The notes under the pieces: model-generated
Database searches by the model: none
What the model saw: only the letters and a program-made list of their open reading frames with translations
Told to the model about the DNA's origin: nothing
Source of the DNA: Bdellovibrionales bacterium
GTDB taxonomy: Bacteria > Bdellovibrionota > Bdellovibrionia > Bdellovibrionales > UBA1609
Assembly (NCBI GenBank): GCA_027317865.1
Contig: DAHVQG010000006.1
Span: 110,257 to 174,256 of the forward strand
Reading direction: 5' to 3'
Length of the DNA stretch: 64,000 bases
Part shown: piece after piece, positions 1 through 64,000 of the stretch
How positions within the stretch are numbered: position 1 is the stretch's first letter
Layout: each line of letters opens with the position of its first letter
Program-made: the position numbers and the translations under genes

Positions 1-2
1 TG

Positions 3-887
3 ACCTTCGACTGGCCGCGAACGATTGACGAAATCACAATCGAGCACCCCCAACGTTCCAGTGACATTTATCGCGCCATTCATTTTTTATTGGTGCAACG
101 AATTCTTCGGTTTGGTTCAAAAACGGTTGATGCCGAAACAACCGAGAACAAAAGAATTCGCCTCAACCGGATCTGGCACGACATGCAAAAACAAAATCTA
201 TTTGAAATACTCGGGGTCACACGGTTGGCTAAATATTCAGATATAAACCGCAACTACCGGGAACTCGCAAAGGTTCTTCACCCCGATCGCATCCCAGAGA
301 GCGCGCCTGACGATTTAAGAGAACTCAATAAAAAGGTTTTTGAAAAAATCACGGCAGCCCATGAAACACTCAGCGATGAGACTCGCCGACAAATTTATTT
401 GAAAACTCTCGAACATGGTCTGGCCGATGAAATTTTGCAGGCTGAAAGCATGTTTGAACAGGCAACTCACCTTTTAAAAGCACAACACTTTCGCGAAGCG
501 CGAAAGATTTTCGAAAAAGTTCTAAAAATGACCGGTAAGCGATCAGACACAGTCGTGTATTATTTGTGGGCTCTAATAAAAGAAAAGCGTCATCGCTCGA
601 ACCGTGAAGATTTGATTTCGCGCGTGCAAGATCTTTTGCAAACGATCGCACACGAAGACCGCCATAGCCCGCAATATTTTTTCGTCAAAGGTATGAGCTA
701 CGAGCTTACCGGGCAAATCCAGCATGCATATCAAACGTTTAAGCGCGTTTTAAGTATGGATCCTGAATTTTTCGACGCGAAAAAAGAACTCAGCTATATC
801 AAACAACAATATGCACAAAAAAAGACATCGTTTACCGACGAGCTTTCTGTCGTCGTGACAAAAATTCTTGGCCGCAAAACAGGTTAG
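3..887 (+). CDS. DnaJ-domain + TPR protein (5'-truncated by window edge)
   Basis: Frame is open from base 3. J-domain HPD motif (LAKVLHPDR), followed by TPR-like helices. Confidence 0.8.
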   Translation, partial: TFDWPRTIDEITIEHPQRSSDIYRAIHFLLVQRILRFGSKTVDAETTENKRIRLNRIWHDMQKQNLFEILGVTRLAKYSDINRNYRELAKVLHPDRIPESAPDDLRELNKKVFEKITAAHETLSDETRRQIYLKTLEHGLADEILQAESMFEQATHLLKAQHFREARKIFEKVLKMTGKRSDTVVYYLWALIKEKRHRSNREDLISRVQDLLQTIAHEDRHSPQYFFVKGMSYELTGQIQHAYQTFKRVLSMDPEFFDAKKELSYIKQQYAQKKTSFTDELSVVVTKILGRKTG

Positions 888-891
888 AGCC

Positions 892-1758
892 TTAGCCTTT
901 CTTCTTCGGTCGAAACAACGCTTTCACGAAAGTTTTGCGTTCGTCTTCTATTTCTTCAAAATCTTCTACGGGATTATCCGCTCGAATCTTCTTATTGAAA
1001 TCGAGAACTCGGTCGCGAACAAAGTGCTTTGGCGGCAGTGGCCCTAATTTTGCCGCCCATTTTTCATACTTTTCTTCACGTTCGGTCTTTTCTGGAGCCG
1101 GCTTCGTTTGATTTGGTTCAAGGGTCGTTTCCGAACTTTGCTGTAACGGAAACTGTGGTTGCATTCCGGCCGCTTCTGCCTGCTCAAAAATTTTCGACGT
1201 TTCTCGAAACGGATCATCGTTCTTATCGAGCGAAAAAACCGGGTCATCTTTCGCCATTGTTTCAATGTTCTGACGAACTTTTTCTAGAGTTTCTACAGGC
1301 TGACCATTTTCGTCGTATGAAGCCACGTAGGCCTGGGCCTCGTCACTGTTATGAAACTGCCCTTTAATTTTTGCGTATTTTTCTAGGAGTGGAGCCTCGT
1401 CAATTCCACCAAGATTGGCAATCGTAAGAATCAGTTTGCGGGGGTTGACCGGGCTATCTAAAATTTCATCAACGCCTGAATCGCGAAAATCGTCCGTGTT
1501 AATCGCATATTCGCTAGACTTAAGAGCGATGACTTTTGGCAATCCTCGCTTGCGGTAAAGGCTCTGCGTCAACTGTAAACCGTCTACTTTTTTACCACGC
1601 GCGGATGTAATAAGAATGTGCGGGTTGAACCCCAAACTCATATCCGCATATTTTTTTTGATTTTGGACTCCCTCTACGTCGAGCCCCAATTTTTTTAAAA
1701 GTGCTTCAAGGTAGATGAGTTCGTTATAATCGTCTATGACTAGAAATACTCTTAGCAT
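892..1758 (-). CDS. Response-regulator receiver-like protein with charged C-terminal region
   Basis: N-terminal VFLVIDD receiver start; canonical phospho-Asp not evident. Confidence 0.6.
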   Translation of the reverse strand: MLRVFLVIDDYNELIYLEALLKKLGLDVEGVQNQKKYADMSLGFNPHILITSARGKKVDGLQLTQSLYRKRGLPKVIALKSSEYAINTDDFRDSGVDEILDSPVNPRKLILTIANLGGIDEAPLLEKYAKIKGQFHNSDEAQAYVASYDENGQPVETLEKVRQNIETMAKDDPVFSLDKNDDPFRETSKIFEQAEAAGMQPQFPLQQSSETTLEPNQTKPAPEKTEREEKYEKWAAKLGPLPPKHFVRDRVLDFNKKIRADNPVEDFEEIEDERKTFVKALFRPKKKG

Positions 1759-1829
1759 TCTCTATTTTGTGAATTTATTTTTTAAACCGTCAACCCGGCA
1801 AAACGTCGGGGTATAAAAACGGAGTTCAA

Positions 1830-2942
1830 TTGCAGGAGTTAAAGCGCGGTCTATTGGCGATAAAGTACATCGCGTTTGAATTATTACCGGTATTTCTGAT
1901 CGGGTTGACGATTTTTGTTTTAGTGCTGGTCATGTTCCAGTCATTTCAATTGAGCGAATACGTGATCATTCACGGCGCACGGCTCACGGATGTTTTAAAA
2001 ATGGTGGCGTACGTCACGTTGGGTTTTTTGCCGATTCTTTTGCCGATTGCACTATTATTTGCGGTTCTGCTCACCTACGGAAGAATGAGCGGCGATTCCG
2101 AAATCGTCGCAATGAAAGCGCTGGGGTTACGGCCCATCCACATGCTGCTCCCGGCGTTAATCGTCGGGCTTTGCGTTTCTGTATTGTCTCTGCAATTGTC
2201 GTTTCGCCTCGCGCCGTGGGGCAATCGCGAACTCAACATTCTGCTCACGCGAATTGAAGAAACGCGCCCGACGATTACGATTCGCAACGGAGTTTTTGCA
2301 CAAGGCGCATTTGATATGGTGATTTACGCGAACAAAGTCGATGCCGCCAACAATCTCCTCCATAATGTTTTTATTTATGATGAGCAAAACCCAAAAGCGC
2401 CACTTACCATTATCGCAAAAGAGGGGCGGCTCATTACTCACGAAACGAAATTGGGTCAGGCGGCGTATTTGCAATTGTCAAATGGCAGCGTTCACAAATC
2501 GTCAGCGGCATCGTATACAAAAATCGACTTTTCAACCTACGACATTAAATTATTCGACCCCAACACAGTTAAAAAAACAAAAATCGGCCCCCAGCAAATG
2601 AATATGGGTCAACTTTATGCTGCCATACACAAAATGCCGAAAAACGATTCGCATCGAGTCGATTATCTTTTGGAGTGGAATACGCGCTGGGCTCTATCTG
2701 CCACCTGTCTAATTCTAGCGCTCGTCGGGATGGGGCTTGGCACAACAACCAACCGTCGCACTGCTCGTAGCGGAAGTATGGTCATTTGCATCAGTGCCGT
2801 CGTCGTTTATTGGACACTCTACGTCGCATTCGAAAGCCTCGCTCACAGTGGTAAGCTCCCCGTCCCGGTCGCCGCTTGGATGACCAATCTCATCTTTTTG
2901 ATCTTTGGGCTCTACCAGTTCCAGAAAGTTCGTGATCGCTAA
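1830..2942 (+). CDS. lptF: LPS export ABC transporter permease, LptF/LptG family
   Basis: TYGRMSGDSEIVAMKALG motif; 3+3 TM helices around a periplasmic domain. Confidence 0.85.
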   Translation: MQELKRGLLAIKYIAFELLPVFLIGLTIFVLVLVMFQSFQLSEYVIIHGARLTDVLKMVAYVTLGFLPILLPIALLFAVLLTYGRMSGDSEIVAMKALGLRPIHMLLPALIVGLCVSVLSLQLSFRLAPWGNRELNILLTRIEETRPTITIRNGVFAQGAFDMVIYANKVDAANNLLHNVFIYDEQNPKAPLTIIAKEGRLITHETKLGQAAYLQLSNGSVHKSSAASYTKIDFSTYDIKLFDPNTVKKTKIGPQQMNMGQLYAAIHKMPKNDSHRVDYLLEWNTRWALSATCLILALVGMGLGTTTNRRTARSGSMVICISAVVVYWTLYVAFESLAHSGKLPVPVAAWMTNLIFLIFGLYQFQKVRDR

Positions 2943-3620
2943 AATATCATTGGCGTCACGTATCGGGAACGCTCCTCCGTCGCAAATTAAATCAAGACCG
3001 CCAAGCCCTGGATCTAACGGGAACGTCGGAACTGCAGCCAGAGTTTTGTTGAATTCGCGGACAAATCGCGCCGTCATAAGCGTGCCACTACGTCGCTTTG
3101 CCTCTACGACAATCGTCAGAGGAGAAATCGCGGCAATTAAACGATTGCGCGCCCAAAAAAATTCGCGTCGCATTTGGCTGCTCGGACTAAACTGGCTGAC
3201 CACTGCGCCGCCGGCTTCGACTACAGGCTCAATCCAATCGACGAGCGCAGGAGGGTAAATTTGCATAAGCCCCGCCGGAACAAAAATTACCGTCGGCATC
3301 CGGCACCGAAGCGCCATTTGGTGCGTTTTCATATCGATGCCGCGTGCACCGCCACTAACCAAAACAAAAGACCGCTTTTGTAATAAAAGCGGTAATTCTT
3401 GTTCCATCCATCTCAGAGACGCGCTCGAGGGATTACGGCTGCCAACAATTGAAATGCAAAAGTGTTGATTCCATACGGGTTGCCCCCAGTACGTCAACAT
3501 ATGCGCGCGGATGGGCATATCACGAAAAGCTCGCGGGTAATCGACCGCTCCCGGGTATGTGATTTTCACATTTGTTTGTTCGCACCATTTTTTTTCGTGA
3601 TCGGAAAATAAATCGAACAT
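2715..3620 (-). CDS. dprA: DNA-processing protein DprA
   Basis: SIVGSR, VSGGARGID, RNRLIAA and VVEAKRRSGTL motifs; GAGGA RBS. Confidence 0.9.
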   Translation of the reverse strand: MFDLFSDHEKKWCEQTNVKITYPGAVDYPRAFRDMPIRAHMLTYWGQPVWNQHFCISIVGSRNPSSASLRWMEQELPLLLQKRSFVLVSGGARGIDMKTHQMALRCRMPTVIFVPAGLMQIYPPALVDWIEPVVEAGGAVVSQFSPSSQMRREFFWARNRLIAAISPLTIVVEAKRRSGTLMTARFVREFNKTLAAVPTFPLDPGLGGLDLICDGGAFPIRDANDILAITNFLELVEPKDQKDEIGHPSGDRDGELTTVSEAFECDVECPINDDGTDANDHTSATSSATVGCCAKPHPDER

Positions 3621-3717
3621 GCTAGAGTCCTCTTGCGAGCACTAATGCAACTCTCAAGCCATGCCGAGCATAGTCACTTCTTTAATTTCGCCGTAATCAA
3701 CTTCCGGATTTGTCCGG

Positions 3718-5520
<1,803 letters not shown>

Positions 5521-5553
5521 ATGAACATCCTTGTTCGATTTCGCTAATTATTA

Positions 5554-6171
5554 TTATTCGACCTGTCTGCCGGTACTACGCTCCGCTTGCAGTACTTTTT
5601 CTTCCATCCCCGCTTTTAACACTTCAGGACTACCTGGGAATTCATGACGTATCTGCTGCAAAACTTCTTCCGAAAACTTATACAATCCCAACTGCTGATA
5701 ACACACAGCTTTGCCGTATAAAGCCGCCACGTACTTTTTGCCTTCGGGATAATCCGTTAAAATACGCTGAAAATCGCGCAACGCCTCAGGCGTCATTCCT
5801 AAAATTAAATATGTTTCACCCCGCAAATACAGCGCGCTGTCGGCAAAAACGCTTTGCGGAAAGCGATAAACAAATTGCGAGACGTAATAATCGAGCGCGC
5901 CAAGCTGGCGCGCTTGGTAGGCGCGAACAACAGCCGAGTAAAGCGACTGCTCGTTTAGCGGACTCGGGAGCGGATATTTCTTGTCTATTTGAGCTTGTTC
6001 ACGGTGGCGGGCATTTTCTAAAACTCTTGAAAAATTAAATCGCTCTTGTCGTTTTTCAAGACGCAAATGACGATAAAATAGTTGAGTCAAATTTACCGAT
6101 GGTTGAACAGGCTTTTGAGCGCAACCAACGCTAAACGCAAGTCCGAGTAAGCCCAATAATGCAGCCTTCAT
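5554..6171 (-). CDS. TPR lipoprotein (CpoB/YbgF- or BamD-like)
   Basis: Lipobox-like SVGC; TPR motifs FPQS-FADSALYLRGE and YPEG..ALY. Confidence 0.7.
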   Translation of the reverse strand: MKAALLGLLGLAFSVGCAQKPVQPSVNLTQLFYRHLRLEKRQERFNFSRVLENARHREQAQIDKKYPLPSPLNEQSLYSAVVRAYQARQLGALDYYVSQFVYRFPQSVFADSALYLRGETYLILGMTPEALRDFQRILTDYPEGKKYVAALYGKAVCYQQLGLYKFSEEVLQQIRHEFPGSPEVLKAGMEEKVLQAERSTGRQVE

Positions 6172-6210
6172 AAATATCAGGTTAACCAAAGAACTCGCTT
6201 CTCGCAAAAG

Positions 6211-6233
6211 TTATCCACAGGTTTTGTGGAATG
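6211..6233. promoter_or_regulatory. DnaA box (perfect TTATCCACA) plus degenerate inverted box
   Basis: TTATCCACA at 6211-6219; TGTGGAATG at 6225-6233. Confidence 0.45.
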
Positions 6234-6448
6234 GTTGCGCCACTCGACCATGGACCTATTGTCAGACAACGGTTAGAGCGAATTGCATAAATTCTGCGCA
6301 CAGGTAAGTGCATGAAACTAATTGATTTTTTTAGATCTTGCTGACCCCCTTAGTTTTTAGAAATTCACATTCTTAAACTGCTAGTTTCGGTTTCCGGACC
6401 GTTTCGGAAAAAATGAAATTTCCTGTCAGATTTTATTGTAGCTAACCG

Positions 6449-7396
6449 TTGGCAAGAAAAATGCTTCTGGGGCAAAACATGTGGAAAACGGTTTTAGCTG
6501 TAACCCTCGTACTTTTCTTTTCAAACACTTATTTGCACAATTTTTTAGCAGATACGGTTTGGCTTAGCCATCGCGTCTGCCTTGATCGATTTCAAACAAC
6601 CGGCATAACTGCTCATTTTTATCGCACTGTTGTGTGCGCCGAACGAAGTGAAAATGGGTTCGGCAAAAATAGGACTGCTAATGCCGTCGTATTACTCATG
6701 GTCTCGTCATTACAAATTGTTTGGCTTGAAATTTTGCTATCGCTTTACATTCGCCGCCAATCGCTTGCGGGTTCCATTGTTATTCCTCTCGTGATCGTCT
6801 TGTATGCATTTGCCACAGGGTTGCGCCCGGTTGTCGTGCGTGCAGTTGCGCAATTATTAGTTGAGCGAACATCTCGCCGTGAAAAATGGGGATGGCCGCC
6901 CCTTTACTGTACAACCGTTGCGAGTCTTCTAACGCTCATGATGTTTCCTAACTTTGTATTAGCCGCCGGATTTCTAATCAGTTGGATTGCGGCGACTTGG
7001 GCAAGAATTGTTGCCAAATGGCCCCATCGCTATTGGTTTTTACTTCTTTTTATATATCCGGTCTTTTTCGGTTTTCCGTTCAGCCACTCGATTTCGCTTG
7101 GAGCACTTATTGGATGGCTCATTCGTCCGTTGCTGCTCGGAATTCTTATCCCGCCAAGTTTTCTTGTTTTTGTTTTTCCGATTCTTCATCGCGTCGTTGA
7201 CCCGATTTGGCAGATTTATAACTGGACGATTTCAGCCCTGGCACGAAATTTCGGTCCCGTTGCACTTTCGCTTCACTCTTCATTGTTGTTTCTTTGGAGT
7301 TATCTCCTCATCAGCCTCGCATTTGGCCTCTGGATAACCCATTATCAGCGGCGCAGTGAAATCTGGAGTGACATCGTCCCATGCGAATTTTTTTGA
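6449..7396 (+). CDS. comEC: ComEC/Rec2 competence membrane domain (N-terminal part of split comEC)
   Basis: Polytopic membrane protein; YAFATGLRPVVVRA and GFLISW resemble ComEC motifs; MBL-domain gene follows. Confidence 0.65.
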   Translation: MARKMLLGQNMWKTVLAVTLVLFFSNTYLHNFLADTVWLSHRVCLDRFQTTGITAHFYRTVVCAERSENGFGKNRTANAVVLLMVSSLQIVWLEILLSLYIRRQSLAGSIVIPLVIVLYAFATGLRPVVVRAVAQLLVERTSRREKWGWPPLYCTTVASLLTLMMFPNFVLAAGFLISWIAATWARIVAKWPHRYWFLLLFIYPVFFGFPFSHSISLGALIGWLIRPLLLGILIPPSFLVFVFPILHRVVDPIWQIYNWTISALARNFGPVALSLHSSLLFLWSYLLISLAFGLWITHYQRRSEIWSDIVPCEFF

Positions 7397-8154
7397 TATT
7401 TCTTAGCGCTTTTATTTTTTCCCGTTCGATCGCACCCGAGGTTCAACCGTTTGTTGTGATTTGGAATATCGGCCAAGGGCAATGGATCACAGTCGTCACT
7501 AATAATGTGTGCATTCATTTTGACATGGGCGGTGAGTGGCTGCCTAACTATGGCAATCGCCGAACGCCGCCGGTATTGAAGCTTTGTTCTGATAAATTAA
7601 ATCGTGTTTACCTTTCTCATAGCGACATGGACCACATTAAATTTTTATCTTGGGGGATGGATCATTTACTCCAATTGTGTGATGCGGCTCCACCACTTGA
7701 CCCGATGAACGCGCGAAAGCGCGCCCTCATCGCGAAAGTTCCACGCTGTCATTCCCCGTTACCCACACGTGAAGTTAAAGTAGTTGAAATCACCCCGCGG
7801 TTTAAAACTCATGAATTTAGCGGGCACAACGATTTCAGCCGGATATTTGTTATTTACGGTCCTTATCGCGCCATACTGATACCTGGCGATAGCGAGGCGC
7901 ACGCAGAAGCCGTTTGGTCAAAGCGCTTGTACAATTTGCCACCGGTTCAAATTTTGGTGGCTGGCCATCACGGGAGCAAAACAAGCACAAGTGAAACCTT
8001 GTTACGAGCCCTGCCTAATTTACAAATTGCCGTCGCCTCGGCAAGAAAGGCACGCTACGGTCATCCCGACCCAATTGTCGTCGCCCGATTGCGTGCCGAT
8101 GGCGTGCCCCTTTTGCGCACCGAAATTTGGGGCAATATCGCCTTACAGTTATAA
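7381..8154 (+). CDS. ComEC-type metallo-beta-lactamase domain protein
   Basis: NIGQG, SHSDMDH, PGD, GHHGSKTS and YGHP motifs. Confidence 0.85.
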   Translation: MRIFLIFLSAFIFSRSIAPEVQPFVVIWNIGQGQWITVVTNNVCIHFDMGGEWLPNYGNRRTPPVLKLCSDKLNRVYLSHSDMDHIKFLSWGMDHLLQLCDAAPPLDPMNARKRALIAKVPRCHSPLPTREVKVVEITPRFKTHEFSGHNDFSRIFVIYGPYRAILIPGDSEAHAEAVWSKRLYNLPPVQILVAGHHGSKTSTSETLLRALPNLQIAVASARKARYGHPDPIVVARLRADGVPLLRTEIWGNIALQL

Positions 8155-9261
8155 CTAGATTTTAAAGGGCCGATACTCCATGCCAAGATCGCGCGCCACG
8201 GGTTCGTATGCGACATAACCGTTGTACACATTGAGCCCAAGGTACAAAGCGCGATCTTTTTTTACAGCCTCTTCAACTCCGTAGCGAGCGAGCATGGAAC
8301 AATACTTATAAGTCGCGTTGTTGAGTGCGTAAGTCGATGTCCTCGCAACTGCGCCGGGCATATTGGGTACCGCGTAGTGGATCACGCCATCAACTTCGTA
8401 AGTCGGCTGCATGTGTGACGTCGGCTTACATGTTTCAATGCAACCACCTTGATCAACCGCGACGTCAACAATCACGCTCCCCGGCATCATGCGCGAAACC
8501 ATTTCTTTGGTAACCAAGCGCGGAGCGCGATGACCCGTAACTAAAACGGCTCCGACTACAAGATGTGACTGAGAAATTGCTTCTTCAATATTATGCGCAT
8601 TCGAATAAAGCGTTTGGATACGTCCTTGAAATACGTCATCCAAATATTCGAGACGCTTATGATTGACGTCGAGAATCGTGACGTTAGCACCTAAACCAAC
8701 CGCCATTTTGGCAGCGTTTATTCCCACAACTCCACCACCGAGAACGGTAACTTGCGCGCGCTCAACACCTGTCACGCCGCCGAGAAGCACGCCCATTCCG
8801 CCGCGATCTTTTTGTAAATACGTCGCGCCGATTTGTGTCGCCATCCGTCCGGCAACTTCGCTCATCGGAGTTAGAAGCGGCAGCGAGCCATCTTCAAGTT
8901 GAATCGTTTCATAGGCTATGGCTTTAACTTTACGATCGCAAAGTGCTTTCGTGAGTTTGGGCTCGGGCGCTAAGTGCAAATAAGTGTAGAGCACCAAATT
9001 TTCATGCATAAGATTATACTCTTCAGGGAGCGGCTCTTTCACTTTAACTATCATTTGAGCTTCGGCCCAAACATCTTTGGCCGATGGCAAAATCTTCGCG
9101 CCCGCCTTTTCATACGAGTCATTTGAAATATGACTCCCGACGCCGGCATCTTTTTCGATGTAAACGGTATGACCTTCAATAATAAGCTGACGAACCGAAG
9201 CGTCTGTGAGCCCAACTCGGTTTTCACCAATTTTTATTTCTTTAGGTACTCCAATGATCAT
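8155..9261 (-). CDS. ald: Alanine dehydrogenase
   Basis: MIIGVPKEIK..ENRV, VKVKEP, PMSEVAGR and VAVDQGGC motifs. Confidence 0.97.
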   Translation of the reverse strand: MIIGVPKEIKIGENRVGLTDASVRQLIIEGHTVYIEKDAGVGSHISNDSYEKAGAKILPSAKDVWAEAQMIVKVKEPLPEEYNLMHENLVLYTYLHLAPEPKLTKALCDRKVKAIAYETIQLEDGSLPLLTPMSEVAGRMATQIGATYLQKDRGGMGVLLGGVTGVERAQVTVLGGGVVGINAAKMAVGLGANVTILDVNHKRLEYLDDVFQGRIQTLYSNAHNIEEAISQSHLVVGAVLVTGHRAPRLVTKEMVSRMMPGSVIVDVAVDQGGCIETCKPTSHMQPTYEVDGVIHYAVPNMPGAVARTSTYALNNATYKYCSMLARYGVEEAVKKDRALYLGLNVYNGYVAYEPVARDLGMEYRPFKI

Positions 9262-9315
9262 TTTAATTTCTCCCGCCCGCAGGCTGGCCTGATTTTCTAT
9301 TGGCAGCGGGAGATA

Positions 9316-10230
9316 CTAGGCCCAAAGATATTGTACTTCAAGCGGATTTTCTGGCAGGTCCGCGCCAAGTTCAATGACGCGAAAACTATCGTTTGATTCC
9401 AGAATTTTTCGAACAAGACGGTTCATCAAATCATGACCCGCCTTATAAAGGACAACATGACCCATCAACGGCAACCCAAGCGTCACCAGATCGCCCAGCG
9501 CATCGAGAACTTTGTGACGCACAAATTCGTCCGGAAAACGCAAACCTTCAGGATTTAAAATTTCGTCAGTATCTAAAACTATGGCGTTTTCCATACTGCC
9601 GCCACGAGCTAAACCTTTGGCGCGCAAGGCTTCAACTTCTCGGAGAAACCCAAATGTACGCGCGGGTGCCACATTGCGACTAAACGACTGCTCGTTAATG
9701 TCGATATCGAGGGATTGGCGGCCGATCTTGGGGTGCGGGAATTCAATAGTGGCTGAAATTCGAAGACCATTGTAGGGAGCAACATAGGCGTATTTATTGT
9801 CATCGCCAAAATAGATATTTTGATTGATGTAAATGTATTTACGCGGCTGTTCTTGTTCAACCATTCCGGCGCTAACAAGCGCATCCAAAAATATTTTGGC
9901 GCTGCCGTCACCAATAGGAATTTCCGGCCCGTCGAGTTCAATGATTAAATTGTCTATTCGAAACGCCGCGAGAGTCGATAAACAATGCTCGACAGTCGAT
10001 ACTGAAAAATGATCGCCACCTAATGTTGTGGCTAATTGAGTAGCGCGCACATGATCGGCTTTAGCGGCCAAAGCCGGCCGCCCCGGCAAGTCCGCACGCA
10101 CGAAATAAACTCCCGTATTAACGGGCGCTGGACAAAAGGTCAGCTTTGTCGGCTGACCTGTATGCAGACCTATTCCGATGACTTCGACACGGTTGCGTAT
10201 CGTTCGTTGTAAAAACATGTATTTACTCAT
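9316..10230 (-). CDS. lpxC: UDP-3-O-acyl-N-acetylglucosamine deacetylase
   Basis: GIGLHTG, STVEH, ARTFGF, HKVLDALGDL and KAGH motifs. Confidence 0.97.
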   Translation of the reverse strand: MSKYMFLQRTIRNRVEVIGIGLHTGQPTKLTFCPAPVNTGVYFVRADLPGRPALAAKADHVRATQLATTLGGDHFSVSTVEHCLSTLAAFRIDNLIIELDGPEIPIGDGSAKIFLDALVSAGMVEQEQPRKYIYINQNIYFGDDNKYAYVAPYNGLRISATIEFPHPKIGRQSLDIDINEQSFSRNVAPARTFGFLREVEALRAKGLARGGSMENAIVLDTDEILNPEGLRFPDEFVRHKVLDALGDLVTLGLPLMGHVVLYKAGHDLMNRLVRKILESNDSFRVIELGADLPENPLEVQYLWA

Positions 10231-10468
10231 TTATACAAATTTAATGCCAATGGCAAAGCATCGCTAAAGCATGCATTTAAGGTGGGTAGGAGCTCTAAAA
10301 CACATATTTGATACCAATTGCATGTGGCTGAAAAACAACACGTGTGTGACGATCGCAACACGCTCATCATTTTCTTTTTGTAATCCGGTTTATTGGCGCG
10401 CTCGCAATCTAAAAATGGCATTTTCAACCTACTTAAAAAATAGCGGGAGGGGTGAAGGCAGGTGAATC

Positions 10469-11260
10469 GTGGGAGCAATATCAGGACTAAATCGCATCGC
10501 AATTGCGCTTTTAATTAGCGTGGTGGCACCGGCGGGGTTTTCAGCGTCTCCGATCGGTCACTTCGGCGACGATTGCGATGAACTATTATCGAACTTCGCA
10601 ACTCTCGACACATCCGTCGAAAGGCCCTTGACTAAGATTTTTAGAGATCACGCCTTTGAACTTGTTTCTCCCGACTCAAAAGAGGTGTCGGAACTGAAAC
10701 TTTCACATTTTTATACTCTCCTTCGAAATGAGATCCTGACAGAAGCACTCCCCTCAAAGCAACTCTACAACTGGATTTTAACTGAAAAAAAAATGGGGGA
10801 CCAGGTTCGAGACGGGTCGCTGCCAGCTGACAATACAGTTAAAATTTTGCGCCATACTCTGCAAGCGCTAGTAGTGACCGCCGTTGCGTCGGATCTCATC
10901 CCAATTGTCGAAGACATTGAGACGGAATACAAAATGGTATTTGCATCGCTGGTTATTTCGCAACGGGCGCCGCCGGCTAAGTGGAAGGTAAATTTAAAAG
11001 CAATTACCGACTCGTCGTCACGCGATTTTATTCGCCATAGCCCTCTCACCCAATATCGACTTTTTCATTTTCTACAAAAGGGCCCGTATTTGGGCCGAGT
11101 TGAAGTTCTGTATCGCGAGCTCTCAACTCTGCAGATCCGTGCCGCGCAAGAAATTCAAGCTCAAAAGCGGCCCGTTGACCCGCGCGTTCAGCCGTTTGTA
11201 GATAAGGTTTTAGGGCGTCACGCAGATTTGGCGGCACTAAGAAAACCGTGGTGGCGCTGA
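10469..11260 (+). CDS. Hypothetical secreted protein
   Basis: 263-aa ORF with signal-peptide-like N-terminus; no recognised motif. Confidence 0.55.
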
Positions 11261-12298
11261 TTTTTCTATTTGTTCGTCAGTTTCTAAATGTTCGCTCGCA
11301 CGGCGAGTGATGATTCGGCCGCGGGGTGTTTTTTGCAACAAGCCTTCTTGAATCAAAAATGGCTCATAAACTTCTTCAATTGTATCGGTCTCTTCGCTCA
11401 GAGCTGAGGATAAAGTTTCAATGCCAACTGGTCCGCCGCCGAACTTTTCAAGTATTAACAGCAGAATTTTTCGGTCCATTTGATCAAGACCCAACCGGTC
11501 AACCTCTAATTCATCCAATGCATAGCGGGCGAGTTCCGTTGTTATCACGCCGTCGCCACGAACGTCGGCATAATCTCGCACGCGCCGAAGTAGCCGGTTG
11601 GCAATTCTCGGAGTACCACGACTGCGGCGCGCGATCTCTTCAGCTCCGTCGGAGTGAATTGAGATATTCAACAACCGCGCTGAACGCTCGAGAATTGCCA
11701 CAAGGGCGCCGCGATCGTAAAAATTGAGCCGCTCCAAAATGCCGAAGCGGTCACGAAACGGCGCCTTTAGCAAACCGGCCCGAGTGGTCGCCCCTATTAA
11801 TGTAAATGGTGCCAGTTGAAATCGCATCGTACGTGCGCCGAGACCTTCACCGGTTACAAGATCGAGAGCAAAGTCTTCCATCGCGCTATAGAGATATTCT
11901 TCAACATCCTTCGACAGCCGATGAATTTCGTCGATAAACAAAACCGAGTTGGGGCGCAAACTTGTGAGTATGGCCGCGATGTCACCTTTCTTTGCAATTG
12001 CGGGCCCCGACGTGATTTTGAGTTCAACCCCCATATGGTGGGCAATGATATGGGCGAGTGTCGTTTTACCAAGACCGGGTGGGCCGCACAGTAGAGTATG
12101 GTCGAGTGGCTCTTGGCGGGAGCGAGCCGCTTGCACAAACACTTGAAGTTTATCTTTTACTTTCTCTTGACCTGGAAATTCCGAAAATTGTTTTGGTCGC
12201 AAACTTTGATCTAAATGTTTGTCGGTTTCAATCTTTTCACCCGTCGTGAGACGCGCGGCCGTTACGTTTTCCGTTGTCTTTTCTATTGCGTTTTCCAT
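11237..12298 (-). CDS. ruvB: Holliday junction branch migration helicase RuvB
   Basis: [23 protein letters not shown] and [13 protein letters not shown] motifs. Confidence 0.98.
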
Positions 12299-12311
12299 AA
12301 CATTATCCTTT

Positions 12312-12884
12312 TCAACAGTTCGAAAGACTCGTCAGCCCCATTTTCACGCCTTCGTTGAAATCCGTCGACGGATCCATCTTATCCACGGTTTTTTCGACCT
12401 CAGACAATTTAAACCCGAGATTCACCAAGGCCGAAATGATATCCGAGCGTGCGGCAAAACCACCAGCACCCAATTCGGAGTTCTCTAAAACGAGTTTACC
12501 CTTTAACTCCAAAATAATTTGTTCGGCTGTTTTCTTACCAACCTTAGGCAATTGCGATAAGCCTCGCACATCGCCATCATCAATCATTTGCACAATTGAA
12601 TGCATAGGCGCACCCGAGAGAATTTTCATCGCGACCTTTGGACCGATCCCGTTAACTTTCACGAGCGACAAAAACAATTCTTTTTCTGCTCGCGAGGCAA
12701 ATCCAAAAAGTTGAATGACATCTTCGCGAACGTGCGTGTGGATATAAAGTTTTGCCGATTTGTGCCCAACGGTCGAATCGTACGTATAATTTGACACGTA
12801 AACCTCATAGCCGACTCCGCCGACATCGAGAATCACAATTTCGTCGCTGTAGCGCGAGACTTGGCCCTGCAACTGCGCAATCAT
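12312..12884 (-). CDS. ruvA: Holliday junction DNA-binding protein RuvA
   Basis: GGVGYEV, HVRED..LFGF, GIGPK and GKKTAE motifs. Confidence 0.97.
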
Positions 12885-13420
12885 TTTATTACCTCATTTC
12901 GTCCATGACTCCGAGACGCCCCCGATACGCTCCAAATTTTAGCTGATTCCACTTCGCGCGTGCAGCAAACAGCAAGTGCCAGAGCATCAGTTGCGTCTAA
13001 ACTTTCGGAACGCAACGAAAACAACCTCTCAATCACCCACTTCACCTGTTCTTTTGCGGCCGCCCCCGTCCCCGTCAGCATTTTTTTTACATGCCGGGTG
13101 GCGTACTCGTAAACCGGCAAATTGTGGGCGCCGGCAACGGCCAAAATGACTCCGCGAGCGTGCCCAAGTTTAAACGCGCTATCGGCGTTTTTTGCCATAA
13201 ACACCTTTTCCACTGCCAATGCATCAGGCTGGAATTGTTCAATTTTCTCCTCAAAAAGTGCCAAAAGCTTACCCAATCGCTGGGGCAGCGGCCCAGTTTC
13301 ACCAAGCGACAGGACCCCGTGCCCTAAGCAGACCGACTCACTCGACTGAGCTTGACGACCGGACGCAACGACCCCCCAACCCGTAAACCTTGATCCTGGA
13401 TCAACCCCTAAAATGATCAT
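12881..13420 (-). CDS. ruvC: Crossover junction endodeoxyribonuclease RuvC
   Basis: ILGVDPGS, LGHARG and DATDALALA motifs; start moved to MIILG. Confidence 0.95.
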   Translation of the reverse strand: MIILGVDPGSRFTGWGVVASGRQAQSSESVCLGHGVLSLGETGPLPQRLGKLLALFEEKIEQFQPDALAVEKVFMAKNADSAFKLGHARGVILAVAGAHNLPVYEYATRHVKKMLTGTGAAAKEQVKWVIERLFSLRSESLDATDALALAVCCTREVESAKIWSVSGASRSHGRNEVIK

Positions 13421-13519
13421 CAAAGCATGCGCACGACCGCTGTAATTTGGCTCGTGCCTCCTCGTGGTCATTAAACACGCTGTTGTATTCGATTTCAACA
13501 AATGCAAAAATACCTAAAG

Positions 13520-14389
13520 ATGACGGACACGAAAAACGCAATCAATCCTGAATTTGTTGAACGGTATCAACGGCTTTACGAGGCTGATCCGAAATCGCGA
13601 CTTTTTGCACCATTGGCTGAAGCTTACCGCAAAATGGGCATGCTCAACGAAGCCCGCGAGATCGCGCAATCAGGCGTGGGCTATCACCCCGAATTTGCCG
13701 GAGGTCGCGTTGCGTTAGGCCGTGTCCTCTACGATTTGGAATTACTTGAAGACGCCTCAAAGGAATTAAAAAAAGCAGTTGAGCTGGCACCCGAAAATAT
13801 TTTGGCGCACCAAATTTTAGCCGACTGTTATCTCAAGCTAAAACAGCCGAAAGAAGCTCTGAAAGCTTACAAAATGCTCCTTTTTTTGAGTCCAGAAAAT
13901 GAAAAGGCGCAAAAAGCAGTCAAGCGACTTGAGTCGGTAACAGCCGACGAATATGACAGCGAAGTTTTCGCGATGAAACCGCTTAAAGAAGCCGTTAAAT
14001 CTTGGTCGGATCTGGATTTGGATTTTTCGGGCGATTCAACTTCAACCGCATCGATTGCCGCGAAGGAAAAAACGCCACAAAAACAAAAATTTTTAGATCG
14101 CGTATTGAGTCTCGCCGACGCCTACATCGTACGAAACGACGTCGACCGGGCACTCGAAACCTTGCAAGAATCGGAACGCCTCTTAGGGCCCGACCCTGAA
14201 ATTATCAAACGGTTACGCTTATTGCACAATCGACAGCTGGATCAAGTGACAATTCCGCGGCCACAGTCGGCCAAGCCCGATCAAATCCCCAATAGAGAAG
14301 AACAACTGCGGACTGAAAAAATTGAGTTCTTGCAAGATTTGCTCGGGCGGATTAAACGAAAATCAGAAGAATTCAATATTCAAAAATAA
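13520..14389 (+). CDS. TPR protein
   Basis: PKSRLFAPLAEAYR...APENILA TPR pattern. Confidence 0.8.
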   Translation: MTDTKNAINPEFVERYQRLYEADPKSRLFAPLAEAYRKMGMLNEAREIAQSGVGYHPEFAGGRVALGRVLYDLELLEDASKELKKAVELAPENILAHQILADCYLKLKQPKEALKAYKMLLFLSPENEKAQKAVKRLESVTADEYDSEVFAMKPLKEAVKSWSDLDLDFSGDSTSTASIAAKEKTPQKQKFLDRVLSLADAYIVRNDVDRALETLQESERLLGPDPEIIKRLRLLHNRQLDQVTIPRPQSAKPDQIPNREEQLRTEKIEFLQDLLGRIKRKSEEFNIQK

Positions 14390-14401
14390 GGATAAATTTT
14401 T

Positions 14402-14968
14402 ATGCACGAAACTAGTGATTTCCGTAAAGGCTTGCATATCCTCATCGATAACGATCCTTACACCATTGTCGATTTTCAACACGTTAAACCGGGCAAAGGC
14501 AACCAATTTACGCGAACTAAATTGCGCAATCTGCTTACGGGCCAAAATCTAGAACGTACATTTAAGTCGGGAGAAAAATTTGGCGTTCCGGACGTTATTT
14601 TCAAAGACATGGACTACCTTTACAAGGACGAAACGGGTTACAATTTTATGGACCCGACAGACTACAACCAAGTTACTTTAAGTTCGGATGTCATCGGTGA
14701 GGCTTCAAAGTTTTTGCTTGATAATATGAAAGTAAAAGTTTGTTTTTTTAACGACCGAGCCGTTGGTCTTGACTTGCCGGTCACGGTTAATCTGCGAGTC
14801 ACCCAGACCGACCCCGGATTCAAAGGCAATACCGTCACGGGCACTTTCAAGCCGGCAACGCTTGAAACAGGCCTTGTTGTGCAAGTCCCGCTTCATACCA
14901 ACGTCGGGGACCTTTTGAAAATTGACACGCGAACGGGCGAGTACAAAGAGCGTGTCAGCATAAAGTGA
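14402..14968 (+). CDS. efp: Elongation factor P
   Basis: HVKPGKG loop; KPATLETG; KIDTRTGEY. Confidence 0.97.
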   Translation: MHETSDFRKGLHILIDNDPYTIVDFQHVKPGKGNQFTRTKLRNLLTGQNLERTFKSGEKFGVPDVIFKDMDYLYKDETGYNFMDPTDYNQVTLSSDVIGEASKFLLDNMKVKVCFFNDRAVGLDLPVTVNLRVTQTDPGFKGNTVTGTFKPATLETGLVVQVPLHTNVGDLLKIDTRTGEYKERVSIK

Positions 14969-14998
14969 CCCTCACGACTCGCGCCTTCGGGAGGAATT

Positions 14999-16081
14999 TT
15001 GTCTGAAGTCTTCGAGCGTGCTATTCGAGATATGCTCCTAGATGAAGGGAACTCCGACCGAGTCGCGGATAACCTGTTGCATCGTTTACGTGCCGAGTCT
15101 CCGGGCTTAAAACAAAGACAGGCGTTTCTAGCATTTATTATAAATTCCGGTAACGCCGAATTTGCCATGGAGTTATACCAACTTTGGTTCGCTGAAAAGC
15201 GCCGCATTCCATTTTACCCGTACTGCTACCTGTTAGCGCAAAGCGGATTTCAACCTCGACCTGAATTTTTCAAGCAGTTAATTGCAGCGCACTCCGCAGC
15301 TGAAGACTCGTCGCCTATAGAATACTTCTCCGCGTGGGAAGCCTCCTGCGATGAACTTCGCCAGATGAAAAAGCAATATTACGACGCCCAAAAAGCCGAT
15401 GCGCGCCATCACTATCAGCAACAGCTTTCAAAATTGGAGTATTTAAAAATTCATCGCATGATCGATGAAGAACGTTCTTTACTTGAGCAACTCATGTTTG
15501 CTTATCCGGACGAAACCGGCTTGCGAAAGCAATATGACGATTTGCAGTCTCGCTGGGCTGATGCCGTAATTGCCCGCAGATCCGGCACAAATAAACCGGA
15601 ACAAGCTCTTGAGCGAATCGATCTCAATTTAACTGCGCTTGAACTCAAAACTTTATCCGCCATTTGTGATGGCTGGCTTGCCGCTGCACGCGATTTTGCG
15701 GCAAAAAGCCAAATTAATATGGTTTATTTCTTGGCGGTAGGGCTCTACATGTTAGAGCTTTATAACCCCGCCATTGAAGCTCTACGGCAAATTGAAAAAG
15801 ACCCGCATTGGCAGCACGCGGCGGATTGGTTGACTCTCGAATGCCTGCTCAAATCGCGCCGATTTGCTGAAGCGCTAGATGCCGTAACAACAATCGAAAA
15901 ACAATATGCAGACGATCCTGAAACTTCCTTTGGCGCAACGTACGCACGCGCGCTGGCGCTCGAAGGATTGGGTCAAAAAGCTGCCGCAGCCGAACTTGTA
16001 CAAAGCATCGTTCAAGTACGACCATCCTACCGTTCGGCTCAAGCGCTGCTCCGCCGGCTTATGGGTAGGAGCACCCCATGA
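14999..16081 (+). CDS. Helical/TPR-like hypothetical protein
   Basis: Long ORF in an operon; C-terminal TPR-like pattern. Confidence 0.65.
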   Translation: MSEVFERAIRDMLLDEGNSDRVADNLLHRLRAESPGLKQRQAFLAFIINSGNAEFAMELYQLWFAEKRRIPFYPYCYLLAQSGFQPRPEFFKQLIAAHSAAEDSSPIEYFSAWEASCDELRQMKKQYYDAQKADARHHYQQQLSKLEYLKIHRMIDEERSLLEQLMFAYPDETGLRKQYDDLQSRWADAVIARRSGTNKPEQALERIDLNLTALELKTLSAICDGWLAAARDFAAKSQINMVYFLAVGLYMLELYNPAIEALRQIEKDPHWQHAADWLTLECLLKSRRFAEALDAVTTIEKQYADDPETSFGATYARALALEGLGQKAAAAELVQSIVQVRPSYRSAQALLRRLMGRSTP

Positions 16082-19000
16082 ATTACCGACACACAATCAA
16101 ACTATCACTTGCTATGGCCGGGCTATTTTTTATGCTCGGATTTTTCTACAAATATCATTTACCTCGAATCGAGCAGTGGCTGCTCGTTGAAATTGAATCG
16201 GTGAGCCAAACTCATTCGCCGGTACGGATCTGGCCAAAGAAATTAGAAATTAACCTCATCCCGATAGGCATCACGCTTAAAGATGTCCGGTTGCTCCCCC
16301 AAAAGAATTTGGCCGGCTATTTAAAACCCACTTCAGTCGGAAAAGTCGAATTACGACTTAATCTTTTTGATTTGCTCGCGGGGCAGATTCACTTTAGCCG
16401 CGTTACCATTGCCGATGCCACTTTTGATTTCAATGTTTCTCAGCGATATACAAAATTCATACTCCCCCATCAAGGGCGACCGAGCTCTCGAAAAAAAATC
16501 CCGTTGAGTCTTGAACGACTCGCTTCGTGGCCTGTTTCAGGTCTTCAACTTCAAAACATAACGTTAAACGCGAAGCTCAGTGACCCCGCGGTTCAGGTTC
16601 ATGTCGCTTCGGTTCGGCTAATGGCCGAAAGTGAATACCGCTCACTCAGAACCAACCTATCGGCACATGACGTGCAAATACAAAAAAATGGCAGCCCGGT
16701 AATTTACCGGGCCAACCTCCGCACTAATTTTTTGCTCGACCGCGAAGGAATATATTTCTCGCGTCTCGAACTCTCGCGCGGGCAATCTTTTGTTTCCGCC
16801 GCCGGAGCCATCGAAGGCAATGTGCTGAGCAGCGAAATCAAGAAAGTCCATGTTGATGTCGAATCAAAAGCGGACATGAAGGATGTTACTAAAATTTTGC
16901 GTGAAACAGATGCCACACGTGTAGTGCCTAAAATGTGGGGCCTCGCAAAAATTGACGGCGGTTTCGATTACAAGCCTCGTCGTCCAATTCACTCATGGTT
17001 TAAAGTTCAAACCGCTCATTTTGGAGTGGATAACATCTTGGTTGGCAATGCGACCTTTCACGGAAAAACGGACGGTTCATCAATACGAATGTGGAGTTCA
17101 AAAATAAAAAATATTTACGGCGAAGTCGACATCCCGCACGCCGCGCTTTCGCTTGATCATGATCAAAATTTAAATTTCGTTCTCAAATCCCAGAATTTCG
17201 ACCTTCAGCAGTTTTTTCGCTCGCTCGATTTGACGGAAATTCCGGTTTACGTTCAAATTCACGGCAATATGCCGTGTTCCGGCCATTTAAAGCCGCCATT
17301 TGAAATTACTTGTAAGGGGTCGGCCGCAGGGCAAAACTTCTCAGTAAACACATCGGTTCAAAAGCCCGCATTTAACGTCGTTCGCTTGAATCATGTGGCG
17401 GCAAATGGCCAAGTGAGTGTCACTCCGACAGGCGTGAGTTATCAGGCCAATCTCCTCATCGGTTCGAAAAAAGGACAACAAAGCCAAGGCGAATCAAGCG
17501 GCCAAATTTCTTTTCTGCACGGGTTTAAGATTCAGTATTCAACTGACAAACTGCAATTTCAAAATGTCGCAAATCTTGCCGGTTTAGATGTTAAAGGGCT
17601 ATTGGCAGTGAAAGGAACCACTCAAGGCAACAGTCAAACAGCGACTATCGATTTAGCCGCAACCGGCGATCATATCGGGCTGTTGAACTATGAAGTCGGA
17701 CGCCCCCAATTTCAAATGCGTTATAAATCCGGCGTTTTGTCGTTCAGCCATATTTTAGGCGTGCTGGGCAAAACCCGCTACGATGGCGAGCTGGCAATTA
17801 ATCTCATAAAAAACCGGATCGAGTTGACCGCCAAATCTCCGTTTTTAGAAGTGAGCGATTTAACTCGTGCGCTTTCGCGGACGTTTAAGCCGCCGATCGC
17901 TTTTTCGGGTACAGGCGATGGTTCGTTGAAATTATGGGGGCCGCTGAAGCTCAATCAACTCTCATACGATCTGGGAACAAATCTTTTTCGCGGCTCAATT
18001 GCCGGCGAGTCGTTCGATCAGCTCACATTCGATGTCAGTTCACGAAACGGCGACATTCAAACGCGAAATGTTAATTTAAAAAAGGGAGGCGGCTCCGTCG
18101 ACCTGATTGGGAGCATGGACCCAAAGGGCCGCTTAAATCTTCGTGCGAACGGCCAGGGTTTTCAAATCGAACAATTCGAGGCTATTTCAAATCTCGGGCT
18201 CAACGTGACCGGCAACGTATCGTTTCAGGCCCATCTCACCGGGCCGATAACCGCACCCACTTTTCGGGCGCACGGCCGGCTAAGCCAGACAACCGTAGGT
18301 AGTCAGCCCGCTGGTGATTCCTATTTTCATCTGCTGGTCGACCCTAAAAAAATTGATTTAGGAGCACAATTACTCGGTAACACTCTCGCCGGTCGATGGC
18401 AAAGAGTTCGCGGCCTAAGCGGCTCAAGCGATTTTCAATTCAATATTTCGAACTGGAACTTTGCGGATTCTCTGTCGGCGCTTTCAGATTCGATTCAGAT
18501 TGGATCGTATGTCACAAAGCTCTCCGCTAACGGCGAGGTTAGCTTTCCGAACCGCGATTGGCGCATGTTTTCCGGTCATCTGACCGTTAACAATTTTGAA
18601 ATGCAAAACGGTGTCACCGAAATGAGTACGAAAAGTCCCATGACACTCACAGCCCGCGACGGCGTTGTGCAGGCAAAAAACTTTCATTTTACCGGAACCG
18701 ACAACACGTTTGTCCGATTGCAATCGGATGCCTCGCAGCCGGGGCAATTGGCACTGAGCCTCAACGGAAATGTCGACCTGAGCTTAATGAGCCTTTTCAC
18801 GCCGTTTTTAAACGATCTTCGCGGAACAAATAGATTTAGTTTATTACTAACCGGCGTCGTGGATCATCCTCATTTTTCAGGGGCATTTGATATCAGAAAC
18901 GCGCTCGTGAAAATCAAAGGTTTTCCGCATGCGTTTGAACAAATGTCTTCTGATATTACTTTCAACAACAACCGAATTTCCATTAATTCTGTAAAGGGAC

Positions 19001-20148
19001 GAATTGCCGGAGGTTTACTGTTGGCAAATGGCCACGTTTCCGTCCTTGGTCCGCTTAATATTCCGGTTTCAATAAATGGCAGCTTCAAAGATTCGCGATT
19101 TGATGTTCCTAAAGGCTTCAAAACTCACGGCAGCGGCGAGTTTTACGTGAGGGGCAGTTGGTTCCCTTATACATTGGGTGTGAATTATGTCGTGGATTCC
19201 GGTTCGATTGAGCCGAAAAACAGTTCGCCCAAAAAAACAGAACCAGTGGTTAAGCCGAGTATTTATTTGCCGAAATTTCTGACAGCGCGACGCTTTTCGC
19301 CGATTAAGCTCGCGATGAACATCAGCATTCCCAATGAGATCCCCGTTCATATGATGATCAGCAGGCTCAATATCCAGTCGCAAATCAGCGGCCAATTACA
19401 TATTGCCGGGACCCCTCAATATCCTTTGTTTACTGGAAACATCGTGGGAGCCAAAGGCGGCAAAGTTGGTTTTCGCGACAATACTTTTGATTTATCGAGT
19501 GCAAAGGTGACCTACCAAAACGCTCCACCTGACGATCCTGTTCTCGAAGTACGCGGCTCGACAAAGTTGACCGCATATTTAAAAAATTCAGAAACCAGGG
19601 ACTTTGACGTGGACTTGGCGGTGCGTGGACCGGCAAAAAACCCGAAGATAATGTTGACCAGCGATCCGCCGCTTTCGCAATCCGATCTTATTTCGCTTTT
19701 GACGCTTGGATTTATCAGCGAAAATCCGCAAGATTTTACGGCGCAAAACCAAATAAACGTGGCCAACCCAAATTCACAACTGGCGAACACCGGTGCGCAA
19801 TTTGGCACAGCTCTTATATCCGACTCGCTCGGGCTAAACAGCATTTTTGAAAAGAAATTAGGTGTGCACCTCAATATTTCGTCATCGTATGACTCAATCG
19901 ACCAGACGACTAAACCCACAATTACAGCAAGTAAACAGTGGAACCCGCGATTTGGCACGACAGTAAGCCGCGAAATTGGTACGGTAAACGTCAACAATTT
20001 TTCGGCTGAATACAAACTGAACAATAACGTTTCGGTTCTTGGCAGCTGGGAGGGGCGACAAATGAGCGGCGCCGACCAATCGCCTCTCGATCAAGAAAAC
20101 AATGACATTTTCGGTCTTGATCTACAATACAAGCGGGAGTTCAAATAA
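16078..20148 (+). CDS. tamB: TamB/AsmA-family translocation and assembly module protein
   Basis: 1356 aa, N-terminal anchor, beta-rich; C-terminal LTSDPPLSQSDLISLL motif; adjacent to an Omp85 gene. Confidence 0.85.
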   Translation: MNYRHTIKLSLAMAGLFFMLGFFYKYHLPRIEQWLLVEIESVSQTHSPVRIWPKKLEINLIPIGITLKDVRLLPQKNLAGYLKPTSVGKVELRLNLFDLLAGQIHFSRVTIADATFDFNVSQRYTKFILPHQGRPSSRKKIPLSLERLASWPVSGLQLQNITLNAKLSDPAVQVHVASVRLMAESEYRSLRTNLSAHDVQIQKNGSPVIYRANLRTNFLLDREGIYFSRLELSRGQSFVSAAGAIEGNVLSSEIKKVHVDVESKADMKDVTKILRETDATRVVPKMWGLAKIDGGFDYKPRRPIHSWFKVQTAHFGVDNILVGNATFHGKTDGSSIRMWSSKIKNIYGEVDIPHAALSLDHDQNLNFVLKSQNFDLQQFFRSLDLTEIPVYVQIHGNMPCSGHLKPPFEITCKGSAAGQNFSVNTSVQKPAFNVVRLNHVAANGQVSVTPTGVSYQANLLIGSKKGQQSQGESSGQISFLHGFKIQYSTDKLQFQNVANLAGLDVKGLLAVKGTTQGNSQTATIDLAATGDHIGLLNYEVGRPQFQMRYKSGVLSFSHILGVLGKTRYDGELAINLIKNRIELTAKSPFLEVSDLTRALSRTFKPPIAFSGTGDGSLKLWGPLKLNQLSYDLGTNLFRGSIAGESFDQLTFDVSSRNGDIQTRNVNLKKGGGSVDLIGSMDPKGRLNLRANGQGFQIEQFEAISNLGLNVTGNVSFQAHLTGPITAPTFRAHGRLSQTTVGSQPAGDSYFHLLVDPKKIDLGAQLLGNTLAGRWQRVRGLSGSSDFQFNISNWNFADSLSALSDSIQIGSYVTKLSANGEVSFPNRDWRMFSGHLTVNNFEMQNGVTEMSTKSPMTLTARDGVVQAKNFHFTGTDNTFVRLQSDASQPGQLALSLNGNVDLSLMSLFTPFLNDLRGTNRFSLLLTGVVDHPHFSGAFDIRNALVKIKGFPHAFEQMSSDITFNNNRISINSVKGRIAGGLLLANGHVSVLGPLNIPVSINGSFKDSRFDVPKGFKTHGSGEFYVRGSWFPYTLGVNYVVDSGSIEPKNSSPKKTEPVVKPSIYLPKFLTARRFSPIKLAMNISIPNEIPVHMMISRLNIQSQISGQLHIAGTPQYPLFTGNIVGAKGGKVGFRDNTFDLSSAKVTYQNAPPDDPVLEVRGSTKLTAYLKNSETRDFDVDLAVRGPAKNPKIMLTSDPPLSQSDLISLLTLGFISENPQDFTAQNQINVANPNSQLANTGAQFGTALISDSLGLNSIFEKKLGVHLNISSSYDSIDQTTKPTITASKQWNPRFGTTVSREIGTVNVNNFSAEYKLNNNVSVLGSWEGRQMSGADQSPLDQENNDIFGLDLQYKREFK

Positions 20149-22941
20149 ATGCGGGGTTCGAGTCGCAAAATATTCATCGCTCTCATTTTGCTGACCGGTT
20201 TTTTTGCCCAGGTCGCGCTTGCCGCTCACGTTCGGTTCGAAGGCGTTACCAAAGCCGACCGTATTTTTTTGGAACAAAAAATCCCCGCTTTGGCGACACC
20301 GCACCCTACCGTATCGGCTCTTGACGAGGCAATTCGCGACCTTATGGAGACGAACCAGTATCAAACCGTTTCGGTATTTAAAAGCGATTCGGGCGCGTAC
20401 ACGCTTGTGGGGTTGATTCTTCGACGTATCGGAGCCATTGAAGTCGGCGGCAATCGTGCGATTTCGAAAACCGATATTCTTCATGCCCTCGGGCTAAAAA
20501 TTGGTATGCGGCTTGATACTGTCCGGCTCGAAAACGCGATTGAGAAGGTTAAAGAATTATACGGCAAGCGCGGGTACTTTAACGCCATTGTCGGTTTTAG
20601 TTTCGCGTACATTAATCCGACGGAAGTAAAACTTTTGGTGAGCGTTCGCGAGCGGCCGCCATGTATTATCACAGATGTTCATTTTCTCTCCAGCAATTCG
20701 CATCTCAATAAAAAATTGCGGCACATCATTCGCGACGACATCAACCGCCCATTTGCCGAAAATACAGTCCTGAACATAGAAAACGACGTAAACGACTATT
20801 TGCGCGGCCATCGTTTTATTAACGCTGTACTTTCTGAAAAAAATGTTAATTACAACGCCGGCCACACAACGGCCGTGTTGAATTACGAAATCAGCGACCC
20901 GTATTCGTATCAACTTTTTATTTACGGTACTAAGTACTATACGGATCGCGATGTCATTCGCGATTTGCATCTCGGCAGCTTCACTCGCGGGAGTCACGAC
21001 CCAGCTCTCGATATTACAAATGAGATTCGGGCAAATTACGTTCGCACCGGCTTTCCGAACGTTAAAATTAGAACGCGGCAACGGGTTTTCAAGCATCCCA
21101 TGATAAAGCGTCTTATCATTCACATCAAAGAGGGCTCGCGCGTTGCGATAGACAAAATTGAAATCCTCGGCCGCATTTCACGGCCGGCGCAATATTACGC
21201 TTCGTTTATCGAAAGCCACAGTTCGAGCATTGTGAGCCGCGGCTATTACGTCAAAGTTGATCTTGACAACGGATTTAAAAATTTAATTACAGAACTGAAT
21301 AATCAAGGTTACTTAAGGGCGAAAATTGTCTCTGATCGGGTGGCTTTTAATAAAAAAGGTACCGAGGTGCGGGTTATCGTGACATTGGACGAAGGCCCGC
21401 TTACCGAATTGACCCACATACAATTCTCAGGAGTGCATGCCTACACTCCCCAAAAACTATTAAAACAAATTTCGCTGCAACCCAATACTCCGCTGCATCT
21501 CAATCATCTTGAAGACAGCATTCACAAACTCATTTCATTTTATGAAAACCACGGCTATCTCGAGATGCGTCTACTCAATGAAAACCAAAATCTCGTGACG
21601 TATTCGCCCGACGGGCTGGCGGCAACCGTGCATTTTGATATTTACGAGGGGCCACAGATTTACGTGAAGTCGATCGACATTGAGGGTAACACGATTACAA
21701 AAGATTTTGTGATCCGCAGGTACCTGACCGTTAAACCGGGCGATCTTTTAACGCCCGCATTGCTCGAAGAAAACCGGCGTTTGCTTGAAGAGACAAATTT
21801 ATTTTCGAGCGTCGACATTCACACGCTTTACGCCGGCACAAAAATTTCTCACCGCCCACTCGCGGTCGTCGTAACGGACCGTAATCCGGGTTTATTTAAA
21901 GTCGGCGTTGGGGTGACCAACAAAAACGGTATTACAGCGCGGGGCCGCGGGGGTATTTCTTATAACAATATCGCCGGCACGGGCCGCGCGGTCAGTTTAT
22001 ACGGGGTTATCGAATCCAGTTTGATTCACCCGAATTGGCTCGAATACGAAGTTGATGCCGGTTACAAAGAACCATTTTTGTTTGACACGCGTTGGATGGG
22101 CCGGATTAACGTCGGCCACTCCGAATATTTGCTCAACATTGCAAACAACCAGCTTCTTGCCACCGATCTCATGACGCTTTCAGCAGAACGTGACATTAAT
22201 TCGCATACCAAATTGACGTGGGTCGCCTGGGGGTTAAATGGTGAATCCGAATACACCATCCCCAGTTTCGGCTCGCGTATTATGGATTACTCAGTCCGCA
22301 TCGCTTATATCGGACCAATCCTCGATATCAACTATACCGACAACCGGTTCTTGCCGTCTGAAGGGAGCTCCGGGCGGTGGGATGCAATTTATGCAGCACC
22401 TGCATTCGGCAGTTCAAACCAGGTCGATTTTTACCGTACTGAAGCGACGGTCGCGCACTATACGCGACTATTCGGTTCAAAAAATTGGGTTTGGTCGAAT
22501 GAAGTGCGCGGCGGCTACGAAAAAAATATCAGCAAAATCCCGGGCAGCGGCGTGCCACTCAGCTACGCATTTTTTCTAGGAGGTTATGACACTCTTGAAG
22601 GTTACAGCGGATACGGCAACGATCGTGACCCGAACGGAGTGGAATTTCCAATTAACCCATCTACCGATCTTTATGTGATCCCGCGATCAAGTGATTATTA
22701 TTTACTTCGATCTGAGATTCGCTATCCGATTTACGGCAGTTTCGGTGGTGTGGTTTTTTACGACGCTGGTGAAGTCGATATTGCCGGCCAGGTTTTTCAT
22801 GATCCGCTCAGGCAAAGCGCCGGTATCGGATTTCGCATTAACACGCCTGTTGGGCCACTCAGCCTCGATTACGGTCAAAAACTGAATCGTCAACCGGGTG
22901 AATCTCCCGGAGCGATTCAGTTATACATTGGAACATTTTAA
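20149..22941 (+). CDS. Omp85 family (BamA/TamA-like) outer membrane protein with POTRA domains
   Basis: POTRA-type repeats; C-terminal FYDAG..GIGFRINTPVGPLSLDYG; terminal Phe. Confidence 0.9.
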   Translation: MRGSSRKIFIALILLTGFFAQVALAAHVRFEGVTKADRIFLEQKIPALATPHPTVSALDEAIRDLMETNQYQTVSVFKSDSGAYTLVGLILRRIGAIEVGGNRAISKTDILHALGLKIGMRLDTVRLENAIEKVKELYGKRGYFNAIVGFSFAYINPTEVKLLVSVRERPPCIITDVHFLSSNSHLNKKLRHIIRDDINRPFAENTVLNIENDVNDYLRGHRFINAVLSEKNVNYNAGHTTAVLNYEISDPYSYQLFIYGTKYYTDRDVIRDLHLGSFTRGSHDPALDITNEIRANYVRTGFPNVKIRTRQRVFKHPMIKRLIIHIKEGSRVAIDKIEILGRISRPAQYYASFIESHSSSIVSRGYYVKVDLDNGFKNLITELNNQGYLRAKIVSDRVAFNKKGTEVRVIVTLDEGPLTELTHIQFSGVHAYTPQKLLKQISLQPNTPLHLNHLEDSIHKLISFYENHGYLEMRLLNENQNLVTYSPDGLAATVHFDIYEGPQIYVKSIDIEGNTITKDFVIRRYLTVKPGDLLTPALLEENRRLLEETNLFSSVDIHTLYAGTKISHRPLAVVVTDRNPGLFKVGVGVTNKNGITARGRGGISYNNIAGTGRAVSLYGVIESSLIHPNWLEYEVDAGYKEPFLFDTRWMGRINVGHSEYLLNIANNQLLATDLMTLSAERDINSHTKLTWVAWGLNGESEYTIPSFGSRIMDYSVRIAYIGPILDINYTDNRFLPSEGSSGRWDAIYAAPAFGSSNQVDFYRTEATVAHYTRLFGSKNWVWSNEVRGGYEKNISKIPGSGVPLSYAFFLGGYDTLEGYSGYGNDRDPNGVEFPINPSTDLYVIPRSSDYYLLRSEIRYPIYGSFGGVVFYDAGEVDIAGQVFHDPLRQSAGIGFRINTPVGPLSLDYGQKLNRQPGESPGAIQLYIGTF

Positions 22942-24428
22942 GGCGGGCACGCGAGTGCGCCGCTTGTGCAAAGAGACGCAATCGTTTGCGAGTCGGCACC
23001 AAACATGTTGGGTACGGGTTGCCCCCGCATTTGCGCGCGTACGGTTGGCGTGTTGAGTGCGCCACCGGTCGTCGCGCTCGTTGTTGTCGTTGCAGCCGTG
23101 CTGGCAAGTGATGTGCTGCCGGTTGTGGTGCTAGGCGTATTAATCAACTGATCCAAAGTCGTTGCTCCTCCCGAAGCGGTTGTAGTTCCGGCGTTGGCAA
23201 CCGGCTGGTTCTGCAGTGCCGTTGTACCCGCTTGATTGACGACTTTACCCTGCTCGAACGCTTGGCAAAGCGGATCGTTCGGATAGCTCCCGCACTGCGA
23301 CTGAAGTTCCGTGTTGGTCAGTGATGTCAAACAGTCTTGGGGATTCGGATTGCCATTACACGAAGTCGGGCGCGTGGCCAACCACTGGCATGCCGGGCTG
23401 CTCGCACTGTACGACGCACAATACGTTTGCGCAGTGCTTGCGATACAGTAACTCGCATTTGCAGTTGAGAGCGCACAGTAACTTTGTTGAAAAGTTCCGC
23501 AACCGGCACCGCCTTGATTTTCAGGTTTGCTACAATATTGCATCAGCACGGGCTGGCAAGCCGTAGTCATATAATTGTCAGACGTTTTACAGTCCGTCGT
23601 TGTACCATCGGGATTGTGGATGATCCCATTGGCGTAATCCGCCGCAATCTTCGCGCGCCGATTCGCATCGTTATGATGTTGAATGGCTTTGACGATGCCG
23701 ACTGTGGCGCCAACCGCAGCGACGCCGAGACCAACTTTGACTGCGGTCCAGCCTGTTTCGGCACTTGCAGCCTCGGTTCCGGTCACCGTTTCTAACGCCT
23801 TTGCCTCTGTTATAAAATCACGTTCAAGGACTTTGCAGTTTTGTGCAAGCATTTTGTTTGTTCCCGGCATGTTACAAGTCTTAGGATCCATACATATATC
23901 GCCGCTCGGTGGGACAAACTTTGTTGTAACAGCAGTGCTCAGGTTAGTCGCTAGGTTGTTGAAGCTCGACGAATAGTCCGCCATGTTTTTAAATGCCTCA
24001 ACATCGGAGATGGGAGTAAGCAGTGAGCCAAATTTGTTATTGGTCATTCCCTGATACTTTTGCTCGGCCGAACATAACTGCGAATTCATTATTGTGTTCA
24101 TTTGCGAAATCGTCGCATTGAGCGAATTCGCAGCCCCATCGACCATTGCTATGCATTCGTTCTGGGCTGTGACCGCCGCTGCATTCGATGGCACTGCCGC
24201 TGGTGGTGGCTTAGTAGCATTAAATGTATTTAATGCAGCCAAAGTGCCTGCGTTAGCGCCAGTGGCCTTTGCCGTATTAAAAGCAGTACAACTTAGAAAA
24301 CCGGTACCCGTCCCGGCACCCCACCCCTTCTGGCCGCTAAACAAAATTAGGCTCATGGTGAGTGGTGCAAGCGCGAGTGGCGCAAGAAATGTGCGGAATT
24401 GATCAAGATTTTCCGTAAGTTTTGCCAT
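22938..24428 (-). CDS. Cysteine-rich exported/membrane protein of unknown function
   Basis: RBS AGGGGGAG; hydrophobic N-terminus; internal Gly/Ala hydrophobic helix; Cys-repeat region; Thr-rich tail. Confidence 0.8.
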   Translation of the reverse strand: MAKLTENLDQFRTFLAPLALAPLTMSLILFSGQKGWGAGTGTGFLSCTAFNTAKATGANAGTLAALNTFNATKPPPAAVPSNAAAVTAQNECIAMVDGAANSLNATISQMNTIMNSQLCSAEQKYQGMTNNKFGSLLTPISDVEAFKNMADYSSSFNNLATNLSTAVTTKFVPPSGDICMDPKTCNMPGTNKMLAQNCKVLERDFITEAKALETVTGTEAASAETGWTAVKVGLGVAAVGATVGIVKAIQHHNDANRRAKIAADYANGIIHNPDGTTTDCKTSDNYMTTACQPVLMQYCSKPENQGGAGCGTFQQSYCALSTANASYCIASTAQTYCASYSASSPACQWLATRPTSCNGNPNPQDCLTSLTNTELQSQCGSYPNDPLCQAFEQGKVVNQAGTTALQNQPVANAGTTTASGGATTLDQLINTPSTTTGSTSLASTAATTTTSATTGGALNTPTVRAQMRGQPVPNMFGADSQTIASLCTSGALACPP

Positions 24429-24450
24429 GAACTCCCCCTGGTACAAATCT

Positions 24451-24478
24451 TTATCGGCACAAAAGACCCGCGACTTAA
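24451..24478 (-). promoter_or_regulatory. Sigma-28 (FliA)-type promoter for the Cys-rich gene
   Basis: Minus strand TTAAG-N15-GCCGATAA, 22 nt upstream of the ATG. Confidence 0.65.
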
Positions 24479-24545
24479 ATCGAGACTTTCAGCGCGCAAC
24501 GCGCGAACACGACAGTCGCGGTCAATGGCACTACTAGACTATAAG

Positions 24546-24561
24546 AGCAAATAAAATGCCA
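24546..24561 (-). promoter_or_regulatory. Sigma-54 -24/-12 promoter
   Basis: Minus strand TGGCAT-TTTAT-TTGCT (GG-N10-GC). Confidence 0.55.
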
Positions 24562-24721
24562 ATGCCGTCGACACTACGGTCAACCGCCGGAGCAAATCCG
24601 CGCGTAACCGAGCGCGCAAACAGCGACATTCTTTCAACAATCTCATTTTGATACGAAAAAAGTTTAGACGGTTGTCGCACGAGACTTTGACAAAACGGCA
24701 ATTTGAAAAGCGCGCTTAAGG

Positions 24722-24972
24722 CGACTGAGCAACCAGCCGCCCACGGGATCTCAACTCGGGTTTACCATAGTTGGATTAGCCCTATCAGCGTAAGGTGTTT
24801 CTAAAAAAATCCATTATGAACTTGAAAATTTCCAAAAGAAGCAGGGCAACTTTCAAAATACTCTCAAGTTCTTTTCTGAATTTCCGACCATACCCATAGG
24901 TGTTTGGCATATGGTCCTCCTTTCTCTCTTGCGAGTGTTAGGAGTCGAAAACCCGACTGGTCGCTCAGTCGG
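24722..24972 (-). ncRNA. Predicted structured transcript with 5'-3' long-range helix (type I toxin-like mRNA)
   Basis: 18-bp pairing of 24954-24971 with 24722-24739; SD-occluding hairpin; upstream sigma54 motif. Confidence 0.55.
24785..24910 (-). CDS. 41-aa basic/hydrophobic peptide, candidate type I toxin (not in ORF track)
   Basis: MPNTYGYGRKFRKELESILKVALLLLEIFKFIMDFFRNTLR; perfect SD AAAGGAGG (24916-24923) 5 nt before the ATG. Confidence 0.7.
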   Translation of the reverse strand: MPNTYGYGRKFRKELESILKVALLLLEIFKFIMDFFRNTLR

Positions 24973-24979
24973 GTTTTTT
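24948..24979 (+). terminator. Intrinsic terminator (possibly of an antisense RNA)
   Basis: AAAA-CCCGACTG-gtcgct-CAGTCGGG-TTTTTT; no plus-strand gene within 2 kb upstream. Confidence 0.7.
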
Positions 24980-24982
24980 GTT

Positions 24983-24998
24983 AGCAACCGGCGTTCCA
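24983..24998 (-). promoter_or_regulatory. Sigma-54 -24/-12 promoter for the peptide transcript
   Basis: Minus strand TGGAACG-CCGG-TTGCT; implies a start near 24972. Confidence 0.6.
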
Positions 24999-25148
24999 TG
25001 CCCAAATAAAATGTGACTTGAGCACAATAGAATTTCTATCCGTAACGTTCCGAAATTCGGAGCGATGAAATTGCGGTGAAAATCCGCAAATATGACAGGG
25101 GCAAAAGACGCGTAATGGCTCGACTTACTACTATAGAAATGGCATAAA

Positions 25149-25748
25149 ATGGGCATGATAAATTCAATAACTCACGATATGCAGCCCGACAAAAAAACCG
25201 TCACCACCAAAACCATAGCCACCGAAATTCTACTTTGGTTTTTGGGTATCGCATTTGTATCGATTCTAGCACAAGTCGTGATTCCGTTACCGTGGACTCC
25301 GGTACCAATCACCGGCCAAACTTTCGGCGTCGCGCTGATGGCGCTACTATTCGGACGCAATCGCGCGTTTTCTGTCATGGGCACATATCTTCTCATCGGA
25401 GCTTTAGGCGCTCCGGTTTTTTCAGCCGGAACATCGGGGCTTCTAATGGGCCCAACGGTTGGCTATTTGTTTGGCATGTCGCTCGGCGCTTTGGTCATCG
25501 GTGAACTCGCCAATCGCGGCGCATGTAAATCATGGCTGACGGCATTTTTTGCCGCCGCCTGCGGCAGTGTTATTACCTTCACTCTGGGAGTAATCGTACT
25601 GGGTCATTTTATCGGTGGTCACACGACAGGCGCGGGTAACGCGGCCGGTTTGCTTATTATGGGAGTTCTTCCATTTCTACCAGGAGATTTTTTGAAGAAC
25701 GCGCTTGCGGCCGCTATTGCCGTGCAGGCGCATAAACGCGTTCGGTGA
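25149..25748 (+). CDS. bioY: Biotin transporter BioY
   Basis: PVPITGQTFGV, GAPVFS, GPTVGYL and PFLPGDFLK motifs. Confidence 0.93.
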   Translation: MGMINSITHDMQPDKKTVTTKTIATEILLWFLGIAFVSILAQVVIPLPWTPVPITGQTFGVALMALLFGRNRAFSVMGTYLLIGALGAPVFSAGTSGLLMGPTVGYLFGMSLGALVIGELANRGACKSWLTAFFAAACGSVITFTLGVIVLGHFIGGHTTGAGNAAGLLIMGVLPFLPGDFLKNALAAAIAVQAHKRVR

Positions 25749-26226
25749 GCGCAAACACGCCGAAAGCCACTGCTACTGTTGCTACTGTTGAAACGACGAG
25801 GTTCGGAAAAAACGGCAACGCCATTGCATAACATTCCACAAGACCGGCCATTGTTTTCACGTACATCCCGCTCCAGAGCCAAACGCCAAGGTTGCTGGCG
25901 AGAAAAAATAAAATTGCCGACAATAGTCCCGAGAGTAAAAGATTGCTGACGCGACGGCGGCGAATGAGCCAACCGGCGCCAAACGCAAGCGCATAACCTA
26001 AATAGACAAGTGAAATGCCGCTGTAAAAACCAATGGCGAAATCGCTCGCCACCAAAAGTATCAACATTACAGCTAACAGTAATGGGTTACGACGGCTCAT
26101 AAAACCAACAAAAACCGCAATCCCGAGGAGGGGCGTAAAATCTACTGCGTGCGGTAAAAATCGCGAACCGACTCCCGCAACGATCATCGCAAGCACCGAA
26201 ATGAGCTCCCATTTTTTGAGTTGCAT
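25714..26226 (-). CDS. Putative ECF-type S component / DUF6580-like membrane protein
   Basis: RFLPHAVDFTP, SNLGVW and CYAMALPF motifs; multiple TM helices. Confidence 0.65.
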   Translation of the reverse strand: MQLKKWELISVLAMIVAGVGSRFLPHAVDFTPLLGIAVFVGFMSRRNPLLLAVMLILLVASDFAIGFYSGISLVYLGYALAFGAGWLIRRRRVSNLLLSGLLSAILFFLASNLGVWLWSGMYVKTMAGLVECYAMALPFFPNLVVSTVATVAVAFGVFALTERVYAPARQ

Positions 26227-26312
26227 TGTAACCCTCCAAGCGCAATAGTGACACGCGCAATATCACTGCACGATTTTAGCGCGATATTAGCGCACGATTT
26301 CGAGGAGCGCAA

Positions 26313-27092
26313 ATGAAACACAAAATCGTATTTGTTCGCCATGGTGAAAGCACCTGGAATCAAGAAAATCGCTTTACCGGGTGGACGGACGTCGATCTTT
26401 CTGAAAAAGGCGTCGAAGAGGCGCATTCAGCCGCTCGCCTCATTAAAGAAGCGAAGTTCGAATTTGATTGTGTCTTTACCTCGGTTTTGAAGCGCGCAAT
26501 CCGCACCATGTGGTTCATTCTCGATGAAACCGATCAAATGTGGCTGCCCGTAACACGCGCCTGGCAACTCAACGAACGACATTACGGAGCGCTTCAAGGC
26601 TTAAACAAATCCGAAACTGCGGCAAAATATGGCGACGAGCAAGTGTTCACTTGGCGGCGAAGTTACGACATCCCGCCTGAAAAACTGAAGCGTTCGGACC
26701 CGCGCCATCCGAGTCACGACCGCCGCTACAACAGTTTAAAAAAATCTGAATTGCCTGACACCGAATCACTCAAAACTTGCCAAGCTCGCGTGCTGCCGTT
26801 TTGGCGATCGAAAATTGTGCCGGCAATAAAAAGAAATCAGCGCGTGCTCATCGTCGCCCACGGCAATTCGTTGCGCGCACTTATTAAACATCTTGACGGA
26901 ATTTCAGACGAAGAAATTAGCCAGCTTAACATCCCGACAGGAATTCCACTTGTTTATGAACTCAACGATAAGATGAAACCCATTCGTCATTATTATTTGG
27001 GCGACCAAAATGCAGTAGCCGAAGCCGCAGCTAAAGTTGCCGGTCAAGCGAAGGCGCAAACAAATGTCGCGCCCTCACAAAACACGCATTAA
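26313..27092 (+). CDS. gpmA: 2,3-BPG-dependent phosphoglycerate mutase
   Basis: [25 protein letters not shown] and AHGNSLR motifs. Confidence 0.97.
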
Positions 27093-27101
27093 CCGTTAGT
27101 A

Positions 27102-27704
27102 TCAGTTCTGCGCGGTTTCGGATTTATGCTTCATCTTCCACTTGGCGGCATTGAGCGCGGTGTCGCAAACGTCTAGCTGCGTGGTCAATTCATGTTCGCG
27201 ATGTTTTAATATTGCGTAATCCTGTCTAAAACGCGCAATGCGGTTTTTTAAATATTCCGTCTTAATGCCTATGATTTGATTCCGGTTATCTAAACCGACA
27301 ATAAAATCTTTGCTGGAGTGAACAACGCGATCCATTGGTTCGGTCCACATCAGATGGCCATTACCGCCGTAGGCAGGGCTAACAAGTGCCGCCCGGCATT
27401 TTACAAGCGCACCGTAAATACCTTCAGAATGGTAATCTTCATCCCCGTACACGCGATCTTGTAAAGCATAGACTTTATTTTGCAAATCGCGGAGTTGCTC
27501 GCTCATAAGAACTTTCTTCTGCACAACGAGATCCCCATTTTTCACGCCCAACTCTTCGTTTCCGGTTATGGGCTCGGCATATTTTAAATTGGAACTAATT
27601 TTATGGGCTTTGTATTGGTCATGGGCGCAACCCGCCAAAACGAGTCCAGTCGTCATTAGGCCAGCTAAAAATAGCTTCGCGGTCAGTTGTCGATTTACAT
27701 ACAT
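27102..27704 (-). CDS. Hypothetical lipoprotein
   Basis: LAGC lipobox; GGAGG RBS; coiled-coil character. Confidence 0.75.
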   Translation of the reverse strand: MYVNRQLTAKLFLAGLMTTGLVLAGCAHDQYKAHKISSNLKYAEPITGNEELGVKNGDLVVQKKVLMSEQLRDLQNKVYALQDRVYGDEDYHSEGIYGALVKCRAALVSPAYGGNGHLMWTEPMDRVVHSSKDFIVGLDNRNQIIGIKTEYLKNRIARFRQDYAILKHREHELTTQLDVCDTALNAAKWKMKHKSETAQN

Positions 27705-27826
27705 CGTCAGCCTCCAATTGGTTGAAGCCACATTATCTAAAACTCGGCGCGGCAGTGCTATTCATAATCTTAAGCGTCATGTTACCGTCTACTCATTAGC
27801 CAAATGCTTGCTGCGGGAGTTTCACG

Positions 27827-29530
27827 ATGTCTGAGATCGATAATAAAACGACCCTGAACGACGCAAATAGTAAAGCTGTAAAACCGTGGCTAAAGCATTA
27901 CCCAAAAGGTGTGCCAACTGAAATTGATTTGAGCCGCTATAAGTCCATTATTGACTTATTCGAAGAAAGCACCGAGCGCTACGTCGACAACGTTGCTTTT
28001 AAATGCATGGGCACCACGCTGACCTATGACGAGCTTTCAGAGATGTCGCGCGATTTTGCCGCTTTTCTGCGCAATCGTGGCCTAGAAAAAGGCGATCGCA
28101 TCGCCATTCAAATGCCTAATGTTCTACAATATCCCATTGCGCTATTCGGCGCCCTGCAAGCGGGTTTGGTCGTGGTGAATACGAATCCGCTTTACACACC
28201 CCGAGAAATGAAACATCAATTTCGCGATTCCGGAGCCAAAGCCGTCGTTATACTCGCGAACTTTGCCCATAACTTACAAGACGTGCTCCCCGAGACGGAT
28301 ATCGAACTTGTCGTCGTGACCGAAGTTGGTGATATGCTCGGGTTCCCGAAAAGTTTTATTGTCAACACGGTCGCAAAACACGTTAAAAAAATGGTTCCGA
28401 AGTACGACATACCGAACGCCGTCGGCTTTTACGAGGCCCTCGACGAAGGCGCATTTTACGACTTGCCGAATCCGCTTCTCACGCCAAATGATATCGCGTT
28501 TCTTCAATACACAGGCGGAACTACCGGGGTCGCAAAAGGCGCCATGATTACCCACGGCAACATGATCGCCAACATGTTACAAATCAGCGAGTGGATGGCC
28601 CCTCGGCTTAGAGCCGGCGAAGAAACAATAGTTACGGCGCTTCCGCTTTATCATATTTTTTCACTAACGGTGAATTGCTTTTCATTTATGCATCGTGGAG
28701 CAACGAATTTGCTCATCACAAATCCACGCGACATCCCGGGATTTATAAAAACCCTGCGCAAAGAACACTATACCGTCATGAGCGGAGTCAATACCCTATT
28801 CAACGCGCTCATGAACCATCCGGATTTTGTGCATCTTGATTTTTCTGCGCTGAAAATTTCAGTCGCAGGCGGGATGGCTTTACAAAACGCCGTTGCCGAC
28901 CGCTGGAAGAAACTCACAGGCACACCAGTTATCGAAGGTTACGGTTTAACTGAAGCGTCGCCGGTCATTTCGTGTAACCCTATCGACGGCACAGATCGTA
29001 CCGGTACAATTGGCATTCCCGTACCCTCCACCGACGTTAAACTGATTGATGAGAACGGCGCCCCAGTTGCGGTAGGTAACCCGGGCGAACTGTGCGCAAA
29101 AGGTCCGCAGGTGATGCAAGGTTACTGGAATCGCCCCGATGAAACAGCAAAAATTCTTGGGCCTGACGGTTGGCTTCGGACTGGCGATGTCGCGGTAATG
29201 GAGCCTGACGGTTTTTTCAAAATCGTTGATCGAAAAAAGGACATGATTCTCGTTTCAGGATTTAATGTTTACCCAAATGAAATTGAAGACGTGGTGGCAA
29301 AGATTCAGTCGATCAGTGAGGTCGCCGCGGTCGGTGTGCCCGATCAACACTCAGGCGAAGTCGTTAAAATCTTCGTTGTAAAAAAGGCGCCGGTATCCGA
29401 GTCTGAGATCATCGAATATTGCCGAAAAAATTTGGTCGCGTATAAAGTACCAAAATATATTGAATTTAGAAGCGAATTGCCCAAATCGAATGTCGGTAAA
29501 ATTTTAAGACGCGCATTGCGCGAAGGTTAA
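27827..29530 (+). CDS. fadD: Long-chain fatty acid-CoA ligase
   Basis: YTGGTTGVAKG, EGYGLTE and SGFNVYPNEIE motifs. Confidence 0.93.
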   Translation: MSEIDNKTTLNDANSKAVKPWLKHYPKGVPTEIDLSRYKSIIDLFEESTERYVDNVAFKCMGTTLTYDELSEMSRDFAAFLRNRGLEKGDRIAIQMPNVLQYPIALFGALQAGLVVVNTNPLYTPREMKHQFRDSGAKAVVILANFAHNLQDVLPETDIELVVVTEVGDMLGFPKSFIVNTVAKHVKKMVPKYDIPNAVGFYEALDEGAFYDLPNPLLTPNDIAFLQYTGGTTGVAKGAMITHGNMIANMLQISEWMAPRLRAGEETIVTALPLYHIFSLTVNCFSFMHRGATNLLITNPRDIPGFIKTLRKEHYTVMSGVNTLFNALMNHPDFVHLDFSALKISVAGGMALQNAVADRWKKLTGTPVIEGYGLTEASPVISCNPIDGTDRTGTIGIPVPSTDVKLIDENGAPVAVGNPGELCAKGPQVMQGYWNRPDETAKILGPDGWLRTGDVAVMEPDGFFKIVDRKKDMILVSGFNVYPNEIEDVVAKIQSISEVAAVGVPDQHSGEVVKIFVVKKAPVSESEIIEYCRKNLVAYKVPKYIEFRSELPKSNVGKILRRALREG

Positions 29531-29533
29531 ATA

Positions 29534-30967
29534 ATGGCGGATCGGCAAATCGATACAGAGTCGAGAAGCGAACAAACCACTCGCAACAAGGCGCTCGCGA
29601 TAAACAAATCCGCTAATTTTTACGGAACATTTGCCGAGATCGGAGCGGGACAAGAAGTCGCGCGACATTTTTTCCAAGCGGGTCTTGCATCACAAACAAT
29701 TGCAAAATCGATGTCAGCCTACGACAAATCGTTCAGCGACTCGATTTACGGTAAAGGCAGCCGGTTTGTGAGCGAAGAACGACTTCTAAAAATGCTGTCG
29801 CATGAATATGAACTGCTTGAAGAACGTTTGCCTGAACGGTGTGACAACACTTGTTTTTTTGTTTTTGCAAACACCGTCGCAACATCATCTCATGAAGAAC
29901 AGCCGAAATGTCACGGCTGGATGGGCATTCGATTTCAAGAGCGCCCAGGCGGCCCCACAAACGACATCGTTTTACATGTACACATGCGCGATCGACTGCG
30001 CCTGCAACAACAAGAAGCACTCGGTATTTTGGGAGTGAATTTAATCTACGCTGTCCGGCACTTCATTGCCACAGCAGGAACGGAGCTCGTTAGTTCTCTT
30101 CTCGATAATCTCAGCACCGATCGGATTGAAATAAATTTTATTCGGTTCAGCGGCCCCGATGTTGAACACATCGACAACCGCCTTATGTGTTTGGAGCTAG
30201 TCCGGCAAGATCTGACGCGTATGACGCTTTTTAGTCCAAAAGGCGACGTTCTCGCAATGGAAGACGCACTTTACAAAAAGCCCGTGCTGATTCAGCGCGG
30301 AACGTTTCGCCCCGTGACGCTCACAAATGAAAAAATACTTAAAAACGGTCTTACGCAAGTCGAACGCGATTTTCAAGTCAACCGTCGCGATCTCGTTGTC
30401 ATGATGGAGCTCACGATGTCGCAATTGCAGCGTGGTGACGCCAACGCAAATGCCGTCGACAAAAAAGATTTTCTCGACCGCGTGGACACTTTGTGCGCAC
30501 TCGGACATCATGTGTTGATTTCGAATTTTCCGTTGTTTGCGCAACTTCATCGAGAAATGCGGCGGCTCACAGATAATATCATTGGCCTGGTGATCGGCGC
30601 GATCACGCTTGACGGTCTTTTTGACGAGCATTACTACGCAAATTACTCCGGCGGAATTCTCGCCGCATTCGGCGATCTCTTTGACGATAAAACGCGCATG
30701 TTTATTTATCCGTATAAAACGGAAGATACTTGCTTAACAGCCGCCACATTTGTACCCAAACCGCATCTCGTGCACTTGTACCAACATCTCGTTGAAAATC
30801 ACCTGATCGCGGATATGCAAAATTGCGACGAAGTGGATACAAGCCTGCAATCTGAAGTTGTGCGAAAATTATTGTCGGCGGGTAACCCGAAGTGGGAAGA
30901 ACTGGTCCCGTCTGAAGTCCGGGATTTAATCAAAAAGCGCAAACTTTTTGGCTACACTGGCCGATAA
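29534..30967 (+). CDS. Conserved protein with degenerate nucleotidyltransferase-like C-terminal domain
   Basis: YGTFAEIGAGQEVAR, SMSAYD and RGTFRPVT motifs; C-terminal WEELVP.EV..LIK..KLFGY resembles NadD. Confidence 0.6.
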   Translation: MADRQIDTESRSEQTTRNKALAINKSANFYGTFAEIGAGQEVARHFFQAGLASQTIAKSMSAYDKSFSDSIYGKGSRFVSEERLLKMLSHEYELLEERLPERCDNTCFFVFANTVATSSHEEQPKCHGWMGIRFQERPGGPTNDIVLHVHMRDRLRLQQQEALGILGVNLIYAVRHFIATAGTELVSSLLDNLSTDRIEINFIRFSGPDVEHIDNRLMCLELVRQDLTRMTLFSPKGDVLAMEDALYKKPVLIQRGTFRPVTLTNEKILKNGLTQVERDFQVNRRDLVVMMELTMSQLQRGDANANAVDKKDFLDRVDTLCALGHHVLISNFPLFAQLHREMRRLTDNIIGLVIGAITLDGLFDEHYYANYSGGILAAFGDLFDDKTRMFIYPYKTEDTCLTAATFVPKPHLVHLYQHLVENHLIADMQNCDEVDTSLQSEVVRKLLSAGNPKWEELVPSEVRDLIKKRKLFGYTGR

Positions 30968-30974
30968 ATGCGAC

Positions 30975-32636
30975 ATGAAACGTTACTATATTCTCGCAGC
31001 AATATCAGCGCTGTTTGCGTTGAACTGTTTTTTGTTGAATGCGCCGGCTTTTGGTCGAGTGTTGAACGACGGAAGTTCGAACCTCACTTCAGCTCTTTGT
31101 CTTGTTAAAAGAGCCGTACCTGTTGAAATCGAAAACCCGAACCTGACTGCCGCTCAACATTATATATCGAATGGCGTTGAATATCCGGGTACTGTCGTAA
31201 CTTGTTCGCGCGACAACTTCACCGAAAGCCCTGGGTACCTCAAAGTTAAAGGTTTTGATACTCCCGGCGGTTTTGCTTTGATCAAAGTCACCCCCAATAC
31301 CGAGTCTCAATATTTGCAGCCAGTAAATGACATCTCGACTCATCACTTTGGCCAACCTATAGAAGTTTATTCCGGATATCGAAATGTCGTCTTTCACGTT
31401 TATAAATCTCCCGGGCTCATTGATACCAAAAACTACAAAAATTGCCGAAACCACCCTGCCGGATCGGTCGCATGCTTAAGTGCGGGTTACACCAAACGCC
31501 ATAAACCTGAAATTTCAATGGGCCGCACGCCAGTAAAGCTGTTTACGCGTGGGGGCGTTCAAGACTCCTGCCTTCATAGTCGCGAGCTTAATCAAAACCA
31601 CGGCGAATGGTTTAACCACGTTGATGTGGTTCCGCTTGCGCGTCTGCCTCAATATTTACACGGGGACAGGCACGGTATCATTTCCGGTTATCTCGATTCG
31701 TACGAACTCAGTCCGACGCCGCTGGCCTACCGGCCAAGATTTCGCGCCAAGTCCACAAGTGCAACTGCAGCAACTATTACTTGTTGCCAGACGGATCGCA
31801 CACCCGCTTCTGATTTTTTCAGCGGTTCCATTCAGCGGGTAGAAAAATTGGCCAAGAATTATTTTGGTAATGGAAGTCATTCGAAAATTTTGAATATCGA
31901 AGCCTATTTTGAACAACACCATTGTTCGGATATCAAATGGTGGCAACTCAGCAGCCGCAACCCTGTGAAGAGTTTCGAAAGCCGGTACCTCGGTGAATTA
32001 CTTGCCATCGCAAAACGTCGACCCAAATATAATTATATTTCGGTAGCGGATATAAAACGAAAACCTGATAGCGTACCAAGTCCGTTACCCACCAAACCTA
32101 ACAAACTTACAGAAATTCGCGTTATCGCCCAAACACTTTATGGTGAAGCGAGCAGTTGTTATCATGTGAATACCGCAAAAACGGATTCCCAAAACTATTA
32201 TGCAATTGCGCGGATGATTTTAGACAGCTACACCACCTGCAAGACAGAACGCGAACCGTATTGCGGATTTACTGGAACCGGCAAAAACAGACAAGTGGTC
32301 GATAACAACATAACGAGCGTGATTACATGTGATCGGTACCATACGTGGTGCCTCAGTAACCCTTTGGAACGGAAAAACTTTGAACGAACGCTCTGCGTTT
32401 CGTCTAAAAGGGCACCTGATATGCCGGCGTGGAATGCCGCCGTTCAAGTGGCAACGGAAATGATCGAGCATCGGGCTCAATTTTTAAAAGACTCCGCTAA
32501 ATACAGTCATCGCTATTTTTACTATGCTCCGGATTCGCCGTTCCCCCGATTTTGCAACCACAACATCGGGCCCCGAGTCGGAGACGGCCGATGCGTCCAA
32601 TATTGTACGCCGGACCGGCTCCCGTCTTCGACTTGA
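30975..32636 (+). CDS. Secreted protein with possible C-terminal SleB/Hydrolase_2-like cell-wall hydrolase domain
   Basis: Signal peptide; IAQTLYGEAS motif. Confidence 0.55.
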   Translation: MKRYYILAAISALFALNCFLLNAPAFGRVLNDGSSNLTSALCLVKRAVPVEIENPNLTAAQHYISNGVEYPGTVVTCSRDNFTESPGYLKVKGFDTPGGFALIKVTPNTESQYLQPVNDISTHHFGQPIEVYSGYRNVVFHVYKSPGLIDTKNYKNCRNHPAGSVACLSAGYTKRHKPEISMGRTPVKLFTRGGVQDSCLHSRELNQNHGEWFNHVDVVPLARLPQYLHGDRHGIISGYLDSYELSPTPLAYRPRFRAKSTSATAATITCCQTDRTPASDFFSGSIQRVEKLAKNYFGNGSHSKILNIEAYFEQHHCSDIKWWQLSSRNPVKSFESRYLGELLAIAKRRPKYNYISVADIKRKPDSVPSPLPTKPNKLTEIRVIAQTLYGEASSCYHVNTAKTDSQNYYAIARMILDSYTTCKTEREPYCGFTGTGKNRQVVDNNITSVITCDRYHTWCLSNPLERKNFERTLCVSSKRAPDMPAWNAAVQVATEMIEHRAQFLKDSAKYSHRYFYYAPDSPFPRFCNHNIGPRVGDGRCVQYCTPDRLPSST

Positions 32637-32669
32637 TGACTGAAGATCAAACGAGCGCGCGGGGAAATT

Positions 32670-34199
32670 TCATTCGCGGGCAAGAAGCATCCCCGCCAAA
32701 ATTTGAAAGCACTGGGCGTTGGAGCCTTCGCTTAGCGCTCCAGCAGGCGACTTGTTCCACGCCATAACATCAAAATGGAGCCACGACGTATCGCGAACGA
32801 ATTTTTGCAAAAAAAGTGCGGCCGTGATCGCACCGCCAAATCCACTGTCGGAACAGTTTCTGAAATCGGCATATTCCGAATTCAACTCGCGCTCATATTT
32901 TTTGACGAGCGGCATGCGCCAAGCCATTTCGCCCATTTTTTGGGCGGCGCTTTCAGCTTCGGCCACCAATTCATCGTCATTTGAGAAAAAACCGGCGACA
33001 TCGAGCCCGACTGCAACACGCATTGCTCCCGTTAGCGTCGATACGTCAATGAGCGCAGCCGGAGCATCCGCATTTTTTCGTGTCACCGCATAATCGATCG
33101 CATCAGCCATGACCAAACGCCCTTCGGCGTCGGTGTTATCGATCTCGACGTAGTGACCGGCACGAGAAAGATGCACGTCACCGGGGCGAGTCGCACGGTC
33201 TGAAACGGAATTTTCAGCTAACGGCAAATAAAAATCACAGGGGGTTTTCAAACTCATGTTCGTCACAAAATGGCATAGCCCAGCCATGATGGCGACACCC
33301 GACATATCTTTTTTCATCAGACGCATTCCAGCTGCCGTTTTGATATCGAGACCGCCGGAATCAAATGTCACACCTTTACCGACAAACGCGAGCGGTTTAC
33401 GTTTTGAACCACCCTGCGGCCGGTAGCGCAAATGGACAAACCGCGCACCCCATTGTGAGCCGTTACCAACGCCAAGTAGTAAACCCATATTTTCTTTTTT
33501 TATTCGGGCTACATCCCAAACTTCGACGGTTAATCCCCTTCGCCCGCTAAAAAAATTTTTAAAAAATTGCGCAAGGTCTTGGGGATTGGCACCTGATGCC
33601 GGCAAATTAGCGAGATGCCGCGCCAAATTCATACCGCTAACTATCGCGTGAGACGCATCGATTAGATTGCGATCTATGTTGCCAGTTGAACTCGTAAAAA
33701 ATAATTTTGGATCTTGCTCGTCGCGCCGAGAACGAAGAACATTACGAAACGAATAGTGCGAAAGACCAATGCCAACCAAGGCGCCTAAGGTTTCTTCGGC
33801 GTTTAGGCCAACCAGATGCACGCCTATCGAAGACGCGCTCTTTTGCCGCCGACACTCTTGAAAAAGTTCGCGAAAGCGAGCTCCTGTCAAATCGCGAAAG
33901 CGCCCGTAATCGCTCTCGCCGTCTTCGCTAGGAGCAACTCGCAGCACGTGAACCACCCCCCGAGACGTAACAAGTGACAGTTGGGTATTCGAGCGTAAAG
34001 CCGCGCGCACCTGCGATTCGTCAAGCAACTTGCCCAGCATATTTCTTATGCCCGTCGCCGACTCGGCCGCTCCAAAAATGACAATTTGATGATCCCATTT
34101 CGCCTTACGACCGGCGGCAAAATTCCACTTGGCACCTCGAAGCGGACTTTCAAGCACGCGACGAGTGGTTTGATTCACATCTAATTTCAACAAATCCAC
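32670..34199 (-). CDS. Leucyl aminopeptidase (M17)
   Basis: GKGVTFDSGGLDIK, MKKDM and NTDAEGRL motifs. Confidence 0.95.
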   Translation of the reverse strand: MDLLKLDVNQTTRRVLESPLRGAKWNFAAGRKAKWDHQIVIFGAAESATGIRNMLGKLLDESQVRAALRSNTQLSLVTSRGVVHVLRVAPSEDGESDYGRFRDLTGARFRELFQECRRQKSASSIGVHLVGLNAEETLGALVGIGLSHYSFRNVLRSRRDEQDPKLFFTSSTGNIDRNLIDASHAIVSGMNLARHLANLPASGANPQDLAQFFKNFFSGRRGLTVEVWDVARIKKENMGLLLGVGNGSQWGARFVHLRYRPQGGSKRKPLAFVGKGVTFDSGGLDIKTAAGMRLMKKDMSGVAIMAGLCHFVTNMSLKTPCDFYLPLAENSVSDRATRPGDVHLSRAGHYVEIDNTDAEGRLVMADAIDYAVTRKNADAPAALIDVSTLTGAMRVAVGLDVAGFFSNDDELVAEAESAAQKMGEMAWRMPLVKKYERELNSEYADFRNCSDSGFGGAITAALFLQKFVRDTSWLHFDVMAWNKSPAGALSEGSNAQCFQILAGMLLARE

Positions 34200-34233
34200 G
34201 ACAAGACCTCGCGATTTCGTTAGAATTTAATCG

Positions 34234-35226
34234 ATGACAACCCAAGCGCCAACATTACGCCTTGTACAGTTCAACGTCGAGAATCTTTTTTTATTCCTCG
34301 ATCTGTACCAAGGGCAAGACTTAACCAAAATCACCGAGGCGGAGTGGCGAAAATTTTCTAGCTCAACCACCCCCAACAAGCCGCTTGAAAAAGTTTGGCA
34401 ATTGGCGCGGATTATTGATGAAATTCAGCCGGACATTTTGATGCTGAACGAAGTCGGCGGCATCGAGTCGCTGCAAAACTTCAACAAATATTTTTTGAGG
34501 TCGCGCTACAATGTTCACTTAAAAGAGGGCAATTCACTTCGCGGCATCGATGTCGGTTATTTAGTTCGAGCTGATCTTGAAGATAAAGTGATTTTAATTA
34601 GCCATCGCGACCGGCCGATTCATTTCTTGTATCCCCATGAAACGCAAACTTCTGCAGGAGGCAAATCGCACTACTTTTCGCGTGACGTGGCGGAATTGCG
34701 GTTATTTCGCCGTGGCGAAAACTCTCCGCGCCTGGTGATCATGCTTTCGCACTTAAAATCAAAACTCGACCCCGATAATATCGACCCCGAAGGCAAGTTG
34801 CGCCGAAATGCCGAGGTACGTACGTTGATTGAGTTATACAATGAATTGCGGCGTGAAATTCCAGCCGACACTCCTGTCGTCGTCAGCGGCGACTTTAACG
34901 GTACCGCCTCGCGAATCAATACCGAGCCGGAATTTGTACAACTGCACGAACAAACCGATCTCGTTGAAGCCCTCGAAGTTGCCGGCGTCGCCTTTGAAGA
35001 GCGTTTTACGCAAGTGCAAATCACGCCACTCGGACAGCAATTGTTTTTACAACTCGATTATGTTTTTGTTTCGCCGGCCGTTGTGAATCGCATCGACTCG
35101 TCCGGGACTTACGTTCATTATTTTAAATCTGAGCTCGGCCATCGCGCGCCTTGGCCGCGTTCACTTGATGAGCGCTCGCGGCTGCCGTCCGATCATTATC
35201 CTGTAGTTGTAACAATTAAGATTTGA
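34234..35226 (+). CDS. Endonuclease/exonuclease/phosphatase family protein
   Basis: FNVENL, HLKSK, GDFN, LDY and SDHYP motifs. Confidence 0.9.
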   Translation: MTTQAPTLRLVQFNVENLFLFLDLYQGQDLTKITEAEWRKFSSSTTPNKPLEKVWQLARIIDEIQPDILMLNEVGGIESLQNFNKYFLRSRYNVHLKEGNSLRGIDVGYLVRADLEDKVILISHRDRPIHFLYPHETQTSAGGKSHYFSRDVAELRLFRRGENSPRLVIMLSHLKSKLDPDNIDPEGKLRRNAEVRTLIELYNELRREIPADTPVVVSGDFNGTASRINTEPEFVQLHEQTDLVEALEVAGVAFEERFTQVQITPLGQQLFLQLDYVFVSPAVVNRIDSSGTYVHYFKSELGHRAPWPRSLDERSRLPSDHYPVVVTIKI

Positions 35227-35228
35227 TT

Positions 35229-35984
35229 TTATTTGCGCCGATGGTGCCGCATCACCCGATGCGCCGGCTTACCCTTCGGCAAAATCTTCAGCAATTCGAC
35301 TTTAAAGAGCAAAACCGAATCTGGCGGGATCACCGCATTGCCACGAGGCCCATAAGCTAAATCAGGCGGAATCGCCAATTTGTATTCTGAACCCGCACGC
35401 ATCAATTGAAGCGCTTCAGTCCATCCAGGAATGACAGCTCCCACCGGGAAGGTCGCCGGTTGCCCGCGTTTATACGAACTATCAAAGACCTTGCCATCTA
35501 TGAGCTTGCCTTCATAGTTCACAACAACCGTGTCATCTTTTGAAGCTCTCGGGCCTTTACCCTTGCGAACCATTTTATATTGCAACCCCGAGGCCGTTAC
35601 CTTCCAACCCGGTTTAGTTTTGTTCGTTGCCAAAAACTCTTGGCCTTTTTTTAGGTTTTCTTGCGCCTGTGCGAGCTGCTCTTTCTGCAAGCCTTCGCTC
35701 ATTTGGCGAAGAGCCTCCATCCGGTCATTACTGTTCAAGCGTAATTTGCGGCCTGAAAAAACATCATCGACCCCCGCGGCAAACGCAACCGGGTCTATTT
35801 TAATATTTTGATTTTTTAAATTTTGGGCAATTTGTACGCCGATTGCGTAGCTGTATTGACCCTTCGCCTGATTCAAATCCGGTTTTTTGGTGCACCCGGC
35901 AAGTGCCATAAGCGATGCAACTCCACAAAGACCGGCAACTGTAAATACCCGCGCCATAAAAGAAATTTGGCTAGTTGACTTCAT
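35229..35984 (-). CDS. FKBP-type peptidyl-prolyl isomerase (FkpA/Mip-like lipoprotein)
   Basis: SGLQY, FDSSY.RGQP, VIPGWTEAL and LAYG motifs; LAGC lipobox. Confidence 0.93.
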   Translation of the reverse strand: MKSTSQISFMARVFTVAGLCGVASLMALAGCTKKPDLNQAKGQYSYAIGVQIAQNLKNQNIKIDPVAFAAGVDDVFSGRKLRLNSNDRMEALRQMSEGLQKEQLAQAQENLKKGQEFLATNKTKPGWKVTASGLQYKMVRKGKGPRASKDDTVVVNYEGKLIDGKVFDSSYKRGQPATFPVGAVIPGWTEALQLMRAGSEYKLAIPPDLAYGPRGNAVIPPDSVLLFKVELLKILPKGKPAHRVMRHHRRK

Positions 35985-36032
35985 TCGTCCTCCCAAGACA
36001 ATGTTGCTCTCATGGTTACAGAAGCGACCAAT

Positions 36033-36419
36033 ATGTCAATTGTTTTCTTTGACGGAACTTGCACACTGTGCAACCGATTTGTCGACTTCATTATCCTGCG
36101 TGATCGCCATCGCGTTTTTCACTTGGCTTCGTTACAAGGTGAAACCGCAAAGTCCGTTTTACCCGAAATACCCGCGCCGTCGCCCGGTACCATCGTGCTT
36201 TATGACCACGGACAAATTGACACGAAATCGGCCGCTGTTCTTAAGATTTTTGCGCAATTGCCGGGTTTCTGGAGCTGGCTTGCCTGCTTCAAAGTCTTAC
36301 CCAAACGTTTTCGAGATGGCCTGTACGACTTTATTGCCAAAAACCGCTATAAAATTTTTGGACGACGCGAAACTTGCCGCGCTCCCACAGAAGACGAACG
36401 CGCTTATTTTTTGCCCTAG
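36033..36419 (+). CDS. DCC-family thiol-disulfide oxidoreductase
   Basis: FFDGTCTLC and AKNRYKIFG motifs. Confidence 0.88.
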   Translation: MSIVFFDGTCTLCNRFVDFIILRDRHRVFHLASLQGETAKSVLPEIPAPSPGTIVLYDHGQIDTKSAAVLKIFAQLPGFWSWLACFKVLPKRFRDGLYDFIAKNRYKIFGRRETCRAPTEDERAYFLP

Positions 36420-36466
36420 CGAGTGCGCCCAATTGAGCCATCACGACTCGCGGCTTCGGGTGGCCC

Positions 36467-37438
36467 TCACGACTGGCGTCTTAGGTGAATCGGCAACACG
36501 TTTTGTTTTGAATTCGGCGCATCGATTAGCTCTTTCGGGAGCGACTCGCGCAATGCTGCAACCATGGCCGCCATTGATTTTGTGTTAAGTTCATGTGCCC
36601 GGCTGACAACACTGACTTCGCGTACCGGTGCCGGTGGGTAAAACGGACGAATGCGGTCTCGATCGCGTGACGACAAATATTCGTGACACGCAAACCATGG
36701 GAGCAAAGTGTAACCACCCACCGCGTCCACCATTTCTTTTAATGTTTGCAAGCTACCACCTGCAAAATCAAAATGCCCGTTTGTCGATTCACGCCGCGCC
36801 CGCCGGTCACGACAAAGCTCGAGCGCTTGATCGCGAAAACAGTGCCCGTCAGCGAGAAGATAAACTTCGTTACGGTTCAGATCACCCGCCCTAATGATTT
36901 TTTTATCAGCAATGGTGTGATGCGGAGAAAAATAAAGATAAATGGGTTCATAAAAGACCGGGCGCTCGTCGAGACGGGTTTCTCCAAGCGGTGTTGCCAT
37001 TATGCCAAAATCAAGATCGCCTTTTAGCAAGCGATCAGCAATCGTCTCAGTCTGGAGTTCTTCGATATGCAATTTCAGATCGGGATAGTTCTCTTGCAAC
37101 GACCGCACAAGCCGCGGAAGCAAAAACGGCGCCAACGTCGGAATTATTGCAAGGCGCACGTCGCCACTCAACGCCGAAATCGCATTTTGGTCGACAAACC
37201 GGCGCATCTGGTTTGCTTCGTCGAGAATGCGTCGAGCTTGGGCTATGAGCGTCTCCCCAGCGGGAGTTAAATCAACAGGTTTGCGGCTGCGGTCAAACAC
37301 GACGACACCCAGCACGTCTTCAAATTTCTTTATTTGTTGACTCAACGTGGGCTGGGTCACATGGCAACGTTCGGCGGCACGAAAAAAACTGCGTGTTTCG
37401 GCTACGGCAACAATATATTCAAGCTGAGTCAGCGTCAT
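36467..37438 (-). CDS. oxyR: Hydrogen peroxide-sensing LysR regulator OxyR
   Basis: LysR HTH; GHCFRDQALELC two-Cys motif; divergent from ahpC. Confidence 0.92.
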   Translation of the reverse strand: MTLTQLEYIVAVAETRSFFRAAERCHVTQPTLSQQIKKFEDVLGVVVFDRSRKPVDLTPAGETLIAQARRILDEANQMRRFVDQNAISALSGDVRLAIIPTLAPFLLPRLVRSLQENYPDLKLHIEELQTETIADRLLKGDLDFGIMATPLGETRLDERPVFYEPIYLYFSPHHTIADKKIIRAGDLNRNEVYLLADGHCFRDQALELCRDRRARRESTNGHFDFAGGSLQTLKEMVDAVGGYTLLPWFACHEYLSSRDRDRIRPFYPPAPVREVSVVSRAHELNTKSMAAMVAALRESLPKELIDAPNSKQNVLPIHLRRQS

Positions 37439-37450
37439 AGTTTCAATATT

Positions 37451-37486
37451 ATAGATATTAACTATATTTTAATCAATATTATCCAT
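37451..37486. promoter_or_regulatory. OxyR-type operator
   Basis: ATAG-N7-CTAT-N6-ATCA-N7-CCAT between oxyR and ahpC. Confidence 0.65.
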
Positions 37487-37555
37487 TTTATTTATTGAGC
37501 TCGCGAGATTATATTGAGGGCAAGTCAATTTGAAAAATCGAAAGGAGCAAATATT

Positions 37556-38101
37556 ATGTCACGAATAATTTCGGTGGGAGAAAAATTTCCGGAATTTAAG
37601 CTCGCCTCGGTGGTGAGTCTTGAGAAGGGCAAGGAGTTTAAAGAAATTTCAAATAAAGATATGAAGGGCAAATGGACAGTCATGTTTTTCTGGCCGATGG
37701 ATTTCACCTTCGTTTGCCCAACCGAGATTGCAGAATTTAACCGGTCGATCAACGAATTTCGTGATCGCGAAACTCAAGTTTTGGGGGTCAGCACAGATAG
37801 CCAGTACGTGCATTTAGCTTGGCGACAACATCATGAAGATCTCAAAAATTTGCAGTTCCCGATGTTGGCCGACAACAAAAAGGACCTGAGCGAACAACTC
37901 GGCATCCTGCACCCGACGGAGAAAGTTCCTCTACGCGCGACGTTTATCGTTGATCCGGATGGAATAATTCGCTGGGTGAGCGTGAACGATCTCAATGTCG
38001 GGCGCAATGTTAAAGAAGTTTTGCGCACGATCGATGCCTTGCAGACAGACGAACTCTGCCCATGCAATTGGCAAAAAGGTGAGGCGACGCTTAACCCTTA
38101 A
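37556..38101 (+). CDS. ahpC: Peroxiredoxin AhpC
   Basis: DFTFVCPTE and ELCPCNW motifs. Confidence 0.95.
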   Translation: MSRIISVGEKFPEFKLASVVSLEKGKEFKEISNKDMKGKWTVMFFWPMDFTFVCPTEIAEFNRSINEFRDRETQVLGVSTDSQYVHLAWRQHHEDLKNLQFPMLADNKKDLSEQLGILHPTEKVPLRATFIVDPDGIIRWVSVNDLNVGRNVKEVLRTIDALQTDELCPCNWQKGEATLNP

Positions 38102-38114
38102 CGAAAGATTGGCC

Positions 38115-38729
38115 ATGGATACATTGCTCAATAGTCAAAACGCAACGGACGTCATAGAAAATTTGTTTGAAGGTCACGAGACATCGATTGCCCGTGACCT
38201 CAAAATGAATCTGAAACGGCTTGCCGAAGACTCCAGTCTTATTGACACCGAGTTTGCGCTTATTCTTTTGAGCTTGGCGCAACTTCGTGGCCACGCAAAC
38301 CTTAAAAACGCCGCGCTTAAACTAATTAGCCGGCATAACGAGGGCGCTTCGAACGCCACCCCTGAAACGTCTGACGTAATTGACGACAACATGGTTCGCG
38401 AGGCGGTTGAAGCTCCCGCGATCATGAGTATGCTCAACGGGTACTATAAATTTCGAAGGTTTATGCGCGATTCAGACCAAAGCGCGGATGAAGTTTTTGG
38501 CGCGGCCAAACTTCGAATGCAGTCGCTTGCAAAACCTAACTTGGGCCATGACCGGTTCGAAATGCTGGCCCTTGTTATTTCAATCGCCAACGGCTGCGAA
38601 CAATGTGTTACTTCGCATGTCGAAGCTTTGAAAAAGCTCGGCGCGCCGATTGAAAAAATACATGATATCGCTCGGCTTGCGGCCACCACGCTTGGAACAA
38701 TCGAATTGTTGAAGATCAATACCTTGTAG
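38115..38729 (+). CDS. ahpD: Alkyl hydroperoxide reductase AhpD
   Basis: SIANGCEQCVTSH CxxC motif; follows ahpC. Confidence 0.85.
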   Translation: MDTLLNSQNATDVIENLFEGHETSIARDLKMNLKRLAEDSSLIDTEFALILLSLAQLRGHANLKNAALKLISRHNEGASNATPETSDVIDDNMVREAVEAPAIMSMLNGYYKFRRFMRDSDQSADEVFGAAKLRMQSLAKPNLGHDRFEMLALVISIANGCEQCVTSHVEALKKLGAPIEKIHDIARLAATTLGTIELLKINTL

Positions 38730-38834
38730 TTGAAAATGACCTTTACTAACGTCTGGTTAACGTCTTGATTTGCATCTACCGATAAGCAATTGAACGTGAT
38801 CGCCCACTAGCCGATCACGCAGGGCTATCAAACT

Positions 38835-39308
38835 ATGATCCATCGACTTGATTTTGCACTACGACGCTGGCGGCTTTACAAACGGCTCCTCATGACTTTC
38901 GCCGTTGTTAACGTGTTTACAGTTGCGGCTGGTTTGGTGATCGGCATTCACTACGTCAATTATGATCTTATTACTGCACAAGAACTCATCGCAATCGGAC
39001 TCATTACGCTCTTATTTGGCATTATTCTACCGCTTGTGGTGATGGCGCGAATAACCAGCACGATTCGTGCGCTAAGACAGGAGATTCAACGATCGGTCTT
39101 TGACTTTCTCCGCAACTGGCGGCAAACGGAGCAAGACTTCGCCGCCCAAGACGGCGCCTTTAAAAACCCCGAATTTTGGTTACAAATTGCTTTGCTGTGC
39201 GGCCAATTTTTCGGTCAAGCGAGCTCAAACCCCGCTGCGCAAATGGCCGGAGAAATCGCGCTTACCATTCGCAACGAATTAAAGAAAAACCGCTCGCCGG
39301 CGACGTAG
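38835..39308 (+). CDS. Hypothetical membrane protein
   Basis: Two TM helices. Confidence 0.65.
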   Translation: MIHRLDFALRRWRLYKRLLMTFAVVNVFTVAAGLVIGIHYVNYDLITAQELIAIGLITLLFGIILPLVVMARITSTIRALRQEIQRSVFDFLRNWRQTEQDFAAQDGAFKNPEFWLQIALLCGQFFGQASSNPAAQMAGEIALTIRNELKKNRSPAT

Positions 39309-39383
39309 GCGTGCCCCCCTATTCCAGTAGACTCCAAAGACAAATTTTTGTAAGGTGATCCGATTTAAAAAGGCGGTCTACTT

Positions 39384-40550
39384 ATGAAAATTGCGAGCCA
39401 ACGAATCTCGGGTCTTGTGCAGTCGGATATTCGCGCCATGACCCGCGAGTGCAATCGCCTCGGCGGAATTAATCTCGGCCAGGGTCTTTGTGAATTGCCG
39501 ACTCCAGAGCCGGTGATCGCAGCCGCGCGGGTCGCGCTCGCGACTCAAGAAAAAAGCATTTATTCGGCCGCCGAGGGTGTCGCTCCGCTTCGCGAAGCGA
39601 TCGCCAAAAAACTCGCGCGCGAAAATCGCATCGACGCAGACCCCGAGCGCGAAATTGTCGTAACTAACGGCGGAACCGGCGGATACGCAGCAACATTAAT
39701 GGCGCTATTTAACCCCGGCGACGGCGTTTTGCTCTTTGAACCGTACTACGGTTATCATTTGAATGCGGCAATTCTCGCCGGCCTTAAACCCCAATTTATT
39801 CCGTTTTCTGGCGCAGATCTTGCGATTGACGAAGTATCTATACGAAATTCCATTGATTCGACCTCGCGGGCCATCGTCATTTGTACGCCAGCTAATCCAA
39901 GCGGCAAGATGTGGACCAAAAGTGAACTTGAACTTGTCGGACGAATTGCCAACGAAAACAATTTAGTCGTCGTCACTGACGAAATGTATGAATACTTTCG
40001 TTATGATGGGCGCGAACATATTTCTCCGGCTTCGTTACCTGAGCTCAAAAACCGCACCGTCACTCTCATGGGTCTCTCCAAAACTTTTTCGATCACCGGT
40101 TGGCGGCTTGGCTATGTCGCCGCTCCGGCTGAAATGACTGAAAAAATTCGCCTAGCAAACGATCTGTTTTACGTCTGTGCACCGACCCCGCTGCAATACG
40201 GAGTACTTGCCGGCTTTAATGACGTGGGCGCGGATTACTTTCAAAATTTGCAAACGCAATTTGCGGCCAAGCGAAATCAGATTTGTACAACACTTGAAAG
40301 CGTTGGGATGAATCCGATTGTGCCGCAAGGAGCTTATTACGTTCTTGCCGATATCTCGCGTTTTGGAATTAAAGATTCAAAGCAGTTCGCGATGAAAATG
40401 CTCGAAAAAGTCGGCGTGGCTGGCGTACCCGGTCGGGCATTTTTTAGTTCATCCGTTGGCGACCGGTACATCCGTCTGTGCTTTGGCGTTAATGACGACC
40501 GTTTAACCGAAGCGTGTACGAGATTGCACAAACTCAAGGGAGGGTTGTAG
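39384..40550 (+). CDS. PLP-dependent class I/II aminotransferase (probable methionine-salvage transaminase)
   Basis: INLGQG, TDEMY and SKTFSITGWRLG motifs; upstream of mtnDBC. Confidence 0.9.
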   Translation: MKIASQRISGLVQSDIRAMTRECNRLGGINLGQGLCELPTPEPVIAAARVALATQEKSIYSAAEGVAPLREAIAKKLARENRIDADPEREIVVTNGGTGGYAATLMALFNPGDGVLLFEPYYGYHLNAAILAGLKPQFIPFSGADLAIDEVSIRNSIDSTSRAIVICTPANPSGKMWTKSELELVGRIANENNLVVVTDEMYEYFRYDGREHISPASLPELKNRTVTLMGLSKTFSITGWRLGYVAAPAEMTEKIRLANDLFYVCAPTPLQYGVLAGFNDVGADYFQNLQTQFAAKRNQICTTLESVGMNPIVPQGAYYVLADISRFGIKDSKQFAMKMLEKVGVAGVPGRAFFSSSVGDRYIRLCFGVNDDRLTEACTRLHKLKGGL

Positions 40551-40552
40551 GC

Positions 40553-41089
40553 ATGGCTCTGCTACAGCTTGAAGCCGGTCAAACCGTTGCGACTTTAAGT
40601 GATATCCGTTTAGAGCTTTCACGCCTTGGCATTGAACTTGCGCATTGGCCGATTGAGCGGACACCCAAAATTGCGCCACTTCTCGCCGCTGAAATTTTAA
40701 ATGAAACCCAAAAAGAAGAACTCCTTTGCGCTTTCGATGAACGTTTCGAGGATCAGAAACGCCGCTACGGTTATCAGGCGCGTGACCTCGTTGTTTTGCA
40801 TTCGTCCGTTCCCAATCTCGAAAATCTTCTGAAAATTTTTGACAAGTGCCACACTCATGCAGACGACGAAGTTCGCTACATCATCGACGGTACTGGAAGA
40901 TTTGGTTTTGTAGCCCCCGACGGCAAACAAATGCTTTTAACGGTCGAAGCGGGTGAATACATTCGCGTACCCGCCAATACTGAACACTGGTTCGTTCTTG
41001 ACGAGAATCGCCGAATCAAAGCCGTGCGGTATTTTACAAATAAAGACGGTTGGGTTGCGAACTATACCGGCACACCGGCGAGGTTTTGA
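40553..41089 (+). CDS. mtnD: Acireductone dioxygenase
   Basis: HTHADDEVRY...VPANTEHWF cupin motif. Confidence 0.9.
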   Translation: MALLQLEAGQTVATLSDIRLELSRLGIELAHWPIERTPKIAPLLAAEILNETQKEELLCAFDERFEDQKRRYGYQARDLVVLHSSVPNLENLLKIFDKCHTHADDEVRYIIDGTGRFGFVAPDGKQMLLTVEAGEYIRVPANTEHWFVLDENRRIKAVRYFTNKDGWVANYTGTPARF

Positions 41090-41092
41090 AGC

Positions 41093-41776
41093 GTGTCGAA
41101 TGCCGAAGAGATTATCCATTCAAATGAGTTTCAATCGGTGTCGACACAGCTTGCCGAAACAGGACGTTTTTTGGCTGAACGAGGATGGGCTCCTGCGACA
41201 AGCGCGAACTATTCATCGCGTTTAACCGAAACGTCATTGGTCGCAATTTCTCGCAGCGGCGTTGATAAATATAAAATGAATGCCCAAGATTTTCTGGCCA
41301 TCACCCTCGCTTCAAACGAGACTTCGCCCGGATTTTCGGTGATTATCCGTCACACTCCTGCTGCTGAATCAGTGCGGCCATCCGCCGAAACGCTAATACA
41401 TGCGGCGATTTATCAAGCTCGACCTGAGGCACGGGCCGTACTTCATGCGCACTCACCAAACAACACGCGTTTGTCACTTCGCTTTTTAAGTCAAGGTCAT
41501 CTGAAATTTAAAGGGTACGAAATGCAAAAAGGCCTTGAAGGGCAAACCCATCACGAAGATATCGTTCGCGTCCCCATTCTCGCGAATAGCCAGGATATGA
41601 AATCGTTTTCGGTTCAAGTCTTTGACCTTTTGCGCGAAGAGCGTGACGTGGTCGGTTTTCTTATCGCCGGCCACGGGTTATATACTTGGGGGGCGAGCGT
41701 CGCTTCGGCTCGACGGCACATCGAAACTTTTGAGTTTTTATTTTCGTGTCATGCGCTTGAGCTTATGGGCGTGTAG
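41093..41776 (+). CDS. mtnB: Methylthioribulose-1-phosphate dehydratase
   Basis: GW.PATS.N.S, SGVDK, PSAET..H, HAHS and GHGLYTWG motifs. Confidence 0.92.
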   Translation: MSNAEEIIHSNEFQSVSTQLAETGRFLAERGWAPATSANYSSRLTETSLVAISRSGVDKYKMNAQDFLAITLASNETSPGFSVIIRHTPAAESVRPSAETLIHAAIYQARPEARAVLHAHSPNNTRLSLRFLSQGHLKFKGYEMQKGLEGQTHHEDIVRVPILANSQDMKSFSVQVFDLLREERDVVGFLIAGHGLYTWGASVASARRHIETFEFLFSCHALELMGV

Positions 41777-41806
41777 TATGCGTCGGCGCAAAAGTAGGAG
41801 CAAAAT

Positions 41807-42529
41807 TTGAAAACCAATGAATTTCAGTCGGCGCGATTCATTCTTCTCGATATTGAAGGCACAATTTCAGAACAATTTTTTGTACGAAAAGTTTTATTCC
41901 CTTATTCGGCTGAACGTCTGCGCACCTATGTCGCAAAACATTACAACAATCCAGTGGTGCGGGATTGCCTGAAGCAAACCGGCGCAATTGACGACGAAGG
42001 CGCTATTGTTCAACTGTTGGAGTGGATTTCTGACGACATCAAACATCCGGCGCTTAAAACATTACAGGGCCTTATTTGGCGCGAAGGCTACGAAGCCGAT
42101 GCATTTCGCGCACACCTCTACGACGACGTGCTGCCCATGTGGCGCGCCTGGATTGCGGAGGGCCGGGAGCTTGGCATTTATTCGTCCGGGTCAAAAGCCG
42201 CGCAAGATCTATTTTTTCACTACAGTAGCAAAGGCGATGTCCGGGAGTATTTAAGCGCTCATTTTGATCTGTCGACTGGCTCCAAACGTGATCCTGAAAG
42301 TTATCGAGAAATTGCGAGCAATGTCGGTTTTGCTCCTTCAGAAATTTTGTTTTTGTCAGATGTAGTCGAAGAGCTCGATGCGGCCCGTGCCGCCGGATTT
42401 AAAACTGGGCTTATTGTTCGCGACCCTAACGTGAACAACGATCGATCTACGATTTTGGGAGCTACGCAATTTATAACTTCGGGCACCGCCAGCGGGCATC
42501 CGGTATTTACGTCGCTTGCCGAAATTTGA
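41807..42529 (+). CDS. mtnC: Enolase-phosphatase E1
   Basis: LDIEGT, LFPY, LKTLQGLIW, IYSSGS and LFLSD..ELDAA motifs. Confidence 0.93.
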   Translation: MKTNEFQSARFILLDIEGTISEQFFVRKVLFPYSAERLRTYVAKHYNNPVVRDCLKQTGAIDDEGAIVQLLEWISDDIKHPALKTLQGLIWREGYEADAFRAHLYDDVLPMWRAWIAEGRELGIYSSGSKAAQDLFFHYSSKGDVREYLSAHFDLSTGSKRDPESYREIASNVGFAPSEILFLSDVVEELDAARAAGFKTGLIVRDPNVNNDRSTILGATQFITSGTASGHPVFTSLAEI

Positions 42530-42597
42530 TTATTCGGCGCCGACATTTTGATTGCCTCCGCCTGGCCAAATGGCTTAATGTTGGCTTCGCAATCGAT

Positions 42598-42674
42598 GGC
42601 GGTTATAGCTCAGTTGGTAGAGCCCCGGATTGTGATTCCGGTTGTCACGGGTTCGAGTCCCGTTAACCGCCCCA
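42598..42674 (+). tRNA. tRNA-His (GTG) with G-1 and encoded CCA
   Basis: Cloverleaf: acceptor GCGGTTA/TAACCGC, anticodon loop TTGTGAT, GTTCGAGTCC T-arm, C73 discriminator. Confidence 0.97.
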
Positions 42675-42763
42675 TTTGTCTACAGCCCAAAACAGGCTGA
42701 AAAATAAAAGTCATATTGCGCTAAGTACTTAATTCACCGTCGAGGGAAACGCGCGTCAGAGTC

Positions 42764-42826
42764 GACTATTTCAAAATATTTCGGACTATTTCAGAGCTTT
42801 GCTACATTTGCTACAACTTTGCTACA
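42764..42826. repeat. Phased direct repeats: 3x TATTTC (10-bp period) and 3x TTTGCTACA
   Basis: GACTATTTC 42764, AAATATTTC 42774, GACTATTTC 42784; TTTGCTACA at 42798, 42807 and 42818. Confidence 0.85.
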
Positions 42827-43095
42827 CGCTAAATTTTCGGGAGCGAACTCAACATCAAAACCTGGGAGGGTTTTATGGTACTGGTTCGTTTCTACGCGTT
42901 CATTATTTGGCTCGGGATTATGCTCGCCTTTTGCGGCGAGCTTAAATCCTGCACGCTCGCAATGATGGGTAAAGCCGCTCAAAGTAGCGAACAGGGCATT
43001 ATGTCGTACTCTGAGTACACGCGCTTACTGACTAAATAGTCTAAAAAAATGCGGCCGCCGCTATTGGCAGCCCAAAAACCGTCAAAAACCAATTT

Positions 43096-43122
43096 AGCCC
43101 GAGGTAACCCCTCGGGCTTTTT
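43096..43122 (+). terminator. Intrinsic terminator immediately upstream of the recombinase
   Basis: AGCCCGAGG-taacc-CCTCGGGCT-TTTT. Confidence 0.75.
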
Positions 43123-43149
43123 ATTTCTAAACATAAAAAGGAAAAAGAC

Positions 43150-44016
43150 ATGGATACATCATCTAATGCACCTAAAACTGTAAACACGAACCGTCGCACA
43201 GCTCTCTACGCGCGAGTGAGTACCGACCAACAATCAAACGGCCTTGACGCCCAGATCAGAGCACTCAGGCAATTCTGCGAACAAAATAAAATCACAAATT
43301 TTGAGATTTTTGCTGACGAGAACCAATCCGGCACGAAAGCATCCAGGCCCGCCCTTGACCGAATGATGGCTGCCGTTGAACGGGGCGAAATTGAAAACGT
43401 TATTGTTTTTGCATTTTCACGATATGCACGCTCTGTCTCTCACATGCTTAAAGGCTTAGAGGTCATGCGCAAGTATAAAACCAATTTTGTCTCGTTAAGT
43501 GAAAAGCTCGATCTTAACACAAGTCTTGGAAATGTCGTATTCATAATCATAAGTGCAATCGCGCAGTTAGAGCGGGATCTGATAGCGGAGCGCGTGCGCA
43601 ACGGACTCGCAGCAGCGCGTGCTCGCGGTAAAAGAATCGGTCGCGAGCGAAAGCGTAACTCCAAACTCATAGAGGAGTTACTTAATGCAGGCCTAAGCTA
43701 TCGCGAAGTCGCAAAGATTGCCAAATGTAGTCACGGAAGTGTCCACAGCCAAAAAGTCGAAATGAAAAAACGGTTAGCCGAAGAGGAGCGACAACGACTC
43801 GCCGAAATTGAGCGAAAGAAAGAAGAAGAAAAGCAACTAGAAGCACAGACACGATTTTTAATTGATTCAAGGACTAAACAGTTCAATGAAAACCCCCTGC
43901 CACTACTGTCACCGGCACCGACAACGCCACCAAGTAATGAAGCGTCACCAGCGCAAAAATCGTTGTCAGGAGGCCAAAACACGTCAACGTCATATCCGTC
44001 CACACAACCGAATTAA
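43150..44016 (+). CDS. Serine recombinase, resolvase/invertase family
   Basis: YARVST, SG..ASRP.L, SRYARS and ERDLIAER..G motifs; HTH; low-complexity tail. Confidence 0.93.
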   Translation: MDTSSNAPKTVNTNRRTALYARVSTDQQSNGLDAQIRALRQFCEQNKITNFEIFADENQSGTKASRPALDRMMAAVERGEIENVIVFAFSRYARSVSHMLKGLEVMRKYKTNFVSLSEKLDLNTSLGNVVFIIISAIAQLERDLIAERVRNGLAAARARGKRIGRERKRNSKLIEELLNAGLSYREVAKIAKCSHGSVHSQKVEMKKRLAEEERQRLAEIERKKEEEKQLEAQTRFLIDSRTKQFNENPLPLLSPAPTTPPSNEASPAQKSLSGGQNTSTSYPSTQPN

Positions 44017-44026
44017 TCAGTGGCGT

Positions 44027-44062
44027 AGGCGCCCGAGCGAGAAATCGCCGGGCGTCTTTTTT
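44027..44062 (+). terminator. Intrinsic terminator after the recombinase
   Basis: GGCGCCCG..GCGA-gaaa-TCGC-CGGGCGTC followed by a T-run. Confidence 0.75.
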
Positions 44063-44239
44063 ATTATCCTCAGTGAACAAAACGCTCGTCTTTCTGTGCA
44101 AATTGATTTTTGTCCCATGAAAGTCGCAAATCAGATCGATCAAAGAGGAGACGTTAGTGCGGCAACGCCGAGGGGACAAAAATTTAAGCGGTCACATTAT
44201 TGGAGCTCACCTGAAAGCCAAGCCTTCAGGTAGCAAGTG

Positions 44240-44680
44240 TCATTCGACCAAAACTTTGAAGCTAAGGCTCCTGACTCTCTTAACAAGGCTCTGATCTAAT
44301 TTTTTGTCTATAGCTATGCACTGCTCAGCTTGAACAAATATTCCAGCAGTAAACCAAAGACGTAATTGGTTATTGTCGTTCTCGACTCTTAATTGGCAGC
44401 CGTTTTCATAGTCAGCGATCGAAATACCGTTTTGATTGTCCCAATTAGGATTACTTGATGAAAGAATGCTCAACAATGTGTGGCCCCGAAGTCCCTGAAT
44501 GGGTAACACGCAAGAAGCTTGGGAATTCACATCTGTTAGCACGGGCGCTCGACTCGCACAGGCTCGAATGGCGGCATCACTTAAATCTACCGTAACTTCT
44601 GTTACCTGTACGTTTGAGCTCTGTGCAAATAACGAGGGTGTCACGAATAACATAAGCAAAATTAAGATAGTATATTTCAT
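44240..44680 (-). CDS. Hypothetical secreted protein
   Basis: AGGAG RBS; signal peptide MKYTILILL...FA; four Cys. Confidence 0.7.
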   Translation of the reverse strand: MKYTILILLMLFVTPSLFAQSSNVQVTEVTVDLSDAAIRACASRAPVLTDVNSQASCVLPIQGLRGHTLLSILSSSNPNWDNQNGISIADYENGCQLRVENDNNQLRLWFTAGIFVQAEQCIAIDKKLDQSLVKRVRSLSFKVLVE

Positions 44681-45215
44681 ACCGATACTCCTATGATATG
44701 TTTCTAAAATTAAATAGGAACAGGTTCGGACGAAGTATATCAAAGACCAGAAGTCGGCGCGACTGTAACGTTTTAGTCAGTCGTGAACTTTTTGCGTGCC
44801 AAAACCTAATTTCACCTGGCATATACGTGATCTGATGAAAACCGATGTTATGACCGAGCAGATGGGGACGACCGTTTAGCTAAATTGCATTCCTGCTGAG
44901 CGAATCGACGGCTAAAAGGTGCGCTTAAACCTTGTCCCCACGTGCTTGGTCAGTAAGCGGCAGATAATGACCGGAGATGCGAATTTGAATTAAACGGCAT
45001 TATCGAAGTCGAAACACGATTTTGGGATGGGCATCTGCCCGATGTCTTTTGAAATCACCACAGTACCACGCTGACTTTAAGCTGTGTTTTCTTGACCAAA
45101 GCCGGAAATTTTACGGATGACACCGCTCGGATTAACACAGTTACATTGGACAACTCGACGCTTGACCATCTTGAACGACAGCGCCGCCGCCAGAGGCAAG
45201 CGACGCGAAATACAC

Positions 45216-46697
45216 CTATTTAAACCATGGCTGAGCCCGCCAGAGCATTTTGGCAATAATCGCTTGCCCAATTTCACTTGGGTGAAAACAATCCCAAGCC
45301 AGATCCTCAGGTTTTACGTCGAACTGTGATAACACGTCGGTCGCCGTAACCTCCAAATGTTTTGACCTTGCGTATTTTTTCGCAAGATTCTCAAGAGCTA
45401 TGTTGTATCTTTGCTCTCGCGCAATAACGAGTTCCGGATTAGAATAAAGTAGCGGACACGCTTTGGTAGATACCGTATGAATTTTTTTGCAAGACCATCC
45501 GCCCAATCCTTTTGCCTGCCAAATAATAGGTTTGAGAATTTGATCGATAGGCGGTGGACCCACAAGAAGCACCTCGACCGGATCAGTTGATTCCACCGCA
45601 TCAAGAGTTTGAAGAATATGATTGATGTTGGTTTGAAATTGTCTGGTTGAAACCCCATCACAAATGTCATTTGCACCATAGAATACTATGAATTGTCGTT
45701 TATCCCGCGCCGAATATTTCCACGTATTAACTATTTCGGTTTTAGCGGCCAATATTCCATCTTTAGAAACGGCACCAAGTTCGCTTTTGTTTATAACTTT
45801 TGCCCAACCTAGGTGATGTTTTTTTAAGTACATATTGAGTAAGTCCATATAAGAATAATCGGTCTTACTGTTCAGCCATGATAAATTGAAATTTGAAGGT
45901 AGATACTCTTCGAAGTTTGGTATTCCGAAATAGCCGATCCCAGATGAATGAACGCCAATGCGAATCGGCGGCTTCCAGCCGTTAAGTTGAGACTGAGCTA
46001 GATATCCATAGGTGATAGAATCCCCAAGCGCAGTTACTATAACATTTGGTCGTGAAAAATGAAGTTTTCGAGCTTTGCGAACTTTTGCCCACTTGAATAA
46101 GGCCGCTCGCGCACTCGCCTCATTCAAAATATCCATATTATCAAATTCTTCGCGGGAAATGAGCGCAATCGTATTTGTAAACACTTTATTTGAAGGGTCC
46201 GATAGTCCCTTTAATATGACAGGTAACCGTTGATCTTCATTACGCGTGTATTCAAGAAAAATCGCGTAAGCTTGAGCTCGAACGTCAGCATTTGTACTTT
46301 TTGTAAGTTCCTTCACTTTCGCAATGGACTGTGAGTTCAATCCACCCAAATAGTAGAACTCCTTAAGGGAGACAATCTGTATAGTCACATTTGACGAATC
46401 TAACCCCTTACGAAATAAGGAGAGTAGTGCCATTCGTTGCGTGAACGAAGGCACGCGCATTCTGTACCCAAGTGACAACTCTTCAGCTGTGGGCCGACCA
46501 TGAAAAGCCGTGCCGTTTATCACGCCAATGAGGTAACCGGGATCCACCTTCAACTGTCCATTTATGAACATTTTGATTTCTTCGTAGTTCTTATCAAACA
46601 CAGCATCGGGGGTTTTGCTCAGTGATGGCTTGGCCCAGCATACAACTGCCAAAACAATGATATAAAAAATGGCTATCGAAGATCGCATAGTGGACAT
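45216..46697 (-). CDS. Secreted SGNH/GDSL hydrolase with N-terminal HEAT-like region
   Basis: ALGDSIT, YGANDIC and DCFHPS blocks; signal peptide. Confidence 0.85.
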   Translation of the reverse strand: MSTMRSSIAIFYIIVLAVVCWAKPSLSKTPDAVFDKNYEEIKMFINGQLKVDPGYLIGVINGTAFHGRPTAEELSLGYRMRVPSFTQRMALLSLFRKGLDSSNVTIQIVSLKEFYYLGGLNSQSIAKVKELTKSTNADVRAQAYAIFLEYTRNEDQRLPVILKGLSDPSNKVFTNTIALISREEFDNMDILNEASARAALFKWAKVRKARKLHFSRPNVIVTALGDSITYGYLAQSQLNGWKPPIRIGVHSSGIGYFGIPNFEEYLPSNFNLSWLNSKTDYSYMDLLNMYLKKHHLGWAKVINKSELGAVSKDGILAAKTEIVNTWKYSARDKRQFIVFYGANDICDGVSTRQFQTNINHILQTLDAVESTDPVEVLLVGPPPIDQILKPIIWQAKGLGGWSCKKIHTVSTKACPLLYSNPELVIAREQRYNIALENLAKKYARSKHLEVTATDVLSQFDVKPEDLAWDCFHPSEIGQAIIAKMLWRAQPWFK

Positions 46698-47289
46698 AAT
46701 AGCAGCTAAGGTGAATTAGCCCAATACAAACACTTTTCAAAAACTGTTTAATTAATTGTCCATTTGAGGGAAGTCTCCGGGGGCCGGTGACCCTAACTCA
46801 CGCACAGTTGAGCTGGTTGGAGCTGGGTTGTCTCTCATTATAGTGATGGCCGCCTGAGCGGCCAAATCCCGACAGATCCACCCAGCGACCACGAAAGTGC
46901 GCCTTCGTGATCTGAGCGGTCACCGTGCTTTCAAAACTGCCATAACTCTCGTCGCACGCGGATGCCCTCCGGAGCCAATTATTTCAAATGATATGCGCTT
47001 ATCGTGCATAAATGCGCTGACTTGAAAGGCGCACCAACCTGACCGAATCCAAAATCCGTAGTGGGGACGAAAAAATATCGTGGTCATAAATTCAGTTTAA
47101 ATATGGACAAGCCAGGAGATGAGATTCGTCATGCAAAGTCGCGGGAAAGGCTCGCGGCAAAATTTGTCCATCGGGTCTTCGGCGTTTAAATTGCTCGCCA
47201 ACCAGTAATTGTCAGATCACCTATACGGTAGAACAGGCCACAGGCCCCCGGAGATATCTGTTATCGATGCAAATAATTTCTGATTTGGT

Positions 47290-48405
47290 TCAAAAGCGAC
47301 ACTGAATTCCAGCGTCCGTGGAAAAGATAGTTTGGTTAATGCTGTTTTTTAAGTCCTTGCTGGTTGGCGTGTCGTACGCCGAAAAACCATAAGTTTCATA
47401 TTGCGCCAAGAAATCACCAAAAAGATAAAATGGAAATGAGAGCCTATATGCTAGCGCGTATTTCGCATAACCGCCCATTAAGTTTGAGGTTGAGTTGATC
47501 CCGCTTGCATTGACTATTCCATAGACAAGACCAATGCCAACGCTTTCGCCAAGTCGTGATCGTCCAAAACTACCCGTTAATCCCAGCGTCAAGTTATTTC
47601 CGGTTGCCGTTTGAAAGGCGTAATTGCTTGAAGCATTTCGAATGAAAAAAGGCAAATTGCCGAGCGTATAGCCAAAATCACTTGCAATTTTCACACGTTG
47701 TATTGGTTGCCACGATAAAGTGTGCGTGTAGTCAAGCGCGTACTCAAAATCAGAAAATGTGACATTCGCGCCTGTTGGGAGGGAACCAACACCTTGCGCC
47801 GAAGTTAGCGTCAGTGAAATATGATTTTTGTGATTGATTGCGTGACCGAGGCCAACTGTGCTACCAAATATTGCGAAGCTATTTTTCCAAGAAAATGTGG
47901 AATTTGATTGAGACCAACTAAATAACTTTAAAACAGGCCCAATGTTTGCGTACCATTTCGTCGGTGGTTCGGTCACATTACCGCTTGTTATTTTAACCGA
48001 ACGCTTTGTCACATCCATCAGAAGAATGTAATGCTGAGTGTAGCCACGAGTGGTTGTTGCGGCGATAGGGATCTCAATGTTGGCGTAAGGGAGGTTCATA
48101 AAGAATTTAAATTCGCCGTTTGGTCTCAAAATGATATCAGAAGATTTAATGCCCAATTCTTTAAATGATAGATCACGTACTTTTTTGCCGCCATAGATAG
48201 CGACAGTACCGCTTTCTAATTGAATTTTAGTTCCTGGATTAGCTTGCCCCGACAATTGAACCCACGAATGAGTGGCGTCTGTGGTTTGTTTGATCGTTGG
48301 TTGATACCACTGAATGGCGCCGGTATTCTTTTGCACAGGTGACGCGTGAGCAATACCTGCGCCAAACAATAGCAAATAGCCAAAAGGTAAGATCGCTCGT
48401 AGCAT
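47290..48405 (-). CDS. Putative outer-membrane beta-barrel protein with N-terminal Ig-like domain
   Basis: Signal peptide; alternating aromatic strands; terminal Phe. Confidence 0.65.
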   Translation of the reverse strand: MLRAILPFGYLLLFGAGIAHASPVQKNTGAIQWYQPTIKQTTDATHSWVQLSGQANPGTKIQLESGTVAIYGGKKVRDLSFKELGIKSSDIILRPNGEFKFFMNLPYANIEIPIAATTTRGYTQHYILLMDVTKRSVKITSGNVTEPPTKWYANIGPVLKLFSWSQSNSTFSWKNSFAIFGSTVGLGHAINHKNHISLTLTSAQGVGSLPTGANVTFSDFEYALDYTHTLSWQPIQRVKIASDFGYTLGNLPFFIRNASSNYAFQTATGNNLTLGLTGSFGRSRLGESVGIGLVYGIVNASGINSTSNLMGGYAKYALAYRLSFPFYLFGDFLAQYETYGFSAYDTPTSKDLKNSINQTIFSTDAGIQCRF

Positions 48406-48555
48406 AATTTAAGTTTGAAATTTGTTACAAAATGATACAAGACTCATTTTTAGCGTAAAGCTACACAACAACCCAGACCACGGATCAATTCGGACCAAAG
48501 CCAACACCAGACCAAAGCCTTTAAGAAAAACCCATAATATTCCGATACATTAGGT

Positions 48556-50979
48556 ATGAAATGGCGGTACGTTTTTTTATTGATTTTGCCTATTTTCGCC
48601 TCCGGTTGCGGTAAACTTTGGTTTTCTTTAACGCAAAATAATCCCTCATCGTCCGGACCGATAAGCTACAAACTCGTCTTTACGACCGAGCCATCTTCAA
48701 GCATTGCAGCAGGCGCAACTCTGCCAACTGGTGGAGTGATCGAAGTTGAAGACAATAACGGCAATTTGATTACAAGCGGCGCGCTTTCTACCGCTACGAT
48801 CAATCTTTCAGATGCGAGCGACAACGGCAATATTGCCGGTGCGACAAGTGTGACGGCAGTTGGCGGAATTGCCACAATTCCCAACAATACTTTGATGTTT
48901 GAAAAGTCTGGAACGACAAATCTTGCGGCCACGACAACAGTATCGGGTTACGGTACTTTGAGCACTAATAGCGCGGCGATTTCTATTGCGACGCCGTCCT
49001 TTTCAACAGTGAGTGATTTTTCTGGGCCCGACGATCCGAACGGCGACGTTAATGGTAATGGCACAACTTCGGCACAGCTTTGGTATCCCATGGGGCTCGC
49101 AACGGATGGTACTTATATTTATATCGCAGAAGGCTGGCCGGCGTGCGTGATTCGACGATACGAGATTGCTTCGCCTTACGCTGTTACGACTTGGACCGGT
49201 CAATTATATAATTGTGGTTCTACCGATGGGGCTGTGGGTACCAATACAATTGGTGTGAACTGGTTGAATTTTAAGCCTATGGAGTTAGCAATAGATAGTA
49301 GTTATCTTTATTTCACAGATGACGACAGTTGTGCGATTCGTCGCGCGGCCTTAAGCAACGGGGCTGTTACAACAATTGCAGGGGGAGCAACCTGCGGATA
49401 CCTGGATAGTTCGACGGGGACGAGTGCCGAATTCAATAACATCGGCGCCATATATGTAGTGGGCTCAACGTTGTACGTTGCCGATAACGGTAATCATCGC
49501 ATTCGCGCCGTTGATTTATCAGCCTCGCCATACGCGGTCACAACAGTAGAAGGCAACGGGACGGGCGCCATCCAGGATAGCAGCCCGGGGCCAACTGAAG
49601 TGGATTCAATTAGCTATTTCACAGCCGACTCGAATTATTTATATTTCTCCGATTACGATGGAACCAACTCTGATATTCGTGAAATGGCTCTTGTCGGCGG
49701 GGCTGTCACAACCTTGCAAACTGGCCTCAACAGTTCAATTTGTGGCGGCTCGCAAGTCGGCTCGCTCGCGGTTATTGGCACGACGATGTACTTCAATTGC
49801 CAAGAAATGATTGAATCCGCAACAATCGGCACTTGGACATGGTCAACCGTTGCGGGGTTGTCATGGGTACGGGGCGATATCGATGGCGGCGCCGGGACAT
49901 CCGAGCTAACAGGCGCTCAACTTATGAGCAGCGGCACCAATGTTTATTTCACTGACGGCACAAATGGCCTTCTCCGCGTGCTTGACGACACCAATACAGT
50001 TACGACTATCGCCGGGAAGGCGAACTCTGGGGTTGGCTGGGTCCAGAACGCGACTGCTGCCAACTCACGATTTCAGAAATTGCAAGACATCGTGAGCGAC
50101 GGAACTAATTTGTATGCTTATGACTATTCTCAGATTATTCCTGTGATTTCGATGAGCAACGGATCGACTGGAACACCGCTAGGATTAAGTTGGGGTCTTA
50201 ACAACAACTCGAATCAAGTGATGGCGTATATGGACGGCAAAATTTATTTCGCCCTTCCCTGCCAGATTCTTGAAATTGACCCGATTGCGAATTCTAAGGT
50301 TGTTCTTGCCGGCACCGGCACATGCGGCGAAGCGGAGGGCAGCTTTACGTCGGCGGAGTTTACCGACATCACCGGTATTACAACGGATCAACATAACCTA
50401 TATATATTTGACAACAGCGCCATAAAAAAACTGAACTTTGCGACTCAAACCGTCAGTGTACTGTCAGGTACGGCGGGGACTACGGGATGCACGACCGGCA
50501 CTGCGTCGGCATCAAAGTACAATAGTAACGGCGATGATAATACTCCAATGATGTATTTGAACGGAAACGTCTATTTTACCGAGTACTGTAACGGCAATTC
50601 CATCGTCCAGGTGAATACATCGACCGGCACATCATCCATTTTGGCCGGTAACGGCAGCTTTGGTTACACAAATGGTACGCTTTTGAATTCACAGTTTGGT
50701 GGCGGCGGTGATTACGGTAACTCGCTGTCGCTCACTACGGATGGCGTCTATATTTACGTCGACGATTATCCGAACGGCGTCATTCGTAAGGTGGATATTG
50801 GCGGCAACGCGGTCACGACGTTCATGGGCTCAACAAGTCAAAAGTGGCAGGTTGACGGCGCACTATCTACAGCGACTGAAAGTGTGCCTACACCGGATTT
50901 AGAGGATATTCGCGCTATATATTACGGCTACGGCAAACTCTTTATGGTCCATATGAACGGTATCCGCGAGATACAGTAG
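48556..50979 (+). CDS. Lipoprotein with Ig-like domain and NHL-repeat beta-propellers
   Basis: ASGC lipobox; repeated GLATDG..IYIAE, LYVADNGNHRIR and VTTIAG motifs. Confidence 0.85.
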   Translation: MKWRYVFLLILPIFASGCGKLWFSLTQNNPSSSGPISYKLVFTTEPSSSIAAGATLPTGGVIEVEDNNGNLITSGALSTATINLSDASDNGNIAGATSVTAVGGIATIPNNTLMFEKSGTTNLAATTTVSGYGTLSTNSAAISIATPSFSTVSDFSGPDDPNGDVNGNGTTSAQLWYPMGLATDGTYIYIAEGWPACVIRRYEIASPYAVTTWTGQLYNCGSTDGAVGTNTIGVNWLNFKPMELAIDSSYLYFTDDDSCAIRRAALSNGAVTTIAGGATCGYLDSSTGTSAEFNNIGAIYVVGSTLYVADNGNHRIRAVDLSASPYAVTTVEGNGTGAIQDSSPGPTEVDSISYFTADSNYLYFSDYDGTNSDIREMALVGGAVTTLQTGLNSSICGGSQVGSLAVIGTTMYFNCQEMIESATIGTWTWSTVAGLSWVRGDIDGGAGTSELTGAQLMSSGTNVYFTDGTNGLLRVLDDTNTVTTIAGKANSGVGWVQNATAANSRFQKLQDIVSDGTNLYAYDYSQIIPVISMSNGSTGTPLGLSWGLNNNSNQVMAYMDGKIYFALPCQILEIDPIANSKVVLAGTGTCGEAEGSFTSAEFTDITGITTDQHNLYIFDNSAIKKLNFATQTVSVLSGTAGTTGCTTGTASASKYNSNGDDNTPMMYLNGNVYFTEYCNGNSIVQVNTSTGTSSILAGNGSFGYTNGTLLNSQFGGGGDYGNSLSLTTDGVYIYVDDYPNGVIRKVDIGGNAVTTFMGSTSQKWQVDGALSTATESVPTPDLEDIRAIYYGYGKLFMVHMNGIREIQ

Positions 50980-51007
50980 ATGTCCAGTAGATCTACCGAA
51001 TTCGTTT

Positions 51008-51133
51008 AGTTTTTCGACATTATAAAAAGTTCGACGGCTTTTTTATGAATTGGATCAGTTTGAGATGCTCAATGCGAATTTAATTGATGCGAATACAATT
51101 TTCATGAAGTTGGTTGGTCAAATATTTGCATAG
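51008..51133 (+). repeat. Duplicated promoter region copy 1, containing sigma54 motif TGGTCA-AATAT-TTGCA (51115-51130)
   Basis: Aligns by eye with 52979-53105. Confidence 0.8.
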
Positions 51134-51158
51134 TATATAATCTGAAGGAAATATCAAT

Positions 51159-52865
51159 ATGGGAAGATTACGTACTAAACCATCGCAAGGTAAATTGAAA
51201 AGTGTCGAAAGAAATGTCGACTATTCACGGCGCGACTTTATAAAACAAGCCGCACTTGTTGCTGGTTTAAGTGCAGTGCCATTTAGCTTTTGGACATTTG
51301 GTGACCGCGCACGAGCGCAGACTACAAGCGTACAGTACAACCAAAATGTGATTGGACAGCTTCCCGACTTTTATATCTCTCCCAGTGTTGCTATTGGTGC
51401 AGGCAGCGGAACGCAGGCGGATCCGTGGGGGATAGATGCTCTCGGCTACAATGACAGTAGCGGCAACTACCACCCTGGGAAACGTTCTTTATACACGGGG
51501 AAGGTCGTCGGCCTCATGGACGGCACTTATTCGCTACACACGCTACTGGGGACTCCATGCCCCGGTGATTTCAGTGGCGGCAATTGGATCGGTGTGGCGC
51601 CGAATACGGCTGCCACTCCTACTATCGTTGTTTCGCAGACTCCGCAGGGCGCGATTATCGATGGTCAGCGTGATGCGATTTACGCTGCTGATCCGACGCT
51701 CGACTGGGGGTGCGGGTTACTTGGCCCACAAACCTTCGGTTACGGCCAATATGGCATCGGCCTTATCATTGACGGTCTCAAGTTTCAGGGTGCCAATTAC
51801 CGTTGCATTACGAACTACGGGGGCGCTTACCCCTCTGGGCGCGGTGGTAACGGGAACAACGGCTGTGATAATCTTACTGTGCGCAACTGCTGGTTTGCCG
51901 ATCAGTCATACATCACCTGCCAGATGCCAGGTAAAAATGCCGCGATGTTCTACAGCGAAGGTTCTTACCAAATTTACGTGCAAAATTGCCGTTTTGATCA
52001 GGGAAGTGCCCCGAGTGATACCAATCGCGAGGCACTTCTCCAGTTTTACTCTCCGACCATAGACACAATTGTTGAATACTCCACGTTCACGGCGCCGCCC
52101 GCCAGTTCCAATGGCATCTACTGGAAGTGCGGACCGTCACCGGGCCACCAGCAGGCGGTCGCGCGGTACAACTACGTTGACATGTCGCTCACCACTACGA
52201 CAAATAGTGTCGGCGCAATCATGTTCGACGGTACAACCGTGACGACAGATACGTGGCAGGTATATAACAACATCATTATTGCGACGATAGGCAATCCGGC
52301 TATCTGGTTCGACACTTCTGGAGGGCCCGGTGGTGACTCCGGAATCTGGGATATACACGACAATACCATCGTTGGTAACTGGAGTAGCAAGGGAATGATC
52401 TACTCCACGAATAATTGGGGTATTAAACCGACTGCTGTCAACTTCTACAATAATATCGTTGCGCCATCTTTGGGTGGAGGTCAGACGGGTGATTTCCAGG
52501 TACCTGCCATCAGCGAGATCAGTGAAGTCAACTACAATCTTTATCCGACTGTGGTTCATTTTGGCGTAGGTAACAGCTCCGCATTTGCATCCCTAGCATC
52601 CTGGCAATCCGCCACCTCAACAGCTGGTCATGCGGCGGATATGAACTCCGCGCAGGGCAATCCACTTTTCGTGGCTACGGGAACGGAGGCAGATTATTAT
52701 CGCCTAGCTTCGGGATCTCCCGCGCTGACCTTGAGTTCCGGAGGCAAAGAAATCGGGGCGTGGGGAAATGGCGCTACGCAAATCGGCAACAATTTTTCTT
52801 CAAGTGGTGTAAGTGGCGGTACAACTAAAACTCCGATGGCGCCGACATTATTGAAAGTTGTTTAA
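51159..52865 (+). CDS. Tat-exported parallel beta-helix (pectin-lyase-like) protein
   Basis: SRRDFIK twin-arginine signal; YISP..G.G...PW motif; VYNNII/IHDNTI/FYNNIV beta-helix turns. Confidence 0.8.
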   Translation: MGRLRTKPSQGKLKSVERNVDYSRRDFIKQAALVAGLSAVPFSFWTFGDRARAQTTSVQYNQNVIGQLPDFYISPSVAIGAGSGTQADPWGIDALGYNDSSGNYHPGKRSLYTGKVVGLMDGTYSLHTLLGTPCPGDFSGGNWIGVAPNTAATPTIVVSQTPQGAIIDGQRDAIYAADPTLDWGCGLLGPQTFGYGQYGIGLIIDGLKFQGANYRCITNYGGAYPSGRGGNGNNGCDNLTVRNCWFADQSYITCQMPGKNAAMFYSEGSYQIYVQNCRFDQGSAPSDTNREALLQFYSPTIDTIVEYSTFTAPPASSNGIYWKCGPSPGHQQAVARYNYVDMSLTTTTNSVGAIMFDGTTVTTDTWQVYNNIIIATIGNPAIWFDTSGGPGGDSGIWDIHDNTIVGNWSSKGMIYSTNNWGIKPTAVNFYNNIVAPSLGGGQTGDFQVPAISEISEVNYNLYPTVVHFGVGNSSAFASLASWQSATSTAGHAADMNSAQGNPLFVATGTEADYYRLASGSPALTLSSGGKEIGAWGNGATQIGNNFSSSGVSGGTTKTPMAPTLLKVV

Positions 52866-52891
52866 TCGAACTACGCAAGGGGGCAAAGAAT

Positions 52892-52981
52892 ATGAACTTT
52901 AAATTTAATTTTAACCAAAGACGTACGCGAGCCGCTCTTGTTGGCAAATTATTTATAAGCAGACTTCGTAATTATGAGTAG
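52892..52981 (+). pseudogene. Truncated 5' remnant of the FN3 lipoprotein gene
   Basis: MNFKFNFNQRRTRAALVG... versus MNLKFNFYSHRMRVALIG at 54913; stops after 29 codons. Confidence 0.7.
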
Positions 52982-53105
52982 TTTTTCGACATGATAAAAA
53001 GTTCGACGGCTTTTCTGTGAAGTGAATCAAATCGAGATGCTCAATGGGAATTGAATCGATTTGATTTTGATTTTCATGAAGATAACTGGTCAAAAATTTG
53101 CACAG
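52979..53105 (+). repeat. Duplicated promoter region copy 2, containing sigma54 motif TGGTCA-AAAAT-TTGCA (53087-53102)
   Basis: Shares TAGTTTTTCGACAT..TAAAAAGTTCGACGGCTTTT, GAGATGCTCAATG and TTTTCATGAAG with copy 1. Confidence 0.8.
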
Positions 53106-53126
53106 CATATTAGGGGGGATATCATC

Positions 53127-54893
53127 ATGGGAATGAAAGGGGCGAAAGCTTCACGCCATAAAGTCCATAGTCTAGCAACACGTGTCGACTTGTCCCGGCG
53201 TGATTTTATCAAACAGTCTGCTCTATTGGTTGGCGTCAGTGCAATGCCACTGGGCATTTTGTCATTGCCGTCGCGAAGAGCTCACGCGCAAACCCTAACA
53301 ACTTTTGATTATTACATTTCACCGACCGGAACTGATTCGAATCCAGGAACACTCGCAAGTCCATGGGCCATCACATCTCTTCAGGTTTCGAACACGAACT
53401 GGTCAAAGCTGGCGGGTAAACGGATCGGACTGCTCCCCGGCACATACAACGTCGGCTCGATGATGGAGAATGACGCCTCAACCGGCGCGCTTCAAATTCC
53501 AGGAGGCTCATCAAGTTCATGGACGTACCTCGCAAGCGCGGATGCCAGCGGCAACTACTCGCCGCGCACGGCAACGCTTAATGCCTTCGCCAACGGTCTC
53601 TACGGGGGCTTTCACTCAACCGGGCCAGGTGTCTACGACGGCCCAATTCTCTCCCACGTGGGCCGGTGGCCGAAACCCTATCCGCTCGGCTATTTAACCT
53701 TAGATGGAATCGTTTTCACAGGCTTCAGCTACAAGGGAATTCGCATAGGTGGCGCATCTTCTGGCGATGGTCCAGTCATAACCGGTCCAGTTACTGTGCA
53801 AAACTGCGAGTTCACAGGGCAAGGATTCAACACCGGCGACGGCCAAGACAATGGTAATTCGATTTGGGTGGATCCGTTTCAGCCTCCGATTGGGCAGCAG
53901 GGATGCCTCGTTACGAACTGTTGGTTTCACGACAATGTGTGGGAGGGCGGTGCAACTAGCGCTGACCACCTCAACGCAATTATCGCGTTCGGCTTCACCA
54001 CTGAATGTTATGGCCTCGAATTCTGCTACAATACTGTCGTGAAAAGCGGATCCATCTACGGCAAAGAAGGCGGAATTAGTGGCGTTAACGTTCATCACAA
54101 CTACATCGATGCAACCGCATACGCTGTGTATTCGGGGTGCATCGCGGACTTTATGAGCGGTGGTGGCACGTTCAATGGGCTTACGCATCCATCTTCTTTT
54201 CATCACAATGTCTGCTTGAGCTCGGGTAGTGGCGCAGGGAGCAGTGGCGGTATGATGTTTCCTACACTCCGCCAGACCGCTTATGGATCGGGCTACGGTT
54301 GGCAGACGCCCGTAACGATCTACAACAATACGGTCGTCTGCGTCGGAGCGAATACAGGGGCGATGGTGTTCGATGCCGCTTGTGCCCAGGACAATTCGGG
54401 ACTCGGACAGCTTAGGGCATTCAACAATATTTACGCCAGTAATGCCGGTGGCAGTTGGAATAATTATGGTAATTTTTTGACCACAGTTAAGAGCCCGGCG
54501 GTTTGGGATTACAACTTATTTCCTTCGTCCGGAGTGACGTGGGCCATCGTGCCTGACGCCAATAATTTTAGTCTTTGCACTTCGCATTCGCTTTATACAA
54601 GCGCGGCGAGTTTTGCATCAGCGGTGGCCGTGGGCGGCGGTATTGCGGGCATAGAAGCGCACAGCGTTGCAGCTGCGCCGAAATTCACGAATACAGGATC
54701 GTACGCCGAACTCTATAAACTCGCGAGCGGTTCGGCTGGCGTAGGCCAAGGAAGCTCTGACGGCACCCCGAGCGGCACGCCTTGCGATTTGGGGGCGTGG
54801 GGCAATGGCGCCACGCAAATCGGCTGCAATTTTACGTCTGGCGCACAAACAATAAATACTCCGATGCCGCCAACGCTATTGAAGGTGGCATGA
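53127..54893 (+). CDS. Tat-exported parallel beta-helix protein (paralog of 51159)
   Basis: SRRDFIK; YYISPTG.DSNPGT..SPW; shared C-terminal GAWGNGATQIG. Confidence 0.8.
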   Translation: MGMKGAKASRHKVHSLATRVDLSRRDFIKQSALLVGVSAMPLGILSLPSRRAHAQTLTTFDYYISPTGTDSNPGTLASPWAITSLQVSNTNWSKLAGKRIGLLPGTYNVGSMMENDASTGALQIPGGSSSSWTYLASADASGNYSPRTATLNAFANGLYGGFHSTGPGVYDGPILSHVGRWPKPYPLGYLTLDGIVFTGFSYKGIRIGGASSGDGPVITGPVTVQNCEFTGQGFNTGDGQDNGNSIWVDPFQPPIGQQGCLVTNCWFHDNVWEGGATSADHLNAIIAFGFTTECYGLEFCYNTVVKSGSIYGKEGGISGVNVHHNYIDATAYAVYSGCIADFMSGGGTFNGLTHPSSFHHNVCLSSGSGAGSSGGMMFPTLRQTAYGSGYGWQTPVTIYNNTVVCVGANTGAMVFDAACAQDNSGLGQLRAFNNIYASNAGGSWNNYGNFLTTVKSPAVWDYNLFPSSGVTWAIVPDANNFSLCTSHSLYTSAASFASAVAVGGGIAGIEAHSVAAAPKFTNTGSYAELYKLASGSAGVGQGSSDGTPSGTPCDLGAWGNGATQIGCNFTSGAQTINTPMPPTLLKVA

Positions 54894-54912
54894 ACAAATT
54901 TAGGGGGCGATC

Positions 54913-55368
54913 ATGAACCTAAAATTTAACTTTTACAGTCATCGCATGCGGGTGGCGCTTATCGGAATTCTCACAATTCTACTGGTGGGATTTTTCTTTA
55001 ACAATTGCTCGGGCGGATTTCAATCAGCCGGAAGTACAATTAGCCAAAGCTCGACAAGCAGTTCTGCGGGGTCAAATTCAGGATCGAGCGGCGCCACAAC
55101 CGCCAATCAAGGGATGGCCACATTGACTTGGCAAGCGCCAACTCAAAATACGGATGGTAGTTCACTAACCGATCTTGCCGGCTACCACATTTACTACGGC
55201 TCTTCTCAAAATGCTCTTAATCAAATGATCACAGTTTCGAATCCGGCTACGACCACGTACCAGATTGACAATCTCGGAACCGGAACTTGGTATTTCGCTG
55301 TCGCGGCTTACAGCACATCGGGCACAGAAAGCGCGCGCTCAAATGTTGGAAGTAAAACTTTCAAATAA
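54913..55368 (+). CDS. Fibronectin type III domain lipoprotein-like protein
   Basis: FFNNCS signal; Ser-rich linker; LTWQAP..LAGYHIYYG..L..GTWYFAV.AY..ES..SN. Confidence 0.85.
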   Translation: MNLKFNFYSHRMRVALIGILTILLVGFFFNNCSGGFQSAGSTISQSSTSSSAGSNSGSSGATTANQGMATLTWQAPTQNTDGSSLTDLAGYHIYYGSSQNALNQMITVSNPATTTYQIDNLGTGTWYFAVAAYSTSGTESARSNVGSKTFK

Positions 55369-55712
55369 TGCCAACTCAAGTTTTGACCATTTAAGATGTA
55401 TTTAGCGTCGCTTGCCGTAGGTGACGGCGCTACGAAATTCATTGAACCTTAGTCAAGGCGAAGAAATGTGCAAAAGGTCTCGGGGCAGCGTCGCAAATCA
55501 TTTGTTGGCGCAACTCAGTTTTGTAACGGCTGCTCACTGAAGCGTCGGTCAATATTTACTCAGGCCGCTGATCGTTGGACTCGGAGACAAGTTGCCGTCG
55601 ACACAACGCCCTATGATATTAAGAAGGTATCCGACCAAAGTTAGTTAAACCCGCTTGGTTGTTTGACCCGTACACCGCCTAAACTCGCGCCAACGTTCAA
55701 AGGTCCACCAAG

Positions 55713-55728
55713 TGGCTAAAAATAGCCA
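55713..55728. promoter_or_regulatory. Palindromic operator TGGCTA-AAAA-TAGCCA (putative enhancer/UAS)
   Basis: Perfect-arm palindrome, repeated three times at 61835-61933. Confidence 0.75.
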
Positions 55729-55878
55729 TTTTCATTTTTGCCTTAAGTTCTGAGAACGCCTTCACTTTTTTTAAAAGTGCATTCGGAAAAAACACGTTTT
55801 GAAACGGTTTGCGAAAGAGTTACATGGGCATTAGCGGAGTCAAGTGCGCTCAAATACAACGTCGCTAAACTGAAGGTG

Positions 55879-55891
55879 TAAAACGTTGATT
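55879..55891 (-). promoter_or_regulatory. IHF consensus site
   Basis: Minus strand AATCAA-CGTT-TTA matches WATCAANNNNTTR; lies between the palindrome and the promoter. Confidence 0.55.
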
Positions 55892-55908
55892 CTCAGGCGG
55901 ATTTGATG

Positions 55909-55924
55909 TGGCACTGATCTTGCT
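55909..55924 (+). promoter_or_regulatory. Sigma-54 -24/-12 promoter
   Basis: TGGCAC-TGATC-TTGCT. Confidence 0.8.
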
Positions 55925-55945
55925 TTGAGCAAATTTCAGTTAGAT

Positions 55946-57346
55946 ATGAAACACTCAATTTTGTTTATTGATGATAATGAATCTCTTCGGGAGTCGATGA
56001 GCGTATTTTTCGAGCGCGAAGGGTTTAACTCAAAATGTGCCGCCGACGGCGAAGGCGGCATCGCTTTAGTTCGACAGAACGTCAGTCACTTTTCAATTGC
56101 ACTTGTTGACTATCATTTGCCCGATATGAACGGCGCACAAGTCACCGCAAGAATTCGCGAACTTGATTCAGACATTATAATTTTAGGGTTTTCGGATGAC
56201 AAAACAGATCCCGTTCACAACGAAGCGCTTGCGGCCGGTGCGCTCATATTTGTAAATAAAGATGCAAGCGACGCCAAACTTCTTGGGATTTTGCACCGGC
56301 ACTGCCAGGAGTACGAGAGGCGAAATAAACCACTTACAATTACCACTAGAAGTGCAAATCAAAAATTGATTTCTGCATTAGGTATGGTCGGCTGCTCGAA
56401 CCATCTGGCTCAAATCTCGCGAGATGTTTTTAAATATGCGCTCACAACGTCAACCGTATTTATCAGGGGCGAAAATGGCACAGGAAAAGAGATGATTGCT
56501 CGTGCCGTCCACAATCTATCTGATCGGCGCAATATGCCGTTTATTCCTGTAAACTGCGCAACAATTTCTAAGGACTTAATTGCAAAAGAATTATTTGGTC
56601 ATGTGAAAGGTGCATTTACCGGGGCCGTCGAAAATAGTTCTGGCAAATTTCAGGCTGCTAACCACGGGACGATTTTTCTTGATGAGATCGGCGAGCTTTC
56701 ATCAGACGCGCAGGCAGCCCTTCTTCGTGTACTTCAAGATAAAACCCTCATGCCGGTTGGATCAAACAAAACCCAAACGGTAGATGTCCGAGTTGTAACC
56801 GCGACAAATGCTCCAATCGAAAAAATGATAGAAGCCAACGAATTTAGGATCGATTTATTTCAAAGGCTTAACGTGTTACCCATTCGTCTAAATCCACTTC
56901 GTGAGCGTCCCGAAGATATTCCATATTTAGTTGAACATTTTATGGGCCAAGAAAACAAAAAAGGGTCCGCAAAGAAAATGATATTGGAATCGGACGTTGA
57001 AAAACTAAAAGCTCTGCCATGGCTTGGTAATGTACGCGAACTTGGGCACGCTATCGAATATCTATTTACCGTCTGCGATGGTGATCGACTTGATATATCA
57101 CGGTTGAAAAACTGGAATGATAACCTAAGTAAACAACGGTCGTTATCGAGTCCCGGCGACATTAGAAATCTCGGAGCCACAATTAAAGAGCGTGAAGTCG
57201 AAGAGATCAAAAGCTCTCTTCGAAACCAGGGTTCAGTTGTCGGTGCCGCCAGGAGGCTTGGAATAAGTCGCGGCGCCTTACGAGCAAAAATTGAAAAGTA
57301 TGGGATTGAAATCGAGAAATTTACAAAGGAGAAACTAAGGCCATGA
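55946..57346 (+). CDS. Sigma-54-dependent response regulator (NtrC family bEBP)
   Basis: Receiver (FIDD, VDYHLPD); Walker A GENGTGKE; GAFTGA; FLDEIGE; W.GNVREL; Fis-like HTH. Confidence 0.95.
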   Translation: MKHSILFIDDNESLRESMSVFFEREGFNSKCAADGEGGIALVRQNVSHFSIALVDYHLPDMNGAQVTARIRELDSDIIILGFSDDKTDPVHNEALAAGALIFVNKDASDAKLLGILHRHCQEYERRNKPLTITTRSANQKLISALGMVGCSNHLAQISRDVFKYALTTSTVFIRGENGTGKEMIARAVHNLSDRRNMPFIPVNCATISKDLIAKELFGHVKGAFTGAVENSSGKFQAANHGTIFLDEIGELSSDAQAALLRVLQDKTLMPVGSNKTQTVDVRVVTATNAPIEKMIEANEFRIDLFQRLNVLPIRLNPLRERPEDIPYLVEHFMGQENKKGSAKKMILESDVEKLKALPWLGNVRELGHAIEYLFTVCDGDRLDISRLKNWNDNLSKQRSLSSPGDIRNLGATIKEREVEEIKSSLRNQGSVVGAARRLGISRGALRAKIEKYGIEIEKFTKEKLRP

Positions 57347-57759
57347 AAACACGTTATACCGTGCCGATACTGCTGGCATTACTAACGGGAACGCTTGAAG
57401 CAACCGCTGCCACGGCAGCTCCGGTTCCCGCACAAAGGCTCACTTACGAAGAAAAAATTGAGGTTGCAAACGCGATTAACCTTCTCATCAATGAAGACGT
57501 GCTTACAATCTATCCAAACCAATGCTTGAAGTTTTCTATTACGAGTCCTGAAACCACACAACGACTCAGCTATAAAGAACAACTTGAAGTTACGGATGCC
57601 TATAATCTTCTTGTTGGCGAGCATGTTCTAAAAGCTACCCCCGATCAATGTTTGAAATTTGATGGCGGCATCATCAGCGAGCTTAGAAAAATGGGACTGC
57701 TCGAATATGGTGACTCGAAAGTTTTAACAGTGTGTTTTAGTAGTCGGGGTACAAAATAA
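57343..57759 (+). CDS. Small secreted protein with two 34-aa repeats (candidate signal precursor)
   Basis: Signal peptide; repeats at aa 31-64 and 73-106, 20/34 identical; ATGA overlap with the upstream gene. Confidence 0.8.
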   Translation: MKTRYTVPILLALLTGTLEATAATAAPVPAQRLTYEEKIEVANAINLLINEDVLTIYPNQCLKFSITSPETTQRLSYKEQLEVTDAYNLLVGEHVLKATPDQCLKFDGGIISELRKMGLLEYGDSKVLTVCFSSRGTK

Positions 57760-57784
57760 CATTTCCGACGAAAGTTAGTGGGCA

Positions 57785-59317
57785 ATGACAAAATATAAAT
57801 TAATTGGGGTTGCGTTAGCACTCTTAATGGTCGGAGGAGGCTTTATACTTATGACAAATTTAGGTGGAAGTGATGGGAATTTGCGAGTGGCGTTTCCCTC
57901 CGATAAGCCGGTTACGGACTACGAACCGACTGAAATTCATTGGGACTATCAGTACATTCTTTTGGAAAATTTATTTTCTCCACTTGTTGAATTTGGCAAA
58001 CATGGAGCTCTTCATGGAGGGATTGCGGAACATGCTGACTGGGTTGGTGATGAACTCCGTCTGACCATTCGTAATGGACTAAAAACTGAAAATGGGACGC
58101 CGATAACGGCTGCCGATGTCGTGTTTTCCCTAAAGCGATTGTTGGTTTTGTCTGGTAACACGCACGGAAATTTTAAGGACCTTGTGTGTCCTGGTATTAA
58201 ACTCAAATCAGTTGAAGACAACTGCCCCGATCTTACAAGTGACGGTAATGTTGTTATTATAAAAACAAAAAAACGGGAACAATTTCTTCTTCCAATGCTT
58301 GCTGCAATTGATTTTGCGATTATTCCAAAATCAAGTGTCGATCCAAAAACACTAAAAATCATAAATTATAAAGAAACAAGTGGTCCATATTATGTCGCAA
58401 AAGACGATGGAAATGGACATATTGAATTAAAGCTCAATCCATTTAGTTATCATGCAAGTAAAAACATTCCACAGACCGTGGAACTTGTGCCCGAGCTTAC
58501 TGCAAAGGCAAGCCTTGAGGCTCTTCTTAACAATCAAGTTGATCTTGTCACCACAATCGATGCTGCACGCGCTGATGAAGTTTTGCCATTTGCAGAAAAG
58601 CATAGTCAATTTCGGCTCCACGAAACGCAGAACATTCGAGTTGCCGTGCTCGTTTTTACTGAAAGGGGGATTAAAGAATTGTCGTCTGAAGAGCGTCGAT
58701 ATATTGGGCATCAAGTTCGCGAGGCGTTTCGGACCCTTTCTAATAATACCCCTGGGTACCAGCCCACCGATTCTTTCTTTCCTGGGTTGAGCGATGGTGC
58801 GCTCACAGGTAAGCAGCAGACCGATATTCTCGCGCTCAACAAACTTCATGGCACTAAACCAAAAGGTGAAATCAAAATTGGCCTACTTCATGACAATAAT
58901 GTGAGCCTGTGGTCGAATGCCATTCGTAAAGCACTACCGGATGCCAAGTGTTCTACTATTTCGTACATACCGGCGTTTGGAAAACATTCATCGATCGATA
59001 CCATGCCCGATGCGTTTATCGGTGCAACCGATACGTCGTTTATGGAAGACATCAATCTCATTTCTTACTCACTTAACGCCGGAGTTTTTGGTCTTACTAA
59101 GCTTGAGCGTGCTGAATGGTTGAAGAAATACATGTCGATTGATGACAAAGAAAAGCGCCTAAAAATGCTTCGAAATCTTGAGTTCGATGCCCTGTCAGCT
59201 CCAGTTCTTGTTCCGCTTGTTGCTTCACCATACACTGCGTTAGTGCGCAAACCATGGAGATTTGAATTATCAACCTATTATGCAAATGATCCGATATGGC
59301 AAATCACACGAGATTAA
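57785..59317 (+). CDS. Family 5 (OppA/DppA-like) solute-binding protein, no adjacent permease or ATPase
   Basis: ENLFSPLV, GTPITAADVVFSLKR and TSGPY motifs; N-terminal hydrophobic anchor. Confidence 0.85.
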   Translation: MTKYKLIGVALALLMVGGGFILMTNLGGSDGNLRVAFPSDKPVTDYEPTEIHWDYQYILLENLFSPLVEFGKHGALHGGIAEHADWVGDELRLTIRNGLKTENGTPITAADVVFSLKRLLVLSGNTHGNFKDLVCPGIKLKSVEDNCPDLTSDGNVVIIKTKKREQFLLPMLAAIDFAIIPKSSVDPKTLKIINYKETSGPYYVAKDDGNGHIELKLNPFSYHASKNIPQTVELVPELTAKASLEALLNNQVDLVTTIDAARADEVLPFAEKHSQFRLHETQNIRVAVLVFTERGIKELSSEERRYIGHQVREAFRTLSNNTPGYQPTDSFFPGLSDGALTGKQQTDILALNKLHGTKPKGEIKIGLLHDNNVSLWSNAIRKALPDAKCSTISYIPAFGKHSSIDTMPDAFIGATDTSFMEDINLISYSLNAGVFGLTKLERAEWLKKYMSIDDKEKRLKMLRNLEFDALSAPVLVPLVASPYTALVRKPWRFELSTYYANDPIWQITRD

Positions 59318-60144
59318 CAAATTGGCTCGTTGAAAACCGGGCTACGATGAATCCGCATTTTACCGAGTACACTTGGCCGAAGCGGTATTTTCATGGGATT
59401 CATGACATTGAAGCTAGAATTACTTTGCGTGATATCTCAAATGGTAGTCGTAAAGGGCGAATGATAGACTCATGTGGACGAGGCATTGATGCCAACCAGG
59501 AACTTGCACTAGAGAAAGCATCATCCGAAGCCATTGAGCGGCTTATTTGTTTACGTTTTGGATTCGACTCTGAAGGGTTTGCGATTTCGGGTCGCAATGG
59601 AGCTGCCGAGCACGCTAAAGACGAAGCTCTTGAGCGCTATTATTTTAAAAGCCACGTGGATAATGGTCGACCATTTTCACAAATTGACTCGTCAAGTACG
59701 CGCCAATTAATTGAGCGGTTTAAATTGCAAAATGCAAATTTTGACATGATCTTTTACCGGATGGCTACACCTGAAGATGTAAGCGGTGTGGTTTGCACAA
59801 TTGCTGGTAGCAATCAGGAACCATTCTTCTTGGGTCTTGCGTTAAATTGTGATCTCGAAATTTCGGCAAGCCGGGCCATGAATGAATCGCTTGCAAACTA
59901 TGCACGCTTCTGTGATGAGCCAGAAAGCTACCGGGCCGAAGTTGAAAAAAATAAAGACGCGTGGATTTCAAAACCCAACTTCTTACGGTCGATACAATCA
60001 CTTTTTACCACGAATGAAACAATTAAACTATTGATAGAACCGCCAGAGCTTGCAAGTGAGTTCATTGATACTTCCACATTCCACCCGCTTCGAGGGTGCC
60101 CGATTGAGCCCGTTCGATTTTATGTCAAAGGAGTGTCTCTATGA
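59296..60144 (+). CDS. Miniature YcaO-like protein
   Basis: GRG...ALEKASSEAIER, SEGFA...AKDEALER and G.A.....ASRAMNE match the three YcaO nucleotide/Mg-binding motifs. Confidence 0.7.
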   Translation: MANHTRLTNWLVENRATMNPHFTEYTWPKRYFHGIHDIEARITLRDISNGSRKGRMIDSCGRGIDANQELALEKASSEAIERLICLRFGFDSEGFAISGRNGAAEHAKDEALERYYFKSHVDNGRPFSQIDSSSTRQLIERFKLQNANFDMIFYRMATPEDVSGVVCTIAGSNQEPFFLGLALNCDLEISASRAMNESLANYARFCDEPESYRAEVEKNKDAWISKPNFLRSIQSLFTTNETIKLLIEPPELASEFIDTSTFHPLRGCPIEPVRFYVKGVSL

Positions 60145-61697
60145 CAAGGTCACTTAACGAGAATATTCGACGCTTTGAAGTCAAACAAATTGTCGTATCA
60201 GCGCTAGCTCTTATAATTGTGGTTGGCACTTCAGTTATTATCAACAGCTATCAATTAAATTCTGTTGCACATGAAGCGGCAAAGTTTGTGACTCGACTTA
60301 TGCAGCTCGAAGATATTCGTGAAGTTCCCTTCGTACTCGGTGACACAAGACGTGATGGAATTTCAAAAATCATATTTGCTTCAAACATTCCGTCAAGGCG
60401 ATTTACGGTCCCACCTCCGACGTATATTAATAAACCAAACGCATTTTGGCACGATCTTGTAACATCAAAAATTACACTTCCTGCCGACGATCAACTTGAA
60501 ACAAGTTACAAAGATAAAATTACATTTGAATATAATCGGTTTCGGCTTGCCCCGTATGCAGTTTTAATTTGGCTTTTACTTGTGATTGTTTCTATTCCAC
60601 AGACTCAGTACATGAAGCGTCGGCTTGTCGAACAGTTTGAGCGAGAAATGAAAGGTGTTGAAGCCCAAGCTAAAGCTGACATTGCGCGCGAGGTGCGCCA
60701 CAATTTGCGCTCACCACTTGCCGCACTCATGCGTGTGCCGTCGCTTTTACCCGATTCGGTTGCAAAAGAACGTGAACTCTTAAAGAGCACAATTAATCAA
60801 ATTAAAGCCTTAATTTCGCAACTTGGATACGACGCAAAAGCCGAGTCATCACAAAATAACTCAAAAGAAATTTACGACACCCTTATACAATCGGTGCAAG
60901 AAACGGCCGCAGCTCTTCCGTCTGAAATACAATTCATTCACGAAGTTGAAGACGCCGTTGTGTCAGCCTACGTCACCCACATTCCGCACGAACTTCGAGC
61001 GTTAATCGGTAACATTGTAATCAACTCGGTTGAGGCAATAAATGGTCGTGGCACGATATTTTTTAAGGCACGTGATTTTGCAAGTCATATTGAAATCGTC
61101 GTTCAAGATTCAGGGCGAGGAATTCCTGCCGATGTGATCGAGCATATATTTGATGAAGGCTTTTCCCACGGCAAAGATAAGAGTACTGGTCACGGTCATG
61201 GGCTTTCCCATGCTAAACGGTGGATCGAAAAATGGGGCGGAACAATTGCCGCAAAAAGTGAGTCAGGGCAAATGACGACCATCACAATTGAGCTTCCAAT
61301 TGAGGAGCGGGCAAGTTGGTATGTGCCGAAAATTCGGCTTTATGACAATCAGCCCGTGATCGTTGTGGATGACCAAGAATCTGTCCGTAGACTTTGGGGA
61401 ATAAGGCTTGATGAAGTCGGCGTGACAAACGCAAGCGTTCTTTCAAGTGGCGCTGAGTTTAATGGAGTGGCTGCGCGGTTTGACGGGACTAATCAACACC
61501 CAGCGATCTTTCTCGATTATGATCTAGGTGATGATGTAAATGGCCTTGATCTTTTTTCACAGATGAAATTTCTCGGCGACAAGTATCTAGTCACGGGTCA
61601 CTTTGATGATCTTAATTTAAGGCGGCGGTGTGAGCGCGATAGCATACGCCTGCTGCCAAAAAGCCAGCTTGCCGATATACCAATTATCGTTGTTTAG
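60141..61697 (+). CDS. Membrane sensor histidine kinase with C-terminal receiver domain
   Basis: Two TMs; H-box RHNLRSPL; N-box NSVEA; DSGRGI; GHGLS; receiver VVDD..FLDYDL..PK. Confidence 0.93.
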   Translation: MTRSLNENIRRFEVKQIVVSALALIIVVGTSVIINSYQLNSVAHEAAKFVTRLMQLEDIREVPFVLGDTRRDGISKIIFASNIPSRRFTVPPPTYINKPNAFWHDLVTSKITLPADDQLETSYKDKITFEYNRFRLAPYAVLIWLLLVIVSIPQTQYMKRRLVEQFEREMKGVEAQAKADIAREVRHNLRSPLAALMRVPSLLPDSVAKERELLKSTINQIKALISQLGYDAKAESSQNNSKEIYDTLIQSVQETAAALPSEIQFIHEVEDAVVSAYVTHIPHELRALIGNIVINSVEAINGRGTIFFKARDFASHIEIVVQDSGRGIPADVIEHIFDEGFSHGKDKSTGHGHGLSHAKRWIEKWGGTIAAKSESGQMTTITIELPIEERASWYVPKIRLYDNQPVIVVDDQESVRRLWGIRLDEVGVTNASVLSSGAEFNGVAARFDGTNQHPAIFLDYDLGDDVNGLDLFSQMKFLGDKYLVTGHFDDLNLRRRCERDSIRLLPKSQLADIPIIVV

Positions 61698-61834
61698 ACA
61701 CAAAAAAGTATCTCGATTAAAATAGTTTCCTTAAGTTTCAATTTTTCGAATGACGCCGAAAGTGGCCGAGCACTGCTTCGCTGCGATTCATTGATTCAAA
61801 ATTAAAATTACGATTTTAGTGACAGATATTAAGG

Positions 61835-61933
61835 TGGCTAAAAATAGCCATTTCGTGGCTATTTTTAGCCAGTGAAGCTTAAGTTTGTGATTTCATTTGC
61901 GATTGAAAAAATTAGTATGGCTAAATTTAGCCA
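61835..61933. promoter_or_regulatory. Three TGGCTA-W4-TAGCCA palindromes
   Basis: 61835-61850, 61856-61871 and 61918-61933. Confidence 0.85.
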
Positions 61934-62021
61934 TTTTCAAAAATCAACTGTTTTTGTTTCTAATCGTTTGATCGTAAGTCAATTCATAAACTTACCTCAT
62001 TTATACGTCTAAAAATCACAT

Positions 62022-62037
62022 CGGCACAATCCTCGCA
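62022..62037 (+). promoter_or_regulatory. Sigma-54-like -24/-12 promoter
   Basis: CGGCAC-AATCC-TCGCA (GG-N10-GC). Confidence 0.6.
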
Positions 62038-62097
62038 ATTATGTATTTGGGGGCGGCAATAATGCCGCTTCCAAAACAACAAACGAAGGAGGAGCAA

Positions 62098-62331
62098 ATG
62101 CTCAATGCCGATCAAGCACCATACTTTCATACATGCCCACGCTGTGGCGCCGGAGGGCTCGAACGACTTTCGACCCACGCGTACTGCTTCGAGTGCAATT
62201 ACGCCGAAGCGCATGATACGGGCGAGTTTTTAGCGATCCCACCATGGGCGCTCGAAGTGCTTAAAACGCCAAAATCTAAACGGGCAAATCACGACCGAAA
62301 TGAAGAGGACCAACTTAAATGCGCAGTTTGA
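62098..62331 (+). CDS. Small zinc-ribbon protein
   Basis: AAGGAGG RBS; CPRC...CFEC. Confidence 0.75.
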   Translation: MLNADQAPYFHTCPRCGAGGLERLSTHAYCFECNYAEAHDTGEFLAIPPWALEVLKTPKSKRANHDRNEEDQLKCAV

Positions 62332-62375
62332 TTAATCATCTGCCAAAAACCAATAACCATAAAAGGGAATAAAAA

Positions 62376-62864
62376 ATGAAAAAGACGAACAAAATTGACC
62401 GACAAGAAATTTTACTTAAAAGACTTCGCGCTGAACGCGAAAAACCAGACGCCGAGCTATGGGATGAATATCTAACTAACCTCGAAACACCGCTTAAGGA
62501 GTCGATGGCTTCGCCTAGCCGATTCGAACGCACTCCGCACAACGGTGGGGTGTTTGATAGATCACCCAGTTTGACATCACAAGGCACGACTTCGGCCATT
62601 AACCGTATCCTTTCTGACATGCCCGATCTTCAGCAAAGAATACTTCGGATGACTTTTTGGGACGGCATGACGGAGCCAGAAATTGCATCTGTATTGGGGA
62701 TTTCTCGACGAATAGTAAGTTATCAGAAACACGCGGCTATTCGTGATTTACGACAAAAATGTGGTTCGAAACTCCCTATTAGTGAAGGGGTGATGAGTTT
62801 TTCACCTGACCTTAATCCTAAATCTCAAATCAATAAACCAACAAACGAAGGTGAGGAAAAATGA
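62376..62864 (+). CDS. Sigma-70 region 4-like HTH protein
   Basis: LSDMPDLQQRIL..FWDGMT..EIA..LGIS...V....AIRDLR. Confidence 0.8.
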   Translation: MKKTNKIDRQEILLKRLRAEREKPDAELWDEYLTNLETPLKESMASPSRFERTPHNGGVFDRSPSLTSQGTTSAINRILSDMPDLQQRILRMTFWDGMTEPEIASVLGISRRIVSYQKHAAIRDLRQKCGSKLPISEGVMSFSPDLNPKSQINKPTNEGEEK

Positions 62865-63124
62865 CTGCATTTAATTTATGCGCCAAGGATAGCGACGAAT
62901 TTCGAAACCTTTTAGTCAACCTGGACTTTGCCCTTGGGCACATGTCCTACGGCCAAAAGCTCGCACTATTTCTTCACTATTGGCAACGAAAGAGTGTGCG
63001 TGAGGTGGCAAACGTTTTTGCTATCTCATGGGATAGGGCTGATCGCTTAATCGACGAGTCGCTTGCCGAACTTCGCCAACAACTTTTTATCGCTGACGAC
63101 ATTAAAGAAGCGGAAGGGTTTTAA
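62861..63124 (+). CDS. Small sigma region 4-like HTH protein
   Basis: AL..MS..QK.AL.L.YW...SVREVA....IS...L..LR. Confidence 0.7.
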   Translation: MTAFNLCAKDSDEFRNLLVNLDFALGHMSYGQKLALFLHYWQRKSVREVANVFAISWDRADRLIDESLAELRQQLFIADDIKEAEGF

Positions 63125-63125
63125 C

Positions 63126-63371
63126 ATGGAAAATTTCATGACACATGAAAATTCAAAACGGCGCGATCCAACTCAAGTTGCCGAAGCGCTTTTAAAAACT
63201 ACAAACGCGCTTTGGCACGAGCTCGCGCTTAAATCAAAGCCGTGTCCTGAACGTATCAACCGAGAACTCTTAAAGCTTAAGGTCATTACCAATGAACTGC
63301 GCGCGCAGTTTTCAAAAGCCGAGGCGGCTAAAGTGCTACTCGGTACGCGCCACGAGGAGCGACGGAAATGA
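63126..63371 (+). CDS. Hypothetical protein
   Basis: Abuts the upstream gene and overlaps the next (ATGA). Confidence 0.6.
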   Translation: MENFMTHENSKRRDPTQVAEALLKTTNALWHELALKSKPCPERINRELLKLKVITNELRAQFSKAEAAKVLLGTRHEERRK

Positions 63372-63754
63372 CAAATCAAAATTTGAAATGCGCCGGAGGG
63401 GCCACAATGGAGAATACAAATTATTTACCAACACGTTGTAACGTGACAAACGAAGTGCCCGGTCTTGGTGAGGGACTTCGAAAAATGGGAGACGCCTCTT
63501 GGGACGATTATGGGTTTTATGCCATACGTCTTAATCTCTTCCCACGGGCAAGGTATTTTCTGAAATCTCATCCGGTCAGAATGTACGAGTATGTTTTATA
63601 CTCATATTGTGAAAGTGGGTTTTTAAGTCGTCCGGTTGGACGTGGTGAGCTAATAAGGGGCACGCACTACGTGAAGGTTCAATTTTTTGATGTTGCAGTT
63701 ACGTTTTACATGCAAAACCTGCAACTTTCAAAAATGGAGCGAACCTCGGCATAA
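63368..63754 (+). CDS. Hypothetical protein
   Basis: GAGGAG RBS; operonic position. Confidence 0.6.
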   Translation: MTNQNLKCAGGATMENTNYLPTRCNVTNEVPGLGEGLRKMGDASWDDYGFYAIRLNLFPRARYFLKSHPVRMYEYVLYSYCESGFLSRPVGRGELIRGTHYVKVQFFDVAVTFYMQNLQLSKMERTSA

Positions 63755-64000
63755 AATATTTTTGGTTAAGCCAAGTTAGGGTGTCCGCCAATTATAATTT
63801 GGCCCAAAAAAAAATAGCACTGAAAAACAAAAAAACGACGTGAAGCCATTTTTAAAATTTATGGCTGAGGAGTAGCTATGCGCAAAAATCTCAACTGGGA
63901 GTCGCTTCAAACCTCCCAACAGATATTGGAAAAAGGACGAGGTGCCCGGTTTAGGCGATTTCACAGGTACCGTCGTCGACGATTGACCGGACGGCGACGG

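Follow-up and report, generated by a model that had tools for sequence, protein, structure and literature searches.

The mRNA of hok/Sok (plasmid R1 and enterobacterial chromosomes) is stable and compact, folds back from its 5′ to its 3′ end and keeps its translation signals occluded. The gene tisB is LexA-controlled and has a divergently encoded antitoxin (istR-1); neither feature was seen at the locus described here. The type I module aapA/IsoA, known from Helicobacter and Campylobacter, is reportedly treated in work by Masachis and colleagues from 2019.

Passages of the T1TAdb paper name SD/anti-SD pairs, 5′ stem-loops, 3′ terminator stem-loops and 5′–3′ long-distance interactions as determinants of type I toxin mRNAs, and all of these fold determinants were found at the locus. 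Arnion et al. 2017 (PMC5416894) describe the full-length aapA1 mRNA as inert and as activated by 3′ processing. Type I toxin families are described, in the portions of the literature covered, from enterobacteria, Firmicutes and Helicobacter/Campylobacter. Bdellovibrio receives no mention in the portion of the T1TAdb text covered, and a full-text literature search for Bdellovibrio together with 'type I toxin-antitoxin' returned unrelated papers only. Eight attack-phase sRNAs of B. bacteriovorus are described in the covered portion of Karunker et al. 2013 (PMC3627812), which, supplements aside, reports no toxin-antitoxin locus. The locus presented here belongs to a new family of self-locking peptide mRNAs that is confined to one order and has type I toxin-like architecture, and for which an antitoxin was not found.

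The peptide gene and the predicted fold of its RNA

The module lies in a spacer of the window (the whole stretch of 64,000 nucleotides that was analysed), flanked by bioY (25149–25748, plus strand; Pfam BioY) and by a Cys/Thr-rich 502-aa gene without a Pfam match (24446–22938, minus strand). This spacer contains a genuine unannotated gene encoding a 41-residue cationic peptide. Its elements follow one another on the minus strand in the order TGGAACGCCGGTTGCT, A6, 5′ hairpin, U4, SD hairpin, ORF and 3′ hairpin. The ORF (24910–24785, minus strand) was defined by translation and by alignment of 31 homologues; it encodes the 41-aa amphipathic peptide (net charge +4) that had been quoted in the first-pass annotation of this DNA. 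The SD AAGGAGG (24922–24916, minus strand) is placed 5 nt upstream of the AUG (24910–24908). As a separate observation, bioY (plus strand) and a DUF6580 gene (25714–26226, minus strand) converge, and their 3′ ends overlap by about 35 nt (25714–25748).

The 31 homologous peptides, which are 33–48 aa long, align on the pattern R-[KR]-F...L...LL.L[E/K]I... (an 81-aa read-through form, L037, was excluded from this alignment, A2). Residues R9, L19, L24 and L26 are invariant or nearly so, and every one of the 31 aligned ORFs starts with an AUG behind an SD. Differences per codon position among these ORFs number 9527, 6351 and 10155. Of the codons that differ, a fraction of 0.242 is synonymous in frame, versus 0.134 and 0.056 in the shifted frames, a test in which the protein-made alignment favours the true frame. 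Searches of Pfam and NCBIfam with three family peptides returned no family at E ≤ 10. In the protein databases (a 5.8-billion word search and a 1.84-billion HMM search), the only genuine match was the window's own peptide; a 2118-aa repeat protein was rejected as a spurious match. As the databases contain just this one peptide, the genes of the family evidently go unannotated.

Across the family the peptides carry net charges of +4 to +10 and have a hydrophobic moment of about 0.49 with a single polar stripe, while the 18-residue hydropathy maximum (KD18) averages about 1.97. The window peptide has its charged residues from E16 to R41 confined to about 60 degrees of one helical face. The longest uncharged run of each peptide spans just 6–13 residues (mean 8.45), too few for a classical membrane-spanning segment. 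The first-pass annotation had proposed a small membrane peptide; what stands of this is a predicted cationic amphipathic helix of the membrane-acting kind, but not a classical transmembrane segment. By these sequence-predicted properties, the peptide falls within the small (<60 aa), hydrophobic or membrane-active class expected of type I toxins in general. TisB is similar in having a short hydrophobic helix with a narrow charged face and in being expressed through a specific stress regulon instead of constitutively, whereas TisB-type peptides are not known to have a sequence relation to the locus peptide. In contrast to the membrane-spanning peptide of the Hok type, a cationic amphipathic helix is predicted here; the peptide also lacks a Hok/Gef Pfam match, no overlapping mok-like frame was noticed, and no Sok-like promoter was found at the locus.

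Folding of the minus-strand RNA 24972–24700 gave −103.4 kcal/mol with a z-score of −6.16, and none of 200 shuffles was as good; the plus strand of the locus reached a z-score of −2.67, with 3 of 200 shuffles as good. The 5′ hairpin (24973–24952, minus strand), formed by CCCGACUG and CAGUCGGG, consists of a perfect 8-bp stem with a 6-nt loop followed by U4 (−15.7 kcal/mol, z −5.0). Next to it is the SD-sequestering hairpin CUCCU..CUC-GCAA-GAG..AGGAG (24944–24917, minus strand; −9.7 kcal/mol, z −3.1), whose outer stem pairs the anti-SD CUCCU with AGGAG and whose inner stem is capped by a GCAA loop. The AUG is held in a further hairpin (24916–24886, minus strand; −13.4 kcal/mol, z −3.0), which is part of the full-length minimum free energy (MFE) structure. 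The 3′ element (24742–24719, minus strand) can form a hairpin of its own with two G-U pairs (−15.6 kcal/mol). The transcript is predicted to start near 24972, and its 3′ end probably lies just past the 3′ element.

The two ends of this RNA are complementary: 24971–24954 pairs with 24739–24722 in a helix of 18 bp, of which 16 are Watson-Crick and two are G-U pairs that are possible on the minus strand only (score 45 for the sense versus 35 for the antisense strand). The loop is also reverse-complemented between the 5′ and 3′ elements, which points to pairing and not to a direct repeat. In the MFE structure, the 5′ end and the 3′ element close a junction from which the SD hairpin, the AUG hairpin and a long ORF hairpin branch. 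When the 3′ strand was removed in silico, the 5′ hairpin formed instead and the SD and AUG hairpins persisted. The end-to-end pairing with its strand-specific wobbles, the alternative local hairpin of the 5′ bases and the SD locked beneath a GNRA loop, each of which had been proposed beforehand, were all recovered by these folds. At gathering score, the sole Rfam match in the window is a tRNA at 42599–42671; a known housekeeping RNA, which had been named as an outcome that would speak against the proposal, was not detected at the locus.

The aapA/IsoA modules resemble the locus in their peptide of about 30–40 aa, in a full-length fold that blocks translation and in the pairing of the 5′ and 3′ ends. 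They are likewise recognisable as families by mRNA structure and not by sequence, and are present in several chromosomal copies. In contrast, there is no similarity between the peptides, and a sigma54-type promoter and a Bdellovibrionales host are found here. Furthermore, the local SD and AUG hairpins of the locus survive removal of the 3′ strand, and an IsoA-like antisense gene is not definable. Since the predicted SD and AUG hairpins stay in place without the 3′ strand, opening of the SD by 3′ trimming, as in aapA1, was not reproduced. With hok/Sok the locus shares a toxin-type mRNA closed from 5′ to 3′, and an antisense RNA, should one be produced at the locus, would span the 5′ leader up to a terminator.

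Distribution and common design of the family

Profiles built from four peptides, the window's own and three of congener G003 (alignment A1), and then from 31 (A2) were run in six frames over whole genomes. Of 401 genomes drawn from the whole phylum, 38 contained the peptide module (profile, E ≤ 1e-4), and all 38 belong to the order of the window. Within this order, 32 of 53 genomes of family f10, 2 of 3 of f9, the single genome of f11 and, besides the window's genome, 2 of 26 of f1 carry it; it was not found in the other sampled families (for example, 0 of 100 in f22, 0 of 57 in f25 and 0 of 34 in f18). The locus DNA is single-copy in the window's genome, and a search of genome contigs matched one congener locus. 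The congener G003 possesses three paralogs with the same layout, while 15, 9 and 4 copies were counted in three further genomes that were checked. A 22-aa match inside a long ORF (L055) was excluded from all member counts.

No conserved neighbours of the family loci were found. At three sites (L070, L071 and L072, in genomes G174 and G239), tandem arrays of 3–5 peptide modules occur, and these arrays are interleaved with genes for a STAND-type ATPase (ATPase_2/DUF234), AAA_14/DUF4143, Fic and GT4 proteins, so that these sites look like variable or defence-type islands. A congener whose BioY is 72% identical has a spacer of 68 nt in which the module is absent. In another congener (L002, about 1500–1560 of G006:C5), a sigma54-like motif with its hairpin occurs alone, without a peptide module and 82% identical over 49 nt. 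This piece lies directly after the stop codon of a converging gene whose product ends in Phe, as outer-membrane barrels do, and is either a remnant or a re-used terminator. The multi-copy, patchy and island-borne distribution is typical of toxin-antitoxin modules. One of the congener paralogs (L005, about 160–205 of G003:C112) diverges past the first 3′-UTR hairpin and has no 3′ complement, so that the copy may be in decay; it was excluded from the flank tests as it lies too close to a contig end.

A common layout was observed across the families of the order. TGC(A), located between −70 and −78 relative to the AUG, is followed by an A-run, a GC-rich hairpin, a U-run and then the anti-SD/SD hairpin; the spacing between GGAGGUCCGA and the AUG is nearly fixed, and the peptide has 33–48 aa. 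The 3′ UTR ends in a sequence complementary to the member's own 5′ element, and the sequences of these elements differ completely between members. Among the congener paralogs, the SD pairing is CCCCU/AGGGG, with both sides changed relative to CUCCU/AGGAG.

An earlier helix test with RNAduplex on long stretches was noisy and was replaced by cognate versus non-cognate scoring, in which the best ungapped helix was determined for the 5′ region of each member against the 3′ region of every member (n = 31). Own pairs scored 31.5 on average, compared with 21.6 for the 930 non-cognate pairs (sd 3.6, 95th percentile 28). The difference corresponds to a Mann-Whitney p of 4e-16 over the 31 members, a value that overstates independence because close paralogs are among them. 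By our own count, the 31-member table holds at least 15 unrelated helix sequences, and for 11 of 31 members the own 3′ partner is the single best in its row. The 5′–3′ helix scores higher on the sense than on the antisense strand in 22 members, lower in five and equal in four, which is the G-U signature described above for the window.

Full-length folds were computed for 26 of the 31 members, the remaining five (L031, L037, L040, L049 and L054) having their best helix elsewhere. The sense MFE is below the antisense MFE in all 26, with mean z-scores of −5.07 and −3.97, respectively. With RNA ends set from the best helix, the MFE structure of 24 of the 26 contains 11–29 pairs that join the first 35 nt to the last 50 nt (8 or more being counted), and every SD base is paired in 16 of the 23 members for which the search pattern located an SD. 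When 21 of these 26 RNAs were aligned with MAFFT, RNAalifold returned one 3-bp helix only; it recovers little because the variable ends are not alignable by sequence. The small GGG/CCC hairpin that it identified shows 5–6 double-sided changes. Folding and covariation across homologues had been suggested by the first-pass annotation as a check of its structured-RNA reading, and that reading gained support here, since the whole design recurs with covarying helices across the order. The description of a hidden, structured coding RNA with an occluded SD is therefore upheld for the window and extends to the family.

A 13-nt motif with the consensus CUCCAACGUGUUC is conserved about 20 nt past the stop codon (for example, in L034, L039, L041, L042 and L053). 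It is mostly situated in a predicted hairpin loop, the stem of which varies, and is followed by a small GGG-AAAA-CCC hairpin and then by a GGAGG-like box. In genome G166 the 3′-UTR motif is near-palindromic (GGAACGUUCC), and the 3′ UTR of the window has only a weak form of CUCCAACGUGUUC, at about 24770–24758.

Putative promoter and candidate antisense RNA

A sigma54-type −24/−12 motif, TGGAACGCCGGTTGCT, is present at 24998–24983 on the minus strand; it has the form GG-N10-GC, with one mismatch to the sigma54 consensus. Two sigma54-type motifs with at most one mismatch occur in the window, compared with 0.78 expected, and two or more were found in 19 of 100 shuffles, so that TGGAACGCCGGTTGCT taken alone is within chance in the window. 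The number of such sites genome-wide is 35. The motif carries weight because its spacing is conserved in the family: a GG lies exactly 12 nt upstream of the TGC anchor (N10) in 15 of 29 members, while other offsets from 5 to 24 account for 0–4 members each. The −12 element predicts a start that lies no more than 3 nt from the beginning of the 5′–3′ helix in 17 of 29 members. The sigma54-type motif is missing or mis-spaced in the 14 of the 29 that do not show the GG at this distance, and several members (L028, L030 and L034) have, as judged by eye, apparent sigma70 −10 boxes instead.

Sigma54 and its activator ATPases are represented in the window's genome by an rpoN fragment and 15 strong Sigma54_activat genes. 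The rpoN gene is cut by a contig end (G000:C22:3-878), leaving N-terminal model positions 1–259 of 434, and a search of the whole assembly did not recover its DNA-binding domain. Ahead of the predicted start, at −117 and −89, are two inverted repeats, TTGCGG-N7-CCGCAA (25071–25089) and TCCGAA-T-TTCGGA (25049–25061); such positions are typical of the activator sites of sigma54 promoters. No upstream activator motif common to the family was detected, and the inverted repeats of the window are not conserved. Sigma54 control, as put forward from the motif in the first-pass annotation, is plausible: the motif is present and its spacing is kept in about half of the members, but it is at chance level when taken alone and has no conserved activator site. 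If sigma54 dependence holds, a toxin-like peptide would be tied to an activator-gated promoter, an arrangement that was considered unusual when it was first proposed. A second sigma54-type motif, TGGCATTTTATTTGCT (GG-N10-GC; 24561–24546, minus strand), was observed about 100 nt upstream of the 502-aa gene; the peptide locus and this same-strand gene may answer to one activator.

Read on the plus strand, the 5′ hairpin is followed by T6; this unit at 24947–24979 (−20.3 kcal/mol, z −4.5) resembles an intrinsic terminator, in agreement with the terminator that had been proposed there, and the arrangement of A-run, hairpin and T-run is found in most family members. A consensus terminator scan returned no sites and did not call this hairpin, presumably as the A/U extension of the stem consumes the T run in the model of the tool. 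The terminator may end a candidate antisense RNA, or may insulate the locus from outside transcription. In many members the sense start would fall within the hairpin's 5′ arm, from which we infer a sense RNA without the terminator and an antisense RNA with it.

The first-pass annotation had noted no clear antisense promoter, and the scans agree with this. A scan for sigma70-like promoters over 24300–25300 gave no sites, and summed antisense promoter scores within the ORFs equal the synonymous-codon null (272 versus 271.6, sd 3.9, P 0.48). A recurrent antisense-strand candidate, TTCAAG-N18-TAAAAT, was rejected as a by-product of Leu-Glu and Ile-Leu codons. Genome-wide, no trans-complementary site was found (best 15 nt, E 0.53). 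A search of sequencing runs for the family member L060 returned no RNA run; two listed runs each yielded a single short contig that spans part of the locus, carries no strand information and is neutral as to expression. The plus strand at 24919–24982 has a sub-threshold match to the sar RNA of phage P22 (RF00262; 24.4 bits, E 0.022, gathering 43), a likeness that arises from the predicted fold of this strand, a pair of hairpins with a terminator at the end. The score is far below gathering and there is no phage context here, so that the likeness is one of shape only.

Proposed mechanism and rival explanations

Judged by its architecture, the locus is best placed in a new type I-like family; an antitoxin was not found. 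The first-pass proposal of a new type I family is in this respect supported in part, by the SD lock, the 5′–3′ helix and the lack of Rfam, Pfam and NCBIfam matches, but not by an antisense promoter or a trans partner, neither of which was found. The fuller reading, in which the loci are unannotated, lineage-specific, self-locking mRNAs built like type I toxin messengers, is one to which we give about even chances; it includes the putative toxicity of the peptide and the translational silence of the full-length RNA, which the modelled fold suggests.

Under this toxin-type reading, the sigma54-type promoter (here and in about half of the members) would fire only once an activator had been switched on, and its product would be an RNA of about 250 nt beginning at the 5′ element. 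The first 18 nt and the 3′ end would close a compact four-branch fold with one hairpin for the SD and another for the AUG, leaving the full-length RNA stable and untranslated. Translation would await an extra event, such as processing, refolding or loss of a repressor RNA. The translated peptide would act on a membrane and would harm or arrest its producer or another cell. The bidirectional terminator overlapping the promoter would either end a cis-antisense RNA over the SD and AUG or block read-through. A bolder form, which we consider unlikely, holds that these are 'antitoxin-less' locked toxins, cationic lytic peptides whose only safeguards are the sigma54 gate and a self-tied mRNA that hides the SD and the AUG. 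In that case, a cue from the predatory cycle or from defence (prey entry, exit or phage) would both transcribe and unlock the message, and the CUCCAACGUGUUC loop would be the key-hole.

Failure to find an antisense promoter or trans partner also agrees with a small protein that is regulated but harmless and has no antitoxin, such as a membrane-associated helper specific to stress or to the life cycle, for which the fold would provide stability and tight translational control. We regard this as possible but doubtful. A short hydrophobic stretch bearing a charged stripe speaks for it, as does a sigma54 promoter, which implies signal-dependent induction, whereas type I toxins are usually constitutive; the adjacent 502-aa gene also has a sigma54-like motif of its own. 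However, copy numbers of up to 15, the tandem arrays in variable islands and a distribution that is patchy even within a genus are typical of selfish or conflict modules and would be odd in a housekeeping helper, and the double lock on the SD, the AUG and the end-to-end helix would be a heavy investment for a harmless product. It is less probable still that the RNA itself, regulatory or dual-function, is the main actor, with a secondary ORF and a 3′-UTR loop that binds an RNA or protein partner. The very low z-scores, the conserved 13-nt CUCCAACGUGUUC loop motif and the double-sided changes in the GGG/CCC hairpin suit such a role, but amino-acid conservation, the synonymous excess and the constant SD spacing of every aligned member point to the peptide; moreover, the loop motif is weak in the window, and no complementary target exists in its genome.

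In the DNA, the 5′ and 3′ elements repeat each other in inverted orientation, and one congener has the promoter-hairpin piece alone, as the terminator of a converging outer-membrane-type gene. Both facts speak for a fortuitous ORF framed by a terminator and an inverted repeat, or for a small non-autonomous mobile element with terminal inverted repeats. Yet the repeats differ from copy to copy while matching their own partner, their G-U pairs favour one strand, copies within one genome are without common ends, and the ORF, SD and peptide pattern are conserved across the families of the order. The cognate helices, the peptide conservation and the synonymous excess largely refute this explanation, and we consider it very improbable.

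In the portion of the literature covered by our searches, no earlier description was found of this peptide family, or of this lineage of predatory Bdellovibrio-like bacteria, in connection with a design of this kind. The family would add an unannotated gene class to bacteria that are studied as living antibiotics. The different covarying 5′–3′ helices, at least 15 in number, constitute a natural series for the control of translation by mRNA end-pairing.

Follow-up and report, generated by a model that had tools for sequence, protein, structure and literature searches.

The question raised by this locus is what a YcaO protein does in an operon that otherwise resembles a signal transduction system. 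The window, that is, the whole stretch of 64,000 nucleotides that was analysed from a Bdellovibrionales bacterium, contains five coupled genes on the plus strand that span positions 55946-61697 in the ORF list. In order, these encode an NtrC-type response regulator and sigma54 activator of 466 aa (55946..57346), a small secreted protein of 138 aa (57343..57759), an orphan family 5 solute-binding protein (SBP) of 510 aa that is a candidate co-receptor (57785..59317), a compact YcaO of 282 aa (59296..60144) and a hybrid sensor histidine kinase of 518 aa (60141..61697). Adjacent reading frames share 4 nt at 57343 and 60141 and 22 nt at 59296, so that the tight coupling claimed in the original prediction agrees with the coordinates, and the identities that it gave to all five parts were upheld by domain matches, fold and ATP/Mg motifs. 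A TTG at 55925 was rejected as the start of the activator gene since it abuts the promoter, and the ATG at 55946 was taken as the start. A full-text search of the literature found no paper on such a make-up. The cassette is probably an undescribed switch run by a self-made signal; we give about even odds to its serving an integrated mobile element as a self-contained sensory switch and belonging to a Bdellovibrionota-wide module.

The two signalling proteins at the ends of the cassette were recognized in a Pfam/NCBIfam search. The activator has Response_reg, Sigma54_activat (E 1.1e-62) and HTH_8 matches, corresponding to REC, AAA+ and helix-turn-helix domains, and its loop, FGHVKGAFTGA, is intact. 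The kinase has a HATPase_c match (E 1.2e-20), a weak Response_reg match, the H-box VRHNLRSPL and a REC-like domain at its C-terminus. Two hydrophobic segments, at residues ~16-36 and ~134-154, are predicted to enclose a periplasmic loop of ~100 aa. No Hpt protein to serve the hybrid kinase was in sight, and the rpoN gene of this genome is represented by its N-terminal part alone, cut by a contig end.

The Pfam score of the 282-aa protein to the YcaO family PF02624 was 25.0 bits, slightly below the cut-off of 25.7. An AF2 model (pLDDT 91.7) has the YcaO fold, with 6ci7, 6cib and 6peu as the best PDB matches (E ~3e-9, TMq ~0.6), followed by E. coli YcaO, LynD and McbD. In a family profile, the second ExxER motif and a third Glu motif align to MJ1094 (E 8.6e-8) and McbD, and ten residues (G61, G63, E78, E81, G94, E110, E113, R114, G180 and E197) are invariant in 24 YcaO sequences. 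The ...PHPxG end of longer relatives is missing from the protein in the window. Judged by its modelled fold and its acidic ATP/Mg motifs the protein is a true YcaO, as the description "miniature YcaO" had implied, and this fold, the PDB matches, the profile alignment and the invariant residues together make it look able to use ATP.

The SBP scored 57.5 bits to Pfam SBP_bac_5 (cut-off 32.4), and its N-terminus carries a hydrophobic anchor or signal segment. The permease family PF00528 had 11 matches genome-wide and none on the contig of the cassette, in keeping with the family 5 SBP without a permease that had been proposed; unlike the cassette SBP, the canonical Opp-type SBPs of the same genome (C37 and C38) adjoin permeases. 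Passages of PMC10128002 describe modified peptides as ligands handled by cluster C SBPs: phazolicin, which requires a YcaO-domain enzyme for its modification, is taken up with the help of YejA, and MbnE is mentioned there as an oligopeptide-binding SBP of similar structure.

Conservation of gene order had been set beforehand as a test that could refute the original prediction. This type of YcaO is present in 106 of 401 Bdellovibrionota genomes, and of the 46 loci fetched, 41 have a family 5 SBP and/or a kinase adjoining it. These 41 show two gene orders, which recur across the phylum. YcaO lies between the SBP and the kinase in all of the first 10 loci, as far as the contigs reach, and in the loci of named MAGs (8/8); among 27 phylum loci an SBP was found in 25, directly adjoining the YcaO gene, and a kinase likewise in 25. 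The second order, which runs YcaO, small ORF, SBP, kinase, activator, was seen in 10 more distant loci. The gene order is clearly kept outside this genome, and the prediction was not refuted on this point.

The translation of the small protein shows an N-terminal signal-like segment and two internal repeats, which form a duplicated helix-Cys module without a Pfam or NCBIfam family, and its tail, ...LTVCFSSRGTK, carries Cys131. All 16 aligned relatives keep this C-terminal Cys, as do all 6 further type A loci, type A being the gene order of the window, so that it is invariant in 22/22 such loci. The small proteins of type A range in length from 88 to 171 aa and consist of helical modules, unlike short peptides. 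For the second order, 11 small ORFs were compared (10 loci and the C22 cassette of this same genome), and eight of them have a Cys within the last 11 residues. Some are just 47-56 aa long and Gly/Ser-rich, ending in ...GATCEK, ...GGSCK or ...GASCG. The small ORF of L093 has Ser at the position of the C-terminal Cys, that of L085 has a Cys 17 residues from the end, and those of L075, L076, L088 and the C11 cassette of this genome are without a C-terminal Cys. In 21 of 22 loci the class of YcaO C-terminus agrees with how long a tail follows the Cys, a clade-level match in which the events are not independent. The conserved Cys, the short forms in the second order and the match of YcaO class to tail length make the small ORF look like a substrate, and we consider it a candidate for both YcaO substrate and SBP ligand. 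The caveat attached to the original prediction, that a Sec-exported precursor and a cytoplasmic YcaO need not meet, is softened by bufferin precursors, which carry Sec signal peptides and yet are enzyme-modified RiPPs (bufferin passages of PMC12452194).

In two loci, L064 and L065, activator, YcaO and kinase follow one another in that order and neither an SBP nor a small ORF separates them, suggesting that YcaO is linked most tightly to the kinase. Taken with the translational coupling of YcaO and kinase by the ATGA overlap in the window, this would fit a YcaO that is an ATP-dependent modifier or regulatory partner of the kinase or activator, while the small protein serves the SBP as an accessory in the periplasm, such as an inhibitor or adaptor. 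The nearest solved folds, 6ci7 and 6peu, are of archaeal YcaOs, which presumably thioamidate the large protein McrA, and type A small proteins resemble folded domains (Atlas model pTM 0.61); both points lean the same way. However, the second order puts the small ORF and SBP between YcaO and kinase, and a partnership with the kinase leaves the near-invariant C-terminal Cys and the 47-56 aa forms unexplained. Moreover, L065 encodes a 130-aa secreted ORF ending in ...PLSCSRK directly 3' of the kinase, and a divergent SBP is found in L064 at a distance of 1.2 kb, so the partners may only have been relocated. On this evidence we think such a role for YcaO unlikely and prefer the small protein as its substrate.

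The cis elements would connect the cassette to its own expression and to that of the next operon. The consensus sigma54 promoter that had been predicted upstream of the cassette is TGGCACtgatcTTGC (TGGCAC-N5-TTGC, -24/-12; 55909-55923, plus strand), a perfect match and the sole exact one in the window. Since 18 of 100 shuffles also contained at least one exact match, the sequence is weak evidence by itself and gains its weight from its position; sigma54-like sites were found 27-67 nt upstream of the activator start in 10 of the 17 loci scanned. A 16-nt palindrome, TGGCTAAAAATAGCCA (55713..55728), is a putative operator or upstream activator site that precedes the activator start by 234 nt and the -24 element by ~195 nt. 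Two copies of TGGCTAAAAATAGCCA in opposite orientation, 5 nt apart, lie at 61835..61871 (the copy at 61856 on the minus strand), and a third downstream copy, TGGCTAAATTTAGCCA, with 2 mismatches, lies at 61918..61933. These three are 105-188 nt upstream of a second sigma54-like promoter, CGGCACaatccTCGCa (CGGCAC-N5-TCGC; 62022-62037, plus strand), which precedes the next operon. The claim that the same operator stands before the cassette and before the next operon thus holds, with one and three copies respectively. The count of operators in the window was reached by none of 100 shuffles, and these four are the only sites with up to 2 mismatches in the whole 2.65 Mb genome. In L017, TGGCACtttcaTCGC occupies the equivalent place upstream of its Zn-ribbon ORF. 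The layout is kept in L014, L029, L030 and L069 with another palindrome, of the TGGCGG-N4-CCGCCA type, one copy lying 207-234 nt before the activator start and more copies past the kinase. As far as sequence comparison goes, the cis logic is conserved.

A hairpin scan also picks out the palindromes at 55710 and 61917, each as a weak hairpin with a T-rich stretch behind it. This result, together with the shuffles that contain an exact sigma54 consensus, could point to palindromes that act as intrinsic terminators or are generic repeats, to a chance sigma54 match, and to an ordinary two-component operon with unrelated passengers. We hold this to be extremely improbable given the restriction of the four palindromes to this locus, the three hairpins in a row before GG-N10-GC that suit activator sites rather than terminators, the same layout with other palindromes in four relatives, the intact GAFTGA loop and the retention of the gene set in two orders.

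The setting is that of an integrated element, as originally proposed. A tRNA-His gene found with ARAGORN (42599..42674, plus strand) is the likely integration site and left edge, and is followed by a serine recombinase with a Resolvase N-terminal domain, a candidate integrase (43150..44016, plus strand; PF00239, E 3.5e-40). The operon downstream of the cassette begins, in the ORF list, with a small Zn-ribbon protein (CxxC...CxxC; 62098..62331, plus strand), for which the ATG at 62098, directly 3' of AAGGAGG, is the most likely start, and homologues of this protein come after the kinase in L017 and L019. Two small sigma-70 region 4-like proteins of 162 and 87 aa follow (62376..63124, plus strand; Pfam Sigma70_r4/r4_2) and are candidate second-tier regulators. 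No transfer genes are visible on the contig of the cassette, which ends at base 64000; among relatives, 16 of the 41 loci with an SBP and/or kinase have TraC within the flank that was fetched.

The ligand sensed by the SBP and kinase might be foreign (prey or cell-wall peptides, or a metal) and the modified Cys peptide a cofactor in the periplasm, such as a metal-binding azoline peptide that is presented to the SBP. Such a role could be read from the sole NCBIfam match of the SBP, Opp5A_nikA, which is a nickel-type family 5 SBP but scores far under the cut-off (E 6.8e-7), from an RND efflux set adjoining the cassette in L022, L028, L029, L030, L031 and L092, and from bufferins, which are Sec-exported, Cys-modified copper chelators (bufferin passages of PMC12452194). 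Nevertheless, the tail has one conserved Cys and no His/Cys cluster of the metal-site kind, and conjugation genes recur as neighbours in relatives whereas metal-resistance genes do not. A self-signal also fits better than a foreign ligand because of the autoregulation and the co-encoded ligand and receptor, and sensing of a foreign ligand appears distinctly improbable to us.

An antimicrobial role was also considered. Lantibiotics induce their own synthesis through a two-component system, and a YcaO, a Cys precursor and a two-component system would likewise outline a small autoinduced bacteriocin (RiPP) cluster; a classical YcaO with a nitroreductase does occur in the phylum (L081). Pfam and NCBIfam revealed no E1-like or RRE recognition partner, dehydrogenase, protease or exporter in the cassette, and the absence from it of a dehydrogenase, ABC exporter, leader protease and immunity gene argues against a bacteriocin, as do a dedicated orphan SBP and sigma54 activator, which are atypical of such clusters, and an output operon that encodes regulators, joined in relatives by a type IV secretion system. 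We judge a bacteriocin cluster very improbable.

Returning to the self-made signal, we propose that the compact YcaO modifies the backbone at the C-terminal Cys of the small protein in the cytoplasm, using ATP, before Sec export, a thiazoline being the likeliest product. In the periplasm the membrane-tethered SBP would bind the modified tail, whole or trimmed. Domain types and strict adjacency suggest further that the SBP serves the two-segment hybrid kinase as co-receptor and that the kinase phosphorylates the activator. The activator would bind the TGGCTA-N4-TAGCCA palindromes and open two sigma54 promoters; the first, its own, would provide positive feedback, and the second would drive the next operon with its Zn-ribbon and sigma-r4-like proteins, an operon that in relatives leads into type IV secretion/conjugation genes. 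A quorum-like exchange of the signal between cells, as in the original prediction, would further require the periplasmic product to cross the outer membrane, for which the cassette contains no route. To this reading as a whole, from the YcaO-modified Cys tail through SBP/kinase sensing to sigma54 feedback and control of the next operon, we give roughly an even chance.

The proposed logic resembles that of the agr circuits of Firmicutes, the AgrD/AgrB/AgrC/AgrA autoinducing peptide system, in having a ribosomal precursor, a dedicated enzyme that modifies it at a Cys near the C-terminal part, a membrane kinase with a response regulator, and positive autoregulation. The cassette differs in that it lacks AgrB and AgrD homologues, its modifier is a YcaO whereas that of agr is a membrane peptidase, and it has Sec signal peptide export, an added family 5 SBP, a sigma54 output and a diderm host. 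Conjugation in Firmicutes is controlled by peptides of the Rap-Phr (ICEBs1, pLS20) and PrgZ/PrgX (pCF10) systems, which similarly have an element-encoded, Sec-exported precursor that yields the signal from its C-terminal part, as proposed here, and transfer genes as output; in pCF10 an OppA-like family 5 SBP (PrgZ) may also be element-encoded. There, however, the peptide is unmodified, Opp-imported and bound by a cytoplasmic receptor, while the cassette has no permease on its contig, a kinase adjoining the SBP and an extra YcaO. In LuxP-LuxQ and TorT-TorS an orphan periplasmic SBP beside a membrane hybrid kinase is its ligand-binding subunit, and the orphan SBP of the cassette is likewise encoded alongside a hybrid kinase; LuxP and TorT belong to other SBP families, with small molecules made elsewhere as ligands and no co-encoded peptide or modifier.

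Known YcaOs include cyclodehydratases that form azolines (McbD, LynD, TruD), the stand-alone bottromycin YcaOs and archaeal thioamide formers. The cassette YcaOs share with these the fold, the acidic ATP/Mg motifs and a candidate Cys (rarely Ser/Thr) substrate encoded alongside, but they are 262-365 aa long, have no E1-like/RRE partner or dehydrogenase (and TfuA was not found anywhere in the genome), and occur in a signalling context rather than a natural-product cluster, with a precursor that has a Sec signal peptide. Bufferins, which are MNIO-modified, Sec-exported Cys peptides, use MNIO/DUF692 with a DUF2063 partner for copper buffering, and the passages of PMC12452194 that describe them mention no dedicated SBP-kinase-activator set. 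What they have in common with the proposed mechanism, according to those same passages (PMC12452194), is a Sec signal in place of the leader, modification of Cys in the cytoplasm before export, and a product in the periplasm of a Gram-negative cell.

The cassette comprises an NtrC-type activator gene (55925/55946..57346), an ORF for a small secreted protein (57343..57759), a binding protein gene (SBP; 57785..59317), a YcaO gene (59296..60144) and a kinase gene (60141..61697), with gene overlaps of 4 nt, 22 nt and 4 nt, so that the positions and overlaps of the five tightly coupled ORFs match the original prediction exactly. Pfam assigned Response_reg (PF00072), Sigma54_activat (PF00158, E value 1.1e-62), an AAA lid and HTH_8 (PF02954) to the activator, and a check of its sequence found the GAFTGA loop intact. 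With the REC, AAA+ and HTH domains all present, the protein is an NtrC-type sigma54 enhancer-binding response regulator, as had been proposed. We placed its start at ATG 55946 (MKHSILFIDD...), because the sigma54 promoter abuts the TTG at 55925 and the relatives start likewise. In the kinase, Pfam and NCBIfam recognized HATPase_c and a weak receiver match, and alignment with nine relatives showed a pair of hydrophobic segments, the H-box VRHNLRSPL and, at the C-terminus, a receiver-like domain whose acidic residues and Lys are retained in every relative of the same gene order.

The YcaO protein is 282 aa long and scored 25.0 bits against PF02624, just under the Pfam cut-off of 25.7; the relatives scored 31-57 bits and a copy elsewhere in the same genome, on contig C22, scored 33.7 bits. 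A precomputed collection tag assigns PF02624 to the window protein. In an alignment of 24 members G61, G63, E78, E81, G94, E110, E113, R114, G180 and E197 were invariant, yielding a pair of ExxER helices and, further on, a Glu; E78, E81, E110, E113, R114 and E197 make up the predicted ATP/Mg2+-binding motifs. A single-sequence search against the PDB sequences gave chance-level matches (E value ~0.6) and a profile search was needed; the family profile finds MJ1094 (E value 8.6e-8) and McbD (E value 8.7e-4) by sequence, with the second ExxER and third Glu motifs aligning well to both and the first motif aligning weakly to MJ1094 (3.3 bits). The AlphaFold2 model (pLDDT 91.7, pTM 0.88) was compared with the PDB using Foldseek, and ranks 1-36 were all YcaO enzymes (best E value 2.7e-9, with TMq 0.59-0.61). 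The top folds were the Methanopyrus and Methanocaldococcus YcaO proteins (6ci7, 6cib, 6peu and 6pe3; E values 2.7e-9 to 2.5e-8, TMq 0.54-0.61), and the next matches were E. coli YcaO, LynD, TruD and McbD. Predicted fold and acidic motifs thus agree that what had been called a miniature YcaO is a real YcaO.

The chemistry that such an enzyme might perform was considered in terms of its partners. TfuA (PF07812) was not found in the genome, which is 99.2% complete, and when the five genes and their neighbors were searched with Pfam and NCBIfam, neither an E1-like or RRE partner nor a dehydrogenase turned up. The NCBIfam model TOMM_cyclo_SagD scored 14.9 bits (cut-off 219), and a nitroreductase adjoins the YcaO in L081 alone, a related locus with an unrelated context. 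Azoline-forming TOMM/LAP cyclodehydratases have a fused or adjacent E1-like or RRE partner and often an FMN dehydrogenase, whereas the window cassette has neither; the likeness lies in a neighboring precursor whose modified site is Cys, Ser or Thr, for which the window has a candidate in its adjacent small ORF with a conserved Cys. TfuA-independent archaeal thioamide-forming YcaOs exist, so that thioamidation is possible even though no TfuA was found.

The small protein of the window is 138 aa long and belongs to no Pfam or NCBIfam family. Its translation reads as a signal-peptide-like N-terminus, a duplicated module of ~35 residues with one Cys per copy and an end of ...LTVCFSSRGTK, which agrees with the small secreted repeat protein originally described. 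The ESM Atlas returned no usable feature match, and all structure matches had TM <0.5. When the proteins of 16 type A loci (those with the gene order of the window) were aligned, the sole invariant residues were the start Met and a single Cys near the C-terminus; six more type A loci show the same Cys, giving 22/22. Because the middle Cys of the protein is not conserved, being absent in L016 and L023 among other loci, the terminal Cys is not simply one half of a disulfide. In 10 related loci and on C22 the genes follow a second order (YcaO, small ORF, SBP, kinase, sigma54 activator). The ORF between YcaO and SBP there has a signal-like start, and 8 of these 11 ORFs carry a Cys among their final 11 residues. 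Several of these ORFs encode 47-56 aa with Gly/Ser-rich cores, ending in ...GATCEK, ...GGSCK or ...GASCG, and in sequence they look like RiPP-type precursors. A Ser (...PSS...) in L093 stands in place of the Cys (...PSC...) of two close relatives, a single case that would fit Cys/Ser cyclodehydration better than thiol-specific chemistry. In L085 the Cys lies 17 residues from the end, L088 has no Cys and a Thr-rich end, and the small ORF of L028 is truncated; the small ORFs of L075, L076 and a further cassette of the same genome on contig C11 are likewise exceptions, with no Cys.

The end of the YcaO protein varies together with the tail of the small protein. Where the YcaO ends in ...(P/V)H(P/C)xG, the Cys of the small protein is penultimate (6/6); where the YcaO lacks this end, the Cys is followed by 3-28 residues (15/16). 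The overall agreement of 21/22 reflects clades and not independent events. It was scored at the clade level; all five genes are inherited together, so that correlating the distances of precursor and SBP would not be informative.

The SBP matched SBP_bac_5 at 57.5 bits (cut-off 32.4) over profile positions 4-210 of 368, confirming its assignment to family 5. It had also been described as lacking a permease, and none of the 11 PF00528 matches in the genome is on C39, the contig of the window, so that no adjacent permease was found among them; a distant permease may still serve this SBP. The genome has six SBP_bac_5 matches. Three are canonical (E values ~1e-82 to 1e-92), and of these the C37 and C38 proteins are encoded next to permease genes; the other three are divergent, each sitting in a YcaO cassette. 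We regard the window SBP as a candidate sensor, not as part of a transporter. According to passages of PMC10128002, phazolicin, which depends on a YcaO-domain enzyme for its modification, is taken up with the help of the cluster C SBP YejA, and MbnE is cited there as a structurally similar oligopeptide-binding SBP; recognition of modified peptides by this fold therefore has precedent.

Conservation of the gene order elsewhere had been named beforehand as a test of the prediction. With the window YcaO as a query, a match was found in 8 of 61 related genomes. The first ten loci all have the YcaO between SBP and kinase wherever the contig allows, and the same is true of 8/8 loci from named MAGs. 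A phylum survey added 27 loci, with the SBP directly upstream in 25 and the kinase directly downstream in 25; the SBP is not in this place in L045 and L046, nor the kinase in L052 (contig end) and L053. Twenty more distant members comprised five with SBP-YcaO-kinase, 10 with the second gene order and five in unrelated contexts, namely glycosyltransferases, DUF294, a sulfatase or a nitroreductase. The SBP and/or the kinase adjoins the YcaO in 41 of the 46 tabulated loci, and the prediction passed this test. The host belongs to the Bdellovibrionales, and all 11 related loci in named genome records are from Bdellovibrionales, Pseudobdellovibrionaceae or Bdellovibrionota MAGs. The same four partners kept in two gene orders are good evidence of functional linkage. 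As to what the YcaO acts upon, the main rival to modification of the small protein is that it acts on or with the kinase, and this is favored by L064 and L065, in which activator, YcaO and kinase are kept with no SBP or small ORF between; the Cys of the small protein at all type A loci bears on the other side.

The module is common enough to matter, since the family profile matched 106 of 401 sampled Bdellovibrionota genomes, often in multiple copies (up to five each), and the YcaO family, clustered at 50% identity, comprises 351 clusters at E <=1e-30, 754 at <=1e-10 and 2781 at <=1e-3. Four of five cluster representatives checked were unnamed and one was a 'hypothetical protein'.

Two additional, divergent cassettes were found in the same genome. 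The second (C22:293724-296464) has a 351-aa YcaO (295409-296464) that is over the Pfam cut-off, a small secreted ORF ending in ...GASGASCG and a 486-aa family 5 SBP (293724-295184); a TraC gene (C22:280046-282538) is ~11 kb away, sigma54 activators are close by, and its kinase gave a partial match only and may be broken. The third (C11:353128-358862, genes 353128-357276) has a 120-aa secreted ORF ending in ...GTKGTGGNW, a 317-aa divergent YcaO (family profile E value 1e-12), an SBP of 510 aa and a kinase of 432 aa; next to it, close to where the contig stops, is another serine recombinase. Among the relatives, an IS66-family transposase lies between activator and small ORF in L017 (L017:2946-5380) and the activator lacks its HTH end, so this copy is probably disabled. 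A small secreted ORF bearing Cys and His and two further ORFs come just after the kinase in L020 (L020:2466-4349), and the two ORFs may resemble a bufferin-type DUF692/DUF2063 set. Defense-type genes (RVT_1 reverse transcriptase, cytosine DNA methylase and Mrr-type nuclease) flank two cassette copies in one genome (L012/L021:13711-14835 and L013/L022:13058-15763).

The sole exact sigma54 consensus in the window, TGGCACtgatcTTGC at 55909-55923, lies ahead of the operon where a promoter had been predicted, and at least one exact match occurred in 18/100 shuffles, so that a single match is not rare by chance. The palindrome TGGCTAAAAATAGCCA is at 55713, 61835 and 61856, with a two-change copy at 61918; this count was equaled by 0/100 shuffles, and a search of the whole 2.65 Mb assembly at <=2 mismatches found only those four sites. 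The claim of an operator common to the upstream regions of the cassette and of the next operon is thereby borne out. A second GG-N10-GC site, CGGCACaatccTCGCa at 62022, follows the three downstream palindromes by 105-188 nt and precedes a small Zn-ribbon ORF, which likely starts at ATG 62098 after AAGGAGG, and then two proteins with sigma-70 region 4-like domains. This operon of Zn-ribbon and sigma-r4-like proteins is the predicted immediate output of the window. A terminator scan flagged two of the palindromes as weak hairpins with T-rich sequence after them, but it is unlikely that the palindromes are terminators because the copies are identical, tripled, unique to the locus and spaced as is right for an enhancer-binding protein.

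The -24/-12 promoter, the upstream dyad sites and a host RpoN, as belong to NtrC-type control, are all present. The first 293 residues of the host rpoN are at C22:3-908, where the gene is cut by the contig end; absence of rpoN from the genome was considered and rejected, the Pfam Sigma54_DBD search having been blank because the N-terminal part alone was assembled. Using a relaxed pattern, a sigma54-like -24/-12 site was found 27-67 nt before the activator start in 10/17 loci scanned, and one further site was seen by eye in L015. One palindrome 207-234 nt before the activator start and more after the kinase were found in the window, L014, L029, L030 and L069, the palindrome of the latter four differing from that of the window (TGGCGG-N4-CCGCCA type). 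L026 has three downstream copies and an upstream flank too short to judge. TAACGGAAATCCGTTA is common to L012 and L013, whose activators have recognition helices that are alike and unlike that of the window, and in L017 TGGCACtttcaTCGC precedes a homologous Zn-ribbon ORF.

The window contains a tRNA-His (42599-42674) followed by a serine recombinase (43150-44016), the integration next to a tRNA that marks an integrative element, and this supports the integrated-element setting of the original prediction. G+C dips over the stretches 44-48 kb and 56-62 kb, and the contig ends at base 64000, 2.3 kb past the kinase. Paralogous large secreted proteins of 568 and 610 aa without a Pfam family are encoded at 51159-52865 and 53061-54893; they have a twin-arginine-like start (...SRRDFIKQ...) and a shared end (...GAWGNGATQIG...TPM(A/P)PTLLKV), are followed by a 151-aa fn3 protein (54913-55368), and together with it may be cargo of the element. 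TraC/VirB4-type ATPases are present in the fetched flank of 16/41 signaling-type loci; L027 has a TrbC/VirB2 pilin alongside TraC, and L026 and L027 have DUF3487 and CagX/VirB9 1-3 kb past the kinase. Other copies of the cassette lie among cargo or defense genes (L015, L016 and L022) or in chromosomal-looking surroundings (L064 and L065). The TraC gene on C22 was rejected as the rest of the window's element, since it is part of another element, located 30 kb into a contig of 314 kb. The short contig C12 carries at 2516-5810 a TraC-like ORF truncated to its C-terminal half (314 aa), along with a toxin-antitoxin-like pair and two membrane proteins of transfer-like type, which may belong to the unseen continuation of the window's element or to a decayed one.

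We favor, at about even odds, a chain in which the YcaO would modify the Cys tail of the small protein ahead of Sec export, the SBP and kinase would sense that tail, and the activator would then drive its own operon and the next. Such a loop may be autocrine or may be a true quorum signal. The original caveat that a Sec-exported precursor and a cytoplasmic YcaO need not meet stands in softened form, because bufferin precursors carry Sec signal peptides and are nevertheless enzyme-modified (excerpts of PMC12452194). Weak points of the chain are that the cassette has no recognition partner, protease or exporter, that the small protein of the window is 138 aa with helical modules and not a short peptide, that some small ORFs are without Cys, and that the cassette offers no evident means of crossing the outer membrane. 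In six relatives the cassette adjoins an RND efflux set (outer-membrane factor, membrane-fusion protein and AcrB-type pump), which lies upstream of the activator in L022, L028, L029, L030 and L031 and is also present in L092; it might export a periplasmic product through the outer membrane. The window has none. A fuller reading, in which a YcaO-modified, Sec-exported, Cys-tailed peptide or mini-protein would be a pheromone read by an orphan family 5 SBP, kinase and sigma54 activator and timing conjugation, is offered tentatively and is rather doubtful. If true, it would be the founding Gram-negative peptide-pheromone system, with a modified signal read outside the cytoplasm and used by mobile elements of predatory Bdellovibrionota, and a single genome would often hold several incompatible 'dialects'.

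The known roles of YcaO enzymes lie in antibiotic-like natural products and a few protein modifications, and peptide-controlled conjugation is a Firmicute textbook case. A search of openly available full-text articles found no YcaO in a two-component or SBP cassette and nothing of this sort in Bdellovibrio-like bacteria. Within that literature the cassette is of a known kind, the peptide-autoinduction two-component switches of mobile elements, with an unprecedented set of parts. A YcaO in a receptor-kinase-activator cassette would give YcaO chemistry a new, signaling role, and a diderm counterpart of the pheromone-controlled conjugation of enterococci and Bacillus, analogous and unrelated, would raise the question of what sets the timing of transfer for mobile elements in predatory bacteria. 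In its logic the cassette resembles agr and the Firmicute systems of pheromone-controlled conjugation, and SBP-dependent kinases such as LuxPQ offer a parallel to its proposed sensing, but it shares homologous signal-processing parts with none of them, and to all of them it adds a YcaO and sigma54 control.
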